Origin: Marsupella aquatica | Lineage: Eukaryota; Plantae; Marchantiophyta | Reading direction: 5' to 3' | Length of the DNA: 64,000 nt | Assembly: GCA_973895155.1 (NCBI GenBank) | Contig: OZ316892.1 | Span: 30,743,702-30,807,701, forward strand | Shown: in pieces, positions 1-64,000 of the stretch | Numbering within the stretch: position 1 is the stretch's first letter | Layout of the letters: the number at the start of each line of letters is the position of its first letter | The notes under the pieces: generated by a model | The model's input: the letters and a program-made list of their open reading frames with translations, nothing else | What the model was told of the DNA's origin: nothing | Databases searched by the model: none | Position numbers and translations under genes: made by a program

Positions 1-198
1 CAGGGCATTCCTTTACATCCTTCTTGATGTCATAGGATAACATTGTCACAACTTGTTCCTCCTCTCTCTTGTTCTTCCCATCCTCCTTTGTCTTCAAAAG
101 CCTTGCTTCATTCAAATCCTTATCAAGAGCCTTTTGATGCTCTTGGGCCTCCAACTCCTCCAATTGTTTCTTCACCAGTCCTCCTCATTTATCTTGGG

Positions 199-2119
199 TT
201 AAAAGAGCTTGGGGTGGTCCCTCCCATAGTCACTATCTTGCTCTGGTGGAACTCCTGATGCCACCTCAGATGTTGCTTTCTCCTTCCTGGCCTTTTTGTT
301 GTGCTCTTTCTCTATTTGACGGTCCTTCCTCCTTGTTGACCTGGTAGACACCTTATAACATTGCTCCTCATCTTCAGGGGTCTCCAAACCAGCCATCTCA
401 TCCTGGTATTCCCAACCTGGGTCACCCTCCGCCTCTCCTTTCTCTTGCCATTCCATACTCAAGTAATTCACAGCAGTTTCTCCCAGTGCTTGAGCTACTA
501 TAGGTGCTACCACTTCTGGTCTCCCTACCATCACTCTTGTTCCAGCTCCAATGAATAGGACAGTTTGCAGTTGTGTGACCCTCTCTTTTACACATACCAC
601 AAAGTAGAGGCGGTATCCCATACCCTTGCTTCTTTTGCTCTGGATAATTGTTTGAATAGTGGCCTGGTTTACCACAATTCCAACAAATGACAACTGCAGT
701 TCTTGGCATCATGGATGCCCCTCCACCTCCCATTTTCTCCATAGGTCTAGGCTGCAACCCTGGCATGAGTTGTGGTGCCATGGGTTGCATAGGTCTCCCT
801 TGCAATGTCCTTGGTCCCACTGAAATCTGGTACACATTCTCTGGTGCATCTTCATAGAAGTACTCCATAGTGTTCACTTGATTCCCTCCTTGAAGCCCTT
901 GCTGGTGATCAGTTATCTCCTCACTCACATATTGCACTTGAGCCGGCCAATTGGGACATTCAGTTGGAATGTGACCAAACTGCCTGCACCTTACACACCA
1001 CACATGAGAACGATTCACTGGCACCTTCCTCCTATCCGGTTGCAACCCTGCAAAATGAACAGACATTCAAGGCCTTCAATTGACTAGTTATCTCCTCCAT
1101 CTTTGCATCCATGCCCTTGTCCTTGGCTGTTGGTGCAACTCCCACCTTTAGATTGACCGGGGTCACCTTCTTGTAGTTCTTGCCACTCTTGCTTGTTGAC
1201 CTCTTCTTTTTCTTTTTCTTTGCCTTTTTTTTCTTTTTCTTCCTCGTCTCATCCTCCTTTGAATCTGAGGTAGAAGTAGATTCAGACTCTGAATTTGAAT
1301 CAGATGACTCCTCCTCCGAACTTGAATCATCACTAGAGCTCTCCGATGAAATTGAAGAGTCATATCTTATCTTCTTCTTCTGACTCTTGGAACTTGAAAT
1401 GTCAGCACTTCAATAGGACTGAGCTGTCTCCACTGCACTATCCAAAGTAGTTGGGTGAGCTTGTCTCATAGAGACCCCCATCTTCTTTGGTAGTGCTGAA
1501 ACAAACTAGGACATGAGCATGCTGGTGCTGGTTCAATCTTCTTGGCCAATCGCTTAAATCTTTGCAAGAACCTCCTTACTGACTCCTTGGTACCCATCCT
1601 CATCTGCCCAATCCAAATCAGGGCTTCAGATTCTTCTCCCACCTTTCTGAACTCCTGCAAAAAGGCCACCTTAAAGGCATCCCAATCATGACGGGTGTTA
1701 ATAGGGAGAGAATTAAACCATGGCCTTGCTTCTCCTCTTAACACCCCTGCCAAAGTTGTCAACATGATCCCACCTTCTCCATTGGCTTGAGCAGTACCAA
1801 CAAAATCCTCCGACCACACATCAACGTCCTCCTTGGGCTTCCCATAAAAAGTCTTATACTGGAATCTGGCCCTTTGAGCAACATTTTATAGATTTGGGTT
1901 TGCCATAACCAAGGCTGCAAGACCTCCCCCAAATCCTTCTTCCTCCTCGGAAAATGAGTCTTCACTACTCCCTTGTGGTGTGCTCTCCTCCTGATGTTGA
2001 TCTCTGAATTCCTCCTCCACTTGTTGTTGGATCTGTAGTAGCTCTTCCTCCAAAGTAGGATGCAGCCCTTCTTCTCTTGCACTCTGACTTACAGTGCGTG
2101 GCATTCCCTTCTCTAACAA
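199..2119 (-). pseudogene. gag: Degraded Ty3/gypsy gag (capsid-like region, Lys/Ser-rich linker, CCHC zinc knuckles), broken by frameshifts and stops
   Basis: ORF pieces 1466-1819 (LRGEARPWFNSL...WDAFKVAFLQEF), 422-1066 (CVRCRQFGHIPTEC, CWNCGKPGHYSNNY, CGMCKREGHTTANC) and 199-693. Same architecture as the gag ORFs at 26174-29182 and 62611-63954. Confidence 0.85.
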
Positions 2120-2184
2120 TCATAGCAATACTTCCAAGTTAGTTGCCCCACCACCAAGCAACCTACCTTGGTCTATCTTAGAGG

Positions 2185-2201
2185 TCCTGACAGCGGCGCC
2201 A
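2185..2201 (-). promoter_or_regulatory. Primer-binding site, tRNA-Asp-like (degenerate)
   Basis: Minus strand reads TTTT-TGGCGCCGCTGTCAGGA directly upstream of gag; it resembles the Athila-type PBS TGGCGCCGTTGCCGGGGA. Confidence 0.75.
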
Positions 2202-2220
2202 AAAACAAGCCATAGCCATA

Positions 2221-5200
2221 TGTCAACAGCTTGCATGAGAACTAATGAGTTATTTACCACTAAATATTTTATAATACTATCCTATAATGTCAACCAGGTC
2301 CTATTAGGGGGTCCTCCTTGGGCATTTATTGCTATCATGTCAAAATACTCACACTCATAGGTAGTTTGGTTTCCGCCACCAGAAATGTAGATTCTGCTTG
2401 AAACTATCTTCAACTCACACTCTCAACTCTCATCCTTCTCCCATAAAACCCAAATATTCATAGCTGTCACCTATGAACCATCTTCCTTCCCTACCCTAAT
2501 CAATGACCTTAGTACTCACTTAAACTTCTTTCATCCCCAAGTCTAACCGATGAGTCTTGACTCACCTCAAGCTCCTGCCCAAGATCTTCAACCACACATC
2601 TCTAGCTTGTGACCAACTCCATGTCTAAGCTTTCTCTTATCACTAATAAATTAAACACTATTAATAACACAACTTCAAAATGCACAATCTTCCACCTCTC
2701 AACTTCAACATAACAAATGCCAAGGCCTTAGATCTTCATCCACTTCTCCATTGGAGCACAATCAACAACCTAGCTTCCTTCAACATAGGTGCATGTACAC
2801 ATCAAGGTGTGGTTTCAAAGTAAAATCATTTTACTACACACACAATGAGGTCCATACATGGCACAAACTCCCCATCCAAGCACTACTCCTCAAGCTAGAG
2901 CAAGTATGTGCAAGAACACAATGGAAGAATGGACATTGGCCTCAAGAAAAACTTCACTTCTTATACAATTCCTACTAGGCTACTACCCCTCTGATAACAT
3001 GGTTAAGAAGAAAGGAATAAAGAAAGTGGAAAAATTAATTTTTTTTGCCTTTGAAGCGGGAAAGAAAAACCTTAAATGCTAAGCAAACCATTATTGAAAG
3101 TCTAACAACCATTCAAGAGATTAAGAGAAGGAAAAGAGGCTCAACCGGAAGAAAGTATTTCTTGGTAAAAGGAAGGAAACCGGACCACGAACCGGAAGCC
3201 GTAAAATTGTCTCTGGACGCTATCAAGAAAATCTAACACCAGGTTCTTGAAGCCGAGGCTACGCTCTTCGTCCTGGGGAAAACCCATAAGCATTGGACTC
3301 CTGACAGTGAGCCGGAATCCCTCTTAAGAACAAACCGGTTTTGCTCTTCTCACACCTCTCAAAGCTGAACAGAGTAAGTTTTGAGCTCCCGAGTGAATAG
3401 GCTTGTCGAAGCAGTAGAGAAAGTAGGCTCTTCCCTTCCGGTTGAGGATCTTGGGTCCGGATTATAGGACCATTCTAGTTTCTGTGAGAGAAAGGTATAA
3501 GAGAGCCTTGACAGACTCGTGTGAGGTGGCAGCCTACTCCTACGCTTGGAGGGAAGGCTGGGGATGTGGAGATTGGCGCTAAGGCCCCCTGTTTTGATAG
3601 TTGTCTACTTCCGGGGCTTGAGCCGGTTTCTGAATCGGAACTGAACTGGTGGCGAACCGGTTTCTGCTATATCTCGCTTGCTGGACGTTTGTTTTTGCTG
3701 AAAGTATGCTGAGATGGAGAAGGTTGGCTGATATACGCGACGGAGTAATTATAGAGGCTTTATTCACTTCTAGCTCCTACCTTCTGCCTTCATCGGTTCA
3801 AATCTATTTGCTACTCCAACTACCAGGCAGTATGAAGAGTGCCAAGAGCAGTCCTTCTTCCAAGACTCAGAGTGGGACTCCAGTAAAGCCTGAAGTACGA
3901 CGTTCAAAGAGGAAGGAGGCTCAGATCACCATGAAGCCCTTGAGACCCCTCATTCCTACTGATGCAATTGAGAAGGAACAGCTCCGAAAAGATCTTACAC
4001 TAATGGGCTGTGCCTCCTTGATGGATCTTACTTGGGGATTTCTGAGTGAAGACATGGTAAGGGAAGTGCTGGCAGGAGTTCCTCCCACAGAATTTTAGAA
4101 GACTGCACGAGCTCGACCAGAAGCTTGGACCAAGGCATTCGTTGGAGAAGCTTTTCAGCTACCAGTTAAAGGGAGTGGCTTCTGCCCCAGAGGAGAGAAT
4201 CTCACAGTGGAATACTTCGGTGGCAAGATGGATGCCAAAGAAGGATGGACCATCAACCAGTGTACTCACAAGGACCTTAGGAACGTGATGGCATTCCTAG
4301 TCCCCCTCATCTATCCAGAGAAACCAAGGAGGGTGATTCTTAAAATAGGAAGTACTATCACTGCTTCCTTCTTCAAAACTAGAGAGGTATCATGGGCTAC
4401 TATCTTCTCAAGTGTTCTAGAGAAGCAGGTCTCCGCCTTGTCCAACAGAGCCCCCACTACTCTCTCCTATTACTTGGTACATCTATACTCTCATGACCAA
4501 ACCTTATTCAAACATGAGAAGAGTGCATTTGGCACCAAGAGCAGCTATGTGAAATATGGAGTCTTGGATCCAGAAATTCAGAGCTTACCAGAGTCTGAAG
4601 ATGACCCAGAGCCGGAAGAGATCGACTTTGTAGGGCCAACCAGGAAGAGGAAGCTCGACAAAATTGAACCGGCTTCTGATCCGACTTCTGAACCGGTTTC
4701 TGACCCAGTTTCCTACCCGATGAGTGGCACTACTACCTCTTCAACCGGTTTTTCACACTCTACCTTACACCATTTTTCTTGTTTATTCAAGGATCTTTCG
4801 GCCATCAAGACCAAGATGGGAATCATGGAACCAGTGCTCTCAAGGCTCTCCCAGGTGACTGGTGTGGCTCCTGCTGACCTTGTGAAGAAAGTGGAGGACC
4901 TGATGAAAGGAGATGAGAACAAGGTCAAGATTGAGCAGCTAGAGAAATCATTAGAGGAAGAGAAGAAGAAGAACTATCATCTTGAACAGTTGCTGCACAA
5001 GGCAAAGGAGAAGACCACAGCGGAGCAACTACTCTTCGATAATATTTCCAGAGCTATGGATCACCTGGAACCCTTAGTAGAAACCAAGGGAGAGGACCTG
5101 GTACATACCCAACTATTCAGGCAGTACTTCATTGATGTTCCCAATACCCTTCTCATGCCCTTAGTCATCCAAATTGCACATGACTATGGTGACAGGGTGG

Positions 5201-6320
5201 AAGAATGCCTCTCTGCCCTCAAGCTTATCCTTGCTTAACTGAAGAAATTCTATGACCTTTCTGATGAGGAGCAGACTCAATTTGCAGAGAAAGTCACTGT
5301 TCCATCTCCACAGGTGACACCAGCAGAAGGATGGGCTGACTCTCCTGATCCTGATATCACTCCTACCATAGTTATATCCAATTTGCCACCCATTCCGACC
5401 TCACCATTTACTACTACCTTTGGAGGTATCACTTTCATGCCAAACCCTCTCAACTCCATTGATCCAGCAGTAGACTCCACATCGGTGAAACCTGATACTT
5501 CAACTCCTGAAGAGTAAAAAGTTATTCCATCCGGAAGTTGAACCGGCTTCCCATCCGGTTTCCCACCCGGTTTTTGATCCGGTTTCGTGTTTGAAGCCCT
5601 ATAAAACTTAGTATAGGAAGAATTAGACTTTGAATTTTTGCTGAGCACTTTATCTCATGGTCTAGTTTCAGACTTTAGCATTACTTTTTACTTTTACACT
5701 TAGGTTAGGAATTGAAGGGGCATACCTCTTCAACTTTTGTTTAGAGGAGACTTGTCCCTAAGTATAAGAGGGAAAGTTTCCACCATTTTACTCAGACTTA
5801 CATTTCACGTTTGAAAGTCTCCTTCTTTGAAGAGAAGTAATAGATTCATAATTTTGGTGATCTATGCTTTGTGTTTGGACATAGTGTGTGACCATTCTTG
5901 CTAGAAAATCTATGGAAAGTGACTAGCAATGTCATAGTTAACCTTTAGGCTGACTGGAAATGTATGCCTGAGACCATGCAAAGGTCTAAAGATTCATGTT
6001 GACTATTGAATACTTATGGCTTATTAAGTATTAGTGTAAGAAGCACCATACGAGAACTCACAAATTGCGTAGTCCTAAAAGAGCAATCTGAAGGATTGAA
6101 TAGAAGAATAAGTTAGTTCGGAGTAATCAGTACCACCTTTGCCTTGACATAGGTCAGAAAGTTAATATGGGCTATTTTATATACATCTTTTACAAATTCT
6201 TAGATGGTTGGCTTTAAAGATGAGCTTTAGGCATCAGCCTAATTTAGTCAGACTCTCTGTTGACTCTTAATCATGCCTAACTTAGTCATAGATTGCTAAG
6301 TGGTGAGAGGAGATGAGACA
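2221..6320 (-). mobile_element. Putative ~4.1-kb 5' LTR of the leftmost gypsy element; contains an ORF
   Basis: Starts TGTC (2221) about 20 nt from the PBS, with the same CA-TATG...TTTTTGG spacing as at 30541-30551, and ends GACA (6320). The partner LTR and TSD are outside the window, so the right boundary is inferred. Confidence 0.55.
3832..5517 (+). pseudogene. Retrotransposon accessory protein (PMD-like N-terminus plus coiled coil) with two in-frame stops; antisense to gag and inside the putative LTR
   Basis: ORFs 3649-4098, 4207-5238 and 5314-5517 are all in one frame (TAG at 4096, TAA at 5236). LRKDLTLMG...RARPEAW...GW...C...FLVPLIYPE...SWATI aligns by eye with the 20736-22826 protein (LREDLTTMG...RARPSNW...GW...C...FLSPIFHPE...NWTQI). 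Confidence 0.75.
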
Positions 6321-6413
6321 TTTAAGGCTCGCCTAATTCTATCTTTACACCTCCGGCTTTTGGTTGTTTTCTTATATTTTTAGAATTAATTATTGCACTA
6401 TTGATGATGCAAA

Positions 6414-8453
6414 TGTAGTATTGCACTAAGGACATAAATCAACATTTAATATCCAAAACTCGGTATTCGATCCCATGGAAGAACAAGAAATGAATGATTT
6501 TTTATCATTTAACACTTATGAATGACTAAGGTCACAAAAACACAGGTTTGAGCCTTTTACTATGATTGCTCAGCAAGACATAGATTTGAATGTTTGCTTA
6601 ACATTGTAAATACAATTAATAAAATGGAAACAAATAACAAAACACAATGAAATCTTGAGGTATGATGAGGGAGTCTGGAAAACACCAAGGTAACTTCTCA
6701 TCAATACTTCATTTAATATGATTTGGGTGGTAAATCCGTAAGAACATTTCTGGAAGGGATTACTATACTAGGATGATTACTAAAATGCCGTCAACACGTC
6801 TCAACTTTTCCTTCCAAAGGTACTCAGAAGAAACTAGTAATCAATCACTTCGATATCCAGTCGGTACTTTGAGTCACGAATAATAAACACCATCATGATC
6901 AAATTGAAGTCATAGGTAATTGGTGAGTAACAATCTTTGCATCCGTGCACAAGCAATGTCATGCCAAAAACTATGCATCAAGAACTCAAGAAGATGGGTT
7001 GTCACCACTTAAGGAATCTATTCCCTCATACTTCTGAGATTCAACTTCATACAAGTAATTTTACTTCAATGATCTAAACTCTCAATCATTCAGACCAAGG
7101 AAGGGAGAAGAATTCCTTTGCATTTGCAAGCTCCATACCATATGAAAACACACGAAAGCTTTGCAAAGGTGATTCCAGTGTTGCAGCACATGCCACAGGC
7201 ACTACTTTATTTCTTCACACTCGAGAATAACACAAATTCTACTTCATATAGGCTAGCAGGAACCCAAGGAGATTGAGATACTGAAAGGACATGCCCTTTC
7301 ATATCTAAAGGGTCTTGAATAAACTTAATGACGGTCATCCTTGAAAAGTGAATGGACACTGCTGAAAGTGTCAAAAATGCAGGGGACTTCTCAAAGCGTC
7401 GAGGTTTGAGCGGACGCTTTGCAAAGCGTCGGTGTTTTTTGGTAAAACTAATAAACAGTGATCTTAATCTAATTTTAACTTCTAAACTAAGAGTTGGAAT
7501 GAGTTGAAACTTTTCTAGGGTACTCTAATACATATAATCTCTATGCTGGCAAAGTTTCAGACTTTTCTGAGATCTCTAAGTGCCTCAAATAAATAGGTAA
7601 AAGTGGTGCAGTGTTATAAAAGTGCGAAAACTAAAAATATTTCTAAGTGTCGAGAACATAGTGGACGTTTCAGAAAGCGTCCAAAACTACAAAGGACTTT
7701 TGTGGACGCTTCAGAAAGCGTCGGCTGAATTTTGAGGTTTGGTCGCAGCGTCTGGCTTCTGGTCTTCAGGCGGGACGCTTCAGTGAGCGTCAGTGTCGAT
7801 GTTGCCTTCGGGGTAGCAGACGCTTCTGTGGGCGTCGCTCCTCATGTGGATTGCAGAGCGTCAGAGTACAACTGGTTGGGTGGCGGACGCTTCAGAAAGC
7901 GTCGTGGTCTTGGGTGGACGCTTTTCAAAGCGTCCAAAACTACAAGGGACGCTTCACAAAGCGTCGGCGAAGTCGCGGCTATGCGAAAAACAGCAAAACT
8001 AAATTAATTTTAACTTTCAAACCACATGTCGGTTTGAGATGAAACTTTCAGGGATGATTCTACTATGTAACTACTAACTCCTGAAAACGTATGAGACTTT
8101 TCTGACCGTGAGAACTATTTAACTAAAATAGCAGAGATTGGCTGATTGTGATAATTGTATACAGAGCTCATTCTTGTTGAAGAAGTGTTTTGGAGTCCGG
8201 TTCTTGAATCTTCTAGTCTGCATTGCTTCTCCAATGACATCCAGTCTTCTTTCTTGGTAGCATGTAAAGAGCAAGGATTTATATTGTCGATCCTTGTCCA
8301 ATATAGGCAATAGCCTCCGATGAAGCATAACATTAGGTAAAGTGTTCGGTTGATCTAAATTACTACAAAAGGTAACTAGATTGCACCTTTGAGTTAGAAA
8401 AAGTTTAAAATTTATAAAATTTTCATCATTTCTAACTAATGTACAGCATTACA
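6414..8453 (-). mobile_element. Solo LTR (2040 bp) related to the nested gypsy family
   Basis: TGTAGT...ATTACA termini and a 5-bp TSD GCAAA (6409-6413, 8454-8458). 7410-7790 is clearly homologous to 19450-19830, including the GGACGCTT-N4-AAGCGTCC palindromes. Confidence 0.8.
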
Positions 8454-9173
8454 GCAAACATCACAATACCTGAGGATGTATTAAAAACTCCTTCCACCTG
8501 ACCTAAGCATGTCGGTAAAGGCTTAAAATCTGAGATAGGTTAGTTTAACTATCTCAAAGTATATTAATACAATCTTTTAGGTCTCACAAGCTCCTAACGG
8601 GAACGAATTCTGGTTGTTTAAGAAGGAAGTAATTCATATTTCTTTAAACCCTACTCTACAACCCCACAAAGTCCAAAATAGTGGTGTGCACCAAGGCCCA
8701 AGTCCACAAAGACCAAAGACCAAGGACCAGGTAGTAGATAGCCCACCAAAGACCAATGACCCAAGTAGCTCGGTCTTTGGTGAAGTCTTTGCCACCTACC
8801 TACATAGTTAACTTTTAACTATGGTAATTTCATGTTTTTACCTTTTCTCTAATATCTTGGAAATCTGAAAATATAATGGCTTGAATTATTTTCCTATCCA
8901 TTGCTATAAGATATTTTCCCTATATTTTGGCATTAAAATTTATTTATAGCTATAACTCCTCAACCCTAAGCCAAATTATTATTTTTAGAACATATATTTT
9001 TTTGCCCAAGTAAGGTCTAGTTTTGGGTCGAAGGATTCCTGAAATGGTGTAATCATTTCAAAAATATATATTTTTAAGTCCAAAAACTCCCCATATAAAC
9101 CTTCCCTAACTACTATTTTAACTCTTTATCTACCTTGGACTAAGGGAGAAAGCACTCCACTACTATAAATTTA

Positions 9174-9440
9174 TTGTTTTTTGGTTTTTTAGAGGTCTCA
9201 CACACATATTGGGTGCAAATCTGTTGTTTCCCTTCGTGTTCTTGTGAAAACTTTTATAAGAGGCATACACGAGGGAAACCATTCATGTCTTGTAAACATC
9301 TGTTGTGGGTGTATTTAAAACAAGTTTTCACTCAATTTGGAGAGGGACAACCTTGTCAAACAGCCAATTCTGACTGTTGGGGAAGTGAAGAGTTTAATTC
9401 CGTTACAGATAGGGGACTAGTCGTTTATTGGAGATGCTAA
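9174..9440 (+). pseudogene. SWIM zinc-finger remnant, probably transposon-derived (MULE-like)
   Basis: CSCENFYKRHTRGKPFMSCKHLLWVY matches the SWIM pattern CxC-x(n)-CxH; the surrounding frame is broken. Confidence 0.55.
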
Positions 9441-11448
9441 TTATAGGGTGGTGGGATGGATTACTCGAGGTAGTGGTTTCACAAATACCAATCTGTTTTC
9501 AACTTTAAGATATAAATTACTTGAATCTTGTGGCCAAACTAATGTTCTAGTTCAACTGGTTCATATTTTTGTAATGCTTTACAAACCGAGTGAATCCCCA
9601 TAATGTTAGCGAGGTCCATAATGTTAGATTATATGGTGTTTATGTTCAGTGTTAAAGGCTAGCGATCTCGCTAGTCTTTGGAAGTCTTCAAGATCCAGAC
9701 CAAAACTTTGACTAGGATCTATGTAGTTGAAGTTTGTATGATCAAAACGACGTCAGTATTATGCTAGTGAGATCGCTAGTCTGAGCAATCGAGTTTACGA
9801 TGCAATCTGAGCTATAGTGTTGACGGTAGAGTGCCAGGATGTGTTCTTGGGAGGGAATGTGTTCACTCAAGTTGTTGCAGTAATCCTCTGTTGAATGGAT
9901 TATCTAAAATGAACCTGTAGCAGATTAATCTGAATTGTATAGTTAGTCCTATACTAGCGATATCGCTAGTCTGAGAAGGGTCCATGTTTGTCTCCCAAAT
10001 AAACGACAATCATATTCAAGGGAAATGGGGTAGAAATAAACATACTATGGACAAAATGTCATTCAAGGACAACACACAGAAAAGATAGGAATGCATGAAC
10101 TTTACTTCTTATACATATAATTGAAAGTACATGAGTACATGTCATGCTTTTGAAACTACAAAATTTTGGTAAACCCCACAACCTGACTCTCCACTCAGGG
10201 GCTGGCCGCCTTGTATGCATCGGAGTCAGTGTCTGACTCTGACTCCGAATCGTAATCCAAAGAGGCGAGGCGTTCCTCGGTCCAGTAGTCATGGATCTCC
10301 CTATCAATCCAATACTACTCCTCTTCTGCAAGCCTCTTCCTCTTCGCTACGGCCTCACACTATGTGACATCCACCTTTGGCTTTGGTGGAGACTTTGCGG
10401 CTAGACCTGAGTTTGGAGGAGTTGGTGTTCGCCTCAATGATGATGACGATCCAACCGAATGACCTACTACAGTTGGGACACTGCTATCTGTGGAGACCTT
10501 CACAGTGTTGGCAATGGGTTGACTCTTTGGCGGAGAGTCGTCTTCTAGAGGGCAATCCGTTGCCGGGTTGTAACAACGGACCTCAAGTCGCCATTTCCCT
10601 TGAGGAGGAATGCTTGGAACCCCTGACATGTCTCTGCACTTACGAGAACCAAACAGTGATTAAAAAAATGACATCCGTGAAATGGAAACACTTTTGACGA
10701 TGAAACACTATGAATGCCATGCCTTGTCGGAGAGTTCTTCCCTGAAAAGAGCTCAGAGCCATAGAGCCGCGCGTACTTGAATTAGATCTAGTGAGCGTTG
10801 AGGACTTGAAACACTGATAGCAGTTCCGAATGAACAAGCTCGAGACGGAGGCGGTGGAAGTGATCAGGAGAATGATTCGGAAGACTGGTGGTTTTTGGGT
10901 GATTGGCTTTGTTTAAGTGGACGGTTTGCCTTGGGTTCGCTTCTGGTTTGAACGGTAATTGTCCCGTTCACTCGCAGTGACTTGATTAGTGTCCAAACAG
11001 CCTTAATCCTCCTTGCCTCGACAGTAATGACACGTTGATTCTTGTCACGTGGGAATTGTGCAGTACTTTTTTGTTGTTTCTTTGCCTTGGGTGGGAATTT
11101 TCACATGTGGGAGCCTGTACGTGGAGCCCGTACCTCATGTGAGTGGCTCAATGTGTTGGCGTCATTAGACTAGCGATTTTGCTGGCCTAAAGAAAATGTC
11201 ATTTTGAATGATCGGAAATGGTGGTAAAAACAGGTGTTAAGAGTTGCCTCGTAAAAATGGGTCCACATGTTTTCTTCCAGTGCATTCAAGGGACTAGAAA
11301 ATGCTCATGGTTACGCATTTCTTATGTCATTTTTGTGTCATTATTTAATGATCAAACGGGGTCTTCATGCTAGCAAGGAAGATTCTGGACCTTTTTTGGG
11401 CCCCAATACAAGGGGAAAACTTGCCTGTGCGATCAAAAATTCTACTGT

Positions 11449-14330
11449 TTGCTTGCATGTTACAATTACCCGGACTGGAGACCTTTAACTATGTTGAACA
11501 CCATATACAAGCTGATTGCTAAAATATTGGCACTCCGATTGATTAGGATTCTGCCACAACTTATCAGCCTGCAGCAGACTGGCTTTATCCCTGGGAGAAA
11601 TATTTTGGAAAACATTTCGCTGGTCTGGTTAACCTTTGACTGGCTGAAAAATAGGAAGCATGAGGCCTTATTTCTAAAGCTAGATTTTGAGAAGGCGTTT
11701 GATAGAGTAGAGCACGACTACATATGGGAGACAATGCATTTGTTAGGCATAAGTGGCAATTTTATTAAATTGGTACAGGCACCTTTGACGAATGCAACGT
11801 CAAGGATATATCTAAATGGGATGTTATCCACTGAGATAGGACTTAAAAGGGGAGTTAGACAGGGCTGTCCCCTATCATCGCTCCTGTTTGTAATCTCCAC
11901 GCAGCCGCTAATGGACTTCATGGATGCAGAACTAGCTATGGATAGACTTGCAGGGATACAGGTTTCAGAGGCACTTACAATTTGTTACCGTTTTTTTGCG
12001 GATGATTTGGGGGTGTGTATGCCTGCCACGGAGAGGAACTTTCAATAGGTTACTGCAGTAATTGAATGCTATGAAGCTGCCACGGGGGCCCAACTCAACT
12101 TGAGGAAATTGATAATAATTCCGGTAGTGTTGGGGGACATACCGAGATGGCTCAGAGACACGGGATGTGTGATCAGTGGAAGGGGGAGTTACAAAATTAC
12201 CTTGGGGCTCCTTTAGGTGTTGACTTGAAGACGGAGCAGCTGCACAACTTTGTCCTGGGAAAAATTGGACAGAGACTATCCTCATGGGCGAACAAGCTTC
12301 TGACATTCACAGGACGATCGTTGTTGGTGAGACACATTCTACAGGCTATCCCGATTTATGATTCTATGTTTCTTAAAGCATCCTATGGGTTGGCAAGGAA
12401 AATGACAGCGCTGTGTAGAGACTTCTTATGGGGATATAATGCGGAGAGGGGCGGGCAGGTGCCATTGGTATCTTGGGCCAGGATGTCCCAGCCACAGGCA
12501 GAGGGGGGTTGGGAATTAAGGACTTTAGGAGTCACTTGGATGCGCTGCTGGCAAAATGGTTTACTGGAGTGCTTGATTCCCGGCTTGATTCCCTTGAGTC
12601 AGAATGGGCCAGTATGTTTGCGGAAAACTTAAATCTGATAGGATGGACAAATTACAAAGTGGTACGAAGGAACAATTACTCTTTTCGGGACAAGATGTTG
12701 CTCTGCAGTCTGGGGGCGCTCCATGGATTGGCTTACATGGGAGGACTCTGGAAGGCATGGGATTTACTGCGGTCGAATCTGATATTTTGTCCAACGAAAA
12801 GGATACCGGGTATGTACTCCGGTGCCTGAAGGGCTTTCAATCTTGGAGCAATGTGGATATGGCTGCCACCACAGTGCTCTGCGGGAGATTGGGTATAAGA
12901 TGTATATAGGACCTCTGGTCGGAGGATAGACAGGAGTGGCAAAGGATGGAAGGAAGATGGGAGCATTTGAGGGGACTCACACCTGAGCACCGGACTCTTG
13001 GCAGGAGTTTCATGGAGGCCTTGTATGAAATTGCACAATGTGAGTGGAGATCTGAACCAGGATCCGATTGCTGGTGCTGGGCTGATAATGTTGCCCCTTT
13101 GAAGTGCTTCAAGCTCCCCAATCGTAGGGCTTACCACCTACTTCGACCTGTGCTGGGGGATGCGCCCAGTCTGAACAGGACGTGGGGTACAGGCAAGACT
13201 GAGATGGAATGGAATTGGGCAGGTATGTGGGGGGCAAGCATGTCACTGCGGGCAAAGACCTTTTTGTGGAGAGTAATTATAGCTTTGGGGCTGTTCACTG
13301 GGGAGGGCGGTTAAGATTGGTAAAGGAAGTGGGGATTGCAAGCTATGCCCGGGAATACTTGAGTCCATTCCGCACCTATTTTTGGATTGCCCACATGCAC
13401 AGAAATGTTGGGCTCTCTGTGCACAAGGCTTTAGGGGAATCTTTGCTGGAGACGCTGGGGGACTGATAGGGCTGCTGGATTCTGCTATTGGAAGGCACCA
13501 TAGTAAGACTTTCATGATGGTAGTGCTTTTTCAGATGTTGTGGGCATTGTGGCTGGGGTGTAATGAGCACATGTTCCAGGTAGATGGGTGCCGGAAGGAG
13601 GTGTTTACAAAAGACAGCAAACAGGAAACAGGATTTAATAACAGAAACTGGTAACAGGAAAAAAAACTGGTAACAGGAAAATGGGTGGAAACTTTTTTTG
13701 AAATTTTTTTTTGAGAAAAAAAAAGTTTTTATCTCGGTTGACCAGTTTTTTTTGCTAGCGCCCAAAGCTAGCCAAAAATGTTGCATTGTTATTTTTTTTG
13801 AAAATAACATGTTTTAGGAGATATTTTTAAATTCTCATTTTTCTTGGTAACAGTGATTTTTTCCTGGTAACAGCATATTAAAAACAGGAAAAAAAATTCC
13901 TGTTTACCTGTTTCCTGTCTCCGTCACTATACCCGCCGGAAGTTAGATTTCAGATTCATCCTGTCAGAGGCAGCGGATCATATCTCTGTTGTTTTGATTA
14001 CATTGTCAGTGTGTAACCGGAAAACTCTATTACTGAGGGCTAAGGCAATGATTAATATGGAAAGGATTGCATGGCTGAAGCGTAGGGGTGTATGGATCAC
14101 TTCAGGATAGGCCAATAGGATTGGGGGGAATTTTGGTACAGGTTGACAGCAGCTGCTGCATGCCTGGCTGTTTGGGGGGACTGCTGGCAATTGAGGCGCC
14201 TACGACCCACCTTGTGGTCATCTGGTTTGGGCTACACATTAGCCTCTTTGGTTACTGGGTGTTTGGAATTGTCTATTGGTTATGATTGTCTCCTCTGCCA
14301 TGGGGTTTTCGTGGCCACTATTTAAAAAAA
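11449..14330 (+). mobile_element. 5'-truncated, degraded L1-type LINE (ORF2 reverse transcriptase plus C-terminal zinc finger)
   Basis: DWRPLTMLNTIYKLIAK, QTGFIPGRNI, KLDFEKAFDRV, RGVRQGCPLS, FADD, YLGAPLG and E-x-x-x-HLFLDC motifs across frameshifted ORFs; short A-run near 14323-14330. Both boundaries are approximate. Confidence 0.9.
13598..13934. mobile_element. Non-autonomous DNA transposon (MITE) inserted in the LINE
   Basis: Flanking 8-bp duplication GCCGGAAG (13590-13597, 13935-13942); imperfect inverted ends (AGACAGCAAACAGG / CCTGTTTCCTGTCT); internal GGTAACAG repeats; AT-rich. Confidence 0.75.
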
Positions 14331-14797
14331 TGCCCGTGACCAAAGGGGGTCACAAAAGCTGAACTACTCTTTATAAATTTGTGACTGATTAGTTATTGTC
14401 ACCAATACATGAATGTTTCATTAGTATAGTGATCACTCTCGCGAGGGGGAGGTCTCAGGTTCAAAACTCGGGTCCTGAAATGCTTTGACCCAAATTTGAC
14501 TTGCAATAGTACAAAAACATGATAAGTTGGGGTTGCATTTAAATTTGAGAAAATTTAATAAATACAAGGAAATTATAATTCATTATAATATGATACCTCA
14601 AAATAATATAAGTTTGAAATAGAATTCATACATGTAATTTTTATTTGATAAGAGAAATAAATGTATCAAAACCTAAATGTATCTAAAAGACTAACCTAAA
14701 TTAACCCTAAATCGTCCACCACCTAATCTGAAATAAATCATAAAGAATTTAATCTTTTTCTCCTCTCATCGTCAACCTTTCATTGATGTATATACAA

Positions 14798-14935
14798 ACC
14801 AGCATCTAAAGGATGAACACGCTCGTCGGCAAAATATTTCTCAAGCAACAAGCATTGTATGCATTGACCAGCATCTAAAGGATGAACACGCTCGTAGGCA
14901 AAATATTTCTCAAGCAACAAGCATTGTATGCATCG
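14798..14935. repeat. Two-copy 69-bp tandem duplication
   Basis: ACCAGCATCTAAAGGATGAACACGCTCG...TGTATGCAT starts at 14798 and again at 14867. Confidence 0.9.
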
Positions 14936-15022
14936 AGAACACTCCATCGATGACAACACAAAGCCAAAGTATATCTCCAACAAAAAAGAGTTGCATCCAA
15001 ATGTACTAGATTAAGTGACTAT

Positions 15023-15366
15023 TGTTGAGCATAGACGACATTCGTAACGGCAAGCCCATGAACCATCCAACGCACAAGAGTCGACACAGAGAGATACGTG
15101 GTTCACCTCCACATGAGGCTACGTCCATGGGAACATACAAGAGCTTTACTGCACTCTAGGCCGACCGGCCATACCAAGCATCCACAGCACAAGCTCTTCC
15201 TATCTCTCAACTAGCTCCATAACAATGAGCCTTTGTTCCACCAGGGTCTGGCATCAGCCCTGGCTATATGCACAACAGCACTACCGCTAACCTTAGCTAG
15301 GTCCTAACCCGAGTTAGCCTAACTGTGGTTAGCACAAGAGTCACAAGACTAGAGCAATATCTAACA
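15023..15366 (-). repeat. Copia 3' LTR (344 bp)
   Basis: TGTTGAGC...TCTAACA; near-identical to 35132-35475 (one mismatch seen by eye). PPT AAGGGGGAGTT is adjacent at 15367-15377. Confidence 0.97.
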
Positions 15367-15561
15367 AACTCCCCCTTGACTCTTGTCTTGGGGACTGGAC
15401 TAAATGCTACCATATGGAATCCTCAGCGGGAAGTTCTAGACAATCACCAAACCAGGTCTCCCCCTAAAAACCACAAGGGTTAACTAGAACTAAGCCGTAG
15501 CCTAACAGGAATGAGTAATCCATATATAAATAGTCACCATTGCTAAATAACTCTACTTGCA

Positions 15562-18500
15562 CTACAACTGCAAAACCTGCAAAGTAGCACGGTGTCTTGA
15601 GAAACTCTCCAAAGGAATCACTTTGGTAAAGGCATCAGCGGGATTGAGCTTTCCATCAATCTTGACTAGCTCAAAAGTTTTATCAGACACTGCTTGCCTG
15701 ATAAAATGGTACCTGATATCAATGTGCTTCACCCTGCTATCCATCACCTGGTTAGCAGCCAAGTGAAGAGCACTCTGACCATCACAGTTTAGAGTCATTT
15801 TTCCATGCTCTAAACCCATCTCCGCGATCAACTTATCCAACCAAATTGCTTCCTTTGCTGCTTCTGCTGCTGCAACATACTCTGCTTCTGTAGTAGACTG
15901 AGATATGCACTTTTGCAAGGTAGATTTCCAACTGATACATCCTCCTCCAAGAGTGTAAACAAACCCAGTTGTAGACCTCCTTGTATCCAGACAGCCTCCA
16001 TAGTCAGAATCTACATAGCCAACCAACGTTCTATCTGATCTGTTATCAAATAGTAATCCATAGTCCTGTGTTCCCTTCACATACCTGAGAATCCATTTCA
16101 CAGCTTCCCAGTGTACCTTCCCTGGATTTGACATGAATCTGCTAACCTTGCCCATCGCTAGGGCCAAGTCAGGCCTAGTACAAGTCATCAAATACATCAG
16201 ACTGCCTACTGCCTTCTCATAAGGAATCTTAGCCATCAGACCTTTCTCCACAGCATCCGTAGGAGAGAAAGCCGATGATAACTTGAAATGTGAAGCTAAA
16301 GGAATACTCACTGGCTTACAGTTCTCCATGTTGAATCGTGCAAGTACTTTCCTCGCATACTGGCCTTGACTCAAGCACAACTGTCCAGTATCAGAGTTTC
16401 TAAAAATCTCCATCCCTAAGATCCTCTTGGCCTTACCAAGATCCTTCATCCTGAATTCAGCACTCAATTTTGCCTTAAGACTGTCAACCTCAGATTGATC
16501 TTTAGCCACAATCAGCATGTCATCCACATAGATCACCAGAATGATGAAACCGAATACATCATTCTTGACTGATTTCGTATACACACAAGGATCATACACC
16601 ATCCTTGTAAAACCTTGAGCAAGGATGAAATCATCAAACCGCTTGTTCCATTGTCTGGGAGACTACTTCAATCCATACAAGGACTTGAGCAATCTGCAAA
16701 CTAAGTTCTCTTGGCCATTCTTCATAAAGCCTAGTGGTTGTCTCATGAAGATCATCTCTTCCAAGTTGCCATAGAGAAAAGCAGTAACAACATCCATCTG
16801 ATCCATCACCAGACCAAAAAACACAACAAGCTGACACAAGATCCGAATTGTGGAATACTTAGCCACCGGTGAAAAGACCTCATTGTAGTCCACTCCTTTC
16901 TCCTGAGTGAACCCCTTGGCAACAAGCCTTGCCTTGTAGATCTTATCTCCACCCTCTGAAGGACTATCCTTCAACTTGTAAATCCACTTACTGTCCACCA
17001 CTTGCTGACCTCTTGGAAGCTCCACCAGCTCCCATGTCATGTTGTCACTCAAAGATTGCAACTCCCTCTGCATTGCTGCATTCCACTCATGCTTCTGCTC
17101 TGAAGCACAAGCCTCACTGTACGAAGAAGGCTCTCCTTCTTCCAAGATCAAAGCCATGTCATCTTCATCAGGTGCAATGTCAATATCATCTAGCTTAGAT
17201 GAGTCTGCCCATTGACCATACCTGGTAGGAGCTCTAGTAGAACGACTGGAAGTTCTTCTAGTAGATGACTCAGGCTGATCTGTTGCTGCTGGATGAATTT
17301 GAGGTACCCCAGCAACAATCTGCTCCTCTTGTTCCATCACAGGAACCAGCTCCAAGCCCGGAGCTTCTCCATCTCTCTTGTCATGAACAACATCATGACT
17401 AATCTCCCCCTCAACCCGGTCCGGGATGGGAGATTTCCCTTTGTTAGTATGGGAGTCCTGAGAACTCTCCCCCTCCTTTGATGATCTGGATTCATTAAAG
17501 GACACATCTCTACTGACAATTAATTTATAGGTTACTGGATCCCATAACCTATAACCCTTAACACCTTTCTGATAGCCAAGGAAAATGCACTTCTTCGACT
17601 TGGACTCTAGCTTGGATCGAAGCTGGGAAGGTGTAAGCACATAAGCATCACATCCAAAAATCCTCAGATGTGAGTAATCTGCTGGACGCCTGTACCTCAT
17701 TTCAAATGGCGTCTTGAATCCAATAGAACTGGATGGAGAAAAATTTACCAAATAAGCTGCAGTGTTGACAGCTTCAGCCCAAAACTCATGTGGTAAGCAT
17801 GATTGACTCAACATACTCCTCGAGCGGTCCAATAGTGTTCGGTTGAGTCTCTCAGAAACACCATTCTGCTGAGGAGTATAACTTGTTGTGAGATGGCGGG
17901 TGATCCCCTGCTCCTTACAATACGTTCCAAATTCACCGGAACTGTATTCACCGCCGTTATCCGATCGAAGATATCTCACCTTATTACCAGTCTGATTCTC
18001 AACTTGGGCTTTCCACTCCTTAAAAGTGGCAAAAACATCAGACTTATTGTGTAGAAAGTATATCCACACATACCTTGAGTAATCGTCTATGAACGTGACA
18101 TAGTATAACCGTCCAGAATGTGAGGGAGTAGGGGCTGGACCTCACACATCACTATGTACATACTCAAGTACCTCCTTGCTGGTGTGAGTTCCAACTCCGA
18201 AGGGTTTCCTGTGCTGCTTCCCTAGCACACAGTGCTCACAAAATTCCAACTTACAAGATTGCAAATTAGAAAGTAATCCTTTCTTCTGAAGAATAACCAA
18301 ACCTTTTTCACTCATGTGGCCCAAACGGAAGTGCCACAGCCGGGCCGTCTCCTCGTGAGATAAGGTTACATTGGCTTCATCACAAACTACACTGCCCTCC
18401 AAAACGTATAGATTGCAATATCTCTTTCCCTTCAATACAACTTTAGTACTAGTTGAAACCTGAAGGACACCATTAGCAGAGCTCCACTGATGGCCATTTG

Positions 18501-18581
18501 CTTCTAAAACTCCAAGTGAAATGAGATTTTTCATCATGCTGGGAATATGTCTCACATTCCTCAACGTTCTCACAACACCAT
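15562..18581 (-). pseudogene. pol: Copia pol 3' part: GAG-pre-integrase, integrase, reverse transcriptase and RNase H, with in-frame stops
   Basis: LWHFRLGH/CEHC, LRSDNGGEY, PQQNGVSER, YKARLVAKG, QMDVVTAFL, KSLYGLK, YVDDML, TRPDL and KHIDIRYHF motifs; stops at 18142 and 16663. Confidence 0.95.
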
Positions 18582-20299
18582 TGTCGTATAGCCAAAAGAA
18601 CAAAAAGGAACACTTTTTACATAAAGACTCGGAATACGATCCCTTTAAGAACAGATTTGGAAAGAATTGAATGAATTTATCTCTCTGAGTAATCTAAAGC
18701 TCTCAGCACATAGATTTCTTGTTTCTCACTAAAAGATCAAATAAACAAAACACCAAAGTAAATAAACTTCTGTCTTATGAGTCAAGAGAGAGTCAATTAT
18801 GGTCTGAAAACTCTGATTAGCTATTGCCACTCCTTCAAAAAGGACTATGGTCTTAGAATAGACATAAAACAAGTCTCATAACTCACTAATTTCTCTCCTG
18901 ACTAAATAAAATTGCATGATAAGGAATTTCCAATTTGCTAAACAAGTATTGCTCTGGTTACAAATGTAATGATATGACTTAAGATGCCGGCAACATGGTT
19001 TGACATCAGCGATACGCAATTCCGTCAAACACTAAATCATATTCCATAAACAAAGTAACGGTACTGAATACTCTGAGAACCAAACTTTACTTCTCACATA
19101 TCAAACAACAACTCTTGAATTAGCTAGCGAATCTTGACCCTTCAAGCAAGCCTAGCAGTGAATTCAATGTAAGTCACAGAAGTTTGTAACTGAATTCAAG
19201 TATCAAGAAATTTCTTGAATTCATAAATTCAAACATAAGTTTTACTTCCATACAAGACTTTTCTTGTTAAAATGGAAGGAGGGAAACTAACAGAAGTCTG
19301 ATTGGAATTGTCCCCCCCTTCTTCCGAATGGAAAAACCATGAGGTTTTATAAGTAAAGGTTCCCTTAACTGAAAAGGCATGACTTTTCAAACCTCAAATA
19401 TCTAAAAGACAATCCTAAAAGAAATAAAGAAATGCATTGGAGACTTAGTGGACGCTTTGTAGAGCGTCGGTGCTTTCCGGTAAAACTAATAAACAATGGT
19501 GTTAATCTAATTTTAACTTCTAAACTAAAAGTCGGAATGAGCTGAGACTTTTCTAGAGTACTCTACTACATATAATCTCTATGCTGGTAAAGTTTCAGAC
19601 TTTTCTGAGGTCTCTAAGTGCCTCAAATAAATCGGTGAAAGTGGCACGGTGTTATAAAAGTACGGAAATCAGAAATATTTCTAAGTGTCGGGAAGATAGT
19701 GGACGCTTCAGAAAGCGTCCAAAACTACAAAGGACTTTTATGGACGCTTCAGAAAGCGTCGGCTGAATTTTGAGGTTTGGTCGCGGCGTCCGTCTTCCGG
19801 CCTTCAGGTGGGACGCTTCAGAAAGCGGCGAAGTCTGTCTTGGCGGACGCTTCAGAAAGCGTCGATTCTGCTTTGTCTTCGAACACGGTCGGACGCTTCA
19901 CAAGGCGTCACTTCTCATGTGGACGCTTCAGAAAGCGTCTCATCGGACTTTGGGGTTAGCGGACGCTTCAGAAAGCGTCTTAAAGCGTCCGGTGTCTGGT
20001 TCGAATAGACGTTTCACGAAGCGTCTTCTATTCCGTGGTATCGGTGAAGGACGGCTCAAAAAGCGTCGTGGTTAAGGGGGTCGCATCTGGTTGGCAGCAA
20101 CCGTGGACGCCTCAGCTGTCTTGAGGTTTATTGGCTTTGTAACTGGGGACGCTTCAGAAAGCGTCCTTAGTTAGACTAAGTGAGTTAACCGCCAAATGGA
20201 AAGTAGACGCTTCAGAAAGCGTCGTTTTTGCTCAAAAAGTTTGAAACGATTCAGATTTTTCTCTTATGGTCGTGTTTCAGCAAAAGTCTCCTTTCCACA
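18582..20299 (-). repeat. Gypsy 3' LTR (1718 bp) with an array of about 13 palindromes
   Basis: TGTCGTATAG...TTTCCACA; nearly identical to 30551-32268 (at least 3 substitutions seen). Confidence 0.97.
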
Positions 20300-20316
20300 T
20301 AGCCCTCCACTCAAAA
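20300..20316 (-). promoter_or_regulatory. Polypurine tract of the gypsy element
   Basis: Minus strand TTTTGAGTGGAGGGCTA abuts the 3' LTR. Confidence 0.85.
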
Positions 20317-20400
20317 TTTGCTGTGTCCGCACAAGAAGTGAAATAATATATTTGATCAGGCACTTCTGAAGTGGCTCTTTAATGATGTGGAGTTGTAAAA

Positions 20401-20844
20401 TTACATTGGAGGCCAAGGGTCGAGTAGAGGCAATCGAGCAAGTCCTCTGATAGCGTGGGAGCCTTGAGTGCGAGAAGAGGAATGTAGTTGGAGTCTCTGT
20501 AGCTGTTCTCTGAGTTTAAGCAGATCCTTCTCATACTTATACTGAATTGCATATCCGTCATGAGCAACCCAGACATAGTAACGATAAGGCCATGGATGTT
20601 CTGGAGGTATAGGAGGAAAAGGACAAAGGGTTCTTCGAAGGGTATACACCCAACACCATATTTCATACTCAGAGAATTTATGTCTCCTGTCCTTATCTAT
20701 AGGTGGAACAACTTTAGGAAATTTATACGTAGGAATCAAAGTACGAATGCTGGAGGACATAATCCTGGCAAAACCTGTTGTTGCTGTCTGATACTCTCTA
20801 CTTCCAAATGCCTGAAAGCCATATGGTAGTCTTTCTTGGTCCAA
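20401..20844 (-). CDS. Possible small additional ORF in the gypsy 3' region, function unknown
   Basis: 147-codon open frame (first ATG at MSSSIR) overlapping the end of the accessory ORF; Trp/Tyr/Pro-rich with a short helical tail. No recognised domain. Confidence 0.3.
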   Translation of the reverse strand: MDQERLPYGFQAFGSREYQTATTGFARIMSSSIRTLIPTYKFPKVVPPIDKDRRHKFSEYEIWCWVYTLRRTLCPFPPIPPEHPWPYRYYVWVAHDGYAIQYKYEKDLLKLREQLQRLQLHSSSRTQGSHAIRGLARLPLLDPWPPM

Positions 20845-22826
20845 GAATTAATAGAAGTAAGATTGGGGATAGGAATAGGAGGTGGTAACTCAACCGATCT
20901 CCCTAATTTTGGTGGAATTCGAATAATTCGAGGATCTGCCTCATCCTCACTGCCATCACTTGGCGCACCTATCCATCGAAAAATAACCCCTGGAGTATTG
21001 GAAGGAATCACAGATTCCTTAGCAGGAGGACAAGGTGAAGTCTCAGGAGACAAAGGTGCAATAGTAGGCTGTACTAGCTCTGGAATTGCCCTATCTCCTC
21101 GACCTGCACTGGGTGGTTCGTTTTCTAGCCGTAACTCCTCTGAGTAGGCAGCTACCTGCTCCGAATCGTTATATGGTTCCTGCTCATACTGCTCTTGTAC
21201 CTCAATCTGAGCCTCCACAAAATCTGTAGCAGCATGTAATTCCACCGAATCTTGAGCTTTCCGTAACCTTTTCCATGGTCGACGCCTATAAGTAACTGGA
21301 TACTCATCTCGGGCTCGAGGTGGAGAAGCTGTAAGTGGCGCGTCCAGAGAAGCATATCTCTCAAAATCGTTTGGAGCTGATATGTGCTGAGGTGATGCCC
21401 CAGGACTCTGTTCCGAACTATCATAGCCCATTGGTATTGTGGGTAACCGGGAGATTTGACTTAATCTCTCAGCTAAGTCTTCCGAAATGTCCAATGGTAC
21501 CGCCACCATACTACTACCTTCCTGCTGACTTGAATCATCTCGTTCAGATCTTCGCAAAAAGGAGACATCCTCCTCATCATCAATCTCTACAATTGCATTC
21601 TCACCATCACTTCTTGAAACATCAAAACCTGGTATTCCTAAAGGTTGAATGTCTTGGGGAAAACCAAGGACATCCTGTAAGGGTGGCTGTGGACTCCCAT
21701 TGGAGTATTCATCCGATTGGTAATCCTGTAATGAAGCCAAAGCGTCCGGTCCTTCTGCAGCTAGAGATGGGGATAAACTTGGTAACTCATTCAAAACTAC
21801 ATTTTCTGCAAAAGAAGGTAAAACTGAACCTTCACCTGGTGATTCCGCAGCTGTCTCTGGTTCCTGAATAGCTTCTTCCGGGTTACGCAGAGGGATGGGA
21901 CTCCCACATTGTGAACTGAGCTGGGCCTCGTGCATCAATTCGGCTTCAATATCATGCGAAAGTCGGTCAGCTAGCTCCTCGTCAACTGTAGGAGTGTCCT
22001 CCTCTGGAATTTGAGTGGCCTGCTCATGTGCTTCAACCAAATTTCGGACATTTGGTAACAACTCAGCCTCTTCGCAGTCTAATAAAGTACACAATGCAAT
22101 TAGAGTATCCTGAGGATTGTTGAGTGGCTCATCCGATCGACAACTCACGTCCATTCGCACCTTAGTCCTCAAATTTCGATAAATCCTTTTCTCTGTCGGT
22201 AACAGGCATCGCTTCTTGTAATAAATATGCGCGAAGTAGGGTGTCATTTGCACCTTCCTCAACTTCCTTGCTCTGACTCGACTTCGAAAATTCTTCACCT
22301 GCGCATGGATCACTCTATGTAGGATTTGAGTCCAATTGATGGTCTTCCTCTGTTCCACAGAAAAAATCACAGTGGCCGCAAACGACAAGGTAATACGCGT
22401 TTGACTCTCAGGATGAAAAATAGGGGAGAGGAACCGAAATAAATGCTGCAATCGCGCTTCTATGCAATCTGCCGCCACCCAGCCATTCCGCCTCTTGAAT
22501 GTTCCCGGATAAAACAGAGATTCAACGTAAGCCCTAGGTTCGCCTTCTACTTTTTGTAATCCTTCGCCTACGCTTGGAGTCAAATAAACTGATGAGATGA
22601 GCTCCTCATTCCAATTGCTTGGCCTCGCGCGTATCTCCGGTCCTTCCTCTCCGTCCCATTCGCCTCGATCGATCAAGCTGAATTCACAAATACTCCAAGG
22701 AAACTTTAGGAGATTCTTCAAGCCCATAGTCGTCAAATCCTCTCGTAGTCGCCTTCGATCATCTATTCCTAATGGAATCACAACAACTATCGGACGCGCA
22801 GTGACTTCTAGCTCCGATTCCGCCAT
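20736..22826 (-). CDS. Intact 696-aa gypsy accessory protein (PMD-like N-terminal domain, acidic disordered C-terminus)
   Basis: ATG-initiated and uninterrupted, between integrase and the 3' LTR on the same strand as pol; homologous to 3832-5517. Confidence 0.85.
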   Translation of the reverse strand: MAESELEVTARPIVVVIPLGIDDRRRLREDLTTMGLKNLLKFPWSICEFSLIDRGEWDGEEGPEIRARPSNWNEELISSVYLTPSVGEGLQKVEGEPRAYVESLFYPGTFKRRNGWVAADCIEARLQHLFRFLSPIFHPESQTRITLSFAATVIFSVEQRKTINWTQILHRVIHAQVKNFRSRVRARKLRKVQMTPYFAHIYYKKRCLLPTEKRIYRNLRTKVRMDVSCRSDEPLNNPQDTLIALCTLLDCEEAELLPNVRNLVEAHEQATQIPEEDTPTVDEELADRLSHDIEAELMHEAQLSSQCGSPIPLRNPEEAIQEPETAAESPGEGSVLPSFAENVVLNELPSLSPSLAAEGPDALASLQDYQSDEYSNGSPQPPLQDVLGFPQDIQPLGIPGFDVSRSDGENAIVEIDDEEDVSFLRRSERDDSSQQEGSSMVAVPLDISEDLAERLSQISRLPTIPMGYDSSEQSPGASPQHISAPNDFERYASLDAPLTASPPRARDEYPVTYRRRPWKRLRKAQDSVELHAATDFVEAQIEVQEQYEQEPYNDSEQVAAYSEELRLENEPPSAGRGDRAIPELVQPTIAPLSPETSPCPPAKESVIPSNTPGVIFRWIGAPSDGSEDEADPRIIRIPPKLGRSVELPPPIPIPNLTSINSWTKKDYHMAFRHLEVESIRQQQQVLPGLCPPAFVL

Positions 22827-23160
22827 CGCTCAGTCAGCAATCTCTTCTGGCGCAGCTCCACTCTTCCCTCAATCAGGGTCGCCACCTCCTCTATATCAAT
22901 CATCGGTAATGAGCGCTACTAAACTTGGTTTCAAAAACCACTCGTCGTTTCTCTTCTTCGACCCATTAGACGTCACAATCCCTTGCCGTACTTGAGATCA
23001 TTCCAAAATTTCAACTTGTGCTGGACGCTTCAGAAAGCGTCTCAAAAAAAATTTTAAAAAAAATTTTCCAAACATAATCTTTTAATCTACTATTCTAAGC
23101 CCTTCCATACTAGTATTTCTTACAGATATAAAATATACCTATCCCAGCCCTCCACTCAAA

Positions 23161-26100
23161 CTACGACATGTCCTCATGCGCGGAATAGAAGTGATAGGGC
23201 TTTAATCTAAAGCCATTAATTCTAGTGTCTAAGGGGGATCCATCTAAAGTGGTTAAGGATACAGAACCATTAGGCCATATGTTCTCAATTCGATAAGGGC
23301 CGATCCAATGGGTATGTAATTTACCCGGAAAAAGCATGTAGCGGGAATCAAAAACTAACACTAAATCATTATTAGCTAGCTTAACCTGTTTAAGCTTTTT
23401 ATCATAAGAGTGTTTCCGGTTTGCTTGGACTACAGCAGTATGTTCTAAGGCTAAAAGTCTATTTTCTTCTAATTTCATAATATCAACAAACCGACTCTCG
23501 ATACTTGCTTCAAGGGTGAATCTCTCAGGAATAAGTAAGCGCTCAGTAGGAATGGAAAACTCAATAGGGATAATACTATCAACCCCATAAGTTAAATAAA
23601 ATGGGGTTCTAATTAAGGGTGGTAATCTTTTCAGCAGTACGGTAAGCCCAAAGCGCAGAGTGCAATTTTACATCCCAGTCAGTCTTGTGAGATTCCACCA
23701 TCTTATTCAGAATCTTGCCCATAATGCCATTAGCTCTCTCCGTTAAGCCATTAGCTCGGGGGTTGTAAGGAGTAGTTTTGCGATGCTTGATAAGATATAT
23801 GTCAGTAATTAACTCAATAGTTGAGTTAAGAAAATGTAGACCCCTATCGCTGACCAACTCCAAAGGACACCCGAACCGAGTAATAATATGCTCAAAGAGA
23901 AAAGCAGCCGCTGTTGTAGCATCATTCTTGCGAGTGGCTTTAGCCTCCACCCATTTGGTGGCATAATCAGTGGCCAGAATAATGTATTTGCTACGACTTT
24001 TCTTAGCGGCTGGTGAAATTGGGCCTACAAAATCAATACCCCATTTCTCAAAGGGGGCCAAAGGAAGGATGGGAGTGAGTGGCCATTTAGAAGATGCAGT
24101 GGGTTTGCCTACTCGTTGGCATGGATCACAGGTTTTAATAAAATTGTAGGTGTCCTTGTGCATTGTGGGCCACCAATATCCGGCATCTTGAATTTTCTTA
24201 ACAGTGGTGGTAACTGCATAGTGTCCGCCTGTCTCACCAGAATGTAAGGCTGCAATTACCTGTGGAATTTCTCTCATCTCAAGGCAACGCCGTAACCTTT
24301 GATCAGGGCCTTGCTTAAATAAGGTGCCTTTGATAATTGTATAAGGACCTACCTTATGTGCAAAAACAGCCTTCTCCTCTGCATTAAGTCCTTCTGGAAA
24401 GACCCCATACAGCAACATCTTCACAATATCAAAATATTTTGAGGACTCGCCTTCAATGTGCCAAAGGTGCTCATCCGGAAAGTCGTCAGACAGGTTGTGG
24501 TCATTCTCTGTACCTGGAAGTCTAGACAAGAAGTCGGCATTCTCATGGTGTTTCCCTGGACGGACTTGCACCTCGTAATCAAATTCCTGAAGCAGGAGGA
24601 CCCATCTAGCCACCCTCCCCGACAGGTCAACTTGATTAACCAGGTATTTCAAAGAATGATGGTCCGTGTGAAAGATGATCTGATATCCAAGAAGATAATG
24701 ACGAAACTTTTTGCAGGCAAAAACAATGGCTAAGGCTTCTCTTTCGGTAACTGTATAGTTTTTCTCAGCAGCACTCATCTGCCTACTGGCATAATAAATG
24801 GGATGATCCCTATTGTCGTCATCCTTTTGACTCAAGTTAGCTCCGATGCAGAAGGCAGATGAGTCAATGAAAACATGAAACTTCCTACTCCAATCTGGTG
24901 GGGAGAGAATGGGCGCAGTCACAAGGCGGTCCTTTAGTGTTTGAAAAGCTTGCTGTCTTTCTTCATTCCAAACATAAGGTTCATTTTGTTTGAGCAATTT
25001 GGTCAGAGGCATAGCAATATCAGCATGTTTATGAATGAATCTGCGATAATACCCGACATGCCCTAAGAAGGCACGGAGTTGCTTCAAATCCGTCGGAGGT
25101 TGAAGTTCCACGATCACCCGGACCTTTTCTTTGTCCACCTCTATGCCACGCTGAGAAATGACATGGCCGAGCAAGATACCTTCCTGCATTCCGATGAAGC
25201 ACTTCTCGGGGTGTAAGCACAATTGAGCTTCCCGACACTTCTGGAAAGTCTTATCGAGGTGCATTAAATGGTCAGCCGCCGATCCATACACACAGAAATC
25301 ATCGATGAAGATCTCCATGAAGTGCCGAAGGTACTCCTGAAAAATAATCATCATGATACGCTGAAAAGTGCCTGGGGCATTACACAACCCAAATGGCATC
25401 ATTGCATACGCATATGTACCCCAATCTGTTGTGAACGTGGTCTTGTCCCGATCCTCCTTTCGAATGGAAACCTGGTTGTACCCAGAGTATCCGTCCAGAA
25501 AAGTATACAACTCATGCAATGCGACCTGATCAAGCACTAGATCTATGAAGGGTAAGGGATAATGGTCCTTCCTGGTGGCTGCATTCAATTTCCGATAGTC
25601 CTAACACACGCGGATTTTTGTCTTTCCATCAGGTCCCGCCTTCTTGGGTACAATGACAATGGGGGATACCCATTCACTACTCAAGACGGGGTAGATGAAA
25701 CCAGCAGCAGTCAACTTATCCAGCTCCTCCTTCACAAGGACAGAGTACTTGGGGTTCAAACGGTACTGCCTTTGACGGACTGGCACTGCCCCTTCCATCA
25801 AGTCTATCCGATGCTCTCCCAGATGAGGGTGGATGCCCTTCAAATCTGAATGACTCCATGCAAAAACATCCTTGTACTGGGTCAACAACTTAATGTACAA
25901 GTCCCGCAACTCACCCTGGATATGCTTTCCTATATTAAGGAACTTGCCAGGTTCAATCTCAACTTTTTGACAAGCCTTAGGGTCCACTATACCATCCGTT
26001 AGGCCTGCTGGCCTAAGCTCCAAATCACCAACATCAGACTCACTGATTTCCGGAGAGGGAGGGTGTTTTCCATTACCGGAGGATACGCCATGCATTTGCT

Positions 26101-26173
26101 GATCTGAGAATTGTTTCCCTGTATCATGGCCGACTCCTTGTAAGTTTGCTTTCTCCCCTTCCGGTGGAAATTG
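23161..26173 (-). pseudogene. pol: Gypsy pol: RT, RNase H and integrase, with an in-frame TAG at 25601 and a frameshift near 23610
   Basis: SEWVSPIVIVPKK, FLDGYSGYNQ, MPFGLCNAP, FIDDF, DSSAFCIGA, TDHHSL, H...GH...CDPC, WGIDFVGP, SDRG, NGLTER and W-x-GPY motifs. Confidence 0.95.
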
Positions 26174-29100
26174 TCAAAAAGGGTCCTCAGAAGCTAATCC
26201 AGTCTCCACAACTGGATCAGATAGGTAAACCTCCAAATAGCGTACCTCCTCCAACTCAAACTCCAATGGCTCCAGAATCAGGTTGGAATCCGAAAAGTCT
26301 GACGTATACCCGTCGTCAGTTTGCGTCTCGCCCTTATGATCCTCAGTAGCCCAACTCACCACCACCTTGGGTTTACCAAAAGACATCTCTTGAGCTTTCC
26401 AATTTACCTGCACTTGGGCTTTATACAACCAGGGGCGGCCTAACAAGACTGGAAAGCTGGAAGGTACCTCTGGACTTATTATCACATATTCAAAAGTAAA
26501 TGGAACACCAGCAATCAGAGTATCTACCTTACTTAATTTTCCCGCGGGAACAACTCGAGATTGGTCCGCCATGCGCAGGATCTTGGGTGTTGGTTCAAAC
26601 TTAGTAAATCCAAGATTAAATGCAGTTTGCTGAGTCATGAGGTTGACGCTGGAACCACCATCCACTGGTACTCTCCTCACAACACATCCTTGAATTTGTA
26701 CGTCCAGCTCTGGTGGTCCCTTATCCTCCCATTCCAAACGTAATACATCCACCTCTGGCAACTTACGCCGCCTTCGCTTTCCTGCCAACAATCCTCTCAA
26801 TTGGCGTCTATAAACCGGGTTGTCTTGCAACAACTCACCAATGGTGATATGAGCAAGATGGCCCTTCACGTCTTCTACAATATCATATCCCTGTTGCTTT
26901 AACACAGGTCGTTCGGGCTCCTTCACCACTGACTTCTGAATTGAATGCGAGGTGTGATCTTTAACTAGTTCCTCTAATTGAGCTTTTACTTCTGAAGAAA
27001 TGTCAGGTAAAAAATATTTGGGATCATAGCGATCATAAGCTGGGTCCTGATCCTTGGGTAGGCCTTCCTCAAATGGAGCTCGTTCCTTCGGCTTAGGTCC
27101 CTTCTTTTGGTGCTTCGCTACTGCTCGTTTCTCCTCTTTCCGCTTGGAACGAGTAGTTGCATAGGTATCCGTTAGAACTTTATCCCGATCCTGAACTCGA
27201 GCATTAGGCATGCCCACCACCCCTGGCTTCACCAAGTGATCCACTAACACATCAGGAACAATTCCGGCCAGTGGTTGAGCAAACGTGGAGTGGCCTGTCA
27301 CTTCCACTCTGTTCACATCCCCATGGTGGATCATTCCACAATGCTCAACCTCTTCAGAGTACACCATCCTCACTTTAGCCTCTGGTCTGATTGTCTCCTT
27401 GACAGGCTCTTGAGCAAAGCGAACCATCATTTTTGTTTTAGGCGGATTTGGACATTCCACAGGCAAGTGCCCTTCCTTGCCACAATTTCCACATATAGGG
27501 GTGTATCCCTCTTCTCTCTTCGGATACGGACATTGCGGTGAGTAGTGGTCCGGCTGACCGCAATTCCAACAGGATCCTTTCTGCCGTGGAGCTCCTCTAG
27601 GGGGGTATCCTCCTGGAGGTCCCATAGGCGGCCTGGGAACAGGTCTGTTGAAGGCAGGTTTTGGCGGTACCCAATTATTCATTGGTGGAGGGGCAGGTGG
27701 GAAATACTGACCTCCTGGTGTTGCCTGAACTGCATATGCCGGCTCGTATTCATAATCTTCTACCTCCTCCGGTCCTTCCAAGTAATTTACTGCCATACGC
27801 CAATTTGGGCACTCCGTCGGATAGTGCCCTTGCTGATTACAATGGGTACACCACACGTTTGTCCTCATGGTTGGTGGTAATCTTCGCACAGGTTTCACCG
27901 TAGCAATATGTACATTCAGCTTAGATAGCTTCCCGGTTATTTCCTCCATCATGCGATCCATTTTTTTCTGAGTAGAAGTCTTAGGCTCTACCTTCGAGGT
28001 TGACTTCTTCTTCTTGGAGGCGGACTGTTCCGAATCTGAACTAGAACTAGAGCTAGCGCTCGCACTAGTGCTTGAATCCGTACTCTCATCGTCTTCACTA
28101 CTGCTGCTGTCACTATCGTCCTTCTCCGAATCAGATTTAGACTTTGATTTTTTCTTCTTTTTCCTCTTATCTTTCTTCAAGTCTTTCCTCACTCGCTTTT
28201 TCTCAGAAATTTCAGAATCCACATACTTCTGCGCTGATTCCTGAACTTCCTCCAAAGTAGTACCACCTTCACGCCTGACATATCGAGCAATTCGTGACGG
28301 CAATCCGTTGATAAACCAATCCTTCACAGTAGACTTAGATGTGGCTGGATTATATTGGTCCACCAAATCCAACAGTTTATCCGCATATTTCCTCACAGAC
28401 CCATGTTTCTTCATGTGTAAATGAGAGATCCTAGCAAAAGCTCGAGCGGCAGACCCCTCCTCTTTGTACTTAGCCAAGAAGGCAGCCTTCAACTTACCCC
28501 AGTCATGTTTATCTGGAAAGCGATCATACCACTTTTGAGCTCTCTTCTTCATCAGTCCACCAAATAAATTAGCCTTTTCCGCATCTTGGCTTTGTCCATT
28601 TGAAGCTGCAGCAGCTTCAAATTCCTTCAAATAGACTTCTGCATCCTCTTTAGATGATCCAAAGAATCTATCATATCTCACATTGTTACGAGCCATTATA
28701 GTAGGACTTAGATTAGGGATGGGCAAGGCAGATCGGATGGCAAACGGATTAGTCCAAGTTTGAGGACTTAATACAATAGAACTACTAGATTCTGAACTAC
28801 TGCCGGAGCTCTTCTCGCCTGAAGACGACCCTTCTGATGAATTAAATGCTGTGAAGCCTTCAAGTTCTTCTAGAGTTGGATTCTGTTGTAAAATCCCTTC
28901 GACATCTGATGGTTTCCTTGAATGCTGTGGTGGACCAATCAACTTGGGTCCGGATCGCAAATTCACATATAAGGGTCTACTGGGTGCAGGATTTTCCAGA
29001 GTCCCTTGGGTTACCCTAGTCTGAATGGAGGTTACCTTCCTTGTCACACTTCCCGGTAAAGGGAATTCTGATGCTTGAAACTCAGACAGGAGGTCTCGAG

Positions 29101-29182
29101 GCTCCACTGCCTTGCTCGAGGATTCTGATTTATAAGAAGCTTTCCTCCATTTCTTTTTGATTTGGCGAGCTTCCTCCGACAT
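26174..29182 (-). CDS. gag: Gypsy gag-protease polyprotein (1002 aa)
   Basis: Capsid-like region, three CCHC knuckles (CTHCNQQGHYPTEC, CWNCGQPDHYSPQC, CGNCGKEGHLPVEC) and a retropepsin motif VDGGSSVN...LLGRPWL. Confidence 0.93.
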   Translation of the reverse strand: MSEEARQIKKKWRKASYKSESSSKAVEPRDLLSEFQASEFPLPGSVTRKVTSIQTRVTQGTLENPAPSRPLYVNLRSGPKLIGPPQHSRKPSDVEGILQQNPTLEELEGFTAFNSSEGSSSGEKSSGSSSESSSSIVLSPQTWTNPFAIRSALPIPNLSPTIMARNNVRYDRFFGSSKEDAEVYLKEFEAAAASNGQSQDAEKANLFGGLMKKRAQKWYDRFPDKHDWGKLKAAFLAKYKEEGSAARAFARISHLHMKKHGSVRKYADKLLDLVDQYNPATSKSTVKDWFINGLPSRIARYVRREGGTTLEEVQESAQKYVDSEISEKKRVRKDLKKDKRKKKKKSKSKSDSEKDDSDSSSSEDDESTDSSTSASASSSSSSDSEQSASKKKKSTSKVEPKTSTQKKMDRMMEEITGKLSKLNVHIATVKPVRRLPPTMRTNVWCTHCNQQGHYPTECPNWRMAVNYLEGPEEVEDYEYEPAYAVQATPGGQYFPPAPPPMNNWVPPKPAFNRPVPRPPMGPPGGYPPRGAPRQKGSCWNCGQPDHYSPQCPYPKREEGYTPICGNCGKEGHLPVECPNPPKTKMMVRFAQEPVKETIRPEAKVRMVYSEEVEHCGMIHHGDVNRVEVTGHSTFAQPLAGIVPDVLVDHLVKPGVVGMPNARVQDRDKVLTDTYATTRSKRKEEKRAVAKHQKKGPKPKERAPFEEGLPKDQDPAYDRYDPKYFLPDISSEVKAQLEELVKDHTSHSIQKSVVKEPERPVLKQQGYDIVEDVKGHLAHITIGELLQDNPVYRRQLRGLLAGKRRRRKLPEVDVLRLEWEDKGPPELDVQIQGCVVRRVPVDGGSSVNLMTQQTAFNLGFTKFEPTPKILRMADQSRVVPAGKLSKVDTLIAGVPFTFEYVIISPEVPSSFPVLLGRPWLYKAQVQVNWKAQEMSFGKPKVVVSWATEDHKGETQTDDGYTSDFSDSNLILEPLEFELEEVRYLEVYLSDPVVETGLASEDPF

Positions 29183-29236
29183 ACCTCATTCTTAGCAATA
29201 GTAAAACTTCTCTCCCCAGTTAATTGTCTTGCTACA

Positions 29237-29590
29237 TTACTGAATCCAGGTCGTACTCAGAAGTATTGAAGGAAGATGTGATTCATGAGGCCCCATTATG
29301 AAGAAATCCAGGTGGTACAGGCGATCACCAATTTGAATAGGTACTACCCTCATCTCCCCCACAGGTTTAATCAATTGGCCATTGATCCAGAACTGTGTGT
29401 AAGTTGGTAAAATTGGTATGAGAGCCAGATTCTGAGCCAAACGAATAGAAAGCAAATTAATTCGAGAGCCCCTGTCTATTGAAACTTCCTTAATCAGGTA
29501 TCCCGCCAATCTCACCTGAGATTCAAAAGAACTTTGGATGGCTCTTGTGAACACATTGGAGGGATGCATGGTAGCTTTGATTACAAGCAT
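29237..29590 (-). CDS. Stand-alone retropepsin-like (aspartic protease fold) ORF upstream of gag
   Basis: EVSIDRGSRINLLS...KPVGEMRVVPIQIG...LDFFIM...SILLSTTWI parallels this element's own protease RVPVDGGSSVNLMT...VPAGKLSKVDTLIAG...FEYVII...VLLGRPWL. Confidence 0.65.
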   Translation of the reverse strand: MLVIKATMHPSNVFTRAIQSSFESQVRLAGYLIKEVSIDRGSRINLLSIRLAQNLALIPILPTYTQFWINGQLIKPVGEMRVVPIQIGDRLYHLDFFIMGPHESHLPSILLSTTWIQ

Positions 29591-30523
29591 CTTTCAATGC
29601 CACTCAAATTTTGAGAAAACACCCACTACAGATGGAAGCGGTCACCTTGGCTTTTCCCAAGGGGCATGCCTCTTGCACCTTGTGTCGAGGGATTCGAACA
29701 GGTATGTCCATTCAACTCTTGGGAATCCAAAGTGTCTGGAAACCCATTCAATGCCTTGGAGATCTTCTCCTGACCCCTCTTCATATCCTTCTTTGGCTAG
29801 GTTTACCGCAGCACTTCCTATCTCATCCCCCTATTGGGCCCCATTTCACCTTGAAGCATTGTACTAGCCAATTCCGAAATAGAAATTACAGTATATCTCT
29901 CCTGAGTAATCCTACCATTTAATCTCAGCATTACCAAATGCAAATTCAAACCTTCCCACCATATTATGGACAGCCAATGAACTCCCCTTCTACCCCTCAC
30001 ACTTAACACCCATGTTTGCACATATTGATTATGCAAATTCCTAACTCGTAGGGAGCCTAATGATCTAATGGGTGGGGGCATTCTTCAAGAATCCTCCACC
30101 CCTAAGGTTGGCTTACAGCCTAAGTATCTCAATAATTTTTAGCATTGGCTCTAACACTTATCCTAAACAAATTGATCTCTTCAATAAAAAGGGTAAAACT
30201 CTTTCCAAACTTCACCTATAATCCACTGATTATCTTAATCTCGATTCCTACACACAGAAATCTCTTTCTTCACATGGAAATCAAGCACCCTTGAGGCTAT
30301 CCTTTTTGGCCTTAATTTCCTTCCTTCTCCTTCTCCTATTAAGGAGGGCTTCCTCCCTCATCATCTCCCGGAAAGCTTCCGGGGCATTTGCTAGGGTGAA
30401 GGGTCGAACCTCCAGCACCTGAATTGGCCATTGTCCTGAATCTTCCATTAAGTAACTCCTTCTGACCAATTCAACCTCCTCGGTTGGCATTCACTGCCTT
30501 GATATCAATCCATTCCATACTGT

Positions 30524-30541
30524 TCCCCGGCAGCGGCGCCA
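30524..30541 (-). promoter_or_regulatory. Primer-binding site, tRNA-Asp type
   Basis: Minus strand TGGCGCCGCTGCCGGGGA, 9 nt after the 5' LTR end. Confidence 0.9.
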
Positions 30542-30550
30542 AAAATCATA

Positions 30551-32268
30551 TGTCGTATAGCCAAAAGAACAAAAAGGAACACTTTTTACATAAAGACTCG
30601 GAATACGATCCCTTTAAGAACAGATTTGGAAAGAATTGAATGAATTTATCTCTCTGAGTAATCTAAAGCTCTCAGCACATAGATTTCTTGTTTCTCACTA
30701 AAAGATCAAATAAACAAAACACCAAAGTAAATAAACTTCTGTCTTATGAGTCAAGAGAGAGTCAATTATGGTCTGAAAACTCTGATTAGCTATTGCCACT
30801 CCTTCAAAAAGGACTATGGTCTTAGAATAGACATAAAACAAGTCTCATAACTCACTAATTTCTCTCCTGACTAAATAAAATTGCATGATAAGGAATTTCC
30901 AATTTGCTAAACAAGTATTGCTCTGGTTACAAATGTAATGATATGACTTAAGATGCCGGCAACATGGTTTGACATCAGCGATACGCAATTCCGTCAAACA
31001 CTAAATCATATTCCATAAACAAAGTAACGGTACTGAATACTCTGAGAACCAAACTTTACTTCTCACATATCAAACAACAACTCTTGAATTAGCTAGCGAA
31101 TCTTGACCCTTCAAGCAAGCCTAGCAGTGAATTCAATGTAAGTCACAGAAGTTTGTAACTGAATTCAAGTATCAAGAAATTTCTTGAATTCATAAATTCA
31201 AACATAAGTTTTACTTCCATACAAGACTTTTCTTGTTAAAATGGAAGGAGGGAAACTAACAGAAGTCTGATTGGAATTGTCCCCCCCTTCTTCCGAATGG
31301 AAAAACCATGAGGTTTTATAAGTAAAGGTTCCCTTAACTGAAAAGGCATGACTTTTCAAACCTCAAATATCTAAAAGACAATCCTAAAAGAAATAAAGAA
31401 ATGCATTGGAGACTTAGTGGACGCTTTGTAGAGCGTCGGTGCTTTCCGGTAAAACTAATAAACAATGGTGTTAATCTAATTTTAACTTCTAAACTAAAAG
31501 TCGGAATGAGCTGAGACTTTTCTAGAGTACTCTACTACATATAATCTCTATGCTGGTAAAGTTTCAGACTTTTCTGAGGTCTCTAAGTGCCTCAAATAAA
31601 TCGGTGAAAGTGGCACGGTGTTATAAAAGTATGGAAATCAGAAATATTTCTAAGTGTCGGGAAGATAGTGGACGCTTCAGAAAGCGTCCAAAACTACAAA
31701 GGACTTTTATGGACGCTTCAGAAAGCGTCGGCTGAATTTTGAGGTTTGGTCGCGGCGTCCGTCTTCCGGCCTTCAGGTGGGACGCTTCAGAAAGCGGCGA
31801 AGTCTGTCTTGGCGGACGCTTCAGAAAGCGTCGATTCTGCTTTGTCTTCTAACACGGTCGGACGCTTCACAAGGCGTCACTTCTCATGTGGACGCTTCAG
31901 AAAGCGTCTCATCGGACTTTGGGGTTAGCGGACACTTCAGAAAGCGTCTTAAAGCGTCCGGTGTCTGGTTCGAATAGACGTTTCACGAAGCGTCTTCTAT
32001 TCCGTGGTATCGGTGAAGGACGGCTCAAAAAGCGTCGTGGTTAAGGGGGTCGCATCTGGTTGGCAGCAACCGTGGACGCCTCAGCTGTCTTGAGGTTTAT
32101 TGGCTTTGTAACTGGGGACGCTTCAGAAAGCGTCCTTAGTTAGACTAAGTGAGTTAACCGCCAAATGGAAAGTAGACGCTTCAGAAAGCGTCGTTTTTGC
32201 TCAAAAAGTTTGAAACGATTCAGATTTTTCTCTTATGGTCGTGTTTCAGCAAAAGTCTCCTTTCCACA
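30551..32268 (-). repeat. Gypsy 5' LTR (1718 bp)
   Basis: Direct repeat of 18582-20299. Confidence 0.97.
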
Positions 32269-33534
32269 ACCATGAAACATCTGAAATCTTACAGATCCAA
32301 GTCCAACAACTTGACATGGGATTCCATTTCCCATCAACACTGACCCGTTGGAAACCGTGTAAGAACTGAAACAATCTCTCCTAGAGCAAATGTGAAAAGT
32401 ACATGCACTATCTAGAATCCAGTCATCACTACCTGGATTTGACACTACGTTGAGAGCATAACCTTGACATCACAATATGTCATCATCATCGAGTAAATCT
32501 ACCTCATGCAAGCTCGATGCCGCATTAGCAGAGGCAGTAGGGACCTTTACTCGACAATCCCTTTTCATATGGCCAGGCTTGCCACAATTCCAACATGCAA
32601 GAGGCTTCCTCTCTTGCGATTTCCCTCTGGTTTTAGATCTCCCCCGTGATGTAGATCTAAACCTGTTCTGCCCATTCGTGCGCTGCGCTGCTCTTCCCCT
32701 GTTCACATTCAGCGCAGTGCCAGAAGAAGATGCTGTCTGTGATAGACCCAGCTTCTTCTGAGCATCATCAGACAGTAATGAGCTCACCACCTCATTATAC
32801 GAAATGGACTTCAAATCTCTGTACAAGAGCACCTGTTTCAAGCCCTGATAAGACGGCGGTAAGGAGCTTAGCAGAAGCAAGGCCTTATCCTCATCTTCAA
32901 CTCCTTTTCCCAGGTTTGATAGATCCACCGCTAGACTGTCAAATTCATCCAGGTGATCCTACATCTTGCTCCCTTCCTTGAGCCTAAGGCTCATCAAGAG
33001 AGACTTCTTGTACAGCCGGTCTGACGCATCTTCCCGGTAGTACTTCTCTCTTAGAGCCTTGAACAGTGATGTGCAATCCGCATAATCATCCAGCTGCTTG
33101 ATGATGTGCGGCTTGAGATATAGCATCACTGCATTGACAGCAATCACCTGCTCCCGTCTCCACTGTCTCAAAGAAATCTCCTCCTCTCCATCATACTGTT
33201 CTCGCGAAGAGAGCAGAGGAGCTAAGCCCATGGCCCGTAGAACACCCTTCACTTGCTTCTCCCATAGCAAGTAGTCAGTACGACCATCGTACTTCTCCAC
33301 TTCAAACTTTACTCCTCCAAATCTAGCCATCTCCCTCTTCTTCCCTACTACTGACAGCTCTGGTAGTAACACAGCTTCCTCCACTGCACGCCGCACCGGT
33401 GATCGTACCGGTGTCACTAGTTCTTCCTCAAACGGTAGCAGCTCCTCCTCAGACTCTCCGTCTGACCGTCGCGATCCTGAAGCTCCACCGACACCAATTC
33501 TTCCAGTATCCTCCGAGTCACTCATATGAAACAA
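32269..33534 (-). pseudogene. gag: Copia gag and protease (5' part of the polyprotein), with in-frame stops
   Basis: EVEKYDGRTDYLLW, LLLLSSLPPSY, CWNCGKPGHMKRDC and WILDSACTFH; stops at 32959 and 32470. Confidence 0.92.
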
Positions 33535-35117
33535 TCATGAAAAAACGTCTTTTTTCGAAACTTCTCATAAAACTCAAAACTCAACACCGCCGCGTAGCCC
33601 ACGAAGCTAGGAGTCCAATACTGAAAGCCAAAATCAAAATCAAAATTCGACGGAAAAGTTATTCAAATTTCGGTCGGGGTGGGTAAAACCTTGGGAAACT
33701 CCCCCGTTTTGATCACCTCGGAGAATAACCGAAATACCCAGTACAACCCGTCGTCGGAATCGCAATGTGATCGGTGCGCCGTGTTGCTAACTCCAATGGC
33801 AACGTCCTCACCGAAAAAGAACCAAAAAAGTTACCGTTCGGCGGACAGAATCTTTGTCGGACGGCCGAAAAACAGCTCTCTATTTTTTGGGAATATTCCC
33901 GCACAGTACAGCAGGTCTCACAGGGGGCAGTTCCCCCTGTCCAAGCGGTTAAAACGGAGGGCGGCAAGTCCCGGCACATGGGACAAACTAATGAGAGGGA
34001 AAAAAGGCTAAAAATGGGCACTAAAGGGGGTGCTTAAGCCCCTTAAAGCCTAAAATACCCCGTAAAGGGCCGGGGGTACGAAGGGCGTATGGCCGGCGTC
34101 GGGGCGGGATGAGGGTACAGCCGCGTACAAGCGGCGTAGAGCCGCAAAGGGCTGGGCATACGATGACAGGGCGGTGCCGCGGTAGCGACCGACACAGTAT
34201 GGCGGAGGGCGTACGAGCGCGCTAAAAGCTCCGACCGGTGTTGCGCAGCTCGTCGCCGCGGCTGAAGGATGAGGGGAAAACAAGGTGCGGGGGGGGGTCG
34301 GGCGTACAAGGGGAAACGATGGGGGACCATGGGCCGGGAGGGTGTGTATACACACCAAAAGTGGCCCTAACCTAAGCCAAGATTTGACTTTAAAACAAAA
34401 AAGCCGTTTACACACCTTGAACGCCGCTGTTTTAAGTGAGGAAAGTGAACGCCGCCGACGGGAAATGTTGCCGAATTGCACCGGCGCAGTCTACTGCTCC
34501 AGCAGAATAAAAATAAATTCCGTCGCGTCGCCTTCACTCCGCATCAAGTGCCAATCCTGGGCTCAAAACGACCGCCTCACCGCGATCAAACCGTTGAGCC
34601 GTAGCACTTCGCGTTTCTTCCACCGAGTCGGACGTCACGAAGAGAAACCCGGTTCAGATGAGAAAAAGCTCCATAGCTTGTGAAAAAACTTGAACGCCTC
34701 CGTCACTCGTCACGTCGCACTCGGTAACAACTCGGCAACAATCCAGCTACCAAAATGATCAGCTTTGCCCGATCTACGATTTGAGCTAAAGGTTGTGACG
34801 CCTCGCGCACCACAAAGCTCACACCGTCGAGAAAACGATCTCAGTTTCCCCCCCAAAAGAACCGTCGAAGAAAACCGTCGTACACGAATCACAAAAAATC
34901 CAGAATGATGGAAACGTGAATTCCTCCGCACCACGAACTCTGTTCAAAGATTTCTTTGCACCGTCGGAAAGCCCTTGCCCCGATCTATCCGTTGAGCCCA
35001 ACACCTCCAAGTTCCATGCGACAGAACTCCGTGAAATCCACCGACTCTAACCGCTGGAAAAACCGTCACCAACACATCACGAAAATTTTGATCACCTCAA
35101 CGTCACCTCCCAGGCTT

Positions 35118-35129
35118 GCTCTGATACCA
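35118..35129 (-). promoter_or_regulatory. Primer-binding site, initiator tRNA-Met
   Basis: Minus strand TGGTATCAGAGC, 2 nt from the LTR. Confidence 0.95.
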
Positions 35130-35131
35130 CT

Positions 35132-35475
35132 TGTTGAGCATAGACGACATTCGTAACGGCAAGCCCATGAACCATCCAACGCACAAGAGTCGACACAGAG
35201 AGATACGTGGTTCACCTCCACATGAGGCTACGTCCACGGGAACATACAAGAGCTTTACTGCACTCTAGGCCGACCGGCCATACCAAGCATCCACAGCACA
35301 AGCTCTTCCTATCTCTCAACTAGCTCCATAACAATGAGCCTTTGTTCCACCAGGGTCTGGCATCAGCCCTGGCTATATGCACAACAGCACTACCGCTAAC
35401 CTTAGCTAGGTCCTAACCCGAGTTAGCCTAACTGTGGTTAGCACAAGAGTCACAAGACTAGAGCAATATCTAACA
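35132..35475 (-). repeat. Copia 5' LTR (344 bp)
   Basis: Direct repeat of 15023-15366, followed by TSD ACTAT. Confidence 0.97.
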
Positions 35476-36115
35476 ACTATAGGCGGGTCTGTAGCAAATG
35501 ACTAGGTCATTGCTACCACCGGCTACAGTAAACTCGCACTAGTCCAAGAGAATACGATAGAAAAATATCTATGAACGACCCTAATGATCGAGCACGTCCC
35601 TCCATGACCACCTAAGAAAATGGTAGGTTGCAAGCAACGCCTATGGCGCCGCTTGCCCCAGCAAATGCCTATGAGGTCGCTTTGGCCAAAAAAAGGCAAA
35701 AGAATAAGCAATGAGAGGAGAAGAGAAGAGAAGAGAATGAGGAGAATGAACTGAGAGACTCTCCCTTTTATGCTAATCATCTCTAAGTTCCTAATTAATG
35801 TCACAACTAACTTCATTAGCTACTAATTAATATCATACCTAACCTAATTAAAACCACACCCACCCATTCTTCTAGAATTACTCAAATAAAAATGTATATC
35901 TATGTTGAAAAATGAGTGAGAAGTCTACAAAAGGAATAAAAGCACATTTTTTTGTTTTCATGTTGACCCCCCTCTTGCAAGAAAAAGGAAAGATTTATAA
36001 AATCTGAAATCTCTCCATTCTTTGTCTTTTTTTGTTCCTCCCCTTAAAAGACCCTTAAACCATCCATCGCTCTCCACTTCTAAGATAGAATATAGGGGTT
36101 AGCTAGTTCGATACA

Positions 36116-37870
36116 CTCAACTAGTGTCTGCCCCCTCTAGCAAGAAAAAAATATAAACAAAGACCATTTTGAAAATCTCTCCCTTAAATACCCTTAAACC
36201 TCTCAACAATTAAAGAAAAAATTCTTTAAACTCTTTTTATTTCTCCCCTTAAAGTAATCCTCCATCCGGGCCAAAAAATAAAAATGTCTCTTTTTGTCTT
36301 TTTGATTTTCCCCTTCTTTAAAATACCCTTGATTCTCTATCTGTTTTAATTCTCAAAGAAAATAAAATAATGAGATCAACCATGGGGCATGCTCCTTACT
36401 CATGGTTTTTTCTAAACAAAAAAGAAACCCCTTTAAAAATCTTTTCGAGGTGACCAATTTCACCCAAAAACAAAAAGGAAGCCCCTTTAAGAGTAGTACC
36501 TTTTCAAGGTGACTTTGGTCCCAAAGGGAGATATATAAAAGCATTAAGAAATTCTAATATCTAAAAGACAAAGACATTAAATGGTGAGAGAATCAAGTAC
36601 ACACTTACATTGAGGGGGGACCATTTAATGTACTTTCATTTGTGTGTAATACCATATACAATATACACCCAATATCCCATGGTTGAGTATTGTATACAAA
36701 CCGAAGAGTGTTAGTGTGAGTGAAAATAATGTGACCAAAGTATATTTTTGCGCCTCTATACGTATGAGGAGAAAACTGTATGCGGAGAAAATACTTTAGA
36801 TGCATTTTTTGCCCCCCATCACATAACTGAACTGAAAGTTCAGCCAATAATTACTCAAACTAAAATATAGAAATTCAGAAAACAAACAAAAGAATATCTA
36901 TATTATTTGATTTTAATTTTATCTTTCTACTTTGTTAAAAATTGCCCTCAACTAGTGTTCACCTTCTCTTACAAGAAAAAAATACAAGTTCAACCAACAA
37001 ACAAAGACCAGTTTGAAAATCTCTCCCTTAAATACCCTTAAACCTCGCAACAATCAAAGAAAAAAATTATTAAAACCCTTTTTATCCCTCCCCTTAAAGT
37101 AACCCTCCATCGGGCCAAAGAAAGAAAATGTCTCTTTTTGTCTTTTTTATTTTCCCTTTCTTTCAAATACCCTTATCCTCTATCCCTTTTCACTCTCAAA
37201 TAAAATAAAATAATGATAACCACCATGGGGCATGCTCCTTACCCATTGTTTCTTCTAAACAAAAAGGAAGCCCCTTTAAAAATCATCTTCAAGGTGACCA
37301 AATTCACCCAAAAATAATAATAATATATATATAGATGTTTCTTCTAAACAAAAAGGAAACCCCTTTAAGAATCGTACCTTTTCAAGGGGACCAATTACAC
37401 CCAAAGGAAAATAAATATGATTCATTTCACTCAAAATGAAACATATAAAATCACTAAGAAATTCAAACAAGTAAAAGACAAAGACATTAATGGAACCAAT
37501 GGTGAGAGAATCAAGTACACACTTGCATTGAGGTGGGAGCATTCAATGTACTTTTATTTGTGTTGAATACAATATAGTCTGTGTACTCCAATTTGTCTTT
37601 GCATTGAGATGGGAGCATTCAATGTATTTTTATTTGTGTTGAATACAATATACTCTGTGTACTCCAATTTGTCTTGATCTTGACTACTCCATACAAACTA
37701 AAGAGTGTTAGAATGAGTATATTGTGCCTAAAGTATATTTGTGTGCCTCTATACATATGTGGAGAAAGCATATGGGGAGAAAACGTATTTGGAGAAAACC
37801 TATGCGCAGAAAAAAAGTTTGGAGCCATTTTGGGCTCCCACCACAAAGCTGAACTTTAAGTTCAGCCAAA
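36116..37870. repeat. Diverged AT-rich tandem duplication, two copies of about 0.8-0.9 kb
   Basis: CTCAACTAGTGT...GAAAATCTCTCCCTTAAATACCCTTAAACCTC...CCATGGGGCATGCTCCTTAC...GAGAATCAAGTACACAC...GTTCAGCCAA occurs from 36116 and again from 36947. Confidence 0.75.
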
Positions 37871-38732
37871 AATATATACAAAATGTTGTGAGGAATCATG
37901 CCGTCAACGTAGCAAAGTTTCTACTGCAAATACAGTCCACTTTCCTGCCTTGTCCGATAATCCTTCACGATAGTACTGTACAGTGCATCATTCCATTCTC
38001 GCGTCATTTGAGAATTATTCCCTTACGCCTTCCCTAACCCCAGAGTAGCTAACAAGCTTTCGAGCACGTTTCACGACCTATCTTGGGAATCTGGGAAGCT
38101 CAGACAGTTGAGATGCAGATGGAACTTCATATCGTTTTGGTCGAATCCAGACTGTCAACTCCCTTTGAAGCAGAAGAACATGGCCACTTTACTAGAATTG
38201 AATTATCTAATCTTCGACATGGATGTATTCGAAGATCTGAATACATCCATCAGTCTCGGCCAAAGGCTTCCTGCAAGTCGATGAACTCGAAGACTCATTG
38301 CTTGAAGTTTTCTGCTGGTGGAGGTCGCCATCCGCGCATTTGATCTTTATGCCCTTGATTTTCGTCTCCTGTCACCAATGTGAGTTCCCTTCCAGTACCA
38401 TGTTCACAGCAAGGCAGCTACAGTATGCAAATTCTTCTTTTGATCTAAGGACAATACTCAACTAACATGTCAAAAGAGGTTTCTACATATCAAGCCAACA
38501 GCTTGATTTCACGCACCTATAATTTCGACACTCAAAACGAAACTTGCGTGACATTTCTCTTACATGAAATGGTCTTTCAGCCAGAAGAGGGCTAGGTACA
38601 ACCCCCAATTGCAAAATCTCAAAATTAATGTTACAGAATTGCGACACCCAAAACCTGACTGTATCTGCGCTGCCAGTGACTACTGATTTGAACTCACTTT
38701 CCAGCCAGCCCAACACAGCTTTCAATCTGGGT

Positions 38733-41700
38733 TCACCAGTAATCACCACAAGAACACATTCCATCTTTAAAATGGTGGAACCGATTTGCATCCCTTGCAA
38801 TAATCTCGCGTCCGGTCACCTTAGAGATATACTTGGTTGCTGAGTGGCAATCTGAACACACCCGAAGGTTCTTACTTACACGAATAGGTTCTCCCCAAGG
38901 TAAGTGCATAAGTCCGTAAGCAATAGCCAACTTCTCACTATGAGAGCAAAGGGCTAGCTCTTTATCCTCTTCATTGATATCATGCAACACAAGCTGGGTA
39001 TCCGGAATGTAGCCTTCCGCCTTCAGTTTTTCAGTCAATTTATTCAGCTCAGTATAGATCGCCTCCGCTTCTGGGTGAGATGTATCCCCCACCACAAATT
39101 CATGGATCTTGTCATGAACTTCGATCCAGCTACGTCCTGGCTCCTTCCGAACACCTCTCTCTTGCATCATAGTGCGCACAGATGACACCTTCTCCCACTT
39201 CCCAGCTGCAGCATAGATATTGGAGAGCAGCACATATGTAGAGGCCTTACCGGGTTCCAACTTGAAAAGCTCGTTAGCGGCCAGTTCACCCAGCTCCACG
39301 TTACCGTAAGTTCTACAAGCCCCAAGCAAGGCTGTCCAAGTTACATCATCTGGTTCGATCGGCATCTCACTGATCAACTGCTTTGCTTCTTCCACGTGTC
39401 CCGCCCGCCCAAGAATATCCACCATGAGGTTATAGTGAAAAATAGTACGCTCGATACCATAATCTTGCGTCATAGCAGAAAAGACTCTACGGCCATCATC
39501 AACAAGGCCTCCATGAGAACAGGCTGACAACACAGCTGTGAATGACGTCTCGGTGGGCTTCACATGGTCTGCATTCATTTGTCTGAAAAGTTCCAGGGCT
39601 TCCTGCCCATATCCGTGTTGTGCAAGTCCACCGATCATTATGTTCCAAGTCACTACATCGCGTTTCTCCATTCTGTTAAAAACAAGTCGGGCGTCAGCTA
39701 TACTGCCACTCTCTGCATACATGTGAACGAGTGCACTACCCACACGCAAATCCGACTCCAGTCCGGCTTTGCTAGCGTGGCCATGAACCTCCTTCACCCA
39801 CTCCAAAGCCCCCGCACTTGCAGATGCACTCAGGATGGTCACATAAGTGATTTCATCTGGTTCGAAGCCTTGGCGTCTCATTTCAAGAAACATTCGATAT
39901 GCTTCATGCCCAGATCCATGTTGTGCAAGCCCTCCTATCATTATAGTCCATGTGATTACATCGCGTTTCTCCATTCTGTCAAAGACCAGTCGGGCATCAT
40001 CTATACTGCCAATCTTCGCATACATGTGAACGAGTGCATTGCCCACACGCAAATCCGACTCCAGTCCAGCTTTGCTAGCGTGGCCATGAACCTCCTTCAC
40101 CCACTCCAAAGCCCCCGCACTTGCAGATGCATTCAGGATGGTCACATAAGTGATTTCATTTGGTTCCAAGCCTTCACGTCTCATTTGGAGAAAAAGTTGA
40201 TATGCTTCATGCCCGCATCCATGTTGTGCAAGTCCACCGATCATTACGTTCCATGTGATGACATCGCCTTTCTCCATTTTGTCAAACACTAGTCGGGCAT
40301 CATCTATACTGCCACTCTCTGCATACATGTGAACCAGTGCATTGACCACACGCAAATCTGACTCCAGTCCCGCTTTGCTAGCATGGCCATGAACCTCCTT
40401 CACCCACTCCAAAGCCCCCGCACTTGCAGATGCATTCAGAATACTCGCATAAGTGAATGCATCTGGTTCAAAGCCTTCCCGTCTCATTTGGAGAAACAAT
40501 CGATATGCTTCGTGCCCACATCCATGTTGTGCAAGTCCCCCGATCATTACGTTCCATGTGACTACATTGTGTTTCTCCATTCCCTCAAAAACAAGTCGGG
40601 CGTCATCTATACTGCCACTCTTTGCATACATGTGGACCAGTGCAGTGCCCACACGCAAGTCTGACTCCAGTCCTGCTTCGGCAGCATGGCCATGAATCTC
40701 CTTCACCCACTCCAAAGCCCCCGCACTTGCAGATGCATTCAGGATGCTCAGATAAGTGATTGCATCTGGTTTGACGCCTTCCCGTCTCATTTGGAGGAAT
40801 AGTCGATATGCTTCGTGCCCACATCCATATTGTGCAAGTCCTCCTATCATTACATTCCATGTGATTACGTCGCGTTTCTCCATTCTGTCAAAAACCAGTC
40901 GGGCGTCACCTATCCTGCCACTCTCTGCATACATGTGAACCAGCGCAGAGCCCACACGCAAATCCGACTCCAGTCCGGCATTTCTAGCATGGCCATGAAC
41001 CTCCTTCACCCACTCCAAAGCCCCCGCACTTGCAGATGCATTCAGAATACTCGTATAAGTGAATGCATCTGGTTCAAAGCCTTCCCGTCTCATTTGGAGA
41101 AACAATCGATATGCTTCGTGCCCACATCCATGTTGTGCAAGTCCTCCTATCATTACATTCCATGTGATTACGTCGCGTTCCTCCATTCTGTCAAAAACCA
41201 GTCGGGCGTCACCTATCCTGCCACTCTCTGCATACATGTGAACCAGCGCAGAGCCCACACGCAAATCTGACTCCAGTCCCGCTTTCCTAGCGTGGCCATG
41301 AACGTGCTTCACCCATGCCAAACCCCCATCACATGCGGATGCATTCAGGATGCTCGTATAGGTGATTGCATTTGGTTCGAAGCCATCCCGTCTCATTTGG
41401 AGGAATAGTCGATATGCTTCCAAACCATCACCACGTTCTGCACATGCTCCAATCATAACATTCCATGTAATGACATTTCGATTAGTCAACTTTTCAAAAA
41501 CTTTCCTTGCCTCGGTGATGCACCCACATTTAGCGTACATCAGTACTAGAGCAGACCCTACACGCACGTCCGATTCAAAGCCGGCATGTCGAATGCCCTG
41601 ATGAATTTCTCTTCCCCAATTGAGAGCTAATGGGCTTGAACATGCATTCAGGATGCTCAGATACGTGATCTCATTCGGCTTCACGCCTTCTTGGCGCATT

Positions 41701-42215
41701 AGATTGAAAATTTCGAGTGCAGATTCAGCATGATCACTCCTAGCGTATCCCGCAATCATGCTGGTCCAAGTAATAACACTCTTCTTCTGAATTTGATCAA
41801 AAACTCTACGTGCATCCGATAAATCTCCGCATTTGATATACACATTCAAAAGCGTGATTGCCACATATGGATTTTCGTGAATTCCACTCTCGATGATGCA
41901 ATCATGAATTTGCTTGGCTCCTGAAAGGTCTTTCTGTTGCAAGCACATTTGCAGAACTTTAACATATGTGTACGAGTCTATAGGAATGCCTCGCTGTAGA
42001 CGATCTTTCAACATAGCAATTGTTTGACCCGTGCTACCAGGATGCATATGCCTACTGCCAATCCCTTTTGCAGTGACTTGAGACCGATCTCTCGTGCAAT
42101 AACTAGCATTAGATGGAAATCTGCAGTGAGTAACCAAATTCGCCCTTGCCTTAACCCACGCTGGGGTTGACCATCCATCCACCCAAAGTGCTAGTCTTGT
42201 CAACTTCTGATTCAA
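38733..42215 (-). CDS. PLS-class pentatricopeptide repeat protein with E1/E2 and DYW cytidine-deaminase domain (organellar C-to-U RNA editing factor)
   Basis: 26 PPR motifs (L-S-(P-L-S)x7-P2-L2-S2), PG box PGRSWIEV, HSEKLA, CSDCH and terminal CSCGDYW. The listed start is a TTG, so the real start may be a downstream ATG or an upstream exon. Confidence 0.97.
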   Translation of the reverse strand: MNQKLTRLALWVDGWSTPAWVKARANLVTHCRFPSNASYCTRDRSQVTAKGIGSRHMHPGSTGQTIAMLKDRLQRGIPIDSYTYVKVLQMCLQQKDLSGAKQIHDCIIESGIHENPYVAITLLNVYIKCGDLSDARRVFDQIQKKSVITWTSMIAGYARSDHAESALEIFNLMRQEGVKPNEITYLSILNACSSPLALNWGREIHQGIRHAGFESDVRVGSALVLMYAKCGCITEARKVFEKLTNRNVITWNVMIGACAERGDGLEAYRLFLQMRRDGFEPNAITYTSILNASACDGGLAWVKHVHGHARKAGLESDLRVGSALVHMYAESGRIGDARLVFDRMEERDVITWNVMIGGLAQHGCGHEAYRLFLQMRREGFEPDAFTYTSILNASASAGALEWVKEVHGHARNAGLESDLRVGSALVHMYAESGRIGDARLVFDRMEKRDVITWNVMIGGLAQYGCGHEAYRLFLQMRREGVKPDAITYLSILNASASAGALEWVKEIHGHAAEAGLESDLRVGTALVHMYAKSGSIDDARLVFEGMEKHNVVTWNVMIGGLAQHGCGHEAYRLFLQMRREGFEPDAFTYASILNASASAGALEWVKEVHGHASKAGLESDLRVVNALVHMYAESGSIDDARLVFDKMEKGDVITWNVMIGGLAQHGCGHEAYQLFLQMRREGLEPNEITYVTILNASASAGALEWVKEVHGHASKAGLESDLRVGNALVHMYAKIGSIDDARLVFDRMEKRDVITWTIMIGGLAQHGSGHEAYRMFLEMRRQGFEPDEITYVTILSASASAGALEWVKEVHGHASKAGLESDLRVGSALVHMYAESGSIADARLVFNRMEKRDVVTWNIMIGGLAQHGYGQEALELFRQMNADHVKPTETSFTAVLSACSHGGLVDDGRRVFSAMTQDYGIERTIFHYNLMVDILGRAGHVEEAKQLISEMPIEPDDVTWTALLGACRTYGNVELGELAANELFKLEPGKASTYVLLSNIYAAAGKWEKVSSVRTMMQERGVRKEPGRSWIEVHDKIHEFVVGDTSHPEAEAIYTELNKLTEKLKAEGYIPDTQLVLHDINEEDKELALCSHSEKLAIAYGLMHLPWGEPIRVSKNLRVCSDCHSATKYISKVTGREIIARDANRFHHFKDGMCSCGDYW

Positions 42216-45185
42216 CTCAGGTGCTCTGGGCTTCCACTGTCAGCACCACAACCCACGATCAGATCTGCTACCAGGATAAAATCCAGGAGATTCCACGAGG
42301 TGCAATGAATTTGTAGTTATTTCTTGACGACTATGTTTCCAGTGATCTTTCGACAATGAGTGTTTTCAGAAATGGATAGCAGACCGGTAAGCCTCTCGAG
42401 TTCTAGGGTGCATTCCTACCTCCGTCCAAAGATGTATTTTCTTGTCTCCCTTGCTCTGCTGTGATCTTTGGTACAGATAACTTGCAAAAGTTAAATGACT
42501 CCTTTCCAACTGAGAGTAACGGCTATCTGTCAAGAATGCAATGATCTTAGAATAGAATATTGAAATAATTGTGAAAGGCATATCCAGGTATCAACAAGCT
42601 CGTTCCTTCTCCCGTATTTCACTGTACCCACAGAAAGGACAGAGTCAAGAGCCATCGAATTGGTACTAAAATACTTCAGCCAGGACAGGACAGACTCTTA
42701 GGGCATCTTGACAGGCGTTCATTTGTAAGTTGCCTACACTGTCCTTTCTGCGCTATACACAAACCAGAATCTCAGGTTTCTGAAAAGAGACTACTTAGAA
42801 ATAAAGCCTAGCCATCATCTGTAGAATCCATCGTGATTAGACACAGATGACATGAACGTGAAAGCGCTTCCCTCCCTCTCCTACAATTCAGAAATAAAGG
42901 TTATCCATCATTCTTGAACTTGGCCTTATACAATCCGTGAAGAGACACATACGACATGAATGTAACAGCCTCCCCTCCCCTCCCCTCCCCCCCCCACCCT
43001 GTGCTTCTTAACACGAAAAAGGAATCAAACTTGAAGTTCAACTCAAGTCTTGATCACATAAGCCTCATAGCAGGAAATTCCCGCAACTATAAATGTCACA
43101 CCGTGGTGCTGGAACAAGAGTTTCTGTTTAAAAGTAGGTACGCATAACGTTGAAATCGCTCTTCAGTCTCATTACCTGAAGGCCGTGTACAAGAACAATG
43201 GCGGATGCCAATACCAATCAAACCGGAAGATGAAGGATAAACTCTGCAAATCAAACGTCTTTGTTGAGAATGTATTCAAGGTCGTTTGGTCACATCAAAT
43301 CCAACAAAATGACATGCATACAAATTTAATCATACCTGGCTGAGGACTGTTGCCTAAAGCGGTCCATATCCAAAAGTTCCATCGAGTCAGCTCCGTTCCC
43401 GTGCCGGGAATACGGAGCTCAATGGTACAGTTTTGAGAAATACGATCTTACCTGTTTGACAAAGGTTCAAATCAGTCTAAGTAGTGCAATCTTGCAGAGC
43501 CCTCAAATTTCAAGTCTCATCTTTCCTTCCCATGGACTTAGAAAGAATATTCATTACGCGAAGGCTCTGTTGGGGAAACCTTGCCCGGGCAGAGGAATCT
43601 CAGCTCAGCGTAACAGTTGGAGGAAGCCCTAGAAGCATAGCAGTAGCGGTATCTTCTCCAGGATCAATTCCTCCTGCTGGACTCTTTTACGAATCATCCC
43701 AGCTTTGCCATCAAAACTTGAGAATCAAAACCACAAGTTTTGAGAAGAAAAAGTATGAGAAGATCTTCCATCCAAACCCCAAAGCAACCCACCGTCATAC
43801 CTGCACATAGCCCTCTGAAAAACTATGGCGCGAGTGCTCTTGTTTATCGCCCTCCAAGAAAGAGCCCTTTCCAACTGAAGTGTCCTGCATACCAAACGAC
43901 GACATTTCTTCAAAGAAGAACTTGTGAACAAGTGTTATGCAGACCGTGTAAGTAGCAAATTGGGCAGGCTCGACAATTCGTTCAGAACAACAAGTTGAAG
44001 CAAGTGGCAACAAAATTGATCTAGATTGTAACGGGAAATCAGGAGACGGGCAGCAGGAGACGGGCAGCAGGAGACGTCATGCAAGAAATGAGCAGGACTT
44101 GAACCAGGATGGACAGTATCCCGGGCTGAAAAAGAGATTCTGTCCCGCTTCCTTGGGCGCCCAGAGGTGAGTAGTATAGTTGCCCAGCAATTTAAGGTCG
44201 AAACGCAGAAGAACATCCAGTATAGCTAGGGCCTTACTAGGAATTCTCTGCCCAAAGGACATGACGAGAGGCCGTGTAAAAATGGTAACGCGAACCTAAC
44301 AGGGATCACTGGATTCGTCAGCATGTACTGTAGCTACGACGCACAGCTCGATACCAACTCCCCGAGACGCAACTAGAGCAATTGAGCAATCCTAAGCCAC
44401 TACGACAAGTAATTCTTAGCAGATTGTGAATTCTACAAGGATTGTTAGCTCATTAAATTAACTGGTGAACCACCATCCAATAATACATTCTTAATTTTGG
44501 TTTCTTTTATATTTTACAGCATAATTCATATTTGGCGAGTCTCTACGTGGTGGATTAAGGACTTCCTCTGTCGTCGAGTGTCATTTACTTTTCATCCCAA
44601 GTCATTCTCGACGGGGGTCTCTGAGATTCTGAGATGGATTCTCATCGACTTTTACCTAGAATCCTAGTTGGCGAGGGTCTCTGACATGCGGTCGCGCTCT
44701 CTGGCGAGCCTCTCTGTAGTGGATTAGGGACACTTGGGGTCTACCTAACACTTCCTCACTCGGAGTGTCATTTAGTTTTCACCCTCAATAATTCTCGGCA
44801 GGGGTCTCCAGGATGGACTCGGGTCATTTGGGACAACAGTATTTTGTACTCGGCAAGTGTCTCCAAATTGGTTTTGGTTCTCTTGTTGCCCACGGTCCAT
44901 TTTTACCCATGGTTTCCTAGTCGTAGTGTCGTTACCTGTTGACCTTTAGTTGTACTCGGCGAGCCCCTGTGAGATGGATTTGGGCCTCGTTGAGGATGGT
45001 AGATCTGTACGGACATTGTCGTTCTTTACAAACACGCGATCCGTACGGAATTTGATGGTCTGAACATTGAAAAGTACTGTACGGTGAGGCTTTGCATGCA
45101 CTTTTGGGTCCATCATCGTATTTTGGCGATGGTCTCTGACATCGGATGTGGGATAGAACCAATTTGGCTCCTTCATTTGAAATGG

Positions 45186-45250
45186 AACCCTAAACCCTAA
45201 ACCCTAACCCTAAACCCTAAACTTCTGTTTACTAAAACAAAACCCTAAAC
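45186..45250 (+). repeat. Short interstitial plant telomere-type repeats (CCCTAAA)n / telo-boxes
   Basis: AACCCTAAACCCTAAACCCTAACCCTAAACCCTAAA plus one more AAACCCTAAA. Confidence 0.85.
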
Positions 45251-45940
45251 ATAATTGGCCGCCTTTATCCAAGTCTCCTCCAGCAAACCCTCCTTGATCT
45301 TGTCGACTCCACTGTGCTCTTCCCCCTTCTCTTAACCCCAATTTCCTCTTTTAGTAAAGCCACCCAAATGATGACAAGTCTCAGTACGGCCCATACTCCC
45401 TTGTCGGCGATGGTCTCCCAGAATGGTATAATTGTGGGCCACCATTTTCCTCTTTGAGTTGAGGCACCGAGATGTTGACACATCTTAGTAGGCCTCAAAA
45501 TGAAATGACGGCGAGGGTCTCCTAGATTCGGACTCATTTTGAGCTGTTGACTAAAAACTCTAATTGTACCCTAAACTAGTGGTCAGTACTTGCATGAGCT
45601 GTCACACCAAAAGATTCATCCTTACGCGGATTCTGGCTTAGGCTGGCATAAACTTTGTTAGTATTGAGGGTTTGGGCAAAGGAGGGATGCGCAAACTGTA
45701 CTTTATTCCCGTAACCTAGCGCTAAGCGCGCCCGACTTTACAATTACACGTACCATAGGTATGCTTTGTGTTTCGCTGCCGGAACGTACCTTAAGTTGAT
45801 AGCTCGATTGACCTCAGCTTAAGGACTTCTAAGCCTTCATGTTGTCTGCCTCTGATCCGGATTGTCGTGTCCGGTAAGGAAGATGAAGCCCCCTCAATCG
45901 GCTTCGGGATCGGAGTAGGGCTAGAAGCCACGGGTGCCAA

Positions 45941-48900
45941 CACTAGTAGAAATCGAGGGGTATTTAGACCCCATTAAACGACTATTCAGTTCCATATAGG
46001 ACTTGGAAATGACTGGGAAGGACTCCAGTCCTTTATAGGACTGCGAGTCGTATGTTTTGTTACTATAATCAACTGAGTCCTTTATAGAACTGGTTTATAA
46101 GTTGTTTAATAGACTGGATTTTCAGTCTATTGTAGTCTTTGTAGGGGTAGCTTTGGTGAGTCATTTTCAGTCTTTTATGGGCTGCGATGGTGAGTTGTTG
46201 GGAACGACTAAAAAGGTTATGGAGGGTAGTCTTTAAATATACTTTGTGGGTTCATAAAACGACTAAAGTAGACACTTTGTGGGGTATGTATAAGTCTTTC
46301 ATGTCAACTGGAAATGAGTGATGAAGACCCCACTATACTACTTGGAATGAACTCACTCTATAAGCTCACCATTCACCATGTTAACATTAGAACACATAGG
46401 GTTTCAGAAAGCCATCTTCTATACCATGTACACTAATATGAATTCACAGATTCAAACATCATAGACTACAAAGAAGGTCACAAAGCATTCGTCTATACCA
46501 TACACACTAGTACTGAAATGATACAAAACATATTCAAGTATCATAGACAATCACCATAGAGCCATAGTTTGACATCAATTATTTGTTTCATACATACAGA
46601 ATTCAGAAATATACATGTCACACACAACGGCTCCTTCATCCTCTTTACCAAATGGAAAAATTGGTACAGATATTTCTTGGATCTTTTCAAGGCAATGTCA
46701 AAATGTAACAATTCACATGATTCTATCTACACTTGCATTCAGTCACTACAGACTAACACACTCTGATGGCCAGAGCACAAGAGATCCTACTGCATCTACA
46801 ATTATTTCCTGAGGTGGATCATTGTCTCTATTCGGAAATGGCAAATTATAATCAGATACAATCACTGTAGTTAGCAACACTACTACATGGTCATCCGGGA
46901 CCACTTTGCCATAGAATTTAGCATGATCCAGTCGCAAAATGCCTGTACCCACACATACATGCAAGTCATCCTCCCATGATAGAAGATTATGGACTGGCTC
47001 TACAGTGGCTATCACCTACACCTTACCCTGGCTGTTTTTCTTGGCTTTCCTAGGTGACTTATACATGACATTATTCATACCTTGGTTGCGAGTCATGACT
47101 TTGGCACGAGTGTTTTGTGCTAGTGATCGAGAATTGGCTACACTCTTCTTCAAAGAATCTGCATCCATATTTGACACTTCCAATTGTGTAGCAGGATTTC
47201 CCTGCGAAATCATCTCAGTATCTGCCAACATTGTACTTGCTTCAATTGAAGCATCTACAATCTTACTTGCATCCAATGTTGCTCCCAAGTTTCAACGTCG
47301 CTTCACCCTGCTCCCACTTGGTTGAGAGTTTGTCAACTTTGCATCAACTACAATTCAGTGCCATGTCCAACATAAGTCAAACACTCATCACATGTGCTAA
47401 ATGTACATGTCACCAACCACAAAGTTGTCACTATCTCCTTACCATTATGAACAACCTTCTTCCCCTTCTTTGTCGTTGCCATATCCTCCATGTCTGCTTC
47501 TGCTGATCAATAAACACACCACAATATTCACGATGAATCTATTAACCACTGAATTGTTGCTCAACATTCATATAGAGGAATTTAAAGCATCAGCTTACCT
47601 GATACCTCCTTGGCTATGGTCACTGAGGCACTGGGCACATCTTCTTCATTATTGCTCTTTGAATCACCTGATACATCAATCATGATGTCACTTCAGATCC
47701 CAGTTCATCCAACCAGTTCTTACAGAAAAGATTACCTCCAACCGGCTTAAGCTTCACAAAACTCCAGGCACTTTTCAAATGTAATGTACTGGATCATAGC
47801 AGGTTACCTGTCTCAGCAACCTTCTTGCCCTTCTGCTTACTGATTACAGGGTCCTTCTCTGCCTCCACTCTTCCTGCATTCAAACCATTCACTCAATTCA
47901 TGAAAACTTACTTCTAACATTTGAACATAGGACACAATGAACAATGGGCCGGTGTCATACCTGTGTCAGATTTTCCAATTCCCTTTTTTGTTAACAACGG
48001 CACACTTTGTACAATGTTGCCCTCATTGTTTGGTTGGGAACCACCCAATTTTTCAATCACAAGCTTGAAATTAGATTCCATTGATGTAAGAAGGTTCACT
48101 ACAGATGCCTCCACAATATCCAAACGATCAGCCAATTTATCTTCCACTCAAGGGAGTCCACACTCTAATGACTTCAACCGTTCACACATCTCTATGAGAG
48201 TTGTAACAGTTCCCTGTCATAACACAGCTTACATATCTCAGATAACTGTCCCCAAGCACTAGTTGCTTACTTCCTACTACATTTCTTTCTTATGCTCAAG
48301 GCCAAATAGTCACAGAACATACACAGTTACAACATAATCACCTGTTTGGAAGTCACACTTGTCACCTCACTCCTTTGTTTCATGAACTCCTCTCTCACTT
48401 CTTGTGCTGATGGTTCTTCACCTGTCAATTTCTTCTGCAATCCACATAAATATGAATGAAACCAAGTGTTGATTGTCAATGAAAATGTAATAATGGTAGC
48501 AAGATGATAAGTTTGAGGCTTACTATCAGGCATGTCACTGCCTTACCAATTGTTCTGACTTTCACTGGAGCATAACTTCCTCTCCTAGCCTATGAAAGGT
48601 GTTTCACTTTGCCTCGAGCATTTGACATCAATTCACTCTTGCTCTGCCCAGCCTCCGACATGAACCCTTTGATTAACCGTGTCCATTGATCCAATTCCAA
48701 TGATGGGGGTGGTGGCATTCTCCTGTTAGAACCATTGTCTATCCACATCCTTTTCAACATATGACTCTCTTGTTTCAAAATCCTCATTGCATAATCTGAT
48801 ATGCAATCTTCAACTGGGCCCTTACCATCATTACCAACATAGTCCCACCGTTCAAGAATGTCCTTGCAGATAGCAGCCCAATCAGCTTTGTTCTGACTCC

Positions 48901-49140
48901 TAAACTCTGTAATGCTCAAATCTAACCAACGCAATACTTCCCCTCTTAGGTCAGAATGCCAACGGTTCTTACCATCACATGTGGGAGTTATCCAACCATC
49001 GGAATTCACTTCTACTTTACCAAATTTGTTACTGTCTCCTGCCTTGGTACTCCCTGAAGCGCTACTAGGTGTCCCTCCACGGCCTGGTATCCCCCCACGG
49101 CCTGGGGTCCCTCCACGGCCTGATCTCCCCCCATGGCCTG
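45941..49140 (-). mobile_element. CACTA (En/Spm) transposon end with a multi-exon TnpA/Ptta-like ORF2 remnant, interrupted at 49141 by an LTR
   Basis: Terminus CACTAGTAGAAA at 45941, GACT/AGTC-rich subterminal repeats to about 46340, and ORF 48590-49009 (PPPPSLELDQWTRLIKGFMSEAGQSKSELMSNAR) of Ptta/En/Spm type. Confidence 0.75.
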
Positions 49141-49255
49141 TGTGATGCCTAGCCAGGAATCACTCGGCCAGTTAAGTGGGTAAAGCAGGAATGCACCCTG
49201 GAAACACCTTAGTATAGGGATAAAACAAGGAAAATATAAACAATTAGGGGCGACT

Positions 49256-52200
49256 ATGGAACCCGGGCCGAGGCCGGAGGTAAGGACGCTGGGGGTGAAA
49301 ACTCGATTAGGGTTAGGGCGCGCTAAGCGTCGGCAGCTAGGAAGGATCAACGGGAGGAAGGACCGGAAGAGGAGAGGGGTAAGGAGCGCTTGCAGGAGAT
49401 GGTGGCTCATTTGCGAGCACGAACTAGGCAGACGACTACGGGAGGCCAACTACTGTCAGCTGCTTAGGCAAGCACTCGGGGAGAGAGTAGATACCAATGA
49501 TTGACCTAAGGAGGGTATGAGCAACGTCAATCAAGCGGCACATTTTTGGGGATGCCTGTTCGAACGGGCAACTGAGTACATCAAGACTTACGAGGATGAA
49601 GAATCAGAAAGGGCAGCTAGAGAACGACAGGAGCTCGCTCGATTGTGGGAGCTGCAGAAAATGGCTTTCTTAGGAGGCGAACTCATCAAGGCCGAGTTCT
49701 TGTGGACACCTACTTCCAATCAGCTCGACGATCTTCTGTTTTGCGAAGACAGAATCATCGGCATTCGAGAGGCCATCAAGAACTGCAACGACATACATTG
49801 GGAATTGAAGGGTAGCACGGAAAGGTGGACCCAGGCAACGGTGCTAGGAGAAACCTCCACGGCAGCCGAGATGAAGAGGAAGGGAGCCGTCAACGATGAA
49901 GCCACCCCGACAAAAAGAACGAGGTCGGCGGCACCAAAGAAACCAGCCGAACAGCAGAGCAGGAGGCAGAGCGAAGCCTAGGAGGAGGAGGTCGACCCCA
50001 TCAACGTCATTCCAACCAGGGATGACACCTGGAAGGGCTGGGCGGCAACTCTACCAGTGGAGGTGCAACTACATTTTGCACGGGAGGAGGATGCATGCTT
50101 TATGGCCATGCAGACCAAGAAGTACCAAGGCTTCATGGCCGGATCCGGCTTGGAAGCCTTTGTAAGATTACCATGGCTGAAGCCGGAGGTGCCGGATTCA
50201 GACCTATTAGAATTCGTGGGGTCATGGGAACCCGAGACCAATTGCACAAGGATATATGGGAAGGATTTCTATCTTACTCCCAAGGTAATTGCCGAAGTGT
50301 TTGGCTTGCCGATAGGCAATAAGACCAAGGTTGATACCAGGAAGACCTTGCCTGACAAAGAGTTCTGGTCGTTCCCCGGACCATCAACGAAGAATGGCTT
50401 CTTCCGGAACACCTGTACCAACCTGCACATAGGAGAGATGATCGACTTCTTGTGGGTAACCATGCATTGTAACTTGCCAAGGGCAGAGATCGGCAAGGCA
50501 CAGGTCTATCTGGCAGAGAGACCAGACCCAAGCCGGGACTACAACGGGTACCTCCTCAACCAATTGAAGAAGATCTTAAAGGAGGAGCAGCAGGTAATCG
50601 GCATGGGGAGCGTGTCGCGGCTTGGCTATCACATGCCGCTGTTGTGCCAGTATGCCAGAGGTCAGACCTTTGCCCCGGTACTTCCCCTACAGGCAAGGGC
50701 ACCAGTTCCGGAACATAGGCAGGCAACGGAGAAACCCAAACCGCCCGACAGTCCTACAATCGACCAGGTGTTTAGACCAAGAATGAAGGACTTGCCGATG
50801 CAGCAACCAAGCATGCAGAATCTGCTGGAGAAAGAAAAGAGATCAGCATCGGCAAGGACAACGGCAGCGGCAACAATGCACGACACTGTTCCAGAGGTAG
50901 GCCTAAACCGGCTTACAAGGGAGAACCCCTTTACTGGAGTCAAGGAGAGAAGGAGGCCGGAACACAAGCTGGGAGTCCGGATGTATGTAGGAGCCTCTAG
51001 TCCCGAAGCCGAGGAGAAGCAGGCCGTAACTCTCGGCCACGGCAAGGAGAAAAGGAGATCAACACGGAGACCGGAGGAGGAACCAAGACCGGCAGGAGGT
51101 GAAGCCGTGTTCACGCCAAAACCAGGAGACGAGCGGGAGAAGCTGGTAGTCCAAGCCGAGGAGGAGGCGGTGGAGGACTACAGCAATGATAACTCCGGCT
51201 ACGGGTCGGATCATCATGTTCCAGGAGTAAGGACCTGTGGTCGCTTCATCCCCACGCTCCCAAGAGTAGTCCGAGGGGACTCGAGCCAGCAGAGCAGCCC
51301 CGAGTCTCCCCCGCCAGATGTCGCTCCCCCAAGCTTTGACGGCATAAAACAGACGGTGCAAGAATTTCAGGAGCGAATCAGGGAGGAAGAGGAGGCAGCC
51401 CTGGCTAGAGAGAAGGATTTACCAGGAGGGGAATGGCCAGAGAACATCAGGCGGCTAGCCAAAAAAGGAAGCAAACCTCTAGCCACGATTGAAGAGATCC
51501 GCAAGACGGCTTGGGAGCAGAGGCCGCGATGGGGGATGCCGATCACTTCTACCTACTCCACCTACGCTAAGAATAGAGCAATGGAGTATGGTGAGATGTG
51601 TGGGGAACTTGCGCTCGGCATCTTTGGGGAGGAGTTGGAGGTAGGACCCTTTTTCCATAGGGAGCAGTTGGAGAAGCACCAATTAGATGAAGCGGTGACT
51701 TTAGAGAGAAGCAAGAAGGACGAGGTCATTCGGCGGCTTAGGAGCATGGAAGCCGAGATTGAAGAACTAAGGGCGGCCAAGAAAGCCCAAGATGAACTGC
51801 GGATTAAGCGGCATGAGCTGAACATCATGCAGGGGCAGTTGGACACAGCGCAGGCTGATGGTCAGATTATCAAGGATAAACTAACTCAGACCCAGGGAGA
51901 ATTGGCCGACGCAATCAAGGACAGGAAGAAATGGAAGAAGGAGCTGAGAGATGCAGAGGAGGCCCATATAGCAGTCAACAACCGGGTCATGGCGGAGACC
52001 CAAAGAAAGGAATGGGCGTTGAAGGGGGAGCTCGAGAAAATCCGCAGAGCCCTGGAGCAGAAGGAGGCCGAGTTAGGGAAATCCTATCAAGGGATTATCG
52101 CGCTACAGTAGGAGCTTGCGTCCCTGACGGCCAGCTTCAAGGCCGACCTAAGGGAGAAGGACGATATGCTCGATCAGACTTATGCCAAGATGAATAAAAT

Positions 52201-52578
52201 GGAGTCTGAGATCGTGACGGAGCTCGACAAGGAGCTTAGAGCAACCCAGGAGGAGAGGGCTACCTTGAAGAAGGAATTGGAGGAAGCCCACAGGGAGCAG
52301 GAGGAGACCAAAAACGAGCTGGAGGGGGCACGTAAGGACCTGGATGAGACCCAGGAGGAGTTGGAGGAAATCACGAGGAAGATGGAGAACCTACAGCGGC
52401 GGGCCAACAACCAAATAGAGCGGCTGAAGAAACAAGCCGCAATATTTAAATGCTTAGCTGCAGCAGGTCCATCTCCCGTTGGGGCGAACCAGTTACCAGG
52501 GGTGGTAATTGCCGAAGGACAAGCCGCGCCACCTGCACCAGTGCCGGAAGTAAGTGGGAAGGGGAAGGGACCAGCTGC
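49256..52578 (+). pseudogene. LTR-encoded PMD-like/coiled-coil protein, copy 1 (three in-frame stops; continues at 61278-61626)
   Basis: ORFs 49256-49504, 49517-49981, 50057-52111, 52166- and 61288-61626 are colinear with the 1220-aa ORF at 57534-61196. Confidence 0.9.
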
Positions 52579-54246
52579 TGTGGTGCGTCCCATGGCTCCC
52601 TAAACCCAAGCAACCCCCCAGCTCAAGCCGATTCCCGCGGGTTTCACGCTTGGCGAGGCCGTTTCCGCGGCTTAGCGGCATGGGACGCTGCTAACCTTCT
52701 ACTACTACTATTAACATTTTACACACATATACTGGACAGATCCTTCATCGGGTCATGAGATACGTAGCCGGCCTAATATAGGCCTTCCCCTGTCTTCCCC
52801 TGTCTTCCCCTCCGTCTTGTTAGGTATGTTTGGATTCCGCCGCCGGAATGATCCCCAATAGGCTTGGTTAAGCCGCTAAGACCTCTCTCAGCTCGACACA
52901 TCCAACTCTCACTCCCCTGCTTACTTTCCTTCCTTCTGTTGATGTGGGCACTCTTCACACAAGTTAATGCGACACACAAATAGCAAAATGACTCATTCTG
53001 ACTGAGTCATACCATGCACTTGCCATACAAACAGTACATCTCATACACAAGTTCTGCGAACTAAGCCGTGAGGCCAACTCTATTCAGCTCTTAGGCATGA
53101 GGAAACATGAATATACACAAGGGTCACTGTATGACTGTCACTTGCCTCTCCAACGGTTAATACGTGCAAACCGCACTTTTCTTCGCTTAAACCGTTGGTA
53201 TCGTATTACGGGGTCGTGGAGGGACGCTATTTGGATTCTTTTCACACCAGGATGAGTATTTTGGTTTCCGCTCCCGGAAATGTAGGTTTTGATCAAGTCT
53301 ACCGACTACCCTCACCCCACAGCTTTTGATCAAGTCCTGCCGACTACCCCACTACACCTTCACTCGGAGTCACCCAAAGAGTGCTGTCACCACCCCTACT
53401 CACAAGGCCGACTCAAACCAAGCAAGTTTCTTCAAATCATAGAACGGGAGAACACAATTCGGAAAGCGAAAAAGGGAGAAGGAACACACAACAAAAGCCC
53501 ATCAAGTCAAATGTACAGATCCATATCTCTTGGGAAAAACGATACACATTGCATGAGTAACCCGGCCTCCTGCCGTCTACTCAACTCCTGCCTCTCCGGA
53601 CAATGAGTATGGCTCCCCCTCACTACTCTGAACACGCTTTCAAACTCCTCAGGCTCCACTCTATCCCTCCTTGCTAACTTCACACTGAGTCCCCCTAACT
53701 ACTTCGGGGCTATCCCCCTAAATACTGAAAAATCACACCAAAGCACCCCTCACAGGGTCACAACGGTGGCGGCTACCCTAGCGGCGCCGCTAAAACCTTG
53801 CACTAAGAGAAATCCTTAAACTGAAGAGGAGCATGCGGCACACACATGCTGCTAAAACCCTAAACCCAAAACAAGGGGGCCGACGGTGCCTTCGACGGCG
53901 CCCCAACAGTACACGTGAACCCTGAAAGTGAGAGGCACCCCAAAATGGCCGAAACTAGGTGCCCTTCCAAGTGCACACCTGAGCTCACCCCTGGATAGCT
54001 CTTCTTTTCCTGCTTCCGAATCACTAAGTCGCTCCCTCAACGGACTTCAGACGCCTGAGTTATGGCCGTTTCCGTACCGCAAAAACATAAGTTCTCCAGG
54101 CCATAACTTGCTCATCCTGGCTCCGTTTGAGGAGCGCCGCCTCTTGTTGGAATCAGCTCCGCGAGCTCATCCCAACAAGCCCATGAGTGACCCCCCACTA
54201 AAATGTTGGAAATCTGGAGGCCGTACACCCACGTCCGTACGCCTAT

Positions 54247-56103
54247 CTAATCCTCCTCTTCTTCTTCGCTCTCGGTGCCCGGACTTGTGCCCCGTGAGTG
54301 GTCCTCCTCCTCATCACTCACGGGAGTGAGTGCCACCGTACTTTTCTTCTTCTTCGACGGAGTACTCTTAGTGCTGCTGCTCCCGCGCTTCCTCAAAGCA
54401 GCCAAGGCCTGCCACGCCTTGATGTACCCCTCACCAATTGTGTCCTTCCAGAGGGTAGCCTCTTCTCCGGACCGCAACTCCAACGGTAGAACTTGCCCCG
54501 TGGCCATGGGAGTCCCGGGGGTGACAGACCTGGGTGGCATCCCCGTACTGACCTGAGCCTCCCGTAACGATTTCCGTACCTCCCGGAGCTTCTTCTCCAA
54601 GCTCTTACTCTTCTCCTGACTCTTCTTGGCTCCATCCAACAAGGGTCCATACTTCCCACTAACCTCCTTCACCACCATCTCGATAGCTTGGGAGATCACA
54701 TCCGGGGAAAGTGTGGAGCCAGGTGTGCCGGGACTCTTCCGTTTCCCTAGACTCAGGGCCTCACTTCTCTTCGCTCGTGTCTCAAAGGCTGCCACCTGAC
54801 TCCGTAGTGCTCCCACCTGGTTCCTCCACTCCATCACTTCTCCAGAATTTTGCTTCTCTTTGGCCAATGCTTGCCTCAACGCTCCTACTTCTTCTGCTTC
54901 CTTGGCCTTGGTGGACAAAGCTCCCTTCAAGTTGGTGATCTCTACGTGAGCTGCATTGATGTGCCTGACCTTCTCATGAATGGTCTGCTCCTTGGTCTTG
55001 ATCACCTCCTTCAGTGACAGGATGCTCTGCTCTAACGTCTCTACTTTGACTGTGGCGTGCTTGAGAGACTCCCTCAATGCGTGGACTAGCTTGAGTCCCT
55101 CGTGGACTCCCTCTCTGAAATCCCGTAGCTCTGCCAAGTAAACATCCGGAATGTTGTATTCCAGAGGCTGTTTCGGATCTCCCACGAGTGATTCAAGCCA
55201 CTCCAATGTGCAATCATCCTCCTGGTTCTCTTCTTCTCTATTATCCTCCCCACCAGCAGACAATGATTCCTCCGTGAGCTTCCCTAAAACGGTAGTGGCA
55301 ATACTCCGGATCTCCGTGGTGAGAGATGATCCCGTGTCTTCATGCCCCGGAGAACCAATCAACCCTTCTGCCCTGGCCAATACAAATGACCCCATCAAAT
55401 GTACAGCCCCACCTGGTTTCACACTCCCGGGCTCAGCGGCCAATAGCTTCTTCAATCCGTAGCACCACCATCCGTACACATGGGCTGGGTAGTTCTTGAT
55501 GTCCATAGCTACCACGAAATGCTCCTCATTCAGCACTCCGGATTGCACGTTGCCAAGAACCCGTTGATGCACCTTGGCCAGGAAGCCCTTATACTCAACA
55601 TCCTTGACAGCAGAAAGAGGGATGGCGGTGGTGGAGGTAGGATTGGTCACCCAAGTGGCCACCATTTTCAACGTGAGTTCTCCCCTGATATTCCGAGGTG
55701 TGAATGAGAATTTCTGATTCTCAAGAAACAATAGCTTAGCCAACTCCACATGGGGCACTACACGTTTGAGACATTCAAAGTAGATTCCCTCCGTTCGGAA
55801 CTCCATCCCGGCCTCAATGTCCCAGCTCTTCCCTGAAGGGATGGTAATCTCCACCTTCATGAATTCTGTAAGCCCGGTGGCTTGGAAAATGTTCCGACAA
55901 TCCTCCATCACCTTGGTGGAGGTCTTGGGATAAATTCGACGAAAAATCTTCCTACCCACCGGTGAGGAACCCGCTGCCAATCCCGTGCTCATCATAACTT
56001 CTCTCTCTTCCCTTTCCCGTGTAATCCGAGTCTCCACGTAGTCACGGTAAGCAGCCTTGTATCTCCGAATGCGTGACGCACTAAACTCTGGTTGATCTAG
56101 CAT
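54247..56103 (-). CDS. Intact LTR-encoded protein: globular, possibly PMD-like N-terminus, coiled coil and basic/acidic tail
   Basis: 618 codons, ATG-initiated and uninterrupted; IFQATGLTEFMKV resembles FMAGSGLEAFVRL of the 1220-aa protein; heptad-rich LKHATVKVETLEQSIL...; NLS-like SKKKK. Confidence 0.8.
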   Translation of the reverse strand: MLDQPEFSASRIRRYKAAYRDYVETRITREREEREVMMSTGLAAGSSPVGRKIFRRIYPKTSTKVMEDCRNIFQATGLTEFMKVEITIPSGKSWDIEAGMEFRTEGIYFECLKRVVPHVELAKLLFLENQKFSFTPRNIRGELTLKMVATWVTNPTSTTAIPLSAVKDVEYKGFLAKVHQRVLGNVQSGVLNEEHFVVAMDIKNYPAHVYGWWCYGLKKLLAAEPGSVKPGGAVHLMGSFVLARAEGLIGSPGHEDTGSSLTTEIRSIATTVLGKLTEESLSAGGEDNREEENQEDDCTLEWLESLVGDPKQPLEYNIPDVYLAELRDFREGVHEGLKLVHALRESLKHATVKVETLEQSILSLKEVIKTKEQTIHEKVRHINAAHVEITNLKGALSTKAKEAEEVGALRQALAKEKQNSGEVMEWRNQVGALRSQVAAFETRAKRSEALSLGKRKSPGTPGSTLSPDVISQAIEMVVKEVSGKYGPLLDGAKKSQEKSKSLEKKLREVRKSLREAQVSTGMPPRSVTPGTPMATGQVLPLELRSGEEATLWKDTIGEGYIKAWQALAALRKRGSSSTKSTPSKKKKSTVALTPVSDEEEDHSRGTSPGTESEEEEED

Positions 56104-56529
56104 CCATGCATCCCGAAATCAATTTCTCAATCACCAATCCCGTCACCCGTGGCAATGTCAATTCCCTGGCCCGAAACAGCCCCCGTAGCCCGATCACTTA
56201 AATTCTCTCAATTTCCCGTCACTACTCCGTGCGGCCGCCACTAATGCCTGGAAGAATGACGCCAGCAAGCCCCACTAATCCACCATGAAAGAGAGAGCTT
56301 CAAAAATAATTAGAATCTGGAGAGAGCTTCCGGCAAGAGAGAGAAGAACCCCGTTTTTGCTTTCGGCAATGAGAGGGTCGTGCAAAAGGAAGAGGGAAAG
56401 AAAAAGGAAGGAAAAAAAAATAGAACCGAAAAAACTCCTGGCGCCTTCGCCATGCGCCCCGGCCCATTTCTCGGGCCTTACCCTTGCGTCCTCCTGCGCG
56501 CGGCCCTCTGCAGGGCGCGCGGCCATTCC

Positions 56530-56805
56530 TCCCGGCTCGCGGGAGGCCCTTCAACTCCCCCCCGCTCGCGTGATCCTCCCAGCTCGCGGGAGGCCCTTTA
56601 ACTCCCCCCCGCTCGCGTGATCCTCCCAGCTCGCGGGAGGCCCTTTAACTCCCCCCCCCCGCTCGCTTGCGCTCCTTCAGCTCGCGGAGCCTCATTAATT
56701 GCCCGGGCACGCAGCCCTATGGGCTCGCGAGGCAGCCCCTTCAGCTCGCGGAGCCCCATTAATCGCCCGGGCACGCAGCCCTATGGGCTCGCGAGGCAGC
56801 CCCTC
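56530..56805. repeat. GC-rich tandem repeats (about 47-bp and 64-bp units) built on GCTCGCG
   Basis: GCTCGCGGGAGGCCCTTYAACTCCCCCCCGCTCGCGTGATCCTCCCA about 2.6 times, then CAGCTCGCGGAGCC...GGGCTCGCGAGGCAGCCCCT twice. Confidence 0.85.
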
Positions 56806-57533
56806 TTTCTCTCGGACGGCCACTAATGGGACTCGCCCTCCTGAGGAGGGATTTATTTAAAAAAACCCCCCCCTCTCCTGACTTTGCAATGGGGGTCTCA
56901 ACAATAGCTCTTGAAGCAAAACGGTAAGTCCTATGGGGCTGGTCCTGGCTAGTTTCAAGGTCCCAAAATATTTGCCCACTTAGGTCGCCGCAAATCTTAG
57001 AACTATTATGAGAGAAAGAATATAAAGTCACCTGGGGCATCATCAACCTATAATGACGGAATTAACTAAAAATTAAAAAATGGCTTATTTACATTGACTA
57101 TTAACAAGGTATCGGCCTTTGCAACCAGTTATGTGTGACTTCCCGTGACGGGGTACCCGTCACAATGACTAACCGAGAGCTTCTCGTACTACTTGATCCC
57201 AGCCCGGCTGGTGCAAACTAAAAACTTGCTAAAGAAGAGGCCCTGAGCTCCCCGCTGCCCAGGTACTTATCCTGGTAGTGGATCCGCCATTCTTTGCATC
57301 GTAAGCCTAATCTACTTAACAGTAATCTACTTGCCCGAATCTACCTATGTACAGCAAGGCAGGAGCACAAGTGTTGCTCCTACCAGTGGGACCGCAATCC
57401 CACTAAGCTAAGTGTCAGGGCCGCTCCTGGTTCTGATCCTAATCCTAAACGTGGAGATCCGTGCCCGCCCTGCCCACTCACGCCTCCTCCCTCCACGTCC
57501 GCCCTCCCTAAAAGGAACGGCGCCCTTGCACCG

Positions 57534-60500
57534 TCACGACACCGGTGGTGGATCCTCAATGGACGCCCCCAACACTTCCTCCGCAGCCACTGCCGTTGGC
57601 CCGCCTACTGACAGATTACCTGCCCTTGACCGAGTCAACTCTCCCTCGGCCTGACTGGGTCCACCTTCGGCTTCAGCCTCGACACCGGCCTCGGCAATAC
57701 CCACGGCTTCGGCTTCAGCCACCCCCACGGCTTCGGCTTCAGCCACTCCCACGGCTTCGGCCTCCCCTTCCCCTAGGGTAGTTGGATCCTTAGCCGTGAC
57801 CCTGTCTGGGGTCGGTGCTGGGTCTACCTCCTTGATCACCACGGCCTGTGAAGTCGTATTACTCCTTGACCCTGAAGGTTTCCGCTTCTTCTTCGTTGGT
57901 GGCTCGGCAGCTGGTCCCTTCCCCTTCCCACTTACCTCCGGCACTGGTGCAGGTGGCGCGGCTTGTCCTTCGGCAATTACCACCCCTGGTAACTGGTTTG
58001 TCCCAACAGGAGATGGACCTGCTGCAGCTAAGCATTTAAATACTGCGGCTTGTTTCTTCAGCCGCTCTGTTTGGTTGTCGGCCCGCCGCTGTAGGTTCTC
58101 CATCTTCCTCGTGATTTCCTCCAACTCCTCTTGGGTTTCATCCAGGTCCTTACGTGCCCCCTCCAGCTCGTTTTTGGCCTCCTCCTGCTCCCTGTGGGCT
58201 TCCTCCAATTCCTTCTTCAAGGTAGCCTTCTCCTCCTGGGTTGCTCTTAGCTCCTTGTCGAGCTCTGCAATGATGACAGACTCCATCTGGTTCATCTTGG
58301 CGTAAGTCTGTTCGAGCATCTCGTCCTTCTCCCTTAGGTCGGCCTTGAAGCTGGCCGTCAGGGACGCAAGCTCCTGCTGCAGCGCCATAATCCCTTGATA
58401 GGATTTCCCTAACTCGACCTCCTTCTGCTCAAGGGCTCCGCGGATTTTCTCGAGCTCCCCTTTCAACGCCCATTCCTTTCTTTGGGTCTCCGCCATGGCC
58501 CGGCTGTTGGTTGTTATGTGGGCCTCCTCTGTATTCTTCAGCTCTTGCTTCCACTTTTCCCTTTCTTTGATCGTGTCGGCCAACTCTTCCTGCGTCTGAG
58601 TCAGTTTATCCTTGATATTCTGATTATCAGCCTGCGCGGCGTCCAACTGCCCCTGCATGATGTTCAGCTCATGTCGTTTAATCCGCAGTTCATCTTGGGC
58701 TTTCTTGGCCGCCCTTAGATCTTCAATCTCGGCTTCCATCCTCCTAAGCCGCCGAATGACCTCGTCCTTCTTGCTTCTCTCTAAAGCCACCGCTTCTTCT
58801 AATTGGTGCTTCTCCAACTGCTCCCTATGGAAAAAGGGTCCTACCTCCAACTCCTCTCCAAAGATGCCGAGCGCAAGTTCCCCACACATCTCACCATACT
58901 CCATGGCTCTATTCTTAGCGTAGGTGGAGTAAGTAGAAGTGATCGGCATCGCCCATCGTGGCCTCTGCTCCCAAGCCGTCCTGCGGATCTCTTCAATCGT
59001 GGCTAGAGGTTTGCTTCCTTTTTCGGCTAGCCGCCTGATGTCCTCCGGCCAATCTCCTCCTGGTAAATCCTTTTCCTTAGCCAGGGCGGCCTCTTCCTCC
59101 TGCTTGATTCGCTCCTGAAATTCCTGCACCGTCTGTTTTATGCCGTCGAAGCTCGGGGGAGCAACATCTGGTGGGGGAGACTCAGGGCTACTCTGCTGGT
59201 TGGGGTCCCCTCGCACTACCCTTGGAAGTGTGGGGACAAACCGGCCACAGGTCCTTACTCCTGGAACGTGATGGTCTGACCCATAGCCGGAATTATCATG
59301 GCTGCAGTCCTCCACTGCCTCCTCTACCTCTTGGATTTCCGGCTTCTCCCTCTCCTCTTCCTCGGTAGGAGCTTCAGGCAATTCTGCCTCAGATTCGGAG
59401 CTTGAGGTTCCCACGTACATTCGAACACCTGGCTTGGATTCCGGCCTGATTCTCTCCTTGTCTCCAGCAAAGGGGTTTTCTCTTGTGAGCCGGTGTCGGC
59501 CTACCTCTGTAGTAGTGTCCTGCATTGTTGCCGTTGCCGTTGTTGTTGCCGATGCCGATTTCTTTTCTTTCTCCAGTAGTTTCAGCAGACTCTGCATGCC
59601 TGGTTGCTGCATCGGCAAGTCTTCCTTCCTGGGCCTAAACACCTGCTCGATCGTAGGACTAACAGGTGGTTGAGGCTTCTCAGCCAACGGCCTCGGCGTT
59701 GGAGCTTCCTCGGGTGCCCTTACCTGCAGGGGAAGTACCGGGGCAAAAGTCTGACCTCTGGCATACCGGCACAACAGCGGCATGTGATAGCCAAGCCGCG
59801 ACACGCTCCCCATGCCGATTACCTGCTGCTCCTCCTTTAAGATCTTCTTCAATTGGTTGAGGAGGTACCCGTTGTAGTCCCGGCTTGGGTCTGGCCTTTC
59901 TGCCAGATAGACCTGTGCCTTGCCGATCTCTGCCCTCGGCAAGTTACAATGCATCGTCACCCGCAAGAAGTCGATCATCTCTCCTATGTGCGGGTTGGTG
60001 CAGGTGTTCCGGAAGAAGCCATTCTTCGTTGATGGCCCGGGGAACGACCGGAACTCCTTGTCAGGCAAGGTCTTCCTGGTATCAACTTTGGTCTTATTGC
60101 CCATCGGCAAGCCAAACACTTCGGCAATCACCTTGGGAGTAAGATAGAAATCCTTCCCATATATCCTCGTGCAATTGGTCTCGGGTTCCCATGACCCCAC
60201 GAATTCTAATAGGTCTGACTCCGGTACCTCCGGCTTCAGCCATGGTAATCTTACAAAGGCCTCCAAGCCGGATCCGGCCATGAAGCCTTGGTACTTCTTG
60301 GTCTGCATGGCCGTAAAGCATGCATCCTCCTCCCGTGCAAAATGTAGTTGCACCTCCACTGGTAGGGTTGCCGCCCAGCCCTTCCAGGTGTCATCCCTGG
60401 TTGGAATGGCCTTGATGGGATCGACCTCCTCCTCTTCGGCTTCTCCCTGCCTCCTGCTCTGCTGCTCGGCTGGCTTCTTTGGTGCCGCCGACCTCGTTCT

Positions 60501-61196
60501 TTTTGCCGGGGTGGCTTCATCGTTGACGGCTCCCTTCCTCTTCATCTCTGCTGCCGTGGAGGTTTCTCCTAGCACCGTTGCCTGGGTCCACCTTTCCGTG
60601 CTACCCTTTAATTCCCAGTGTATGTCGTTGCAGTTCTTGATGGCCTCTCGGATGCCGACGACGCTGTCCTTGCAAAACAGAAGATCGTCGAGTTGATTGG
60701 AAGTAGGCGTCCACAGGAACTCGTCCTTGATGAGTTCGCCTCCTAAGAAAGCCGTCTTCTGCAGCTCCCACAATCGAGCGAGCTCCTGCCGTTCTCGAGC
60801 TGCCTTTTCTGACTCCTCGTCCTCGTAAGTCTTGATGTACTCAGTTGCCCGTTCGAACAGGCATCCCCAAAAATATGCCGCTTGATTGACGTTGCTCATA
60901 CCCTCCTTAGGTTGATCGTCGGTATCTACTCTCTCCCCGAGTGCTTGCCTAAGCAGCTGACAGTAGTTGGCCTCCCGTAGTCGTCTGCCTAGTTCGTGCT
61001 CGCAAATGAGCCACCATCTCCTGCAAGCGCTCCTTACCCCTCTCCTCTGCCGGTCCTTCTTCCCGTTGATCCTTCCTAGCCGCCGACGTTTAACGCGCCC
61101 TAACCCTAATCGGGTTTTCACCCTTAGCCTTACCTCCGGCTTCTGCCCGGGTTCCATGGTTGCCCCTAATTGTTTATATTTTCCTTGTTTTGTCAC
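57534..61196 (-). CDS. Intact ~1200-aa LTR-encoded protein (basic N-terminus, PMD/plant-transposon-protein-like domain, long coiled coil, acidic tail)
   Basis: Uninterrupted 1220-codon frame (first ATG at 61157) wholly inside the solo LTR; SGLEAFVRLPW...LLEFVGSW...IYGKDFYLTPKVIAEVFGLP; about 250-aa heptad region; NLS-like PPTKKKRK. Confidence 0.9.
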   Translation of the reverse strand: MTKQGKYKQLGATMEPGQKPEVRLRVKTRLGLGRVKRRRLGRINGKKDRQRRGVRSACRRWWLICEHELGRRLREANYCQLLRQALGERVDTDDQPKEGMSNVNQAAYFWGCLFERATEYIKTYEDEESEKAARERQELARLWELQKTAFLGGELIKDEFLWTPTSNQLDDLLFCKDSVVGIREAIKNCNDIHWELKGSTERWTQATVLGETSTAAEMKRKGAVNDEATPAKRTRSAAPKKPAEQQSRRQGEAEEEEVDPIKAIPTRDDTWKGWAATLPVEVQLHFAREEDACFTAMQTKKYQGFMAGSGLEAFVRLPWLKPEVPESDLLEFVGSWEPETNCTRIYGKDFYLTPKVIAEVFGLPMGNKTKVDTRKTLPDKEFRSFPGPSTKNGFFRNTCTNPHIGEMIDFLRVTMHCNLPRAEIGKAQVYLAERPDPSRDYNGYLLNQLKKILKEEQQVIGMGSVSRLGYHMPLLCRYARGQTFAPVLPLQVRAPEEAPTPRPLAEKPQPPVSPTIEQVFRPRKEDLPMQQPGMQSLLKLLEKEKKSASATTTATATMQDTTTEVGRHRLTRENPFAGDKERIRPESKPGVRMYVGTSSSESEAELPEAPTEEEEREKPEIQEVEEAVEDCSHDNSGYGSDHHVPGVRTCGRFVPTLPRVVRGDPNQQSSPESPPPDVAPPSFDGIKQTVQEFQERIKQEEEAALAKEKDLPGGDWPEDIRRLAEKGSKPLATIEEIRRTAWEQRPRWAMPITSTYSTYAKNRAMEYGEMCGELALGIFGEELEVGPFFHREQLEKHQLEEAVALERSKKDEVIRRLRRMEAEIEDLRAAKKAQDELRIKRHELNIMQGQLDAAQADNQNIKDKLTQTQEELADTIKEREKWKQELKNTEEAHITTNSRAMAETQRKEWALKGELEKIRGALEQKEVELGKSYQGIMALQQELASLTASFKADLREKDEMLEQTYAKMNQMESVIIAELDKELRATQEEKATLKKELEEAHREQEEAKNELEGARKDLDETQEELEEITRKMENLQRRADNQTERLKKQAAVFKCLAAAGPSPVGTNQLPGVVIAEGQAAPPAPVPEVSGKGKGPAAEPPTKKKRKPSGSRSNTTSQAVVIKEVDPAPTPDRVTAKDPTTLGEGEAEAVGVAEAEAVGVAEAEAVGIAEAGVEAEAEGGPSQAEGELTRSRAGNLSVGGPTAVAAEEVLGASIEDPPPVS

Positions 61197-62545
61197 TATA
61201 CTAAGGTGTTCCTAGGGTGCCTTCCTGCTTTACCCACTTAACCGGCCGAGTGATTCCTGTCTAGGCATCACAGCTGCCGAGCCAGAAATGAAGAAGAAGC
61301 GGAAACCTTCAGGGTCAAGGAGTAATACGACTCCACAGGCCGAGGTGACCGAGGAGGTAGACCCGGCAACGACCCCAGACAGGATCACGACAGAGGATCC
61401 AACTACCCTAGGGGAAGGGGAGGCCGAAGCCGTGGGTGAGGATGAGGCCGAAGCCGGGGGTGATGCCGAGGCCGGTGTTGGGGCCGAAGCCGAAGGTGGA
61501 CCCAGTCAGGGCGATGGAGAGTTGACTCAGTCAAGGGCAGGTAATCTGTCAGTAGACGGGCCAACGGCAGTGGCTGAGGAGGAAGCGTTGGGGGCGTCAA
61601 CTGAGGGACAAACACCGCTGCCATGACGGTGGTGGAGGGCCGCTCCTTTCAAGGAGGGCGGACGTGGAGGGAGGAGGCGTGAGTGGGCAGGCGGGCTCGG
61701 ATCTCTAAGTTTAGGATTAGGATCAGGACCAGGAAGCGGCCCTGACACTTAGCTTAGTGGGATTGCGGTTCCACTGTAAGAGCAACACTTGTACTCCTGC
61801 CTCGCTGTACATAGGTAGATCCGGGCAGGTAGATTACTGTTAGGTAGATTAGGCTTACGCTGCAAAGAATTAGGCGGATCCACTACCAGGATAAGTACCT
61901 GGGCTGCGGGGAGCTCAGGGCCTCTTCTTTAGCAAGTTTTTAGTTTGCACCAGCCGGGCTGGGATCAAGTAGTAATAGAAGCTCTCGGTTAGTCATACTG
62001 TGACCTTGTGTATATTCATGTTTCCTCATGCCTAAGAGCTGAATAGAGTTGGCCTCACGGCTTAGTTCGTAGAGCTTGTGTATGAGATGTACTGTTTGTA
62101 TGGCAAGTGCATGGTATGACTCAGTCAGAAGGAGTCATTTTGCTATTTGTGTGTCGCATTAACTTGTGTGAAGAGTGCCCACATCAACCAGAAGGAAGGA
62201 AAGTAAGCGAGGGAGTGAGTGTTGGATGTGTCGAGCTGAGAGAGGTCTTAGCGGCTTAACCAAGCCTATTGGGGATCATTCCGGTGGCGGAATCCAAACA
62301 TACCTAACCAGAAGGAGAGGAAGACAAGGGAAGGCCTAGAGTAGGCCGGCGACATATCTCATGACCCGATGAAGGATCTATCCAGTATATTTGTGTAAAA
62401 TGTTAATAGTAGTAGTAGAAGGAAGTTAGCAGCGTCCCATGCCGCTAAGCCGCGAAAACGGCCTCGCCAAGCGTGAAACCTGCGGGAATCAGCTTGTGCT
62501 GGGGGGCTTCTTGGGTTTAGGGAGCCATGGGACACACCACATTTT

Positions 62546-62563
62546 TGGCGCTAGATGGAGGGG
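62546..62563 (+). promoter_or_regulatory. Primer-binding site, tRNA-Asn type
   Basis: TGGCGCTAGATGGAGGGG after the LTR end CA-TTTT; one mismatch to the complement of the plant tRNA-Asn 3' end as recalled (TGGCGCTAGAAGGAGGGG). Confidence 0.75.
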
Positions 62564-62610
62564 GCATTTCTTAAGCCGTGAGATATGAAGTTAGGAAAGA
62601 AGCGTAGGTA

Positions 62611-63954
62611 ATGACTAAACCTACGCCAAGGGAAGAAAGAGTGATTCAACGGGAGAGAGCTCGACTGCAGCAGCTCGTCGGGTGGCATGATACACAGCGA
62701 CTGAGAGGGGCAGAAAGAGCTGTTAGCTCCGAAGCGGGAAGTGGCATCGAAGAAGAGATACCAGAAGAGGAGTCGGTAGGAAGACACGAGTACCCAACCA
62801 ACATGGGAGAACCTGAGGCACGACCAGACGAGAGGCCAGGGACCAGACTGAGCCAACGGTCGCGCATACATTACAAGGCATTTCATGGGAGAGGAGATGA
62901 GGATCCGGACGAATGGTTGGATGATTTCGAGGGAACCGCTGCAGCAAATGGAGAATTGGCCATCAAGATGCAGATTCTTCTCGGCCTGTTCAAGGGTGAG
63001 GCTAGGCCTTGGTACAGAGCATTAGATGTGGAAGATCAAGCCATCTGGGATATCTTCAGAATGCTCTTTGTTAAGGAGTTTCGACCCATTGGAACTTCAG
63101 AACTAGCAGTGCTGAAGTTAGGACGACTTCGGTTCAAGGAGAACAAATCCTTCAGGAAGTTCTTGCAACGCTTTCAGAAACTGGTAAGACGTACAAAGAC
63201 CAATGCATCTGAAGGTATGCAACTTCAATGGTTGGTGAATGCTTTGCCACAGAAGATGAGTTTTGTAATTAGGAAGGAGAACCCGGAGACTTTAGCCGAT
63301 GCAATTAAGGATATTCAATTATACATTAATGCAGATATCACAAGCCGGAAGAAACAGCTTAAGTCTGAGAGTTCCTCATCAGAGGAGGGATCACCCCATA
63401 AGAAAAAGGATAAGAAAAAGAAACATTCTAAGAAGTCAAGAAGTGATAACTCAAGCTCGGATAGTGGAAGTAGCAAGAGTGAGTCATCTTCTAGTTCTGA
63501 AGAAGAAAAAACTAGGAAAAGGAAGGGCAGAAGAAGAGGGAAGACAAAAGTCAAGCTGGAGGCTAAGCCACCAGATAACATCGTGGCCCTTACCGAGCAA
63601 CTTAAGGCTATAATTGCAGAGGTAAAGCCGAAGAAGAAGGTAGTACAGGAGGATAGCTCTGTATGGTGTGCCTTATGCTATAAAACTGGACACCATAAAG
63701 ATGCGTGTCCTAAACTTAATACTAATCATGTTCGGCATGTCGCCGAGATCAGACCGTGTCAGGGAGAAGTAGAGTACTTTTTAGGAGATGCCGCTGATAG
63801 TGTTTTTGGCATCAGTGAGACTGGAGCACGAGATCTATCCAACCGACCTGCATCTCTCTGGTCTGGATTAAGGAACAATCCAGGAGAGATTATCCTCGGA
63901 TTATTCAGAACCCTTCAGTACCTCCTAGGCCGAATGTGCAGAGATTTGCGGCAT
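62611..63954 (+). CDS. gag: Gypsy gag (N-terminal part), truncated by an LTR insertion
   Basis: FHGRGDEDPDEWLDDF, FKGEARPWY, Lys/Ser-rich linker and CALCYKTGHHKDAC knuckle. Confidence 0.88.
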
Positions 63955-64000
63955 TGTGATGCCTAGCCAGGAATCACTCGGCCAGTGAAGTAGGTAAAGC
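63955..64000 (+). mobile_element. Start of a third copy of the 4.7-kb LTR family, inserted into gag
   Basis: TGTGATGCCTAGCCAGGAATCACTCGGCCAGT matches 49141-49172; no PPT precedes it. Confidence 0.85.

Follow-up and report, generated by a model that had tools for sequence, protein, structure and literature searches.

VANC proteins bind sequence motifs and cause demethylation, keeping VANDAL elements unsilenced (Hosaka et al. 2017, PMC5735166), and a structure of VANC21 with DNA is available (PDB 9LNK). Repeated motifs are also described for Sireviruses, which belong to the Ty1/Copia SIRE group (Bousios et al. 2010, PMC2829016; 2016, PMC4728375). These elements carry at least eight palindromes ahead of the TATA box, in the upper LTR (8–32 per element, family-specific), 2–18 further copies before the extra ("env-like") gene, CpG islands at both places, and additional polypurine tracts in the pol–LTR region; an additional tract is also reported for Athila4 and Calypso (PMC2829016). 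The accessible text of the two Sirevirus papers connects the motifs with stress factors of the host and small RNAs from hairpins rather than with the extra gene's protein as their reader. Among Gypsy elements of the OTA lineage, the extra ORFs comprise Athila ORF1 (PF03078), Transposase_32 (PF20167), PMD (PF10536) in Ogre, and Transposase_28 in Retand (PMC6317226, PMC11728184, PMC11963269, PMC7264820). The Retand domain has been proposed to bind DNA (PMC11963269), and the covered portions of these four sources tie no target motif to any of the ORFs. The function of extra genes in plant LTR retrotransposons is an open question (PMC7264820), and a 2026 paper asks whether they shape the elements' own methylation (PMC12844716). 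Here, we describe an LTR retrotransposon that pairs an array of palindromes with an accessory protein predicted to adopt a VANC21-like fold.

The element, termed element A, lies in a 64-kb stretch of Marsupella aquatica DNA, which we refer to as the window (Table 1). Its domain order, RT-RH-INT, is of the Gypsy type. The primer-binding site presumably corresponds to tRNA-Asp. The non-Met type of this site, the long LTRs, the extra ORF 3′ of pol and the absence of a second RNase H are Athila-like traits of the OTA lineage as given in PMC6317226, and element A fits the Athila-like OTA group, judged by features rather than by a tree. It sits inside a copia-like element (15022–35476, labelled by eye) whose 346-bp LTRs share 99.7% identity; both insertions are therefore recent. 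Elsewhere, the window contains two short palindromes, CTAGCGA-TN-TCGCTAG, ca. 295 nt apart in a region that looks LINE-like by eye (9659–9975), an intron-less gene for a 1104-aa PPR protein with E, E+ and DYW domains, the type of an organelle RNA-editing factor (38733–42047), and three short telomere-like AACCCTA runs (45186–45250). Such an intron-less PPR-DYW gene would fit a bryophyte host.

Table 1. Coordinates of element A, its palindromes and related features in the window.
Feature	Position	Strand	Remark
Element A, Ty3/Gypsy LTR retrotransposon, 13.7 kb	18582..32268	-	5-bp target-site duplication ACCAT
3′ LTR	18582..20299	-	pair of 5′ LTR
TATA-like box (putative)	19345..19351	-
Outlying palindrome	19451..19468	.	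~100 nt upstream of TATA-like box
Main array, 11 copies	19702..20223	.	77–581 nt from 5′ end of LTR; CpG island, o/e 1.35
Polypurine tract	20301..20315	-
Accessory gene, C-terminal domain, conserved	20401..20751	-	out of frame in element A copy
Accessory gene, middle part, acidic (pI 4.05) and of low complexity, plus start of C-terminal domain	20752..22121	-
Accessory gene, N-terminal domain, aa 1–235	22122..22826	-	basic, pI 9.7; predicted VANC21-like fold
Lone perfect palindrome	23024..23041	.	198 nt upstream of accessory ATG
Exact 15-nt polypurine-tract copy	23146..23160	-	105 nt upstream of lone palindrome
pol (RT, RNase H, integrase), more than one frame	23191..26095	-
gag(-protease) ORF	26174..29182	-
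Primer-binding site, non-Met type	30524..30541	-
5′ LTR, 1718 bp	30551..32268	-	3 differences from 3′ LTR
12 palindrome copies (18 nt) in 5′ LTR	31420..32192	.	same 12 as 3′ LTR; one has lost a CG
Element 1, accessory gene homologue	3832..5238	+	one in-frame stop; domain 25% identical, E 1e-51
Element 1, sibling sites, CCGG-based	3179–3203, 3610–3639, 4668–4697, 5530–5583	.	12-bp CG spacing as in element A
Solo LTR of related family	6414..7992	-	TG...CA ends, 5-bp duplication GCAAA
Third-family accessory homologue, second copy	50102–52111	+	distant homologue
Third-family accessory homologue, 1207 aa	57534..61157	-	distant; family rich in AAGCCG

A search of the window for the 20-mer palindrome with at most two mismatches returned 28 matches against 0.02 expected (100 shuffles, largest 1). 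An earlier, sequence-only reading had placed 12 copies in the 3′ LTR, and all 12 of its coordinates agree to within 1–2 nt with an 18-mer scan allowing at most five mismatches (starts at 19451, 19702, 19743, 19812, 19846, 19892, 19922, 19962, 20008, 20050, 20148 and 20206), which also returned a degenerate, overlapping copy at 19972. The identical array claimed for the 5′ LTR, again with 12 copies in the 18-mer scan (starts spanning 31420–32175), and the lone copy ca. 200 nt before the accessory ATG were recovered as well. For a diverged solo LTR, about nine copies at 7384–7965 had been proposed; the array is present, its count is eight (7413–7965, starts 7413–7948) plus two degenerate copies (7355 and 7383), and the LTR extends further than that interval. 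Its alignment with the element A LTR begins exactly at the left end of both. A segment at and beyond the solo LTR end (7947–8105) resembles 19450–19608 with 66% identity and is perhaps a piece of another related LTR.

We counted 21 copies, i.e., 12 in the 3′ LTR, eight in the solo LTR and the lone one, omitting the 5′ LTR as a duplicate. The conserved unit is GACGCTT-N4-AAGCGTC, and 21/21 copies have an unchanged GACG in the left arm and GCG.C in the right arm. The arms, first described as 8 bp, measure 7 bp, since the eighth pair is Watson-Crick in only 5/21 copies, and the centre is always 4 nt long as described, with the reported CAGA in only 12/21. Eighteen copies clearly face one way and three are ambiguous. 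The unit comprises two half-sites with GACG cores, whose CGs lie 12 bp, about one helical turn, apart. Within the array, copies follow each other at 30–98 nt with mostly unrelated spacers, and helical phasing among them is absent (2.9–9.3 turns). All 12 LTR copies are located 77–832 nt from the LTR end and upstream of the putative TATA-like box, which would place the array in U3. No CCGG pairs occur within the element A array, and the palindrome word is not enriched in the coding regions of element A.

CG dinucleotides are retained at these sites. In the well-aligned part of the two LTR families, 10/11 CGs are kept in motifs and 4/12 in spacers. CpG o/e reaches 1.35 in the array (1.03 in the spacers alone) and 1.11–1.14 at the start of the accessory gene, compared with 0.31–0.58 in leader, gag and pol; with the sites masked, it is 0.80 within 300 nt of them versus 0.51 beyond 1 kb. 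CpG decay is also seen in the element A array. A diverged contig, present in two of four sequencing runs, aligns over 22949–23038, which includes most of the lone site, and its flanks are unalignable.

The accessory gene is longer than the 696-aa ORF described before, which represents its first frame; a further frame (20751–20401) is 69% identical to the C-terminus of the homologue P0001. The frame break near 20750 is absent from the sister copies in the contigs of 4/4 runs. It precedes the C-terminal domain, and the element A copy would depend on sister copies. Word-based protein searches recovered only P0001 and P0002; the protein family as a whole comprises ca. 400 protein clusters. The conserved C-terminal domain, with the blocks W-x-W-x-Y-x-x-R-R and W-x-x-x-D-G, occurs in a subgroup of the family (P0001, P0003, P0004, P0005 and P0124); it matched nothing in Pfam or the atlas, and its structure model is poor (pLDDT 39, 8 sequences).

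The predicted model of the N-terminal domain appears to match VANC21 according to one aligner, at 7% sequence identity. Foldseek with this domain gave no match at E<=0.001 in PDB or viral structures, and a PDB sequence search gave only coiled-coil noise outside the domain. Neither the accessory protein nor any of the 113 aligned family members matches DUF1985 or DUF287 in Pfam, and no sequence link leads from the domain to DUF1985 or PMD. Transposase_32 (PF20167) scored 15.7 bits against P0001 (cut-off 45; E 0.014) and appeared at E<=0.05 in 2/113 aligned members, all below the Pfam cut-off; its atlas score of 0.89 is no more than a lead. Viral contigs yielded relatives in 0/28 and 0/22 candidates and no tandem motif pair. 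In metagenomes, relatives made up 3/67 candidates, two of them belonging to one family; the domain is found in the loci L001, L002 and L003.

The motifs differ among families that share the domain. The CCGG-based sites of element 1 include one (3610–3639) situated ca. 200 nt before its accessory ATG, and three 18-mer copies share the TCAGAA centre with element A. The 12-bp CG spacing occurs 10 times in element 1 against 2.0 expected (p = 0.005) and is absent in L001, L003 and the third family (57–64 kb), whose copies match the domain distantly (E 1e-5 and 5e-4). Inverted repeats of ca. 750 bp (57159–57913 and 61271–62004), 88% identical to each other, flank the 1207-aa homologue of that family. 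The homologue is oriented head to head with a Gypsy gag, which follows an LTR-like end and a primer site (62541–62560); a rearranged second copy of this structure (57159–62560) is found at 49141–53136. L001 has the gene order of element A and a pol 62% identical to it. TCCGGA pervades the element throughout (L001 1–6092; also L002 and L003), with 37 copies in 6.1 kb that extend to synonymous positions of pol.

Each family is enriched in a CG-containing hexamer of its own, with z of 9–17 (6.9 in L003, which spans only 1.3 kb), compared with null maxima of up to 5.8 and scores of 5.1, 6.0, 4.4 and 2.9 in four control regions; a region with an unrelated ORF and tandem repeats scored 7.1. Motif counts across families are diagonal, four families having four words, in what is a comparison of four independent families and not a formal test of co-evolution. 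At 54247–56798, the window also holds a 618-aa coiled-coil ORF, unmatched by the domain profile, with tandem repeats of 47 and 64 nt, in which GCTCGCG is frequent, ca. 400–700 nt upstream; ORF and repeats are possibly a fifth protein–motif pair.

Set against the known systems, element A resembles VANDALs in encoding an accessory protein, whose predicted fold appears to match, in accumulating short motifs in non-coding regions that differ between related families, and in combining a conserved domain with a highly variable region. It differs in being an LTR retrotransposon with Gypsy gag, RT, RNase H, integrase and LTRs instead of a Mutator-like DNA transposon, and in residing in a host that is not a dicot. 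Furthermore, the sites are palindromic and contain CGs, whereas VANC targets have neither property, and the protein lacks the VANC domains named above. By sequence, it is not a VANC, but it likely works like one. With Sireviruses, element A shares the position and number of palindromes (12 per LTR), the extra copy before the extra gene, the CpG islands at both places (o/e 1.35 and 1.11) and the additional polypurine tract, but it is Ty3/Gypsy, has a GACG/CGTC core in place of CGG-CCG, and has a single upstream copy. As in OTA Gypsy elements, the accessory gene lies in sense orientation between pol and the 3′ LTR and bears a weak likeness to PF20167; unlike their extra ORFs, it stays below every Pfam cut-off and has an additional conserved C-terminal domain of no known family.

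On balance, we lean towards the interpretation that the palindromes are double-stranded DNA sites for the element's own accessory protein of predicted VANC21/PMD-type fold, which likely keeps the regions concerned unsilenced. The accessory domain would read two GACG half-sites with CGs 12 bp apart, probably as a dimer, and the many U3 sites would load many protein molecules onto the promoter. Methylation would then be lost or kept out locally, which could let the LTR fire, while the lone site before the accessory gene might give positive feedback on that gene. Protein and motif would change in step, and each family would thereby unsilence no copies but its own. The sequence-only reading had drawn the VANC analogy, which gains independent support from the structural model and from the related families with different motifs, and had preferred a DNA site over a hairpin; it left out the Sirevirus precedent for repeated motifs (PMC2829016), the as-1-like geometry with its host-factor rival, and the frame break.

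The main rival is that the array serves as an enhancer for a host transcription factor, such as a TGA/OBF bZIP, with the accessory protein uninvolved, which we regard as unlikely although it deserves serious consideration. TGA factors bind the as-1/ocs element, a pair of 8-mers with 4 bp between them (PMC4677692), and the palindrome has the same geometry with a GACG core in each half and CGs 12 bp apart (see also 10.64898/2026.04.29.721404). Host factors usually have their sites in U3 arrays that precede a TATA box (PMC2829016, PMC4728375), and factor binding by itself could preserve CpGs. However, the T of TGACG is missing in 40/42 half-sites, leaving TGACG in 2/42, and element 1 retains the spacing with its core replaced by CCGG. 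Family words are also enriched at synonymous coding positions in three families (TCCGGA in L001 pol, 12 vs 2.9; AAGCCG, 19 vs 5.5; AACCGG, 5 vs 1.0), and since families use different words, one host factor cannot read them all. It is very improbable, in our estimation, that the accessory protein binds the sites for other ends, i.e., repression, cDNA tethering or integration targeting. Its fold would recur in MAIN, which acts in silencing (PMC13547354), fold similarity by itself does not reveal a function, and the CpG decay in the element A array points the same way, but the CpG retention and the sites before the gene start in two families fit activation better.

We further consider it improbable that the palindromes operate as hairpins in RNA or single-stranded cDNA, whether at the 3′ end of genomic RNA, as a source of small RNAs or in strand transfer. 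In maize, the palindromes of Sireviruses fold into hairpins and are hotspots of siRNAs (PMC4728375). Perfect copies in element A fold as 7-bp hairpins of -9 to -10 kcal/mol (z ~-3) and U3 in its entirety is much more stably folded than shuffled versions (z -6.95), but any palindrome folds. Over the 7-bp arms of the 21 copies, 10 pairs are changed and 0/10 changes are compensatory; on the sense strand of the element 9/10 are broken, on the antisense strand 7/10 remain G-U, and the stem sequence itself is fixed. Sequence and spacing are thus kept and pairing is not, as is typical of duplex DNA that a protein recognizes. For packaging or dimerisation, one would expect signals past the TATA-like box or close to the primer site, and neither place contains a copy. 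The sites of element 1 keep their spacing despite poor pairing, two of three tested folding no better than shuffles. This covariation check and the location of every LTR copy upstream of the TATA-like box bear out the earlier choice of a DNA site. Least probable of all is a neutral origin, in which template slippage produced the array and context-dependent CpG loss gave rise to the family words. LTR U3 regions do duplicate readily (PMC4728375), and the words in L001 and the 57–64 kb family are spread along the element and not clustered. Yet in the distal LTR alignment, which itself leans on the motifs, outer arms keep 44/45 positions while spacers keep 35/70, and a perfect copy sits 2.8 kb from the LTR with flanks that are not shared. 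Three CG contexts kept by three families in one genome are not expected from one methylation system.

Within the literature searched, with most subscription journals beyond reach, we found no LTR element whose accessory protein is tied both to an LTR motif and to a VANC fold. An Athila/VANC link may already be present in the supplements of PMC13547354, which concern clusters of Arabidopsis TE proteins by structure; 10.64898/2026.08.24.746577 deals with transposases in its accessible part. The array layout as such has been published for Sireviruses, and what would be new is a VANC-fold accessory protein of an LTR element paired with family-specific motifs. A direct test is within reach in the window, which offers a 235-residue domain predicted to be well folded, an 18-bp site and three related families, with other sites, as specificity controls. 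If the interpretation holds, sequence-specific anti-silencing would extend beyond the DNA transposons of dicots to the elements that fill plant genomes, and the ca. 400 protein clusters would supply targeted epigenome work with readers.

More broadly, and as a tentative proposal that may well prove wrong, plant LTR retrotransposons could run their own VANC-type sequence-specific anti-silencing, with env-like proteins forming a large, fast-diverging family of VANC-fold readers that recognize private CG-centred motifs and were already in place in non-seed plants. If so, the repeated motifs of Sireviruses would be explained, and retrotransposons, not the host gene MAIN, would be a possible source of VANC.

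Follow-up and report, generated by a model that had tools for sequence, protein, structure and literature searches.

Why would a long terminal repeat (LTR) retrotransposon carry an exact second copy of its polypurine tract (PPT) directly behind the integrase gene? The question is raised by a 64,000-nt stretch of the Marsupella aquatica genome, hereafter the window, in which one 15-mer occurs exactly twice, both times on the minus strand, at positions 20301–20315 (outer PPT) and 23146–23160 (inner PPT). The first-pass annotation of this DNA had noticed the duplicate and its contact with the integrase stop codon (23161–23163, minus strand), both of which we could confirm, with a zero gap between tract and stop. 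It took the inner copy for a possible relict LTR boundary, and named a second plus-strand priming site as the alternative. The latter fits best with our results, as the site is conserved and has the same upstream hairpin as the outer PPT, without an attachment site. In the reading that we favour, with moderate confidence, the inner PPT is likely a maintained second site of plus-strand priming, the same position likely marks where the LTR of a sister family begins, and the LTR boundary would have moved across an accessory gene.

The duplicate PPT belongs to a young Ty3/gypsy retrotransposon of 13,687 nt (internal region, 10,235 nt) on the minus strand, which is inserted in a copia pol. The 5′ LTR (30551–32268, minus strand) and the 3′ LTR (18582–20299, minus strand; 1718 nt, TG...CA) differ at three of 1718 nt, and a 5-nt target site duplication (TSD), ACCAT, is found at 18577–18581 and 32269–32273. 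The primer binding site (PBS; 30523–30541, minus strand) agrees at 17 of 19 nt with the tRNA-Asp PBS given for the peanut element FIDEL. Pfam identified gag, zinc knuckle, reverse transcriptase (RT), RNase H and integrase in the gag-pol region (23161–29185, minus strand), which is interrupted three times, by stop codons near 26174 and 25601 and by a frameshift near 23610. The order of gag, protease (the motif was recognised by eye only), RT, RNase H and integrase between the LTRs, together with the TSD, PBS and PPT, assigns the element to Ty3/gypsy. Membership of the Sireviruses, which have the Ty1/copia domain order, was ruled out, as the integrase comes after RT and RNase H. The Pfam scan, which took in every long ORF of the element, detected a single RNase H and no additional one, and this feature and the tRNA-Asp-type PBS are those of the Athila clade (Neumann 2019). 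In the pol tree, which in its quick version holds 55 rows after the thinning of near-copies and was built without curated Athila/Tat references, the element clusters with rows from liverworts and metagenomes, and the angiosperm rows stand apart. Among named organisms, the liverworts Riccia and Calypogeia supply its closest relatives in pol, and the closest of all are metagenome proteins (68–81%). The window also contains a fragment about 80–90% alike to the LTR of the element, with eight palindromes (7409–7970), a plus-strand RT fragment (11374–12048), and a PLS-type PPR gene of the RNA-editing factor type (38733–42239), which has seven tandem repeats of 303 nt as well as E and DYW domains.

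Judged from the LTR pair and the TSD, the genuine 3′ PPT is the outer copy, which is followed by A and the TGTGG of the LTR (the attachment site). The 15-mer is the sole exact 15-nt repeat of the element outside the palindrome family described below, and the inner and outer tracts agree at 16 of 18 positions when compared over a slightly longer stretch. Both tracts are preceded by a predicted hairpin. The outer one, with the core TG-CGGA-CA (20324–20331, minus strand), lies 8 nt upstream of its PPT; the inner one (23167–23178, minus strand), with the core TG-AGGA-CA, falls within the last integrase codons at the same spacing. The two hairpins have the TG-NGGA-CA core in common and differ in their stems. 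Searching both strands for the motif gave five such cores in the window, and the combination of core and tract only at these two PPTs. The location of the inner hairpin in coding sequence is what could be expected if the duplicate reflected protein constraint; chance or an assembly artefact might also be invoked. Nevertheless, the PPT itself sits after the stop codon, an inner copy of the 15-mer is expected by chance only 1.2e-5 times in the 10,235-nt internal region, and the duplicate is present in contigs of several runs as well as in distant relatives. We regard these explanations as refuted, with a practically negligible probability remaining.

At a true LTR boundary, a PPT is followed by two bases and a TG that matches the other LTR end. 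Such an arrangement is absent from the inner site of the window, which is situated just past the coding frame, 67% of the way along the element; family copies read GGG or AGG behind the tract, then a TA-rich run, with no TG in the attachment register and no attachment site. Likewise, the proposed resemblance between the bases behind the inner PPT and the LTR start did not hold up: shuffled sequences reached the anchored score in 19, 61, 83, 148 and 151 of 1000 cases at 20, 30, 50, 100 and 150 nt, respectively, and the relatives do not carry the five matching bases. The sole strong local match between the two regions is an LTR-type palindrome, which was correctly placed at +105 from the inner PPT as against +77 in the LTR. 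The arithmetic of the earlier proposal is also sound, as priming from the inner PPT would yield an LTR of 4,564 nt (~4.5 kb in the first-pass annotation).

Is the inner tract maintained? The stretch was present in five runs of three studies, none recorded as RNA, and contigs of X1–X4 (two studies) were aligned to 22880–23280, with 32 of 59 pieces listed. Ten listed divergent pieces (84–88% identity; four runs, two studies) begin to align where the PPT ends, at 23143 or 23146. Positions 23146–23176 showed no difference among 40 listed of 45 rows, against 21 variable places in 23177–23239 (Fisher's test, P = 1e-4), a value that is optimistic because (i) the invariant 31-nt block was chosen post hoc and half of it is integrase coding sequence, and (ii) the contigs are k-mer assemblies, which break at shared 30-mers, and subfamilies recur between runs. 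The change listed at 23177 disrupts one outer stem pair of the inner hairpin. A subfamily contig of X1 and X2 can be aligned to the PPT and, after 270 unalignable letters, again to the palindrome and the ORF leader. The suggested check of conservation across copies accordingly came out positive, with no listed change in the tract among relatives of 84–88% identity.

These observations bear on the possibility that the inner PPT is an inert relic of the boundary of a long-LTR ancestor, with 20316–23145 being former U3. We consider this distinctly improbable, and the term relict to be unsupported, as the tract has no listed change while the next 107–270 nt are unalignable in the same relatives, the same layout recurs at 69% identity in a distant relative (L001, below), and any likeness to the LTR start is not significant. 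Even if the ancestor did possess a long LTR, which we think a little less probable than the contrary, the site would nonetheless have been kept in use. Long-LTR variants of the window's own family were sought as flank-type loose ends at 23145, and none was seen among 20 listed of 28 rows, albeit this test is weak and had no positive control, the true LTR start also giving none among 24 listed of 227 rows. Near-identical contigs of X1 and X3 had depths of 1735 and 400 for the LTR, 741–1104 and 150–191 for the accessory region, and 594 and 136–190 for the spacer and integrase end. These depths look like those of short LTRs, which we take only as a hint, as contig depth does not equal copy number.

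Behind the inner PPT lies an AT-rich spacer (23068–23145, minus strand), which is beyond alignment in ~85% relatives, and then a 28-nt unit (23019–23046, minus strand) including an 18-nt palindrome (23024–23041). The palindrome is identical to copies in the LTR: 11 GACG-N-CGTC palindromes are listed within the first 850 nt of the 3′ LTR and one in the spacer, and half-sites number 20 in the 1718-nt LTR versus none in 6025 nt of gag-pol. The main family type has two of the 28-nt units with 141 nt between them, and exceeds the window copy by 169 nt at this place. In record 2 of X1, letters 1–100 align to 22947–23046, and the letters from 242 onwards to 23019–23280; the overhangs of X2 record 7, X3 record 16 and X4 record 22 agree with the longer spacer. 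Judging from these alignments, one palindrome unit out of two or more has disappeared from the window copy, and its single spacer palindrome is therefore a peculiarity of this copy. The palindromes behind the inner PPT probably duplicate the regulatory boxes of U3 inside the element, in the service of the accessory gene.

Alternatively, the cassette might have been kept for a job other than priming, namely as an internal promoter, a splice or RNA-processing signal of the accessory gene, or a hot spot of template switching. The LTR-type palindromes are indeed found before the ORF and not in gag-pol, and the Sirevirus authors propose an internal promoter and call the role of upstream PPTs unclear (PMC2829016). 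Still, such a job leaves unexplained why the inner tract copies the element's own outer tract and its hairpin spacing, and we hold it to be unlikely.

The spacer contains another conspicuous feature, an A4T8A4T8 tract (23044–23067, minus strand; +79 to +102 relative to the inner PPT), which comprises the only AnTm runs (n, m ≥ 4) of the element and might, speculatively, be a termination signal. The CTS of HIV is an A/T tract as well. A lentivirus-like pair of central PPT (cPPT) and CTS would consist here of the inner PPT and this tract, which would halt strand displacement after about 100 nt and leave a DNA flap. The distance is comparable to that in HIV, where termination occurs after about 100 bp (PMC3227589), and the A/T pattern is retained in X1, X3 and X4 despite variable run lengths. 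On the other hand, the site is off-centre at 67% of the element, the spacer has diverged in subfamilies, only one similar run was seen by eye in L001 and none in L006, and AT-rich stretches also occur behind the true attachment sites of L003–L005. We therefore find a cPPT/CTS pair quite unlikely.

The gene between the two PPTs is an intact ORF of 696 aa from Met (20736–22826, minus strand), which has a ~240-aa N-terminal domain in common with relatives. Pfam scans gave no family for this domain. Language-model features alone suggest a Transposase_32/ATHILA-like domain (Atlas matches of 0.90–0.91 with 155–167 shared features), and these may serve as leads only. No transmembrane stretch was detected in the protein, of which the maximum Kyte-Doolittle value over 19 aa is 1.07; the maxima in four accessory homologues are 0.84–1.30, and the transmembrane segment of Athila env-like elements is accordingly not found in them. 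A second accessory homologue, with stop codons, is present on the plus strand of the window (3916–5518, within 3300–5760), antisense to a gag that runs from 1897 downward (PBS at 2201, minus strand), and clusters of AACCGG-type palindromes flank it on both sides.

We scanned metagenomes for distant relatives and kept 80 of 521 loci, 41 of which extend to the integrase stop. A clear accessory homologue was found behind the integrase in L001–L004 (tblastn) and L005 (HMM, 5e-7), and a weak one in L006 (1e-4). In all six of these loci, a purine tract lies no more than 90 nt from the integrase stop, and three of them (L001, L004 and L006) extend beyond the ORF. L001 is a whole element with 69% pol identity and the same two-PPT layout as the window: the integrase stop, an inner PPT with AGG, a 745-aa ORF, an outer PPT with ATGTG, a 1-kb LTR, and the same PBS. 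Its inner tract matches its own outer tract at 15 of 18 positions, and the window and L001 tracts match each other at 10–11 of 18. L006 possesses two hairpin-PPT cassettes around a 557-aa ORF, of which the tracts match at 9 of 18 positions and the inner one is followed by TGT. Hairpins of the G-NGGR-C type precede the PPTs in L003–L007 and the outer sites of L001 and L006, and the NGGA core is absent at the inner tracts of L001 and L002. The tract of L002 is followed by GTGG. The two-PPT layout is not universal because in L007, of a moss-like clade, hairpin, PPT and TGT come immediately behind the integrase with no ORF of at least 200 aa right behind, and because L011, L015, L017 and L018 have an ORF after the integrase with no purine tract visible.

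The exact pattern of hairpin core plus PPT gave no match in the metagenome contigs. No relatives were found among viral contigs, and two loci were found in contigs of prokaryote genomes. Locus L081 is a plant-type gypsy pol (52% identity) in a contig binned as Stigonema, which is likely plant contamination of the metagenome-assembled genome. Two relatives display motifs of their own. In L001, a family-specific AGCGCT-type motif is clustered at 637–693, 4130–4202, 5076–5124, 6748–6796 and 7992–8024; the clusters fall in the LTR, both ahead of and within the accessory ORF, in the 5′ leader and within pol. L003 has 89 CCGGA-type sites throughout. It is attractive to speculate that a protein of the anti-silencing type, encoded by the element or by the host, binds at such motifs.

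The first-pass annotation had asked for relatives of which the LTR starts at the inner PPT. None was seen in the window's own family with the weak test above, and L003–L005 are likely to be such relatives in a sister clade. Behind their integrase they have a terminal-type cassette, after which comes ATGTGG or ATGAGG, i.e., an attachment site, and then an AT-rich stretch, a cluster of CG palindromes and the ORF, with a TATA-like box before the ORF in L004 and L005. The contig of L003 (64% identity) includes the last 164 nt of the 5′ LTR before the PBS, and the 9 nt after the post-integrase PPT form a perfect inverted repeat of this LTR end. Both 9-mers are unique in the contig, and the corresponding inverted repeat is 3 nt in the window and L001. 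The arrangement expected of a true LTR boundary is thereby found at the post-integrase position in L003. We infer that the LTR of L003, neither copy of which is whole on the contig, begins right after the integrase and includes the ORF, and a second terminal PPT is possible behind this ORF. In L004, no second PPT was found in the 215 nt past the ORF, the corresponding gap in the window being 435 nt. Taken together, a homologous accessory gene likely resides inside U3 in L003–L005. The same data offer what can be said for an inert relic in the window: its inner PPT occupies the position of the putative LTR start of L003–L005, its AT-rich stretch, palindromes and ORF follow in the order seen behind their attachment site, and the GTGG of L002 resembles a worn attachment site. 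A hint of U3 likeness also comes from the X3 contig with the 169 extra letters, of which a 97-letter piece was placed, at an unstated identity, on the LTR up to 20225.

In which direction did the boundary move? In a careful tree of RNase H-integrase (21 rows), L003–L005 are sister to the clade of the window (88/88), with L001 outside and L006 further out. Given these positions, one change suffices if two PPTs are ancestral. A grouping of the window and L001 clades without L003–L005 was not rejected (p-AU 0.141). We lean, by a modest preference only, towards two PPTs as the ancestral state and the long LTR as the derived one. The converse, in which 20316–23145 once was U3 in the lineage of the window, runs against parsimony at this tree support and p-AU (0.14), and would be somewhat less probable.

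How a second priming site could work can be outlined as follows. According to PMC7197481, an RNase H-resistant PPT primes the plus strand, and internal PPTs can prime as well. RNase H would leave an RNA primer at both PPTs of the window element. The outer primer would give rise to strong-stop DNA and set the 1.7-kb LTR, while the inner primer would copy the final 4.6 kb in parallel and the jumped strand would cover the first 9.1 kb. Products starting at the inner PPT should be unable to integrate because they have no attachment site, following an argument made in PMC2829016. If an attachment site were gained at the inner cassette, or the outer one lost, the LTR would start there and the accessory gene would come to lie in U3. 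L003–L005 would be the outcome of such a shift of the boundary to the post-integrase PPT.

That priming from the inner PPT could move genes into or out of LTRs was suggested in the first-pass annotation. The attachment site of L003–L005 and the 9-nt inverted repeat of L003 speak for this part of the suggestion, and the failure to find a long-LTR variant in the own family, by the weak test mentioned, does not. More generally, the two PPT cassettes around the accessory gene might act as a switch in this gypsy clade of bryophyte type. The LTR would begin at the cassette with the attachment site, the gene would enter or leave U3 together with a promoter driven by the palindromes, and the long form would spread free-standing copies of the gene through the genome by way of its solo LTRs. 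We put forward this extension tentatively, at slightly below an even chance.

Coding LTRs do exist in the neighbourhood, as had been claimed: the window contains nested coding LTRs across 49141–62541. One solo LTR (52579–61272, minus strand), with a 1225-aa ORF and the target duplication GCTGC, lies within an LTR of its own family, which is followed by a PBS at 62546 and gag. A 4-kb solo LTR (53136–57164, minus strand), with a 623-aa ORF and the target duplication ATGAC, is nested in the former. The ORF of the 52579–61272 family is weakly homologous to the accessory domain (hhalign 73%, E 3e-5), and no kinship with this domain was detectable for the 623-aa ORF.

The young, high-copy family of the window offers a precise and testable site, and its sister families display both end states, the gene between two PPTs and the gene inside the LTR. 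If the boundary switch is genuine, LTRs coding over several kilobases can arise without capture of outside genes, the doubled dose of the accessory gene and its persistence in solo LTRs are explained, and LTR annotators may misplace boundaries in such clades.

Genes in U3 are familiar from sag of MMTV, the overlapping nef of HIV and bel of foamy viruses. As in these cases, the accessory ORF would be downstream of a terminal PPT and doubled per element in L003–L005, and this state is shown by target duplications for the two solo LTRs of the window. The ORF of the window element differs in being outside the LTR, between two PPTs. Similar to the central PPT of HIV-1, PPT2 of Ty1 and EVADE of Arabidopsis, for which cPPT intermediates are described (PMC7197481), the inner PPT repeats the 3′ PPT internally, close to where integrase ends, is conserved, and is a proposed second plus-strand origin. 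Unlike the central PPTs of HIV-1 and Ty1, it is right after the stop codon at 67% of the element, not inside pol near the centre, and would be a putative primer only. The window element also resembles the Tat clades Z1 and Z2 of liverworts in its OTA-type pol without additional RNase H and its liverwort relatives; the available portions of PMC10508981 and PMC13468544 make no mention of PPTs or LTR ORFs for these clades.

One extra PPT is on record for Athila4 and Calypso, Ty3/gypsy elements of the Athila clade, as cited in PMC2829016, and the window element is like them in this regard. It differs from both in having an accessory protein without a transmembrane stretch and in its nearest named pol relatives, Riccia and Calypogeia. 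The same source reports for Sireviruses an average of four PPTs, identical upstream PPTs without attachment sites, 56 of 63 of them located after ENV and a few ahead of this ENV-like gene, and LTR palindromes that recur upstream of ENV, and calls the role of extra PPTs in plant retrotransposons unclear (PMC2829016). The window element has the linker architecture described there, with an identical upstream PPT that lacks an attachment site and CG-rich palindromes both in the 5′ half of the LTR and before the accessory gene. In the plant literature covered, which did not extend to survey supplements and key Athila papers, we found no description of an LTR boundary that moves from one PPT to another past an accessory gene. 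Extra PPTs, like LTR-type palindromes ahead of an accessory ORF, are already known from Athila4, Calypso and the Sireviruses, and the boundary switch would be the new twist: unlike the Sireviruses, which belong to another superfamily, the window element has one upstream PPT, next to the stop codon of integrase, and this PPT appears to serve a sister clade as its LTR start.

Follow-up and report, generated by a model that had tools for sequence, protein, structure and literature searches.

Within the window, by which we mean the whole 64,000-nt stretch of DNA that was analysed, a gag gene is preceded by a 4.7-kb LTR (copy A) that is interrupted by an inverted solo copy of the same LTR (copy B), which in turn carries a nested element of another family (element C). 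The features are listed by position.

49141..52578, plus strand: LTR copy A, 5′ piece, with TG start and ORF from the ATG at 49256, ending with the TSD GCTGC of the B insertion
52579..53135, minus strand: solo LTR copy B, 3′ part, with CA end at 52579
53136..57164, minus strand: element C, solo-LTR-like, other family, TG...CA, TSD ATGAC, 4,029 nt, nested in copy B
Within 54247-56118: element C ORF, Met to stop, 618 aa
56527-56798: GCTCGCG-rich tandem array of element C
57165..61272, minus strand: solo LTR copy B, 5′ part, with TG start at 61272
57534..61157, minus strand: open ORF of copy B, ATG 61157, stop 57534, 1,207 aa, ATG at nt 116 of B
58008..58802, minus strand: predicted coiled coil, about aa 786-1050
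59712..60401, minus strand: core domain with predicted VANC21-like fold, aa 253-482 from the ATG
61273..62541, plus strand: LTR copy A, 3′ piece, with second TSD copy (61273-61277), ORF tail to the stop at 61624-61626, ~915 nt of non-coding sequence and CA end
62277..62293, plus strand: short hairpin, 264 nt upstream of the LTR end
62546..62563, plus strand: PBS after copy A; in run X6 a 260-nt contig (62488-62745) spans the LTR-PBS-gag joint
62608..63954, plus strand: gag of copy A's element, with a frameshift near 63890, interrupted by a further LTR copy
63955..64000, plus strand: third LTR copy, start only, inserted into gag, 96% to the start of copy A

Copy A comprises 49141-52578 and 61278-62541, a net 4,702 nt that begins with TG and finishes with CA, and is followed by TTTT, the PBS (TGG at 62546) and the gag ORF (Pfam Retrotrans_gag, E 5e-9). 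In sequence, the PBS is presumably similar to a plant tRNA-Asn at its 3′ end. Copy B runs on the minus strand from 61272 to 52579, measures 4,660 nt net once element C is removed, and is flanked by the TSD GCTGC at 52574-52578 and 61273-61277. The TG...CA ends, the PBS at 62546, the TSD and the length of ~4.7 kb put forward in the original prediction are borne out on copies A and B: the 4.7-kb unit behaves as an LTR, and the ORF lies within it. In contigs of other runs the start of copy A at 49141 is an insertion border, with dissimilar flanks and an empty site, both LTR ends turn up again as such borders, and the LTR-PBS-gag joint is likewise seen again.

A reading in which the unit is not an LTR at both ends, but a TG...CA unit that is composite or non-autonomous, or a form confined to the 5′ end of elements whose true LTRs are short, appears quite improbable. 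It draws on the 3′ side of the family, where a search for a 3′ LTR with a PPT found none within the window and led, from loose ends in other runs, to mixed flanks with a consensus agreement of 0.44-0.65. It has to contend with a PBS directly after the CA end at a joint bridged in another run, with the perfect 5-bp TSD of the solo copy, and with a 4.7-kb unit lacking internal terminal direct repeats. Depth also argues against it, the ORF and the non-coding LTR parts being approximately equally deep and both falling right past 62541, although depth is only a rough guide. Relative to gag, median summed contig depth in runs X1, X2 and X3 was 3.0, 3.3 and 3.7 for the ORF and 2.3, 3.6 and 4.7 for the non-coding LTR, with patchy depth in X6; a ratio of about 3 fits a second, 3′ LTR copy, with the proviso that copy number cannot be read off summed contig depth and that the runs had been chosen using the ORF.

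Other assignments were rejected. Copies A and B are ruled out as the two LTRs of one element, their proteins being 86% identical across 1,113 columns. The copy at 63955 is not the 3′ LTR, as a contig of run X3 exits the window there and continues with a zinc-knuckle reading, which marks another insertion into gag. A DNA transposon with TIRs is at odds with the 5-bp TSD, the PBS and the absence of any TIR. Copies of this family insert into the LTR and gag of their own family, with three nested events in the window and more self-joints in other runs.

The ORF is sense to gag and makes up 77.8% of copy B, with just 115 nt of LTR sequence ahead of its ATG, as foreseen (~78%, ~115 nt); also as foreseen, it is fully open over all 1,207 codons in the inverted solo copy, against a longest stop-free frame of 365 codons in 300 base shuffles of the ORF stretch. 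The ORF was under purifying selection. The dN/dS comparison between copies, specified beforehand, gave 0.30 for A versus B over 1,185 codons (bootstrap 0.23-0.38) and 0.13 (0.05-0.29) for the core, codons 251-480. Gaps in the A/B alignment respect the frame inside the ORF, where seven of nine are multiples of three and the remaining two cancel within one replaced segment, versus one of eight in the non-coding part. The open frame of copy B was rejected as proof of selection after insertion. Copy B lies ~0.9% (35/3,808 nt) from sequence of other runs (11 contig pieces listed, from two other runs), and its frame is open because the copy is young; a neutral frame of this age has a ~30% chance of remaining stop-free. 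In copy A, the gag-attached one, the ORF is broken by stops at 49502, 49979 and 52109 and by the B insertion near codon 1084. The further claim, that a solo LTR remains functionally coding, is unsupported as stated, given the youth of B and the three stops of the older A.

The 1,207-aa protein is composed of a conserved N-terminal part, a predicted VANC/PMD-like core, a low-complexity linker, a predicted long coiled coil and an acidic tail. In the coiled coil the a/d hydrophobic share is 0.50-0.65 versus 0.17-0.30 elsewhere, values taken in the best frame chosen and without a null. Basic clusters occur at aa 23, 217 and 1086. A full HMMER search returned 23 homologs, and Pfam PMD (PF10536), ATHILA (PF03078) and Transposase_32 (PF20167) had no match at E 0.1 in the protein and in 22 of 23 scanned homologs; the ESM Atlas leads were PF20167 (0.89) and PF03078 ATHILA (0.87), both below 0.9. 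Word-indexed protein searches gave no match for region 60-520 among proteins of 673-2144 aa, for the core among those of 137-438 aa, or for the alignment among those of 1303-3720 aa. Metagenome contig searches with the core domain and the relative P0032, and viral contig searches with the pol of neighboring element D and with gag, confirmed no locus. A PDB sequence-profile search gave 0 matches at E 10, a BFVD fold search none below E 0.001, and tRNA and Rfam searches no match.

Structure prediction was more informative for the core. The model, built on 20 sequences, has a pLDDT of 76 and a pTM of 0.72, compared with a pLDDT of 30 for single-sequence prediction. In VIA-align it matches the VANC21 crystal structure with Z 9.1-9.2 and rmsd 4.1-4.3 over 204-206 of 230 residues at 8-10% identity, on a scale where helical folds with Z below ~13 can reflect a common arrangement. 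VANC21 was the sole chain with Z of at least 5 among 48,161, the runner-up having Z 2.2, and it was also the top Foldseek row (E 0.94, TM 0.48), which is not significant by Foldseek alone. The core domain likely matches the VANC21 fold, with sequence-specific binding as its putative function. The plant-mobile-domain-like core that had been anticipated holds at the level of fold, because VANC and MAIN are reported to be structural homologs (PMC13547354, available text), and fails by Pfam.

The LTR has a family-specific excess of one word. CGGCWW has 44 occurrences in the copy B ORF versus 13.0 expected (z 9.7, synonymous shuffles) and 27 in copy A versus 7.0 expected, the word having been found post hoc and copy A not being an independent sample of it. 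Its z is at most 0.3 in all seven comparison ORFs, which belong to other families or to the host, and 2.1 in the gag of the same element. An unbiased 5-mer scan gave CGGCA with z 6.5 versus a largest null of 4.9 (300 shuffles). CGGCWW occupies both strands and each of the six strand-frame classes, mostly in coding DNA and without a tandem array, and a scan of the non-coding 915 nt of copy A for a motif array yielded no significant one. The LTR has a CpG observed/expected ratio of 0.66-0.69, no higher than the 0.72 of a host PPR gene, with the element's own gag at 0.62, and CpGs within the motif are hardly better conserved between A and B (29 of 36) than other CpGs (96 of 130).

We put at about even the chance that this is the LTR of a land-plant non-chromovirus Ty3/Gypsy element holding a selected accessory gene, with a predicted VANC/PMD-like domain that likely recognizes CGGCWW in the same LTR and would block silencing of the promoter. 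The domain would bind the word across its own LTR and protect the promoter of the family. Through the U3 location, gene and sites would be duplicated to both ends in each reverse transcription and inherited as one block. Full elements would most likely make the protein from their 3′ LTR copy, by splicing or via an internal promoter, and solo copies would serve mainly as extra binding sites, not as dependable protein sources. For this ORF we infer that its protein binds DNA, opposes silencing and oligomerises, and that it arose through a PPT switch.

Among the closest known systems is VANC21, the anti-silencing protein of a VANDAL (Mutator-like) DNA transposon (structures 9LNK/9LNJ), which recognizes a short motif within the element encoding it and removes methylation (PMC5735166, available text; PMC10398659). 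Shared with VANC/VANDAL are the predicted core fold, the predicted coiled coil and a short word, here a candidate target, that differs between families and is enriched in the encoding element. Here, by contrast, the gene sits inside the terminal repeat of an LTR retrotransposon whose host is probably a bryophyte, identity is low, and binding is putative. The LTR ORF may work like VANC; its carrier being an LTR element, it is not a VANDAL/Mutator member. Several points count against the anti-silencing reading, among them the caveats on the fold match, the motif and CpG given above. A shared fold shows no function, and MAIN and MAIL1 were initially reported to act in silencing (PMC5418596); further, VANC21 sites lie in non-coding tandem repeats (PMC5735166, available text), whereas CGGCWW is spread through coding sequence.

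A protein that binds its own LTR word yet represses, or brakes copy number, would resemble that first-described role, in which MAIN and MAIL1, with a related domain, are required for transposon silencing (PMC5418596). Its proponents could add that the LTR copies are methylated, because LTR CpG is depleted. We nevertheless hold it to be very improbable: the MAIN/MAIL proteins were later shown to be motif binders that counteract Polycomb silencing (bioRxiv 2024.09.27.615353, available text), the sole solved structural match is an anti-silencing factor, and the family is abundant and young. Possible, though on balance unlikely, is a genuine LTR-resident gene with some other role, such as bringing the integration complex into the nucleus or tethering it to chromatin, or a coiled-coil particle scaffold, with CGGCWW as host-factor sites or a by-product. 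The self-insertions into family LTR and gag would fit targeting, the basic clusters are compatible with such roles, and coiled-coil pentamers and many host contacts are predicted for the proteins of Athila and VANC (PMC13547354, available text). This alternative leaves unexplained the fold of a sequence-specific binder together with a family-specific word in three or four families of the window. An env-like membrane role is unlikely in view of a highest 19-residue hydropathy of 1.1.

Returning to the anti-silencing reading, the lineage and neighbors of the element bear on how such a gene might enter U3. The gag after copy A is related to that of neighboring element D (27%, E 6e-20); the pol of copy A's element lies beyond the window, and in D the order is RT-RH-INT (Pfam). 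The OTA superclade (Athila or TatII) is defined by a tRNA-Asp/Asn PBS and a 5-bp TSD, of which the A/B family has the TSD, its PBS being putatively of the tRNA-Asn type. Phygy and Selgy have a 4-bp TSD (NCGN for Phygy), a tRNA-Trp or tRNA-Ala PBS and no extra ORF; membership is contradicted by the 5-bp TSD GCTGC and the long extra ORF.

Three neighboring elements have CpG words of their own, including GACGCT, with 20 occurrences in the D LTR, and AACCGG, with 18 at 3001-6000 of the window; D and the 3001-6000 region carry related ORFs with their own words. The element C ORF gave only a 23-column match to the core domain, with a probability of 1.6%. Element D is intact and has its related ORF internally, behind pol, with an identical 15-nt PPT word before and after it (2 matches, 0 in 100 shuffles). 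These twin PPTs suggest how an extra ORF enters U3: a switch of plus-strand priming from a PPT behind the ORF to one ahead of it would move an internal 3′ extra ORF into U3. We tentatively propose, at somewhat less than even confidence, that bryophyte Ty3/Gypsy families pair a VANC-fold protein with a CpG word of their own, and that some moved the gene into the LTR by such a switch, the gene itself being the binding array.

Extra ORFs of Athila/Tat/Ogre/Retand elements (PF03078 ATHILA ORF-1, PF10536 PMD, PF04195) are described in the internal region (PMC6317226, available text; PMC7264820), and according to a review it is unknown what extra ORFs do in plant LTR retrotransposons (PMC7264820). 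Likenesses to these elements include a PBS of putatively non-chromovirus type, the 5-bp TSD, a predicted globular domain with coiled coil, the Atlas leads, and the related ORF of D at the usual site behind pol; the present ORF differs in lying in the LTR, in being twice to several times longer than many, and in having no Pfam match. Rice Retrosat2 and FRetro3 likewise have long LTRs (> 3.2 kb) and an extra sense ORF before gag; unlike the LTR ORF, their ORF0 is upstream of gag-pol and treated apart from the LTR, in a chromovirus (Tekay) lineage (PMC3485330). MAIN, MAIL1 and MAIL2, domesticated PMD proteins, are fold kin via VANC (PMC13547354, available text) and share the logic of protein plus DNA motif; they differ as flowering-plant host genes (PMC5418596; bioRxiv 2024.09.27.615353, available text). 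We found no published description of ORFs inside plant LTRs or of VANC-fold proteins in bryophyte retrotransposons; the PMC6317226 survey, in its available text, pools LTR-resident and internal ORFs, where such cases may be hidden.

A 3.6-kb gene within a plant LTR contradicts the usual picture of LTRs as non-coding, and solo copies of coding LTRs can be mistaken for host genes in annotation. Retroviral precedents exist in MMTV sag and HIV nef, U3-encoded genes that are sense to gag and doubled in each reverse transcription, and that specify small immune-modulating proteins of vertebrate retroviruses; the LTR ORF shares this arrangement and has no sequence or fold link to them. Sequence-specific anti-silencing is known for VANDAL DNA transposons, and a retrotransposon version would be new. 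If correct, paired protein/word systems would explain what the extra ORFs of plant retrotransposons, long a puzzle, do, and would locate the VANC/PMD strategy in early land-plant retroelements. Since the locus supplies a predicted fold, a candidate DNA word and three neighboring families with differing words as built-in controls, the anti-silencing idea is directly testable by binding assays. The locus also bears on the origin of VANC, derived from captured MAIN-like host genes in one account (PMC13547354, available text), with Gypsy favored as the source of the domain in another (PMC5418596).

Two minor sequence features lie near the LTR end. GTGGAGGG occurs twice after the copy A stop codon and resembles a PPT relic, a weak likeness given the 10 occurrences of that 8-mer across the window. 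A word similar to the 62277-62293 hairpin sits near the 3′ ends of element C and of the element at the left edge of the window.

The window comprises nested plant transposons around a PLS-type PPR-DYW gene, and self-comparison together with reading of the junctions resolves four nested events in the region of the A/B unit, an approximately 4.7-kb repeat: copy A, insertion of B into A, insertion of C into B, and the start of a third unit. The junctions bear out the original prediction of a 4.7-kb TG...CA unit with a long ORF, a PBS and the TSD GCTGC. The features are:

49141-52578 and 61278-62541, + strand: copy A, 4,702 nt, TG start and CA end, followed by the PBS at 62546 and gag
Within copy A, in reverse, - strand: copy B, TSD GCTGC, 4,660 nt net
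53136-57164, - strand: element C, inserted in B; a second 4-kb solo-LTR-like unit, 4,029 nt, TG...CA, TSD ATGAC, 618-aa ORF
63955, + strand: third start of the A/B unit, interrupting gag
18582-32268, - strand: element D, an intact, young, Athila-like Ty3/Gypsy element, TSD ACCAT
1-5600, gag on the - strand: element F, PBS at 2201
38733-42239, - strand: PLS-type PPR-E-DYW gene, intron-free, containing seven repeats of 303 nt whose similarity to the first is 61-89%

The ORF of copy B is open for 1,207 codons, begins at nt 116 and makes up 77.8% of the length of B, compared with a longest open frame of at most 365 codons in base shuffles; that of copy A is broken by three stops and the B insertion. 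The start at 63955 was considered as a 3′ LTR and rejected as an insertion, since gag with its zinc knuckle runs on there in a contig of another sequence run. Two of the three A/B copies (49141-64000) have inserted into members of their own family, one into the LTR and one into gag; further self-joints of the family occur in other runs, which may point to a preference for self-insertion.

Several lines of evidence make it very probable that the ORF resides in the LTR. The CA end of copy A is directly adjoined by the PBS and gag, and run X6 contains a 260-nt contig that spans this joint. Both unit ends reappear as borders with unlike flanks in other runs, three of which contain the empty site of copy A. 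In runs X1-X3, median summed contig depth relative to gag was 3.0, 3.3 and 3.7 for the ORF and 2.3, 3.6 and 4.7 for the non-coding LTR, although these sums are not copy numbers and the runs were chosen by means of the ORF. Because an internal ORF would equal gag in depth, the roughly threefold excess counts for LTR residence. Depth falls in the first bin beyond the LTR, and is patchy in X6. A PPT and a 3′ copy of the unit were sought in flanks from other runs, and none was seen.

The proposed comparison of dN/dS between copies indicates constraint. Over 1,185 aligned codons of A and B (Nei-Gojobori, transitions uncorrected) dS is 0.193 and dN 0.057, a ratio of 0.30 (0.23-0.38) that falls to 0.13 in codons 251-480 and rises to 1.20 in the tail (codons 1061-1207). 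Core dN (0.015) is below the non-coding divergence of 0.048-0.083, and third codon positions hold 154 of the 293 differences. Of nine gaps in the ORF, seven have lengths divisible by three and the remaining two cancel out, while seven of eight non-coding gaps are not multiples of three; among 12 listed of 17 indels in contigs of other runs, 11 fall in the non-coding LTR, one in gag and none in the ORF. Synonymous divergence is uneven (0.52 in codons 481-720, 0.08-0.18 elsewhere), and A and B are therefore mosaics of subfamilies. The three stops in A fit about 2% neutral decay, so that active lineages probably have a dN/dS below 0.30. The idea of a U3 gene is supported as to LTR residence and constraint, but not in its claim that solo LTRs are kept coding: B differs by about 0.9% from the 11 contig pieces listed for X3 and X6, a distance at which 30% of neutral copies lack a stop, and its open frame marks youth rather than selection on a solo LTR.

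Pfam gave a single weak match for the ORF protein, to a coiled coil and not to the suspected plant mobile domain (PMD), and the ESM Atlas leads PF20167 and PF03078 were both under 0.9. Phmmer found 23 relatives, and the liverwort Calypogeia fissa is the source of four of the ten homologs looked up and of all those with a named source, which makes a bryophyte host probable. Nineteen relatives entered the alignment for folding, excluding three that match the N-terminal part alone and one long repetitive match. When the resulting core model (aa 253-482; pLDDT 76, pTM 0.72) was compared with 48,161 solved chains, DNA-bound VANC21, the anti-silencing protein of a VANDAL DNA transposon, was the sole match with Z of at least 5 (Z 9.1, or 9.2 in a repeat comparison; rmsd 4.3 over 206 of 230 residues; runner-up Z 2.2). 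Foldseek also ranks VANC21 first, but with an E of 0.94. The modeled core thus likely has the VANC/PMD-like fold anticipated for aa ~290-480. The remainder comprises a low-complexity linker, basic clusters and a predicted coiled coil (~aa 786-1050); no membrane helix was found in the protein.

VANC21 binds a 9-base word of its own transposon and brings about loss of methylation (PMC5735166, PMC10398659). On the VANC model a short word peculiar to the family is expected, and a candidate was sought in the LTR. No word was significantly enriched in its 915-nt non-coding part. Against shuffles holding protein sequence and codon usage constant, CGGCWW, a word chosen post hoc, occurs 44 times in the B ORF versus 13.0 expected (z 9.7), 36 versus 10.6 without the repetitive tail, and 27 versus 7.0 in copy A, which is not independent of B. 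Its copies are distributed over both strands and every frame. CG and CGG show no excess in the ORF, and CGGCWW reaches z 2.1 in gag of the same element and at most 0.3 in seven ORFs belonging to the host or to other families. In an unbiased 5-mer scan, B and A each rose above the null maximum, and none of those seven ORFs did. Two observations count against a binding word: CpGs within the motif are not clearly better kept between A and B (29/36, others 96/130), and LTR CpG o/e is ordinary.

Neighboring elements follow the same pattern with different words: GACGCT (20 copies in the LTR of D), GCTCGCG (nine copies in the 5′ part of C, in tandem repeats, P 0.015) and AACCGG (18 copies at 3001-6000). 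In C, tandem repeats of 47 and 64 nt, both rich in GCTCGCG, lie upstream of its 618-aa ORF. By hhalign the ORFs of D (E 1.5e-4, probability 51%) and F (E 1e-5, 82%) are distant kin of the core; for C, comparison with the core did not establish kinship. The F ORF (~3834-5515) is antisense, carries stops, lies upstream of the PBS amid AACCGG words and is related to that of D (E 1e-18); a long 5′ LTR may enclose it. Taken together, the A/B LTR is a putative self-targeting anti-silencing cassette, a reading for and against which we consider the case evenly balanced.

Element D suggests how a gene could enter U3. Its 1,718-nt LTRs are 99.8% alike and carry GACGCT arrays, its gag-pol has a few stops, and its extra ORF (697 codons) is internal, following pol and preceding the 3′ LTR, and has a single GACGCT...AGCGTC pair upstream of it. 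One 15-nt PPT word occurs in two identical copies, the first (23146-23160) immediately after the integrase stop and the second (20301-20315) ahead of the 3′ LTR; in 100 shuffles two matches never arose. The PPT defines where U3 begins, so priming at the upstream copy would put the extra ORF into both LTRs. By analogy with this neighbor, a PPT switch may have been the route into U3 in the A/B family. A fragment at 7300-8200 is 90% like the D LTR over 381 nt and has the same array (17 copies). D itself is inserted in a Ty1/copia element (15022-35476, - strand; 346-nt LTRs 99.7% alike, tRNA-Met-type PBS).

Only 115 nt of LTR precede the ORF's ATG, and a TATAAA at nt 95 lies close to it. The usual transcription start site lies downstream of U3, and MMTV sag and HIV nef are expressed from the 3′ LTR copy. 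By the same token, expression would most simply come from the 3′ copy of full-length elements.

Accessory ORFs encoding PMD or Athila domains have been described from Athila, Ogre and Retand elements, where they occupy the internal region (PMC6317226, PMC7264820), and their role is termed unknown in the latter; Gypsy-borne PMDs are discussed in PMC5418596. VANC and the PMD protein MAIN are reported to be structural homologs, and coiled-coil oligomerization is predicted for VANC and Athila proteins (PMC13547354). MAIL proteins bound at motifs act against Polycomb (bioRxiv 2024.09.27.615353). The available parts of PMC3485330, PMC10508981, PMC12885004, PMC6673714 and PMC11728184 contain nothing on ORFs inside plant LTRs, and the literature searched, incomplete in coverage, yielded no account of a long VANC-fold ORF in such a position. 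The A/B element would act like the VANC system without belonging to it.

Elsewhere in the window, the PPR-E-DYW gene is, judging by its repeats, a recently expanded RNA-editing factor. Three unrelated LTRs (A/B, 62277; C, 53283; F, 2388) share a similar short hairpin word, possibly a conserved R/U5 signal, located 147-264 nt ahead of their 3′ ends. The host sequence flanking copy A (48590-49159, - strand) is a repeat in its own right that contains a transposase-like frame. A LINE RT fragment lies at 11374-12632 (+ strand), and 36116-37873 is an AT-rich tandem duplication of ~850 nt.

Follow-up and report, generated by a model that had tools for sequence, protein, structure and literature searches.

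A likely solo LTR of a liverwort Ty3/gypsy retrotransposon with an intact gene for a predicted 618-amino-acid regulator

Plant LTRs are prevailingly taken to be non-coding, and a solo LTR to be a dead end, solo-LTR formation being the host's main route for deleting retrotransposons. Accessory genes (eORF/aORF) of plant non-chromovirus Ty3/gypsy elements include Athila ORF1 (PF03078) and the Ogre PMD (PF10536), and Retand, Grande and RIRE2 encode TRP28+SMC accessory proteins; as far as the accounts in PMC6317226, PMC7264820 and PMC11963269 go, such ORFs are placed internally only, and the eORF survey of Steinbauerova et al. 2011 could differ. Retrosat2, RIRE3 and RIRE8 with their ORF0, as well as Ogre, have LTRs of 3–5 kb, many solo LTRs and an extra ORF of the family, ORF0 being located upstream of gag-pol and not described within the LTR in the relevant passages of PMC3485330. 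Complete ORFs in LTRs are represented by MMTV sag, which U3 promoters can transcribe, and partly by HIV nef (PMC12789967). According to sections of PMC13547354, the VANC anti-silencing proteins, encoded by Mutator DNA transposons, have a fold in common with MAIN, a PMD protein, and proteins with an Athila domain were modelled as coiled-coil pentamers.

The locus described here is a 4-kb unit in a 64-kb window (the whole stretch of DNA analysed, 64,000 nucleotides). It is likely a solo LTR of a recently active liverwort Ty3/gypsy family and holds an intact gene for a predicted 618-aa regulator, this explanation as a whole being assigned a probability of about 0.62. Like the plant eORFs, the gene is a fast-diverging accessory gene for a globular transposon domain and an SMC-like coiled coil and its product is predicted to be nuclear; the unit also has a 5-bp target site duplication (TSD), and the ORF is sense-oriented as is the 3′ ORF of Athila. 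Unlike those eORFs, which are internal (5′ or 3′), and unlike ORF0, the gene is contained entirely in the LTR-like unit and is retained when a solo LTR forms. Sag is a retroviral membrane superantigen, whereas the unit encodes a larger, predicted nuclear plant-retrotransposon protein, and no sequence link is expected. With VANC and the PMD proteins MAIN/MAIL1 (PMC13547354, PMC5418596, as described there) the product probably shares the fold clan and a coiled coil, and a role as transposon-encoded chromatin regulator is suggested by analogy with VANC. What is unusual is the position of the gene wholly inside a likely LTR; the protein probably belongs to a known clan. The unit comprises the following features (window coordinates).

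53136..57164, minus strand (sense): the unit, likely solo LTR, 4029 bp, TG...CA
53131..53135, no strand: TSD ATGAC, left copy, 5 bp
57165..57169, no strand: TSD ATGAC, right copy
56527..56804, no strand: GC-rich tandem repeats (47 bp × 2.8, 64 bp × 2) upstream of the ORF, putative U3/own-promoter region
54247..56103, minus: intact accessory ORF, 618 aa, starting 1061 nt from the unit 5′ end and stopping 1111 nt before the 3′ end
55381..55935, minus: globular domain, residues 57–241, predicted PMD/ATHILA-ORF1/Transposase_32-like via the Calypogeia homologue P0012
54769..55128, minus: predicted coiled coil, about residues 326–445, with weak coiled-coil Pfam matches, all below cut-off
54247..54390, minus: basic KKKK patch (NLS-like) and acidic tail
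53260..53279, minus: 20-nt motif close to the 3′ end of the LTR (U5-like), also present at three other LTR ends of the window

The sequence-only reading had described a solo LTR with TSD ATGAC and TG...CA ends, without an internal LTR pair or gag/pol and with one intact 618-aa ORF, and its structural observations were reproduced. TSD and ends were found as described (first letters TGTCAC, last GTCACA); direct or inverted terminal repeats above shuffles were absent from self-BLAST and from end-to-end alignments of the outer 300, 600 and 1100 nt; tblastn with two gag proteins gave no match in the unit, and Pfam scans of the ORF gave no gag or pol domain; and ORF 56103–54247 (minus) was the only one in the unit longer than 111 codons. 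PBS, PPT and paired repeats were looked for inside the unit and are absent; it thereby presents the TG...CA ends, a TSD in the 4–5 bp range and the interior free of gag, pol, PBS, PPT and paired repeats that are expected of a solo LTR. The insertion site in the other copy of the host repeat (62004–61991 region) has one ATGAC at the same place, and the empty site was common in 4 of 4 sequencing runs examined. Three other classes were considered and set aside: TRIM/LARD, as the unit lacks a pair of terminal direct repeats enclosing an internal part; TIR DNA transposons, as the inverted end alignment is at shuffle level and the ORF has no transposase family; and Phygy/Selgy, which are short elements with a 4-bp TSD and without eORF as outlined in PMC6317226 supplement 3, whereas the unit has a 5-bp TSD and an extra ORF. 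A terminal hairpin at the unit 5′ end was not significant (z −1.76), neither a TATA box nor a transcription start was recognised in the unit, and the 64-kb window contains no tRNA genes.

Four neighbouring elements were used for comparison.

52579..61272, minus: host of the unit, a family L solo LTR (TSD GCTGC; 4.66 kb excluding the insertion), 1207-aa ORF 61157–57534
49141..63966, plus: second L LTR (49141–52578 plus 61273–62541), then PBS-like TTTTTGGCGCTAG and gag ORF 62611–63966
2190..2384, minus: third-family LTR end (at 2221), motif 2365–2384, then PBS-like TTTTTGGCGCCG and broken gag
18582..32268, minus: intact Ty3/gypsy element, 1718-bp non-coding LTRs, TSD ACCAT, the comparison case

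Since the solo copy of family L has TSD GCTGC and another copy precedes a PBS and gag, L is a proven 4.7-kb coding LTR in this genome; a third L copy begins at 63955. Its large protein, put at 1220 aa by the sequence-only reading, has 1207 aa counted from the first ATG. For the unit, the link to an LTR runs through its end: the 330-nt end aligned with the PBS-adjacent end at 2221 with a score of 42 (shuffle maximum 28, 0/300), and the latter was the best match among 764 window segments. The end motif derived from these hits, which is short (about 20–36 nt) and whose pattern comes from the hits themselves, matches exactly at 4 places in the 64 kb, each 120–260 nt from an LTR 3′ end, and PBS and gag adjoin two of the LTR ends bearing it. 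Because of the TSD, the ends and this motif common to two PBS/gag-adjacent LTR ends, the unit is probably a solo LTR of a retrotransposon, so that the earlier assignment stands as the likely one; copies paired around gag-pol were not seen, nor did any copy adjoin PBS/gag or PPT/pol in the window, in short contigs or at the 24 loose ends listed of 531. The families neighbouring the unit have TGGCGC-type PBSs, and the unit's own family, for which no pol is known, is likely Ty3/gypsy of the non-chromovirus (Athila/Tat-like) kind, from a leafy liverwort.

The unit is a multi-copy, young and recently inserted repeat. Parts of it were present in 10 of the 14 runs listed, and at least half of its words in 6; no RNA run was listed with it, which has no bearing on expression. 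Contigs matching the window copy exactly reached a depth of about 1600 in run X1 and single-contig variants 17–22, read depth not being equal to copy number. Six X1 contigs depart at 53136, the end to which the multi-site boundary evidence from the runs refers, into unrelated flanking sequence (agreement 0.48, with 0.47 expected at random). The four letters in which the X1 loose ends at 53136 terminate also precede two PBS-adjacent LTR ends in the window; they were not counted, as the agreement is at random level.

The longest stop-free frame in the ORF region has 623 codons (maximum 258 in 300 shuffles). The ORF looks selected: among the 40 variants listed of 518, 9 of the 12 in the ORF were synonymous, the expected synonymous fraction being 0.23, but the 12 are not independent, 10 of them falling within 60 bp; of the listed indels, the one in the ORF is in frame and 7 fall in the non-coding part of the unit. 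As in the sequence-only reading, the protein consists of a globular, helical N-domain, a coiled coil (weak Pfam matches at about residues 310–490) and an NLS-like stretch (KKKK at 584–587) before an acidic tail. An env-like ORF was rejected, the protein having no hydrophobic, transmembrane segment (19-residue hydropathy at most 1.09). Thirteen homologues show 25–62% identity, and of the 8 looked up, 4 come from Calypogeia fissa; the globular domain matches the Calypogeia homologue P0012 at 28% identity, E 1e-15. A word-index search found no homologue among 7994 candidates, and in metagenome contigs 36 pattern matches of the protein gave 0 confirmed and the end motif gave no match.

No Pfam family scored above the curated cut-off for the 618-aa protein (P0001) or the 6 homologues scanned. 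The Atlas model of P0012 (pLDDT 0.51; a 28% homologue, not the 618-aa protein itself) matched Transposase_32, ATHILA, PMD and DUF1985 clusters with TM 0.56–0.66 over 172–183 residues in 8 plant rows, all below the naming bar, and a feature search with the domain of the 618-aa protein itself placed the ATHILA cluster at 0.76. AlphaFold2 models of the protein were poor (pLDDT 33.6 from a single sequence, 49.9 from 8 sequences); the latter retrieved nothing at E ≤ 0.001 in PDB or BFVD and at best Z 5.8 with rmsd 6.3, mostly single-helix matches, neither outcome being informative, and a profile search of PDB sequences returned coiled-coil noise only. For the neighbours, a 63% relative of the 696-aa accessory protein of the comparison element matched Transposase_32 at E 0.014, and hhalign of trimmed alignments scored the 696-type against the 1207-type domains at 31 (0/60 shuffles), whereas the scores of the 618-aa family profile against the 696-aa and 1207-aa families were reached by 27/60 and 19/60 shuffles. 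On these models the 618-aa protein is probably of the same kind as the known accessory-ORF clan, no new kind of protein, and probably in one fold clan with the 1207-aa protein. Little identity between the two had been noted before, and BLASTP indeed gave only E ≥ 0.47; the term "unrelated" was nevertheless overstated, direct homology being undetectable but the unit and L sharing the end motif and their proteins probably belonging to one fold clan. The product is described as a predicted nuclear, coiled-coil, PMD/ATHILA-like regulator of the element, its regulatory function being predicted by analogy.

The proposed origin has four steps. A full-length element would have integrated at the site, and LTR–LTR recombination would have deleted gag-pol, leaving one LTR. 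The 618-aa gene may originally have been a 3′ accessory ORF of the usual sort, placed after pol and before the 3′ LTR, an arrangement still present in the comparison element, where the 696-aa ORF (22826–20736) is internal between pol and the 3′ LTR and the LTRs have no ORF of at least 80 codons. A shift of plus-strand priming to a position upstream of the gene would then have brought it into U3 and hence into both LTRs, the last ~1.1 kb of the unit representing the classical promoter/R/U5 part; no vestigial PPT+TG marks an old LTR start at a fitting position behind the ORF. If the ~1.06 kb upstream of the ATG carries the gene's own promoter, solo LTRs would therefore still express it. Finally, the protein may oligomerise via the coiled coil and bind element DNA or chromatin, activating the element or countering silencing in trans.

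The strongest alternative, though an unlikely one, accepts a real solo LTR with an intact ORF and takes the solo copies to be silent. Like HIV nef, the gene would be expressed by splicing or readthrough, only in full-length elements and from their 3′ LTR, and the intactness of this copy would simply reflect its youth. Over contigs of 200–480 nt the window copy does not differ from the dominant subfamily, so that intactness at this locus is uninformative on its own expression; in family L, moreover, the ORF starts only 116–374 nt into the LTR, and the other L copy is broken. Against silence, the 1061 nt before the ATG, which include GC-rich repeats as well as a pyrimidine-rich tract, leave room for a promoter, and MMTV U3 promoters can transcribe sag (as reported in PMC12789967).

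Less probable still is a self-standing non-autonomous element with LTR-type ends and one accessory gene, moved whole by the enzymes of another family. An internal partner was not found, the depth suggests many near-identical copies, and 4 kb is near the upper plant LTR range given in PMC6317226 (about 5 kb); reverse transcription, however, requires PBS, PPT and paired repeats, of which the unit has none inside, there are no terminal inverted repeats usable by a DNA transposase, and the neighbouring L family, built alike, is a true LTR. It is very improbable that the ORF was captured from a host or a virus and has no kinship with the 696- and 1207-aa proteins: the protein shows no direct sequence or profile link to them and no Pfam family above cut-off, but the structure matches of P0012 are all to transposon accessory clans, the ORF is intron-free, the proteins homologous to it are fragmentary and repeat-like, and viral contigs yielded nothing.

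If the preferred reading, a solo LTR with a regulator gene, holds, a 600–1200-aa gene under selection in an LTR would mean that solo-LTR formation spares the element's regulator, and leftover end-repeats could still make a predicted nuclear protein if solo copies are expressed. In-LTR genes would also explain the growth of some plant LTRs to 4–5 kb. Because gene and likely target share one 4-kb unit, the long-open role of accessory proteins becomes testable, and a natural comparison of one gene clan in internal and in-LTR position exists within 40 kb. Coding LTRs in more than one family are supported, L being proven; the earlier "lineage-wide design" is too strong, since the LTRs of the comparison element are non-coding and its 696-aa ORF is internal. 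A tentative idea, rather less likely than not, is that several liverwort Ty3/gypsy families shifted a PMD/ATHILA-type regulator into U3, possibly repeatedly, with solo LTRs as trans-acting genes; if true, solo-LTR formation would leave dozens to hundreds of self-standing genes whose products activate full-length copies still present, or relieve their silencing, in trans.

For the element that carries the 3832–5517 ORF, 15 candidate TG/CA/TSD pairs were obtained, about the number given by chance, so that its limits could not be set. Word-index searches with the neighbouring domains gave no homologue of the 1207-aa domain among 670 candidates and one of the 696-aa domain among 1063.

The unit of 4029 bp discussed here, together with the elements with which it was compared, is located as follows.

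53136–57164, sense on the minus strand: the unit, ending in TG...CA
56103–54247, minus strand: 618-aa ORF, the sole long ORF of the unit
52579–61272: solo LTR of family L (a coding LTR family of about 4.7 kb), host of the unit, TSD GCTGC
61157–57534: 1207-aa ORF of family L
49141–62541: outer L LTR, followed by PBS-like sequence and gag
18582–32268: complete Ty3/gypsy element, TSD ACCAT, with 1718-bp LTRs (99.8% identical, no ORF of at least 80 codons)
22826–20736: 696-aa accessory ORF of this element, between pol and the 3′ LTR

The unit is regarded as real, young and probably a solo LTR with a selected accessory gene. A sequence-only reading had described an ATGAC TSD, TG...CA ends, the lack of an LTR pair and of gag and pol, and one intact 618-aa ORF, and all of these features hold: ATGAC stands on each side of the unit, terminal repeats, direct or inverted, did not rise above shuffles within it, and no gag or pol was found in it. 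The ORF begins 1061 nt from the 5′ end, ends 1111 nt from the 3′ end and is preceded in its upstream kilobase by GC-rich tandem repeats; in 300 shuffles, the longest open frame was 258 codons.

The assignment as a solo LTR is supported indirectly, but fairly well, by shared end sequence. The unit's 53136 end was aligned with an LTR end at 2221 (score 42, reached by 0 of 300 shuffles), which was the best of 764 window segments and is followed by PBS-like sequence and a broken gag. A 20-nt core motif had exactly four matches in the 64 kb, at 2365 (the LTR ending at 2221), 53260 (the unit), and 52829 and 62279 (the two L copies), in each case 120–260 nt from the LTR 3′ end, although any chance estimate is flattering since the pattern was built from these same four matches. 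It is common to the LTRs of three otherwise unalignable families, is absent from the LTR of the complete element 18582–32268, and may serve as a signal for packaging, polyadenylation or protein binding. The motif-bearing LTR 3′ ends also fix the orientation of the unit, with its ORF in sense.

The unit lies within a solo L LTR, which in turn lies within another L LTR of opposite orientation. Because the outer L copy adjoins PBS-like sequence and gag, L is a proven 4.7-kb LTR containing its ORF, which measures 1207 aa counted from the first ATG rather than the 1220 aa given previously. Identity between the two L copies is 92%, and third positions account for 156 of the 298 differences in their ORFs. 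The tail behind the L ORF (about 0.92 kb) is similar to that of the unit. At 62542–64000, L LTR, PBS and gag abut a third L copy, which starts at 63955 and is not preceded by a purine tract; the arrangement reflects either a nested insertion or an element lacking pol.

Coding LTRs had been proposed as a lineage-wide design. This is partly right: a gene inside the LTR is proven for L (1207 aa) and likely for the unit (618 aa), but the 696-aa ORF is internal to an element whose LTRs hold no comparable frame, so that both states occur in the window. Where plus-strand synthesis is primed determines the 5′ edge of an LTR. If the priming site shifted so as to precede a 3′ accessory gene, U3 would take in that gene, which would then be copied into both LTRs, and later LTR recombination would leave it intact within a solo LTR; the kilobase upstream of the 618-aa ORF, with its repeats, could be the gene's promoter.

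Part of the unit was present in 10 of the 14 public sequencing runs listed, six of them with at least half of its words; scans of metagenome and viral contigs found nothing related. Contigs of four runs were compared over 52900–56300. Those identical to the window copy had depths of about 1600 (run X1) and 6000 (run X2), and single-contig variants about 19 and 33, respectively; from this contrast, near-identical copies may number in the tens to hundreds, depth not being equal to copy number. Six X1 contigs exit at 53136 into flanks agreeing no better than random, and the empty insertion site is common in the runs. Among 40 of 518 variant rows, 9 of 12 ORF variants were synonymous (23% expected), 10 of the 12 lying within 60 bp and hence being non-independent. 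In 12 of 58 indel rows, one indel was in the ORF, in frame, seven in non-coding parts of the unit and four in the flank.

Among 1.84 billion representative proteins, 13 matched the 618-aa protein at E ≤ 0.001; homologues are 25–62% identical and span the N-domain as well as the C-terminal part, and four of the eight looked up come from the leafy liverwort Calypogeia fissa, which makes a liverwort the probable host. A Pfam scan of the protein gave no family above cut-off. Residues 57–241 match the Calypogeia homologue P0012 (28% identity, E 1e-15), whose Atlas model resembled Transposase_32 (TM 0.64), ATHILA (0.66), PMD (0.61) and DUF1985 (0.56) clusters over about 175 residues; such plant clusters made up 8 of its 10 structure rows, all below the naming bar. 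A feature search run on the 618-aa protein's own domain pointed weakly to ATHILA (0.76), and AlphaFold models were of too poor a quality to decide. A relative of the 696-aa protein (63%) matches Transposase_32 (E 0.014). A broken accessory ORF at 3832–5517 (plus strand, two internal stops), antisense to a gag remnant at 2100–422, encodes a homologue of the 696-aa protein (E 5e-19), and a profile of these two could be aligned to the 1207-aa domain with a score of 31, which none of 60 shuffles reached. The profile of the 618-aa protein aligned to neither family, its scores being equalled in 27 (696-aa type) and 19 (1207-aa type) of 60 shuffles. Membership of the PMD/ATHILA/Transposase_32 clan is probable for all four proteins, of which the 618-aa one is the most distant.

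Because it has a predicted coiled coil and a basic patch and lacks a membrane segment, the best guess for the 618-aa protein is that it acts in the nucleus as an oligomer and regulates the element, by analogy with VANC/MAIN and Athila-domain pentamer models (PMC13547354) and PMD silencing factors (PMC5418596).

What is unusual is the place of this accessory gene, its clan being probably known. In the available text of PMC6317226, LTRs reach about 5 kb and eORFs are classed solely as 5′ or 3′ internal; the ORFs described in PMC7264820 and in passages of PMC11963269 are all internal, and the long-LTR elements of PMC3485330 carry ORF0 upstream of gag-pol. Judged by titles and abstract openings, largely outside the subscription literature, no report of an entire gene lying within the LTR of a plant element was found; MMTV sag in U3 is a precedent for a gene inside an LTR (PMC12789967, in part). 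Liverworts contain aRH-less Tat elements (PMC13468544, in part), and Athila, Phygy and Tat occur in one liverwort (PMC12885004, in part).

The gypsy element 18582–32268 is itself nested in a Copia element at 15023–35476 (346-bp LTRs, 99.7% identical). The window, which is plant DNA, further holds an intact gene (38733–42047, minus strand) for a PPR-E-E+-DYW organelle RNA-editing factor of 1104 aa, with repeat units of 303 nt, and a short telomere-like array, (AACCCTA)×5, at 45186–45222.
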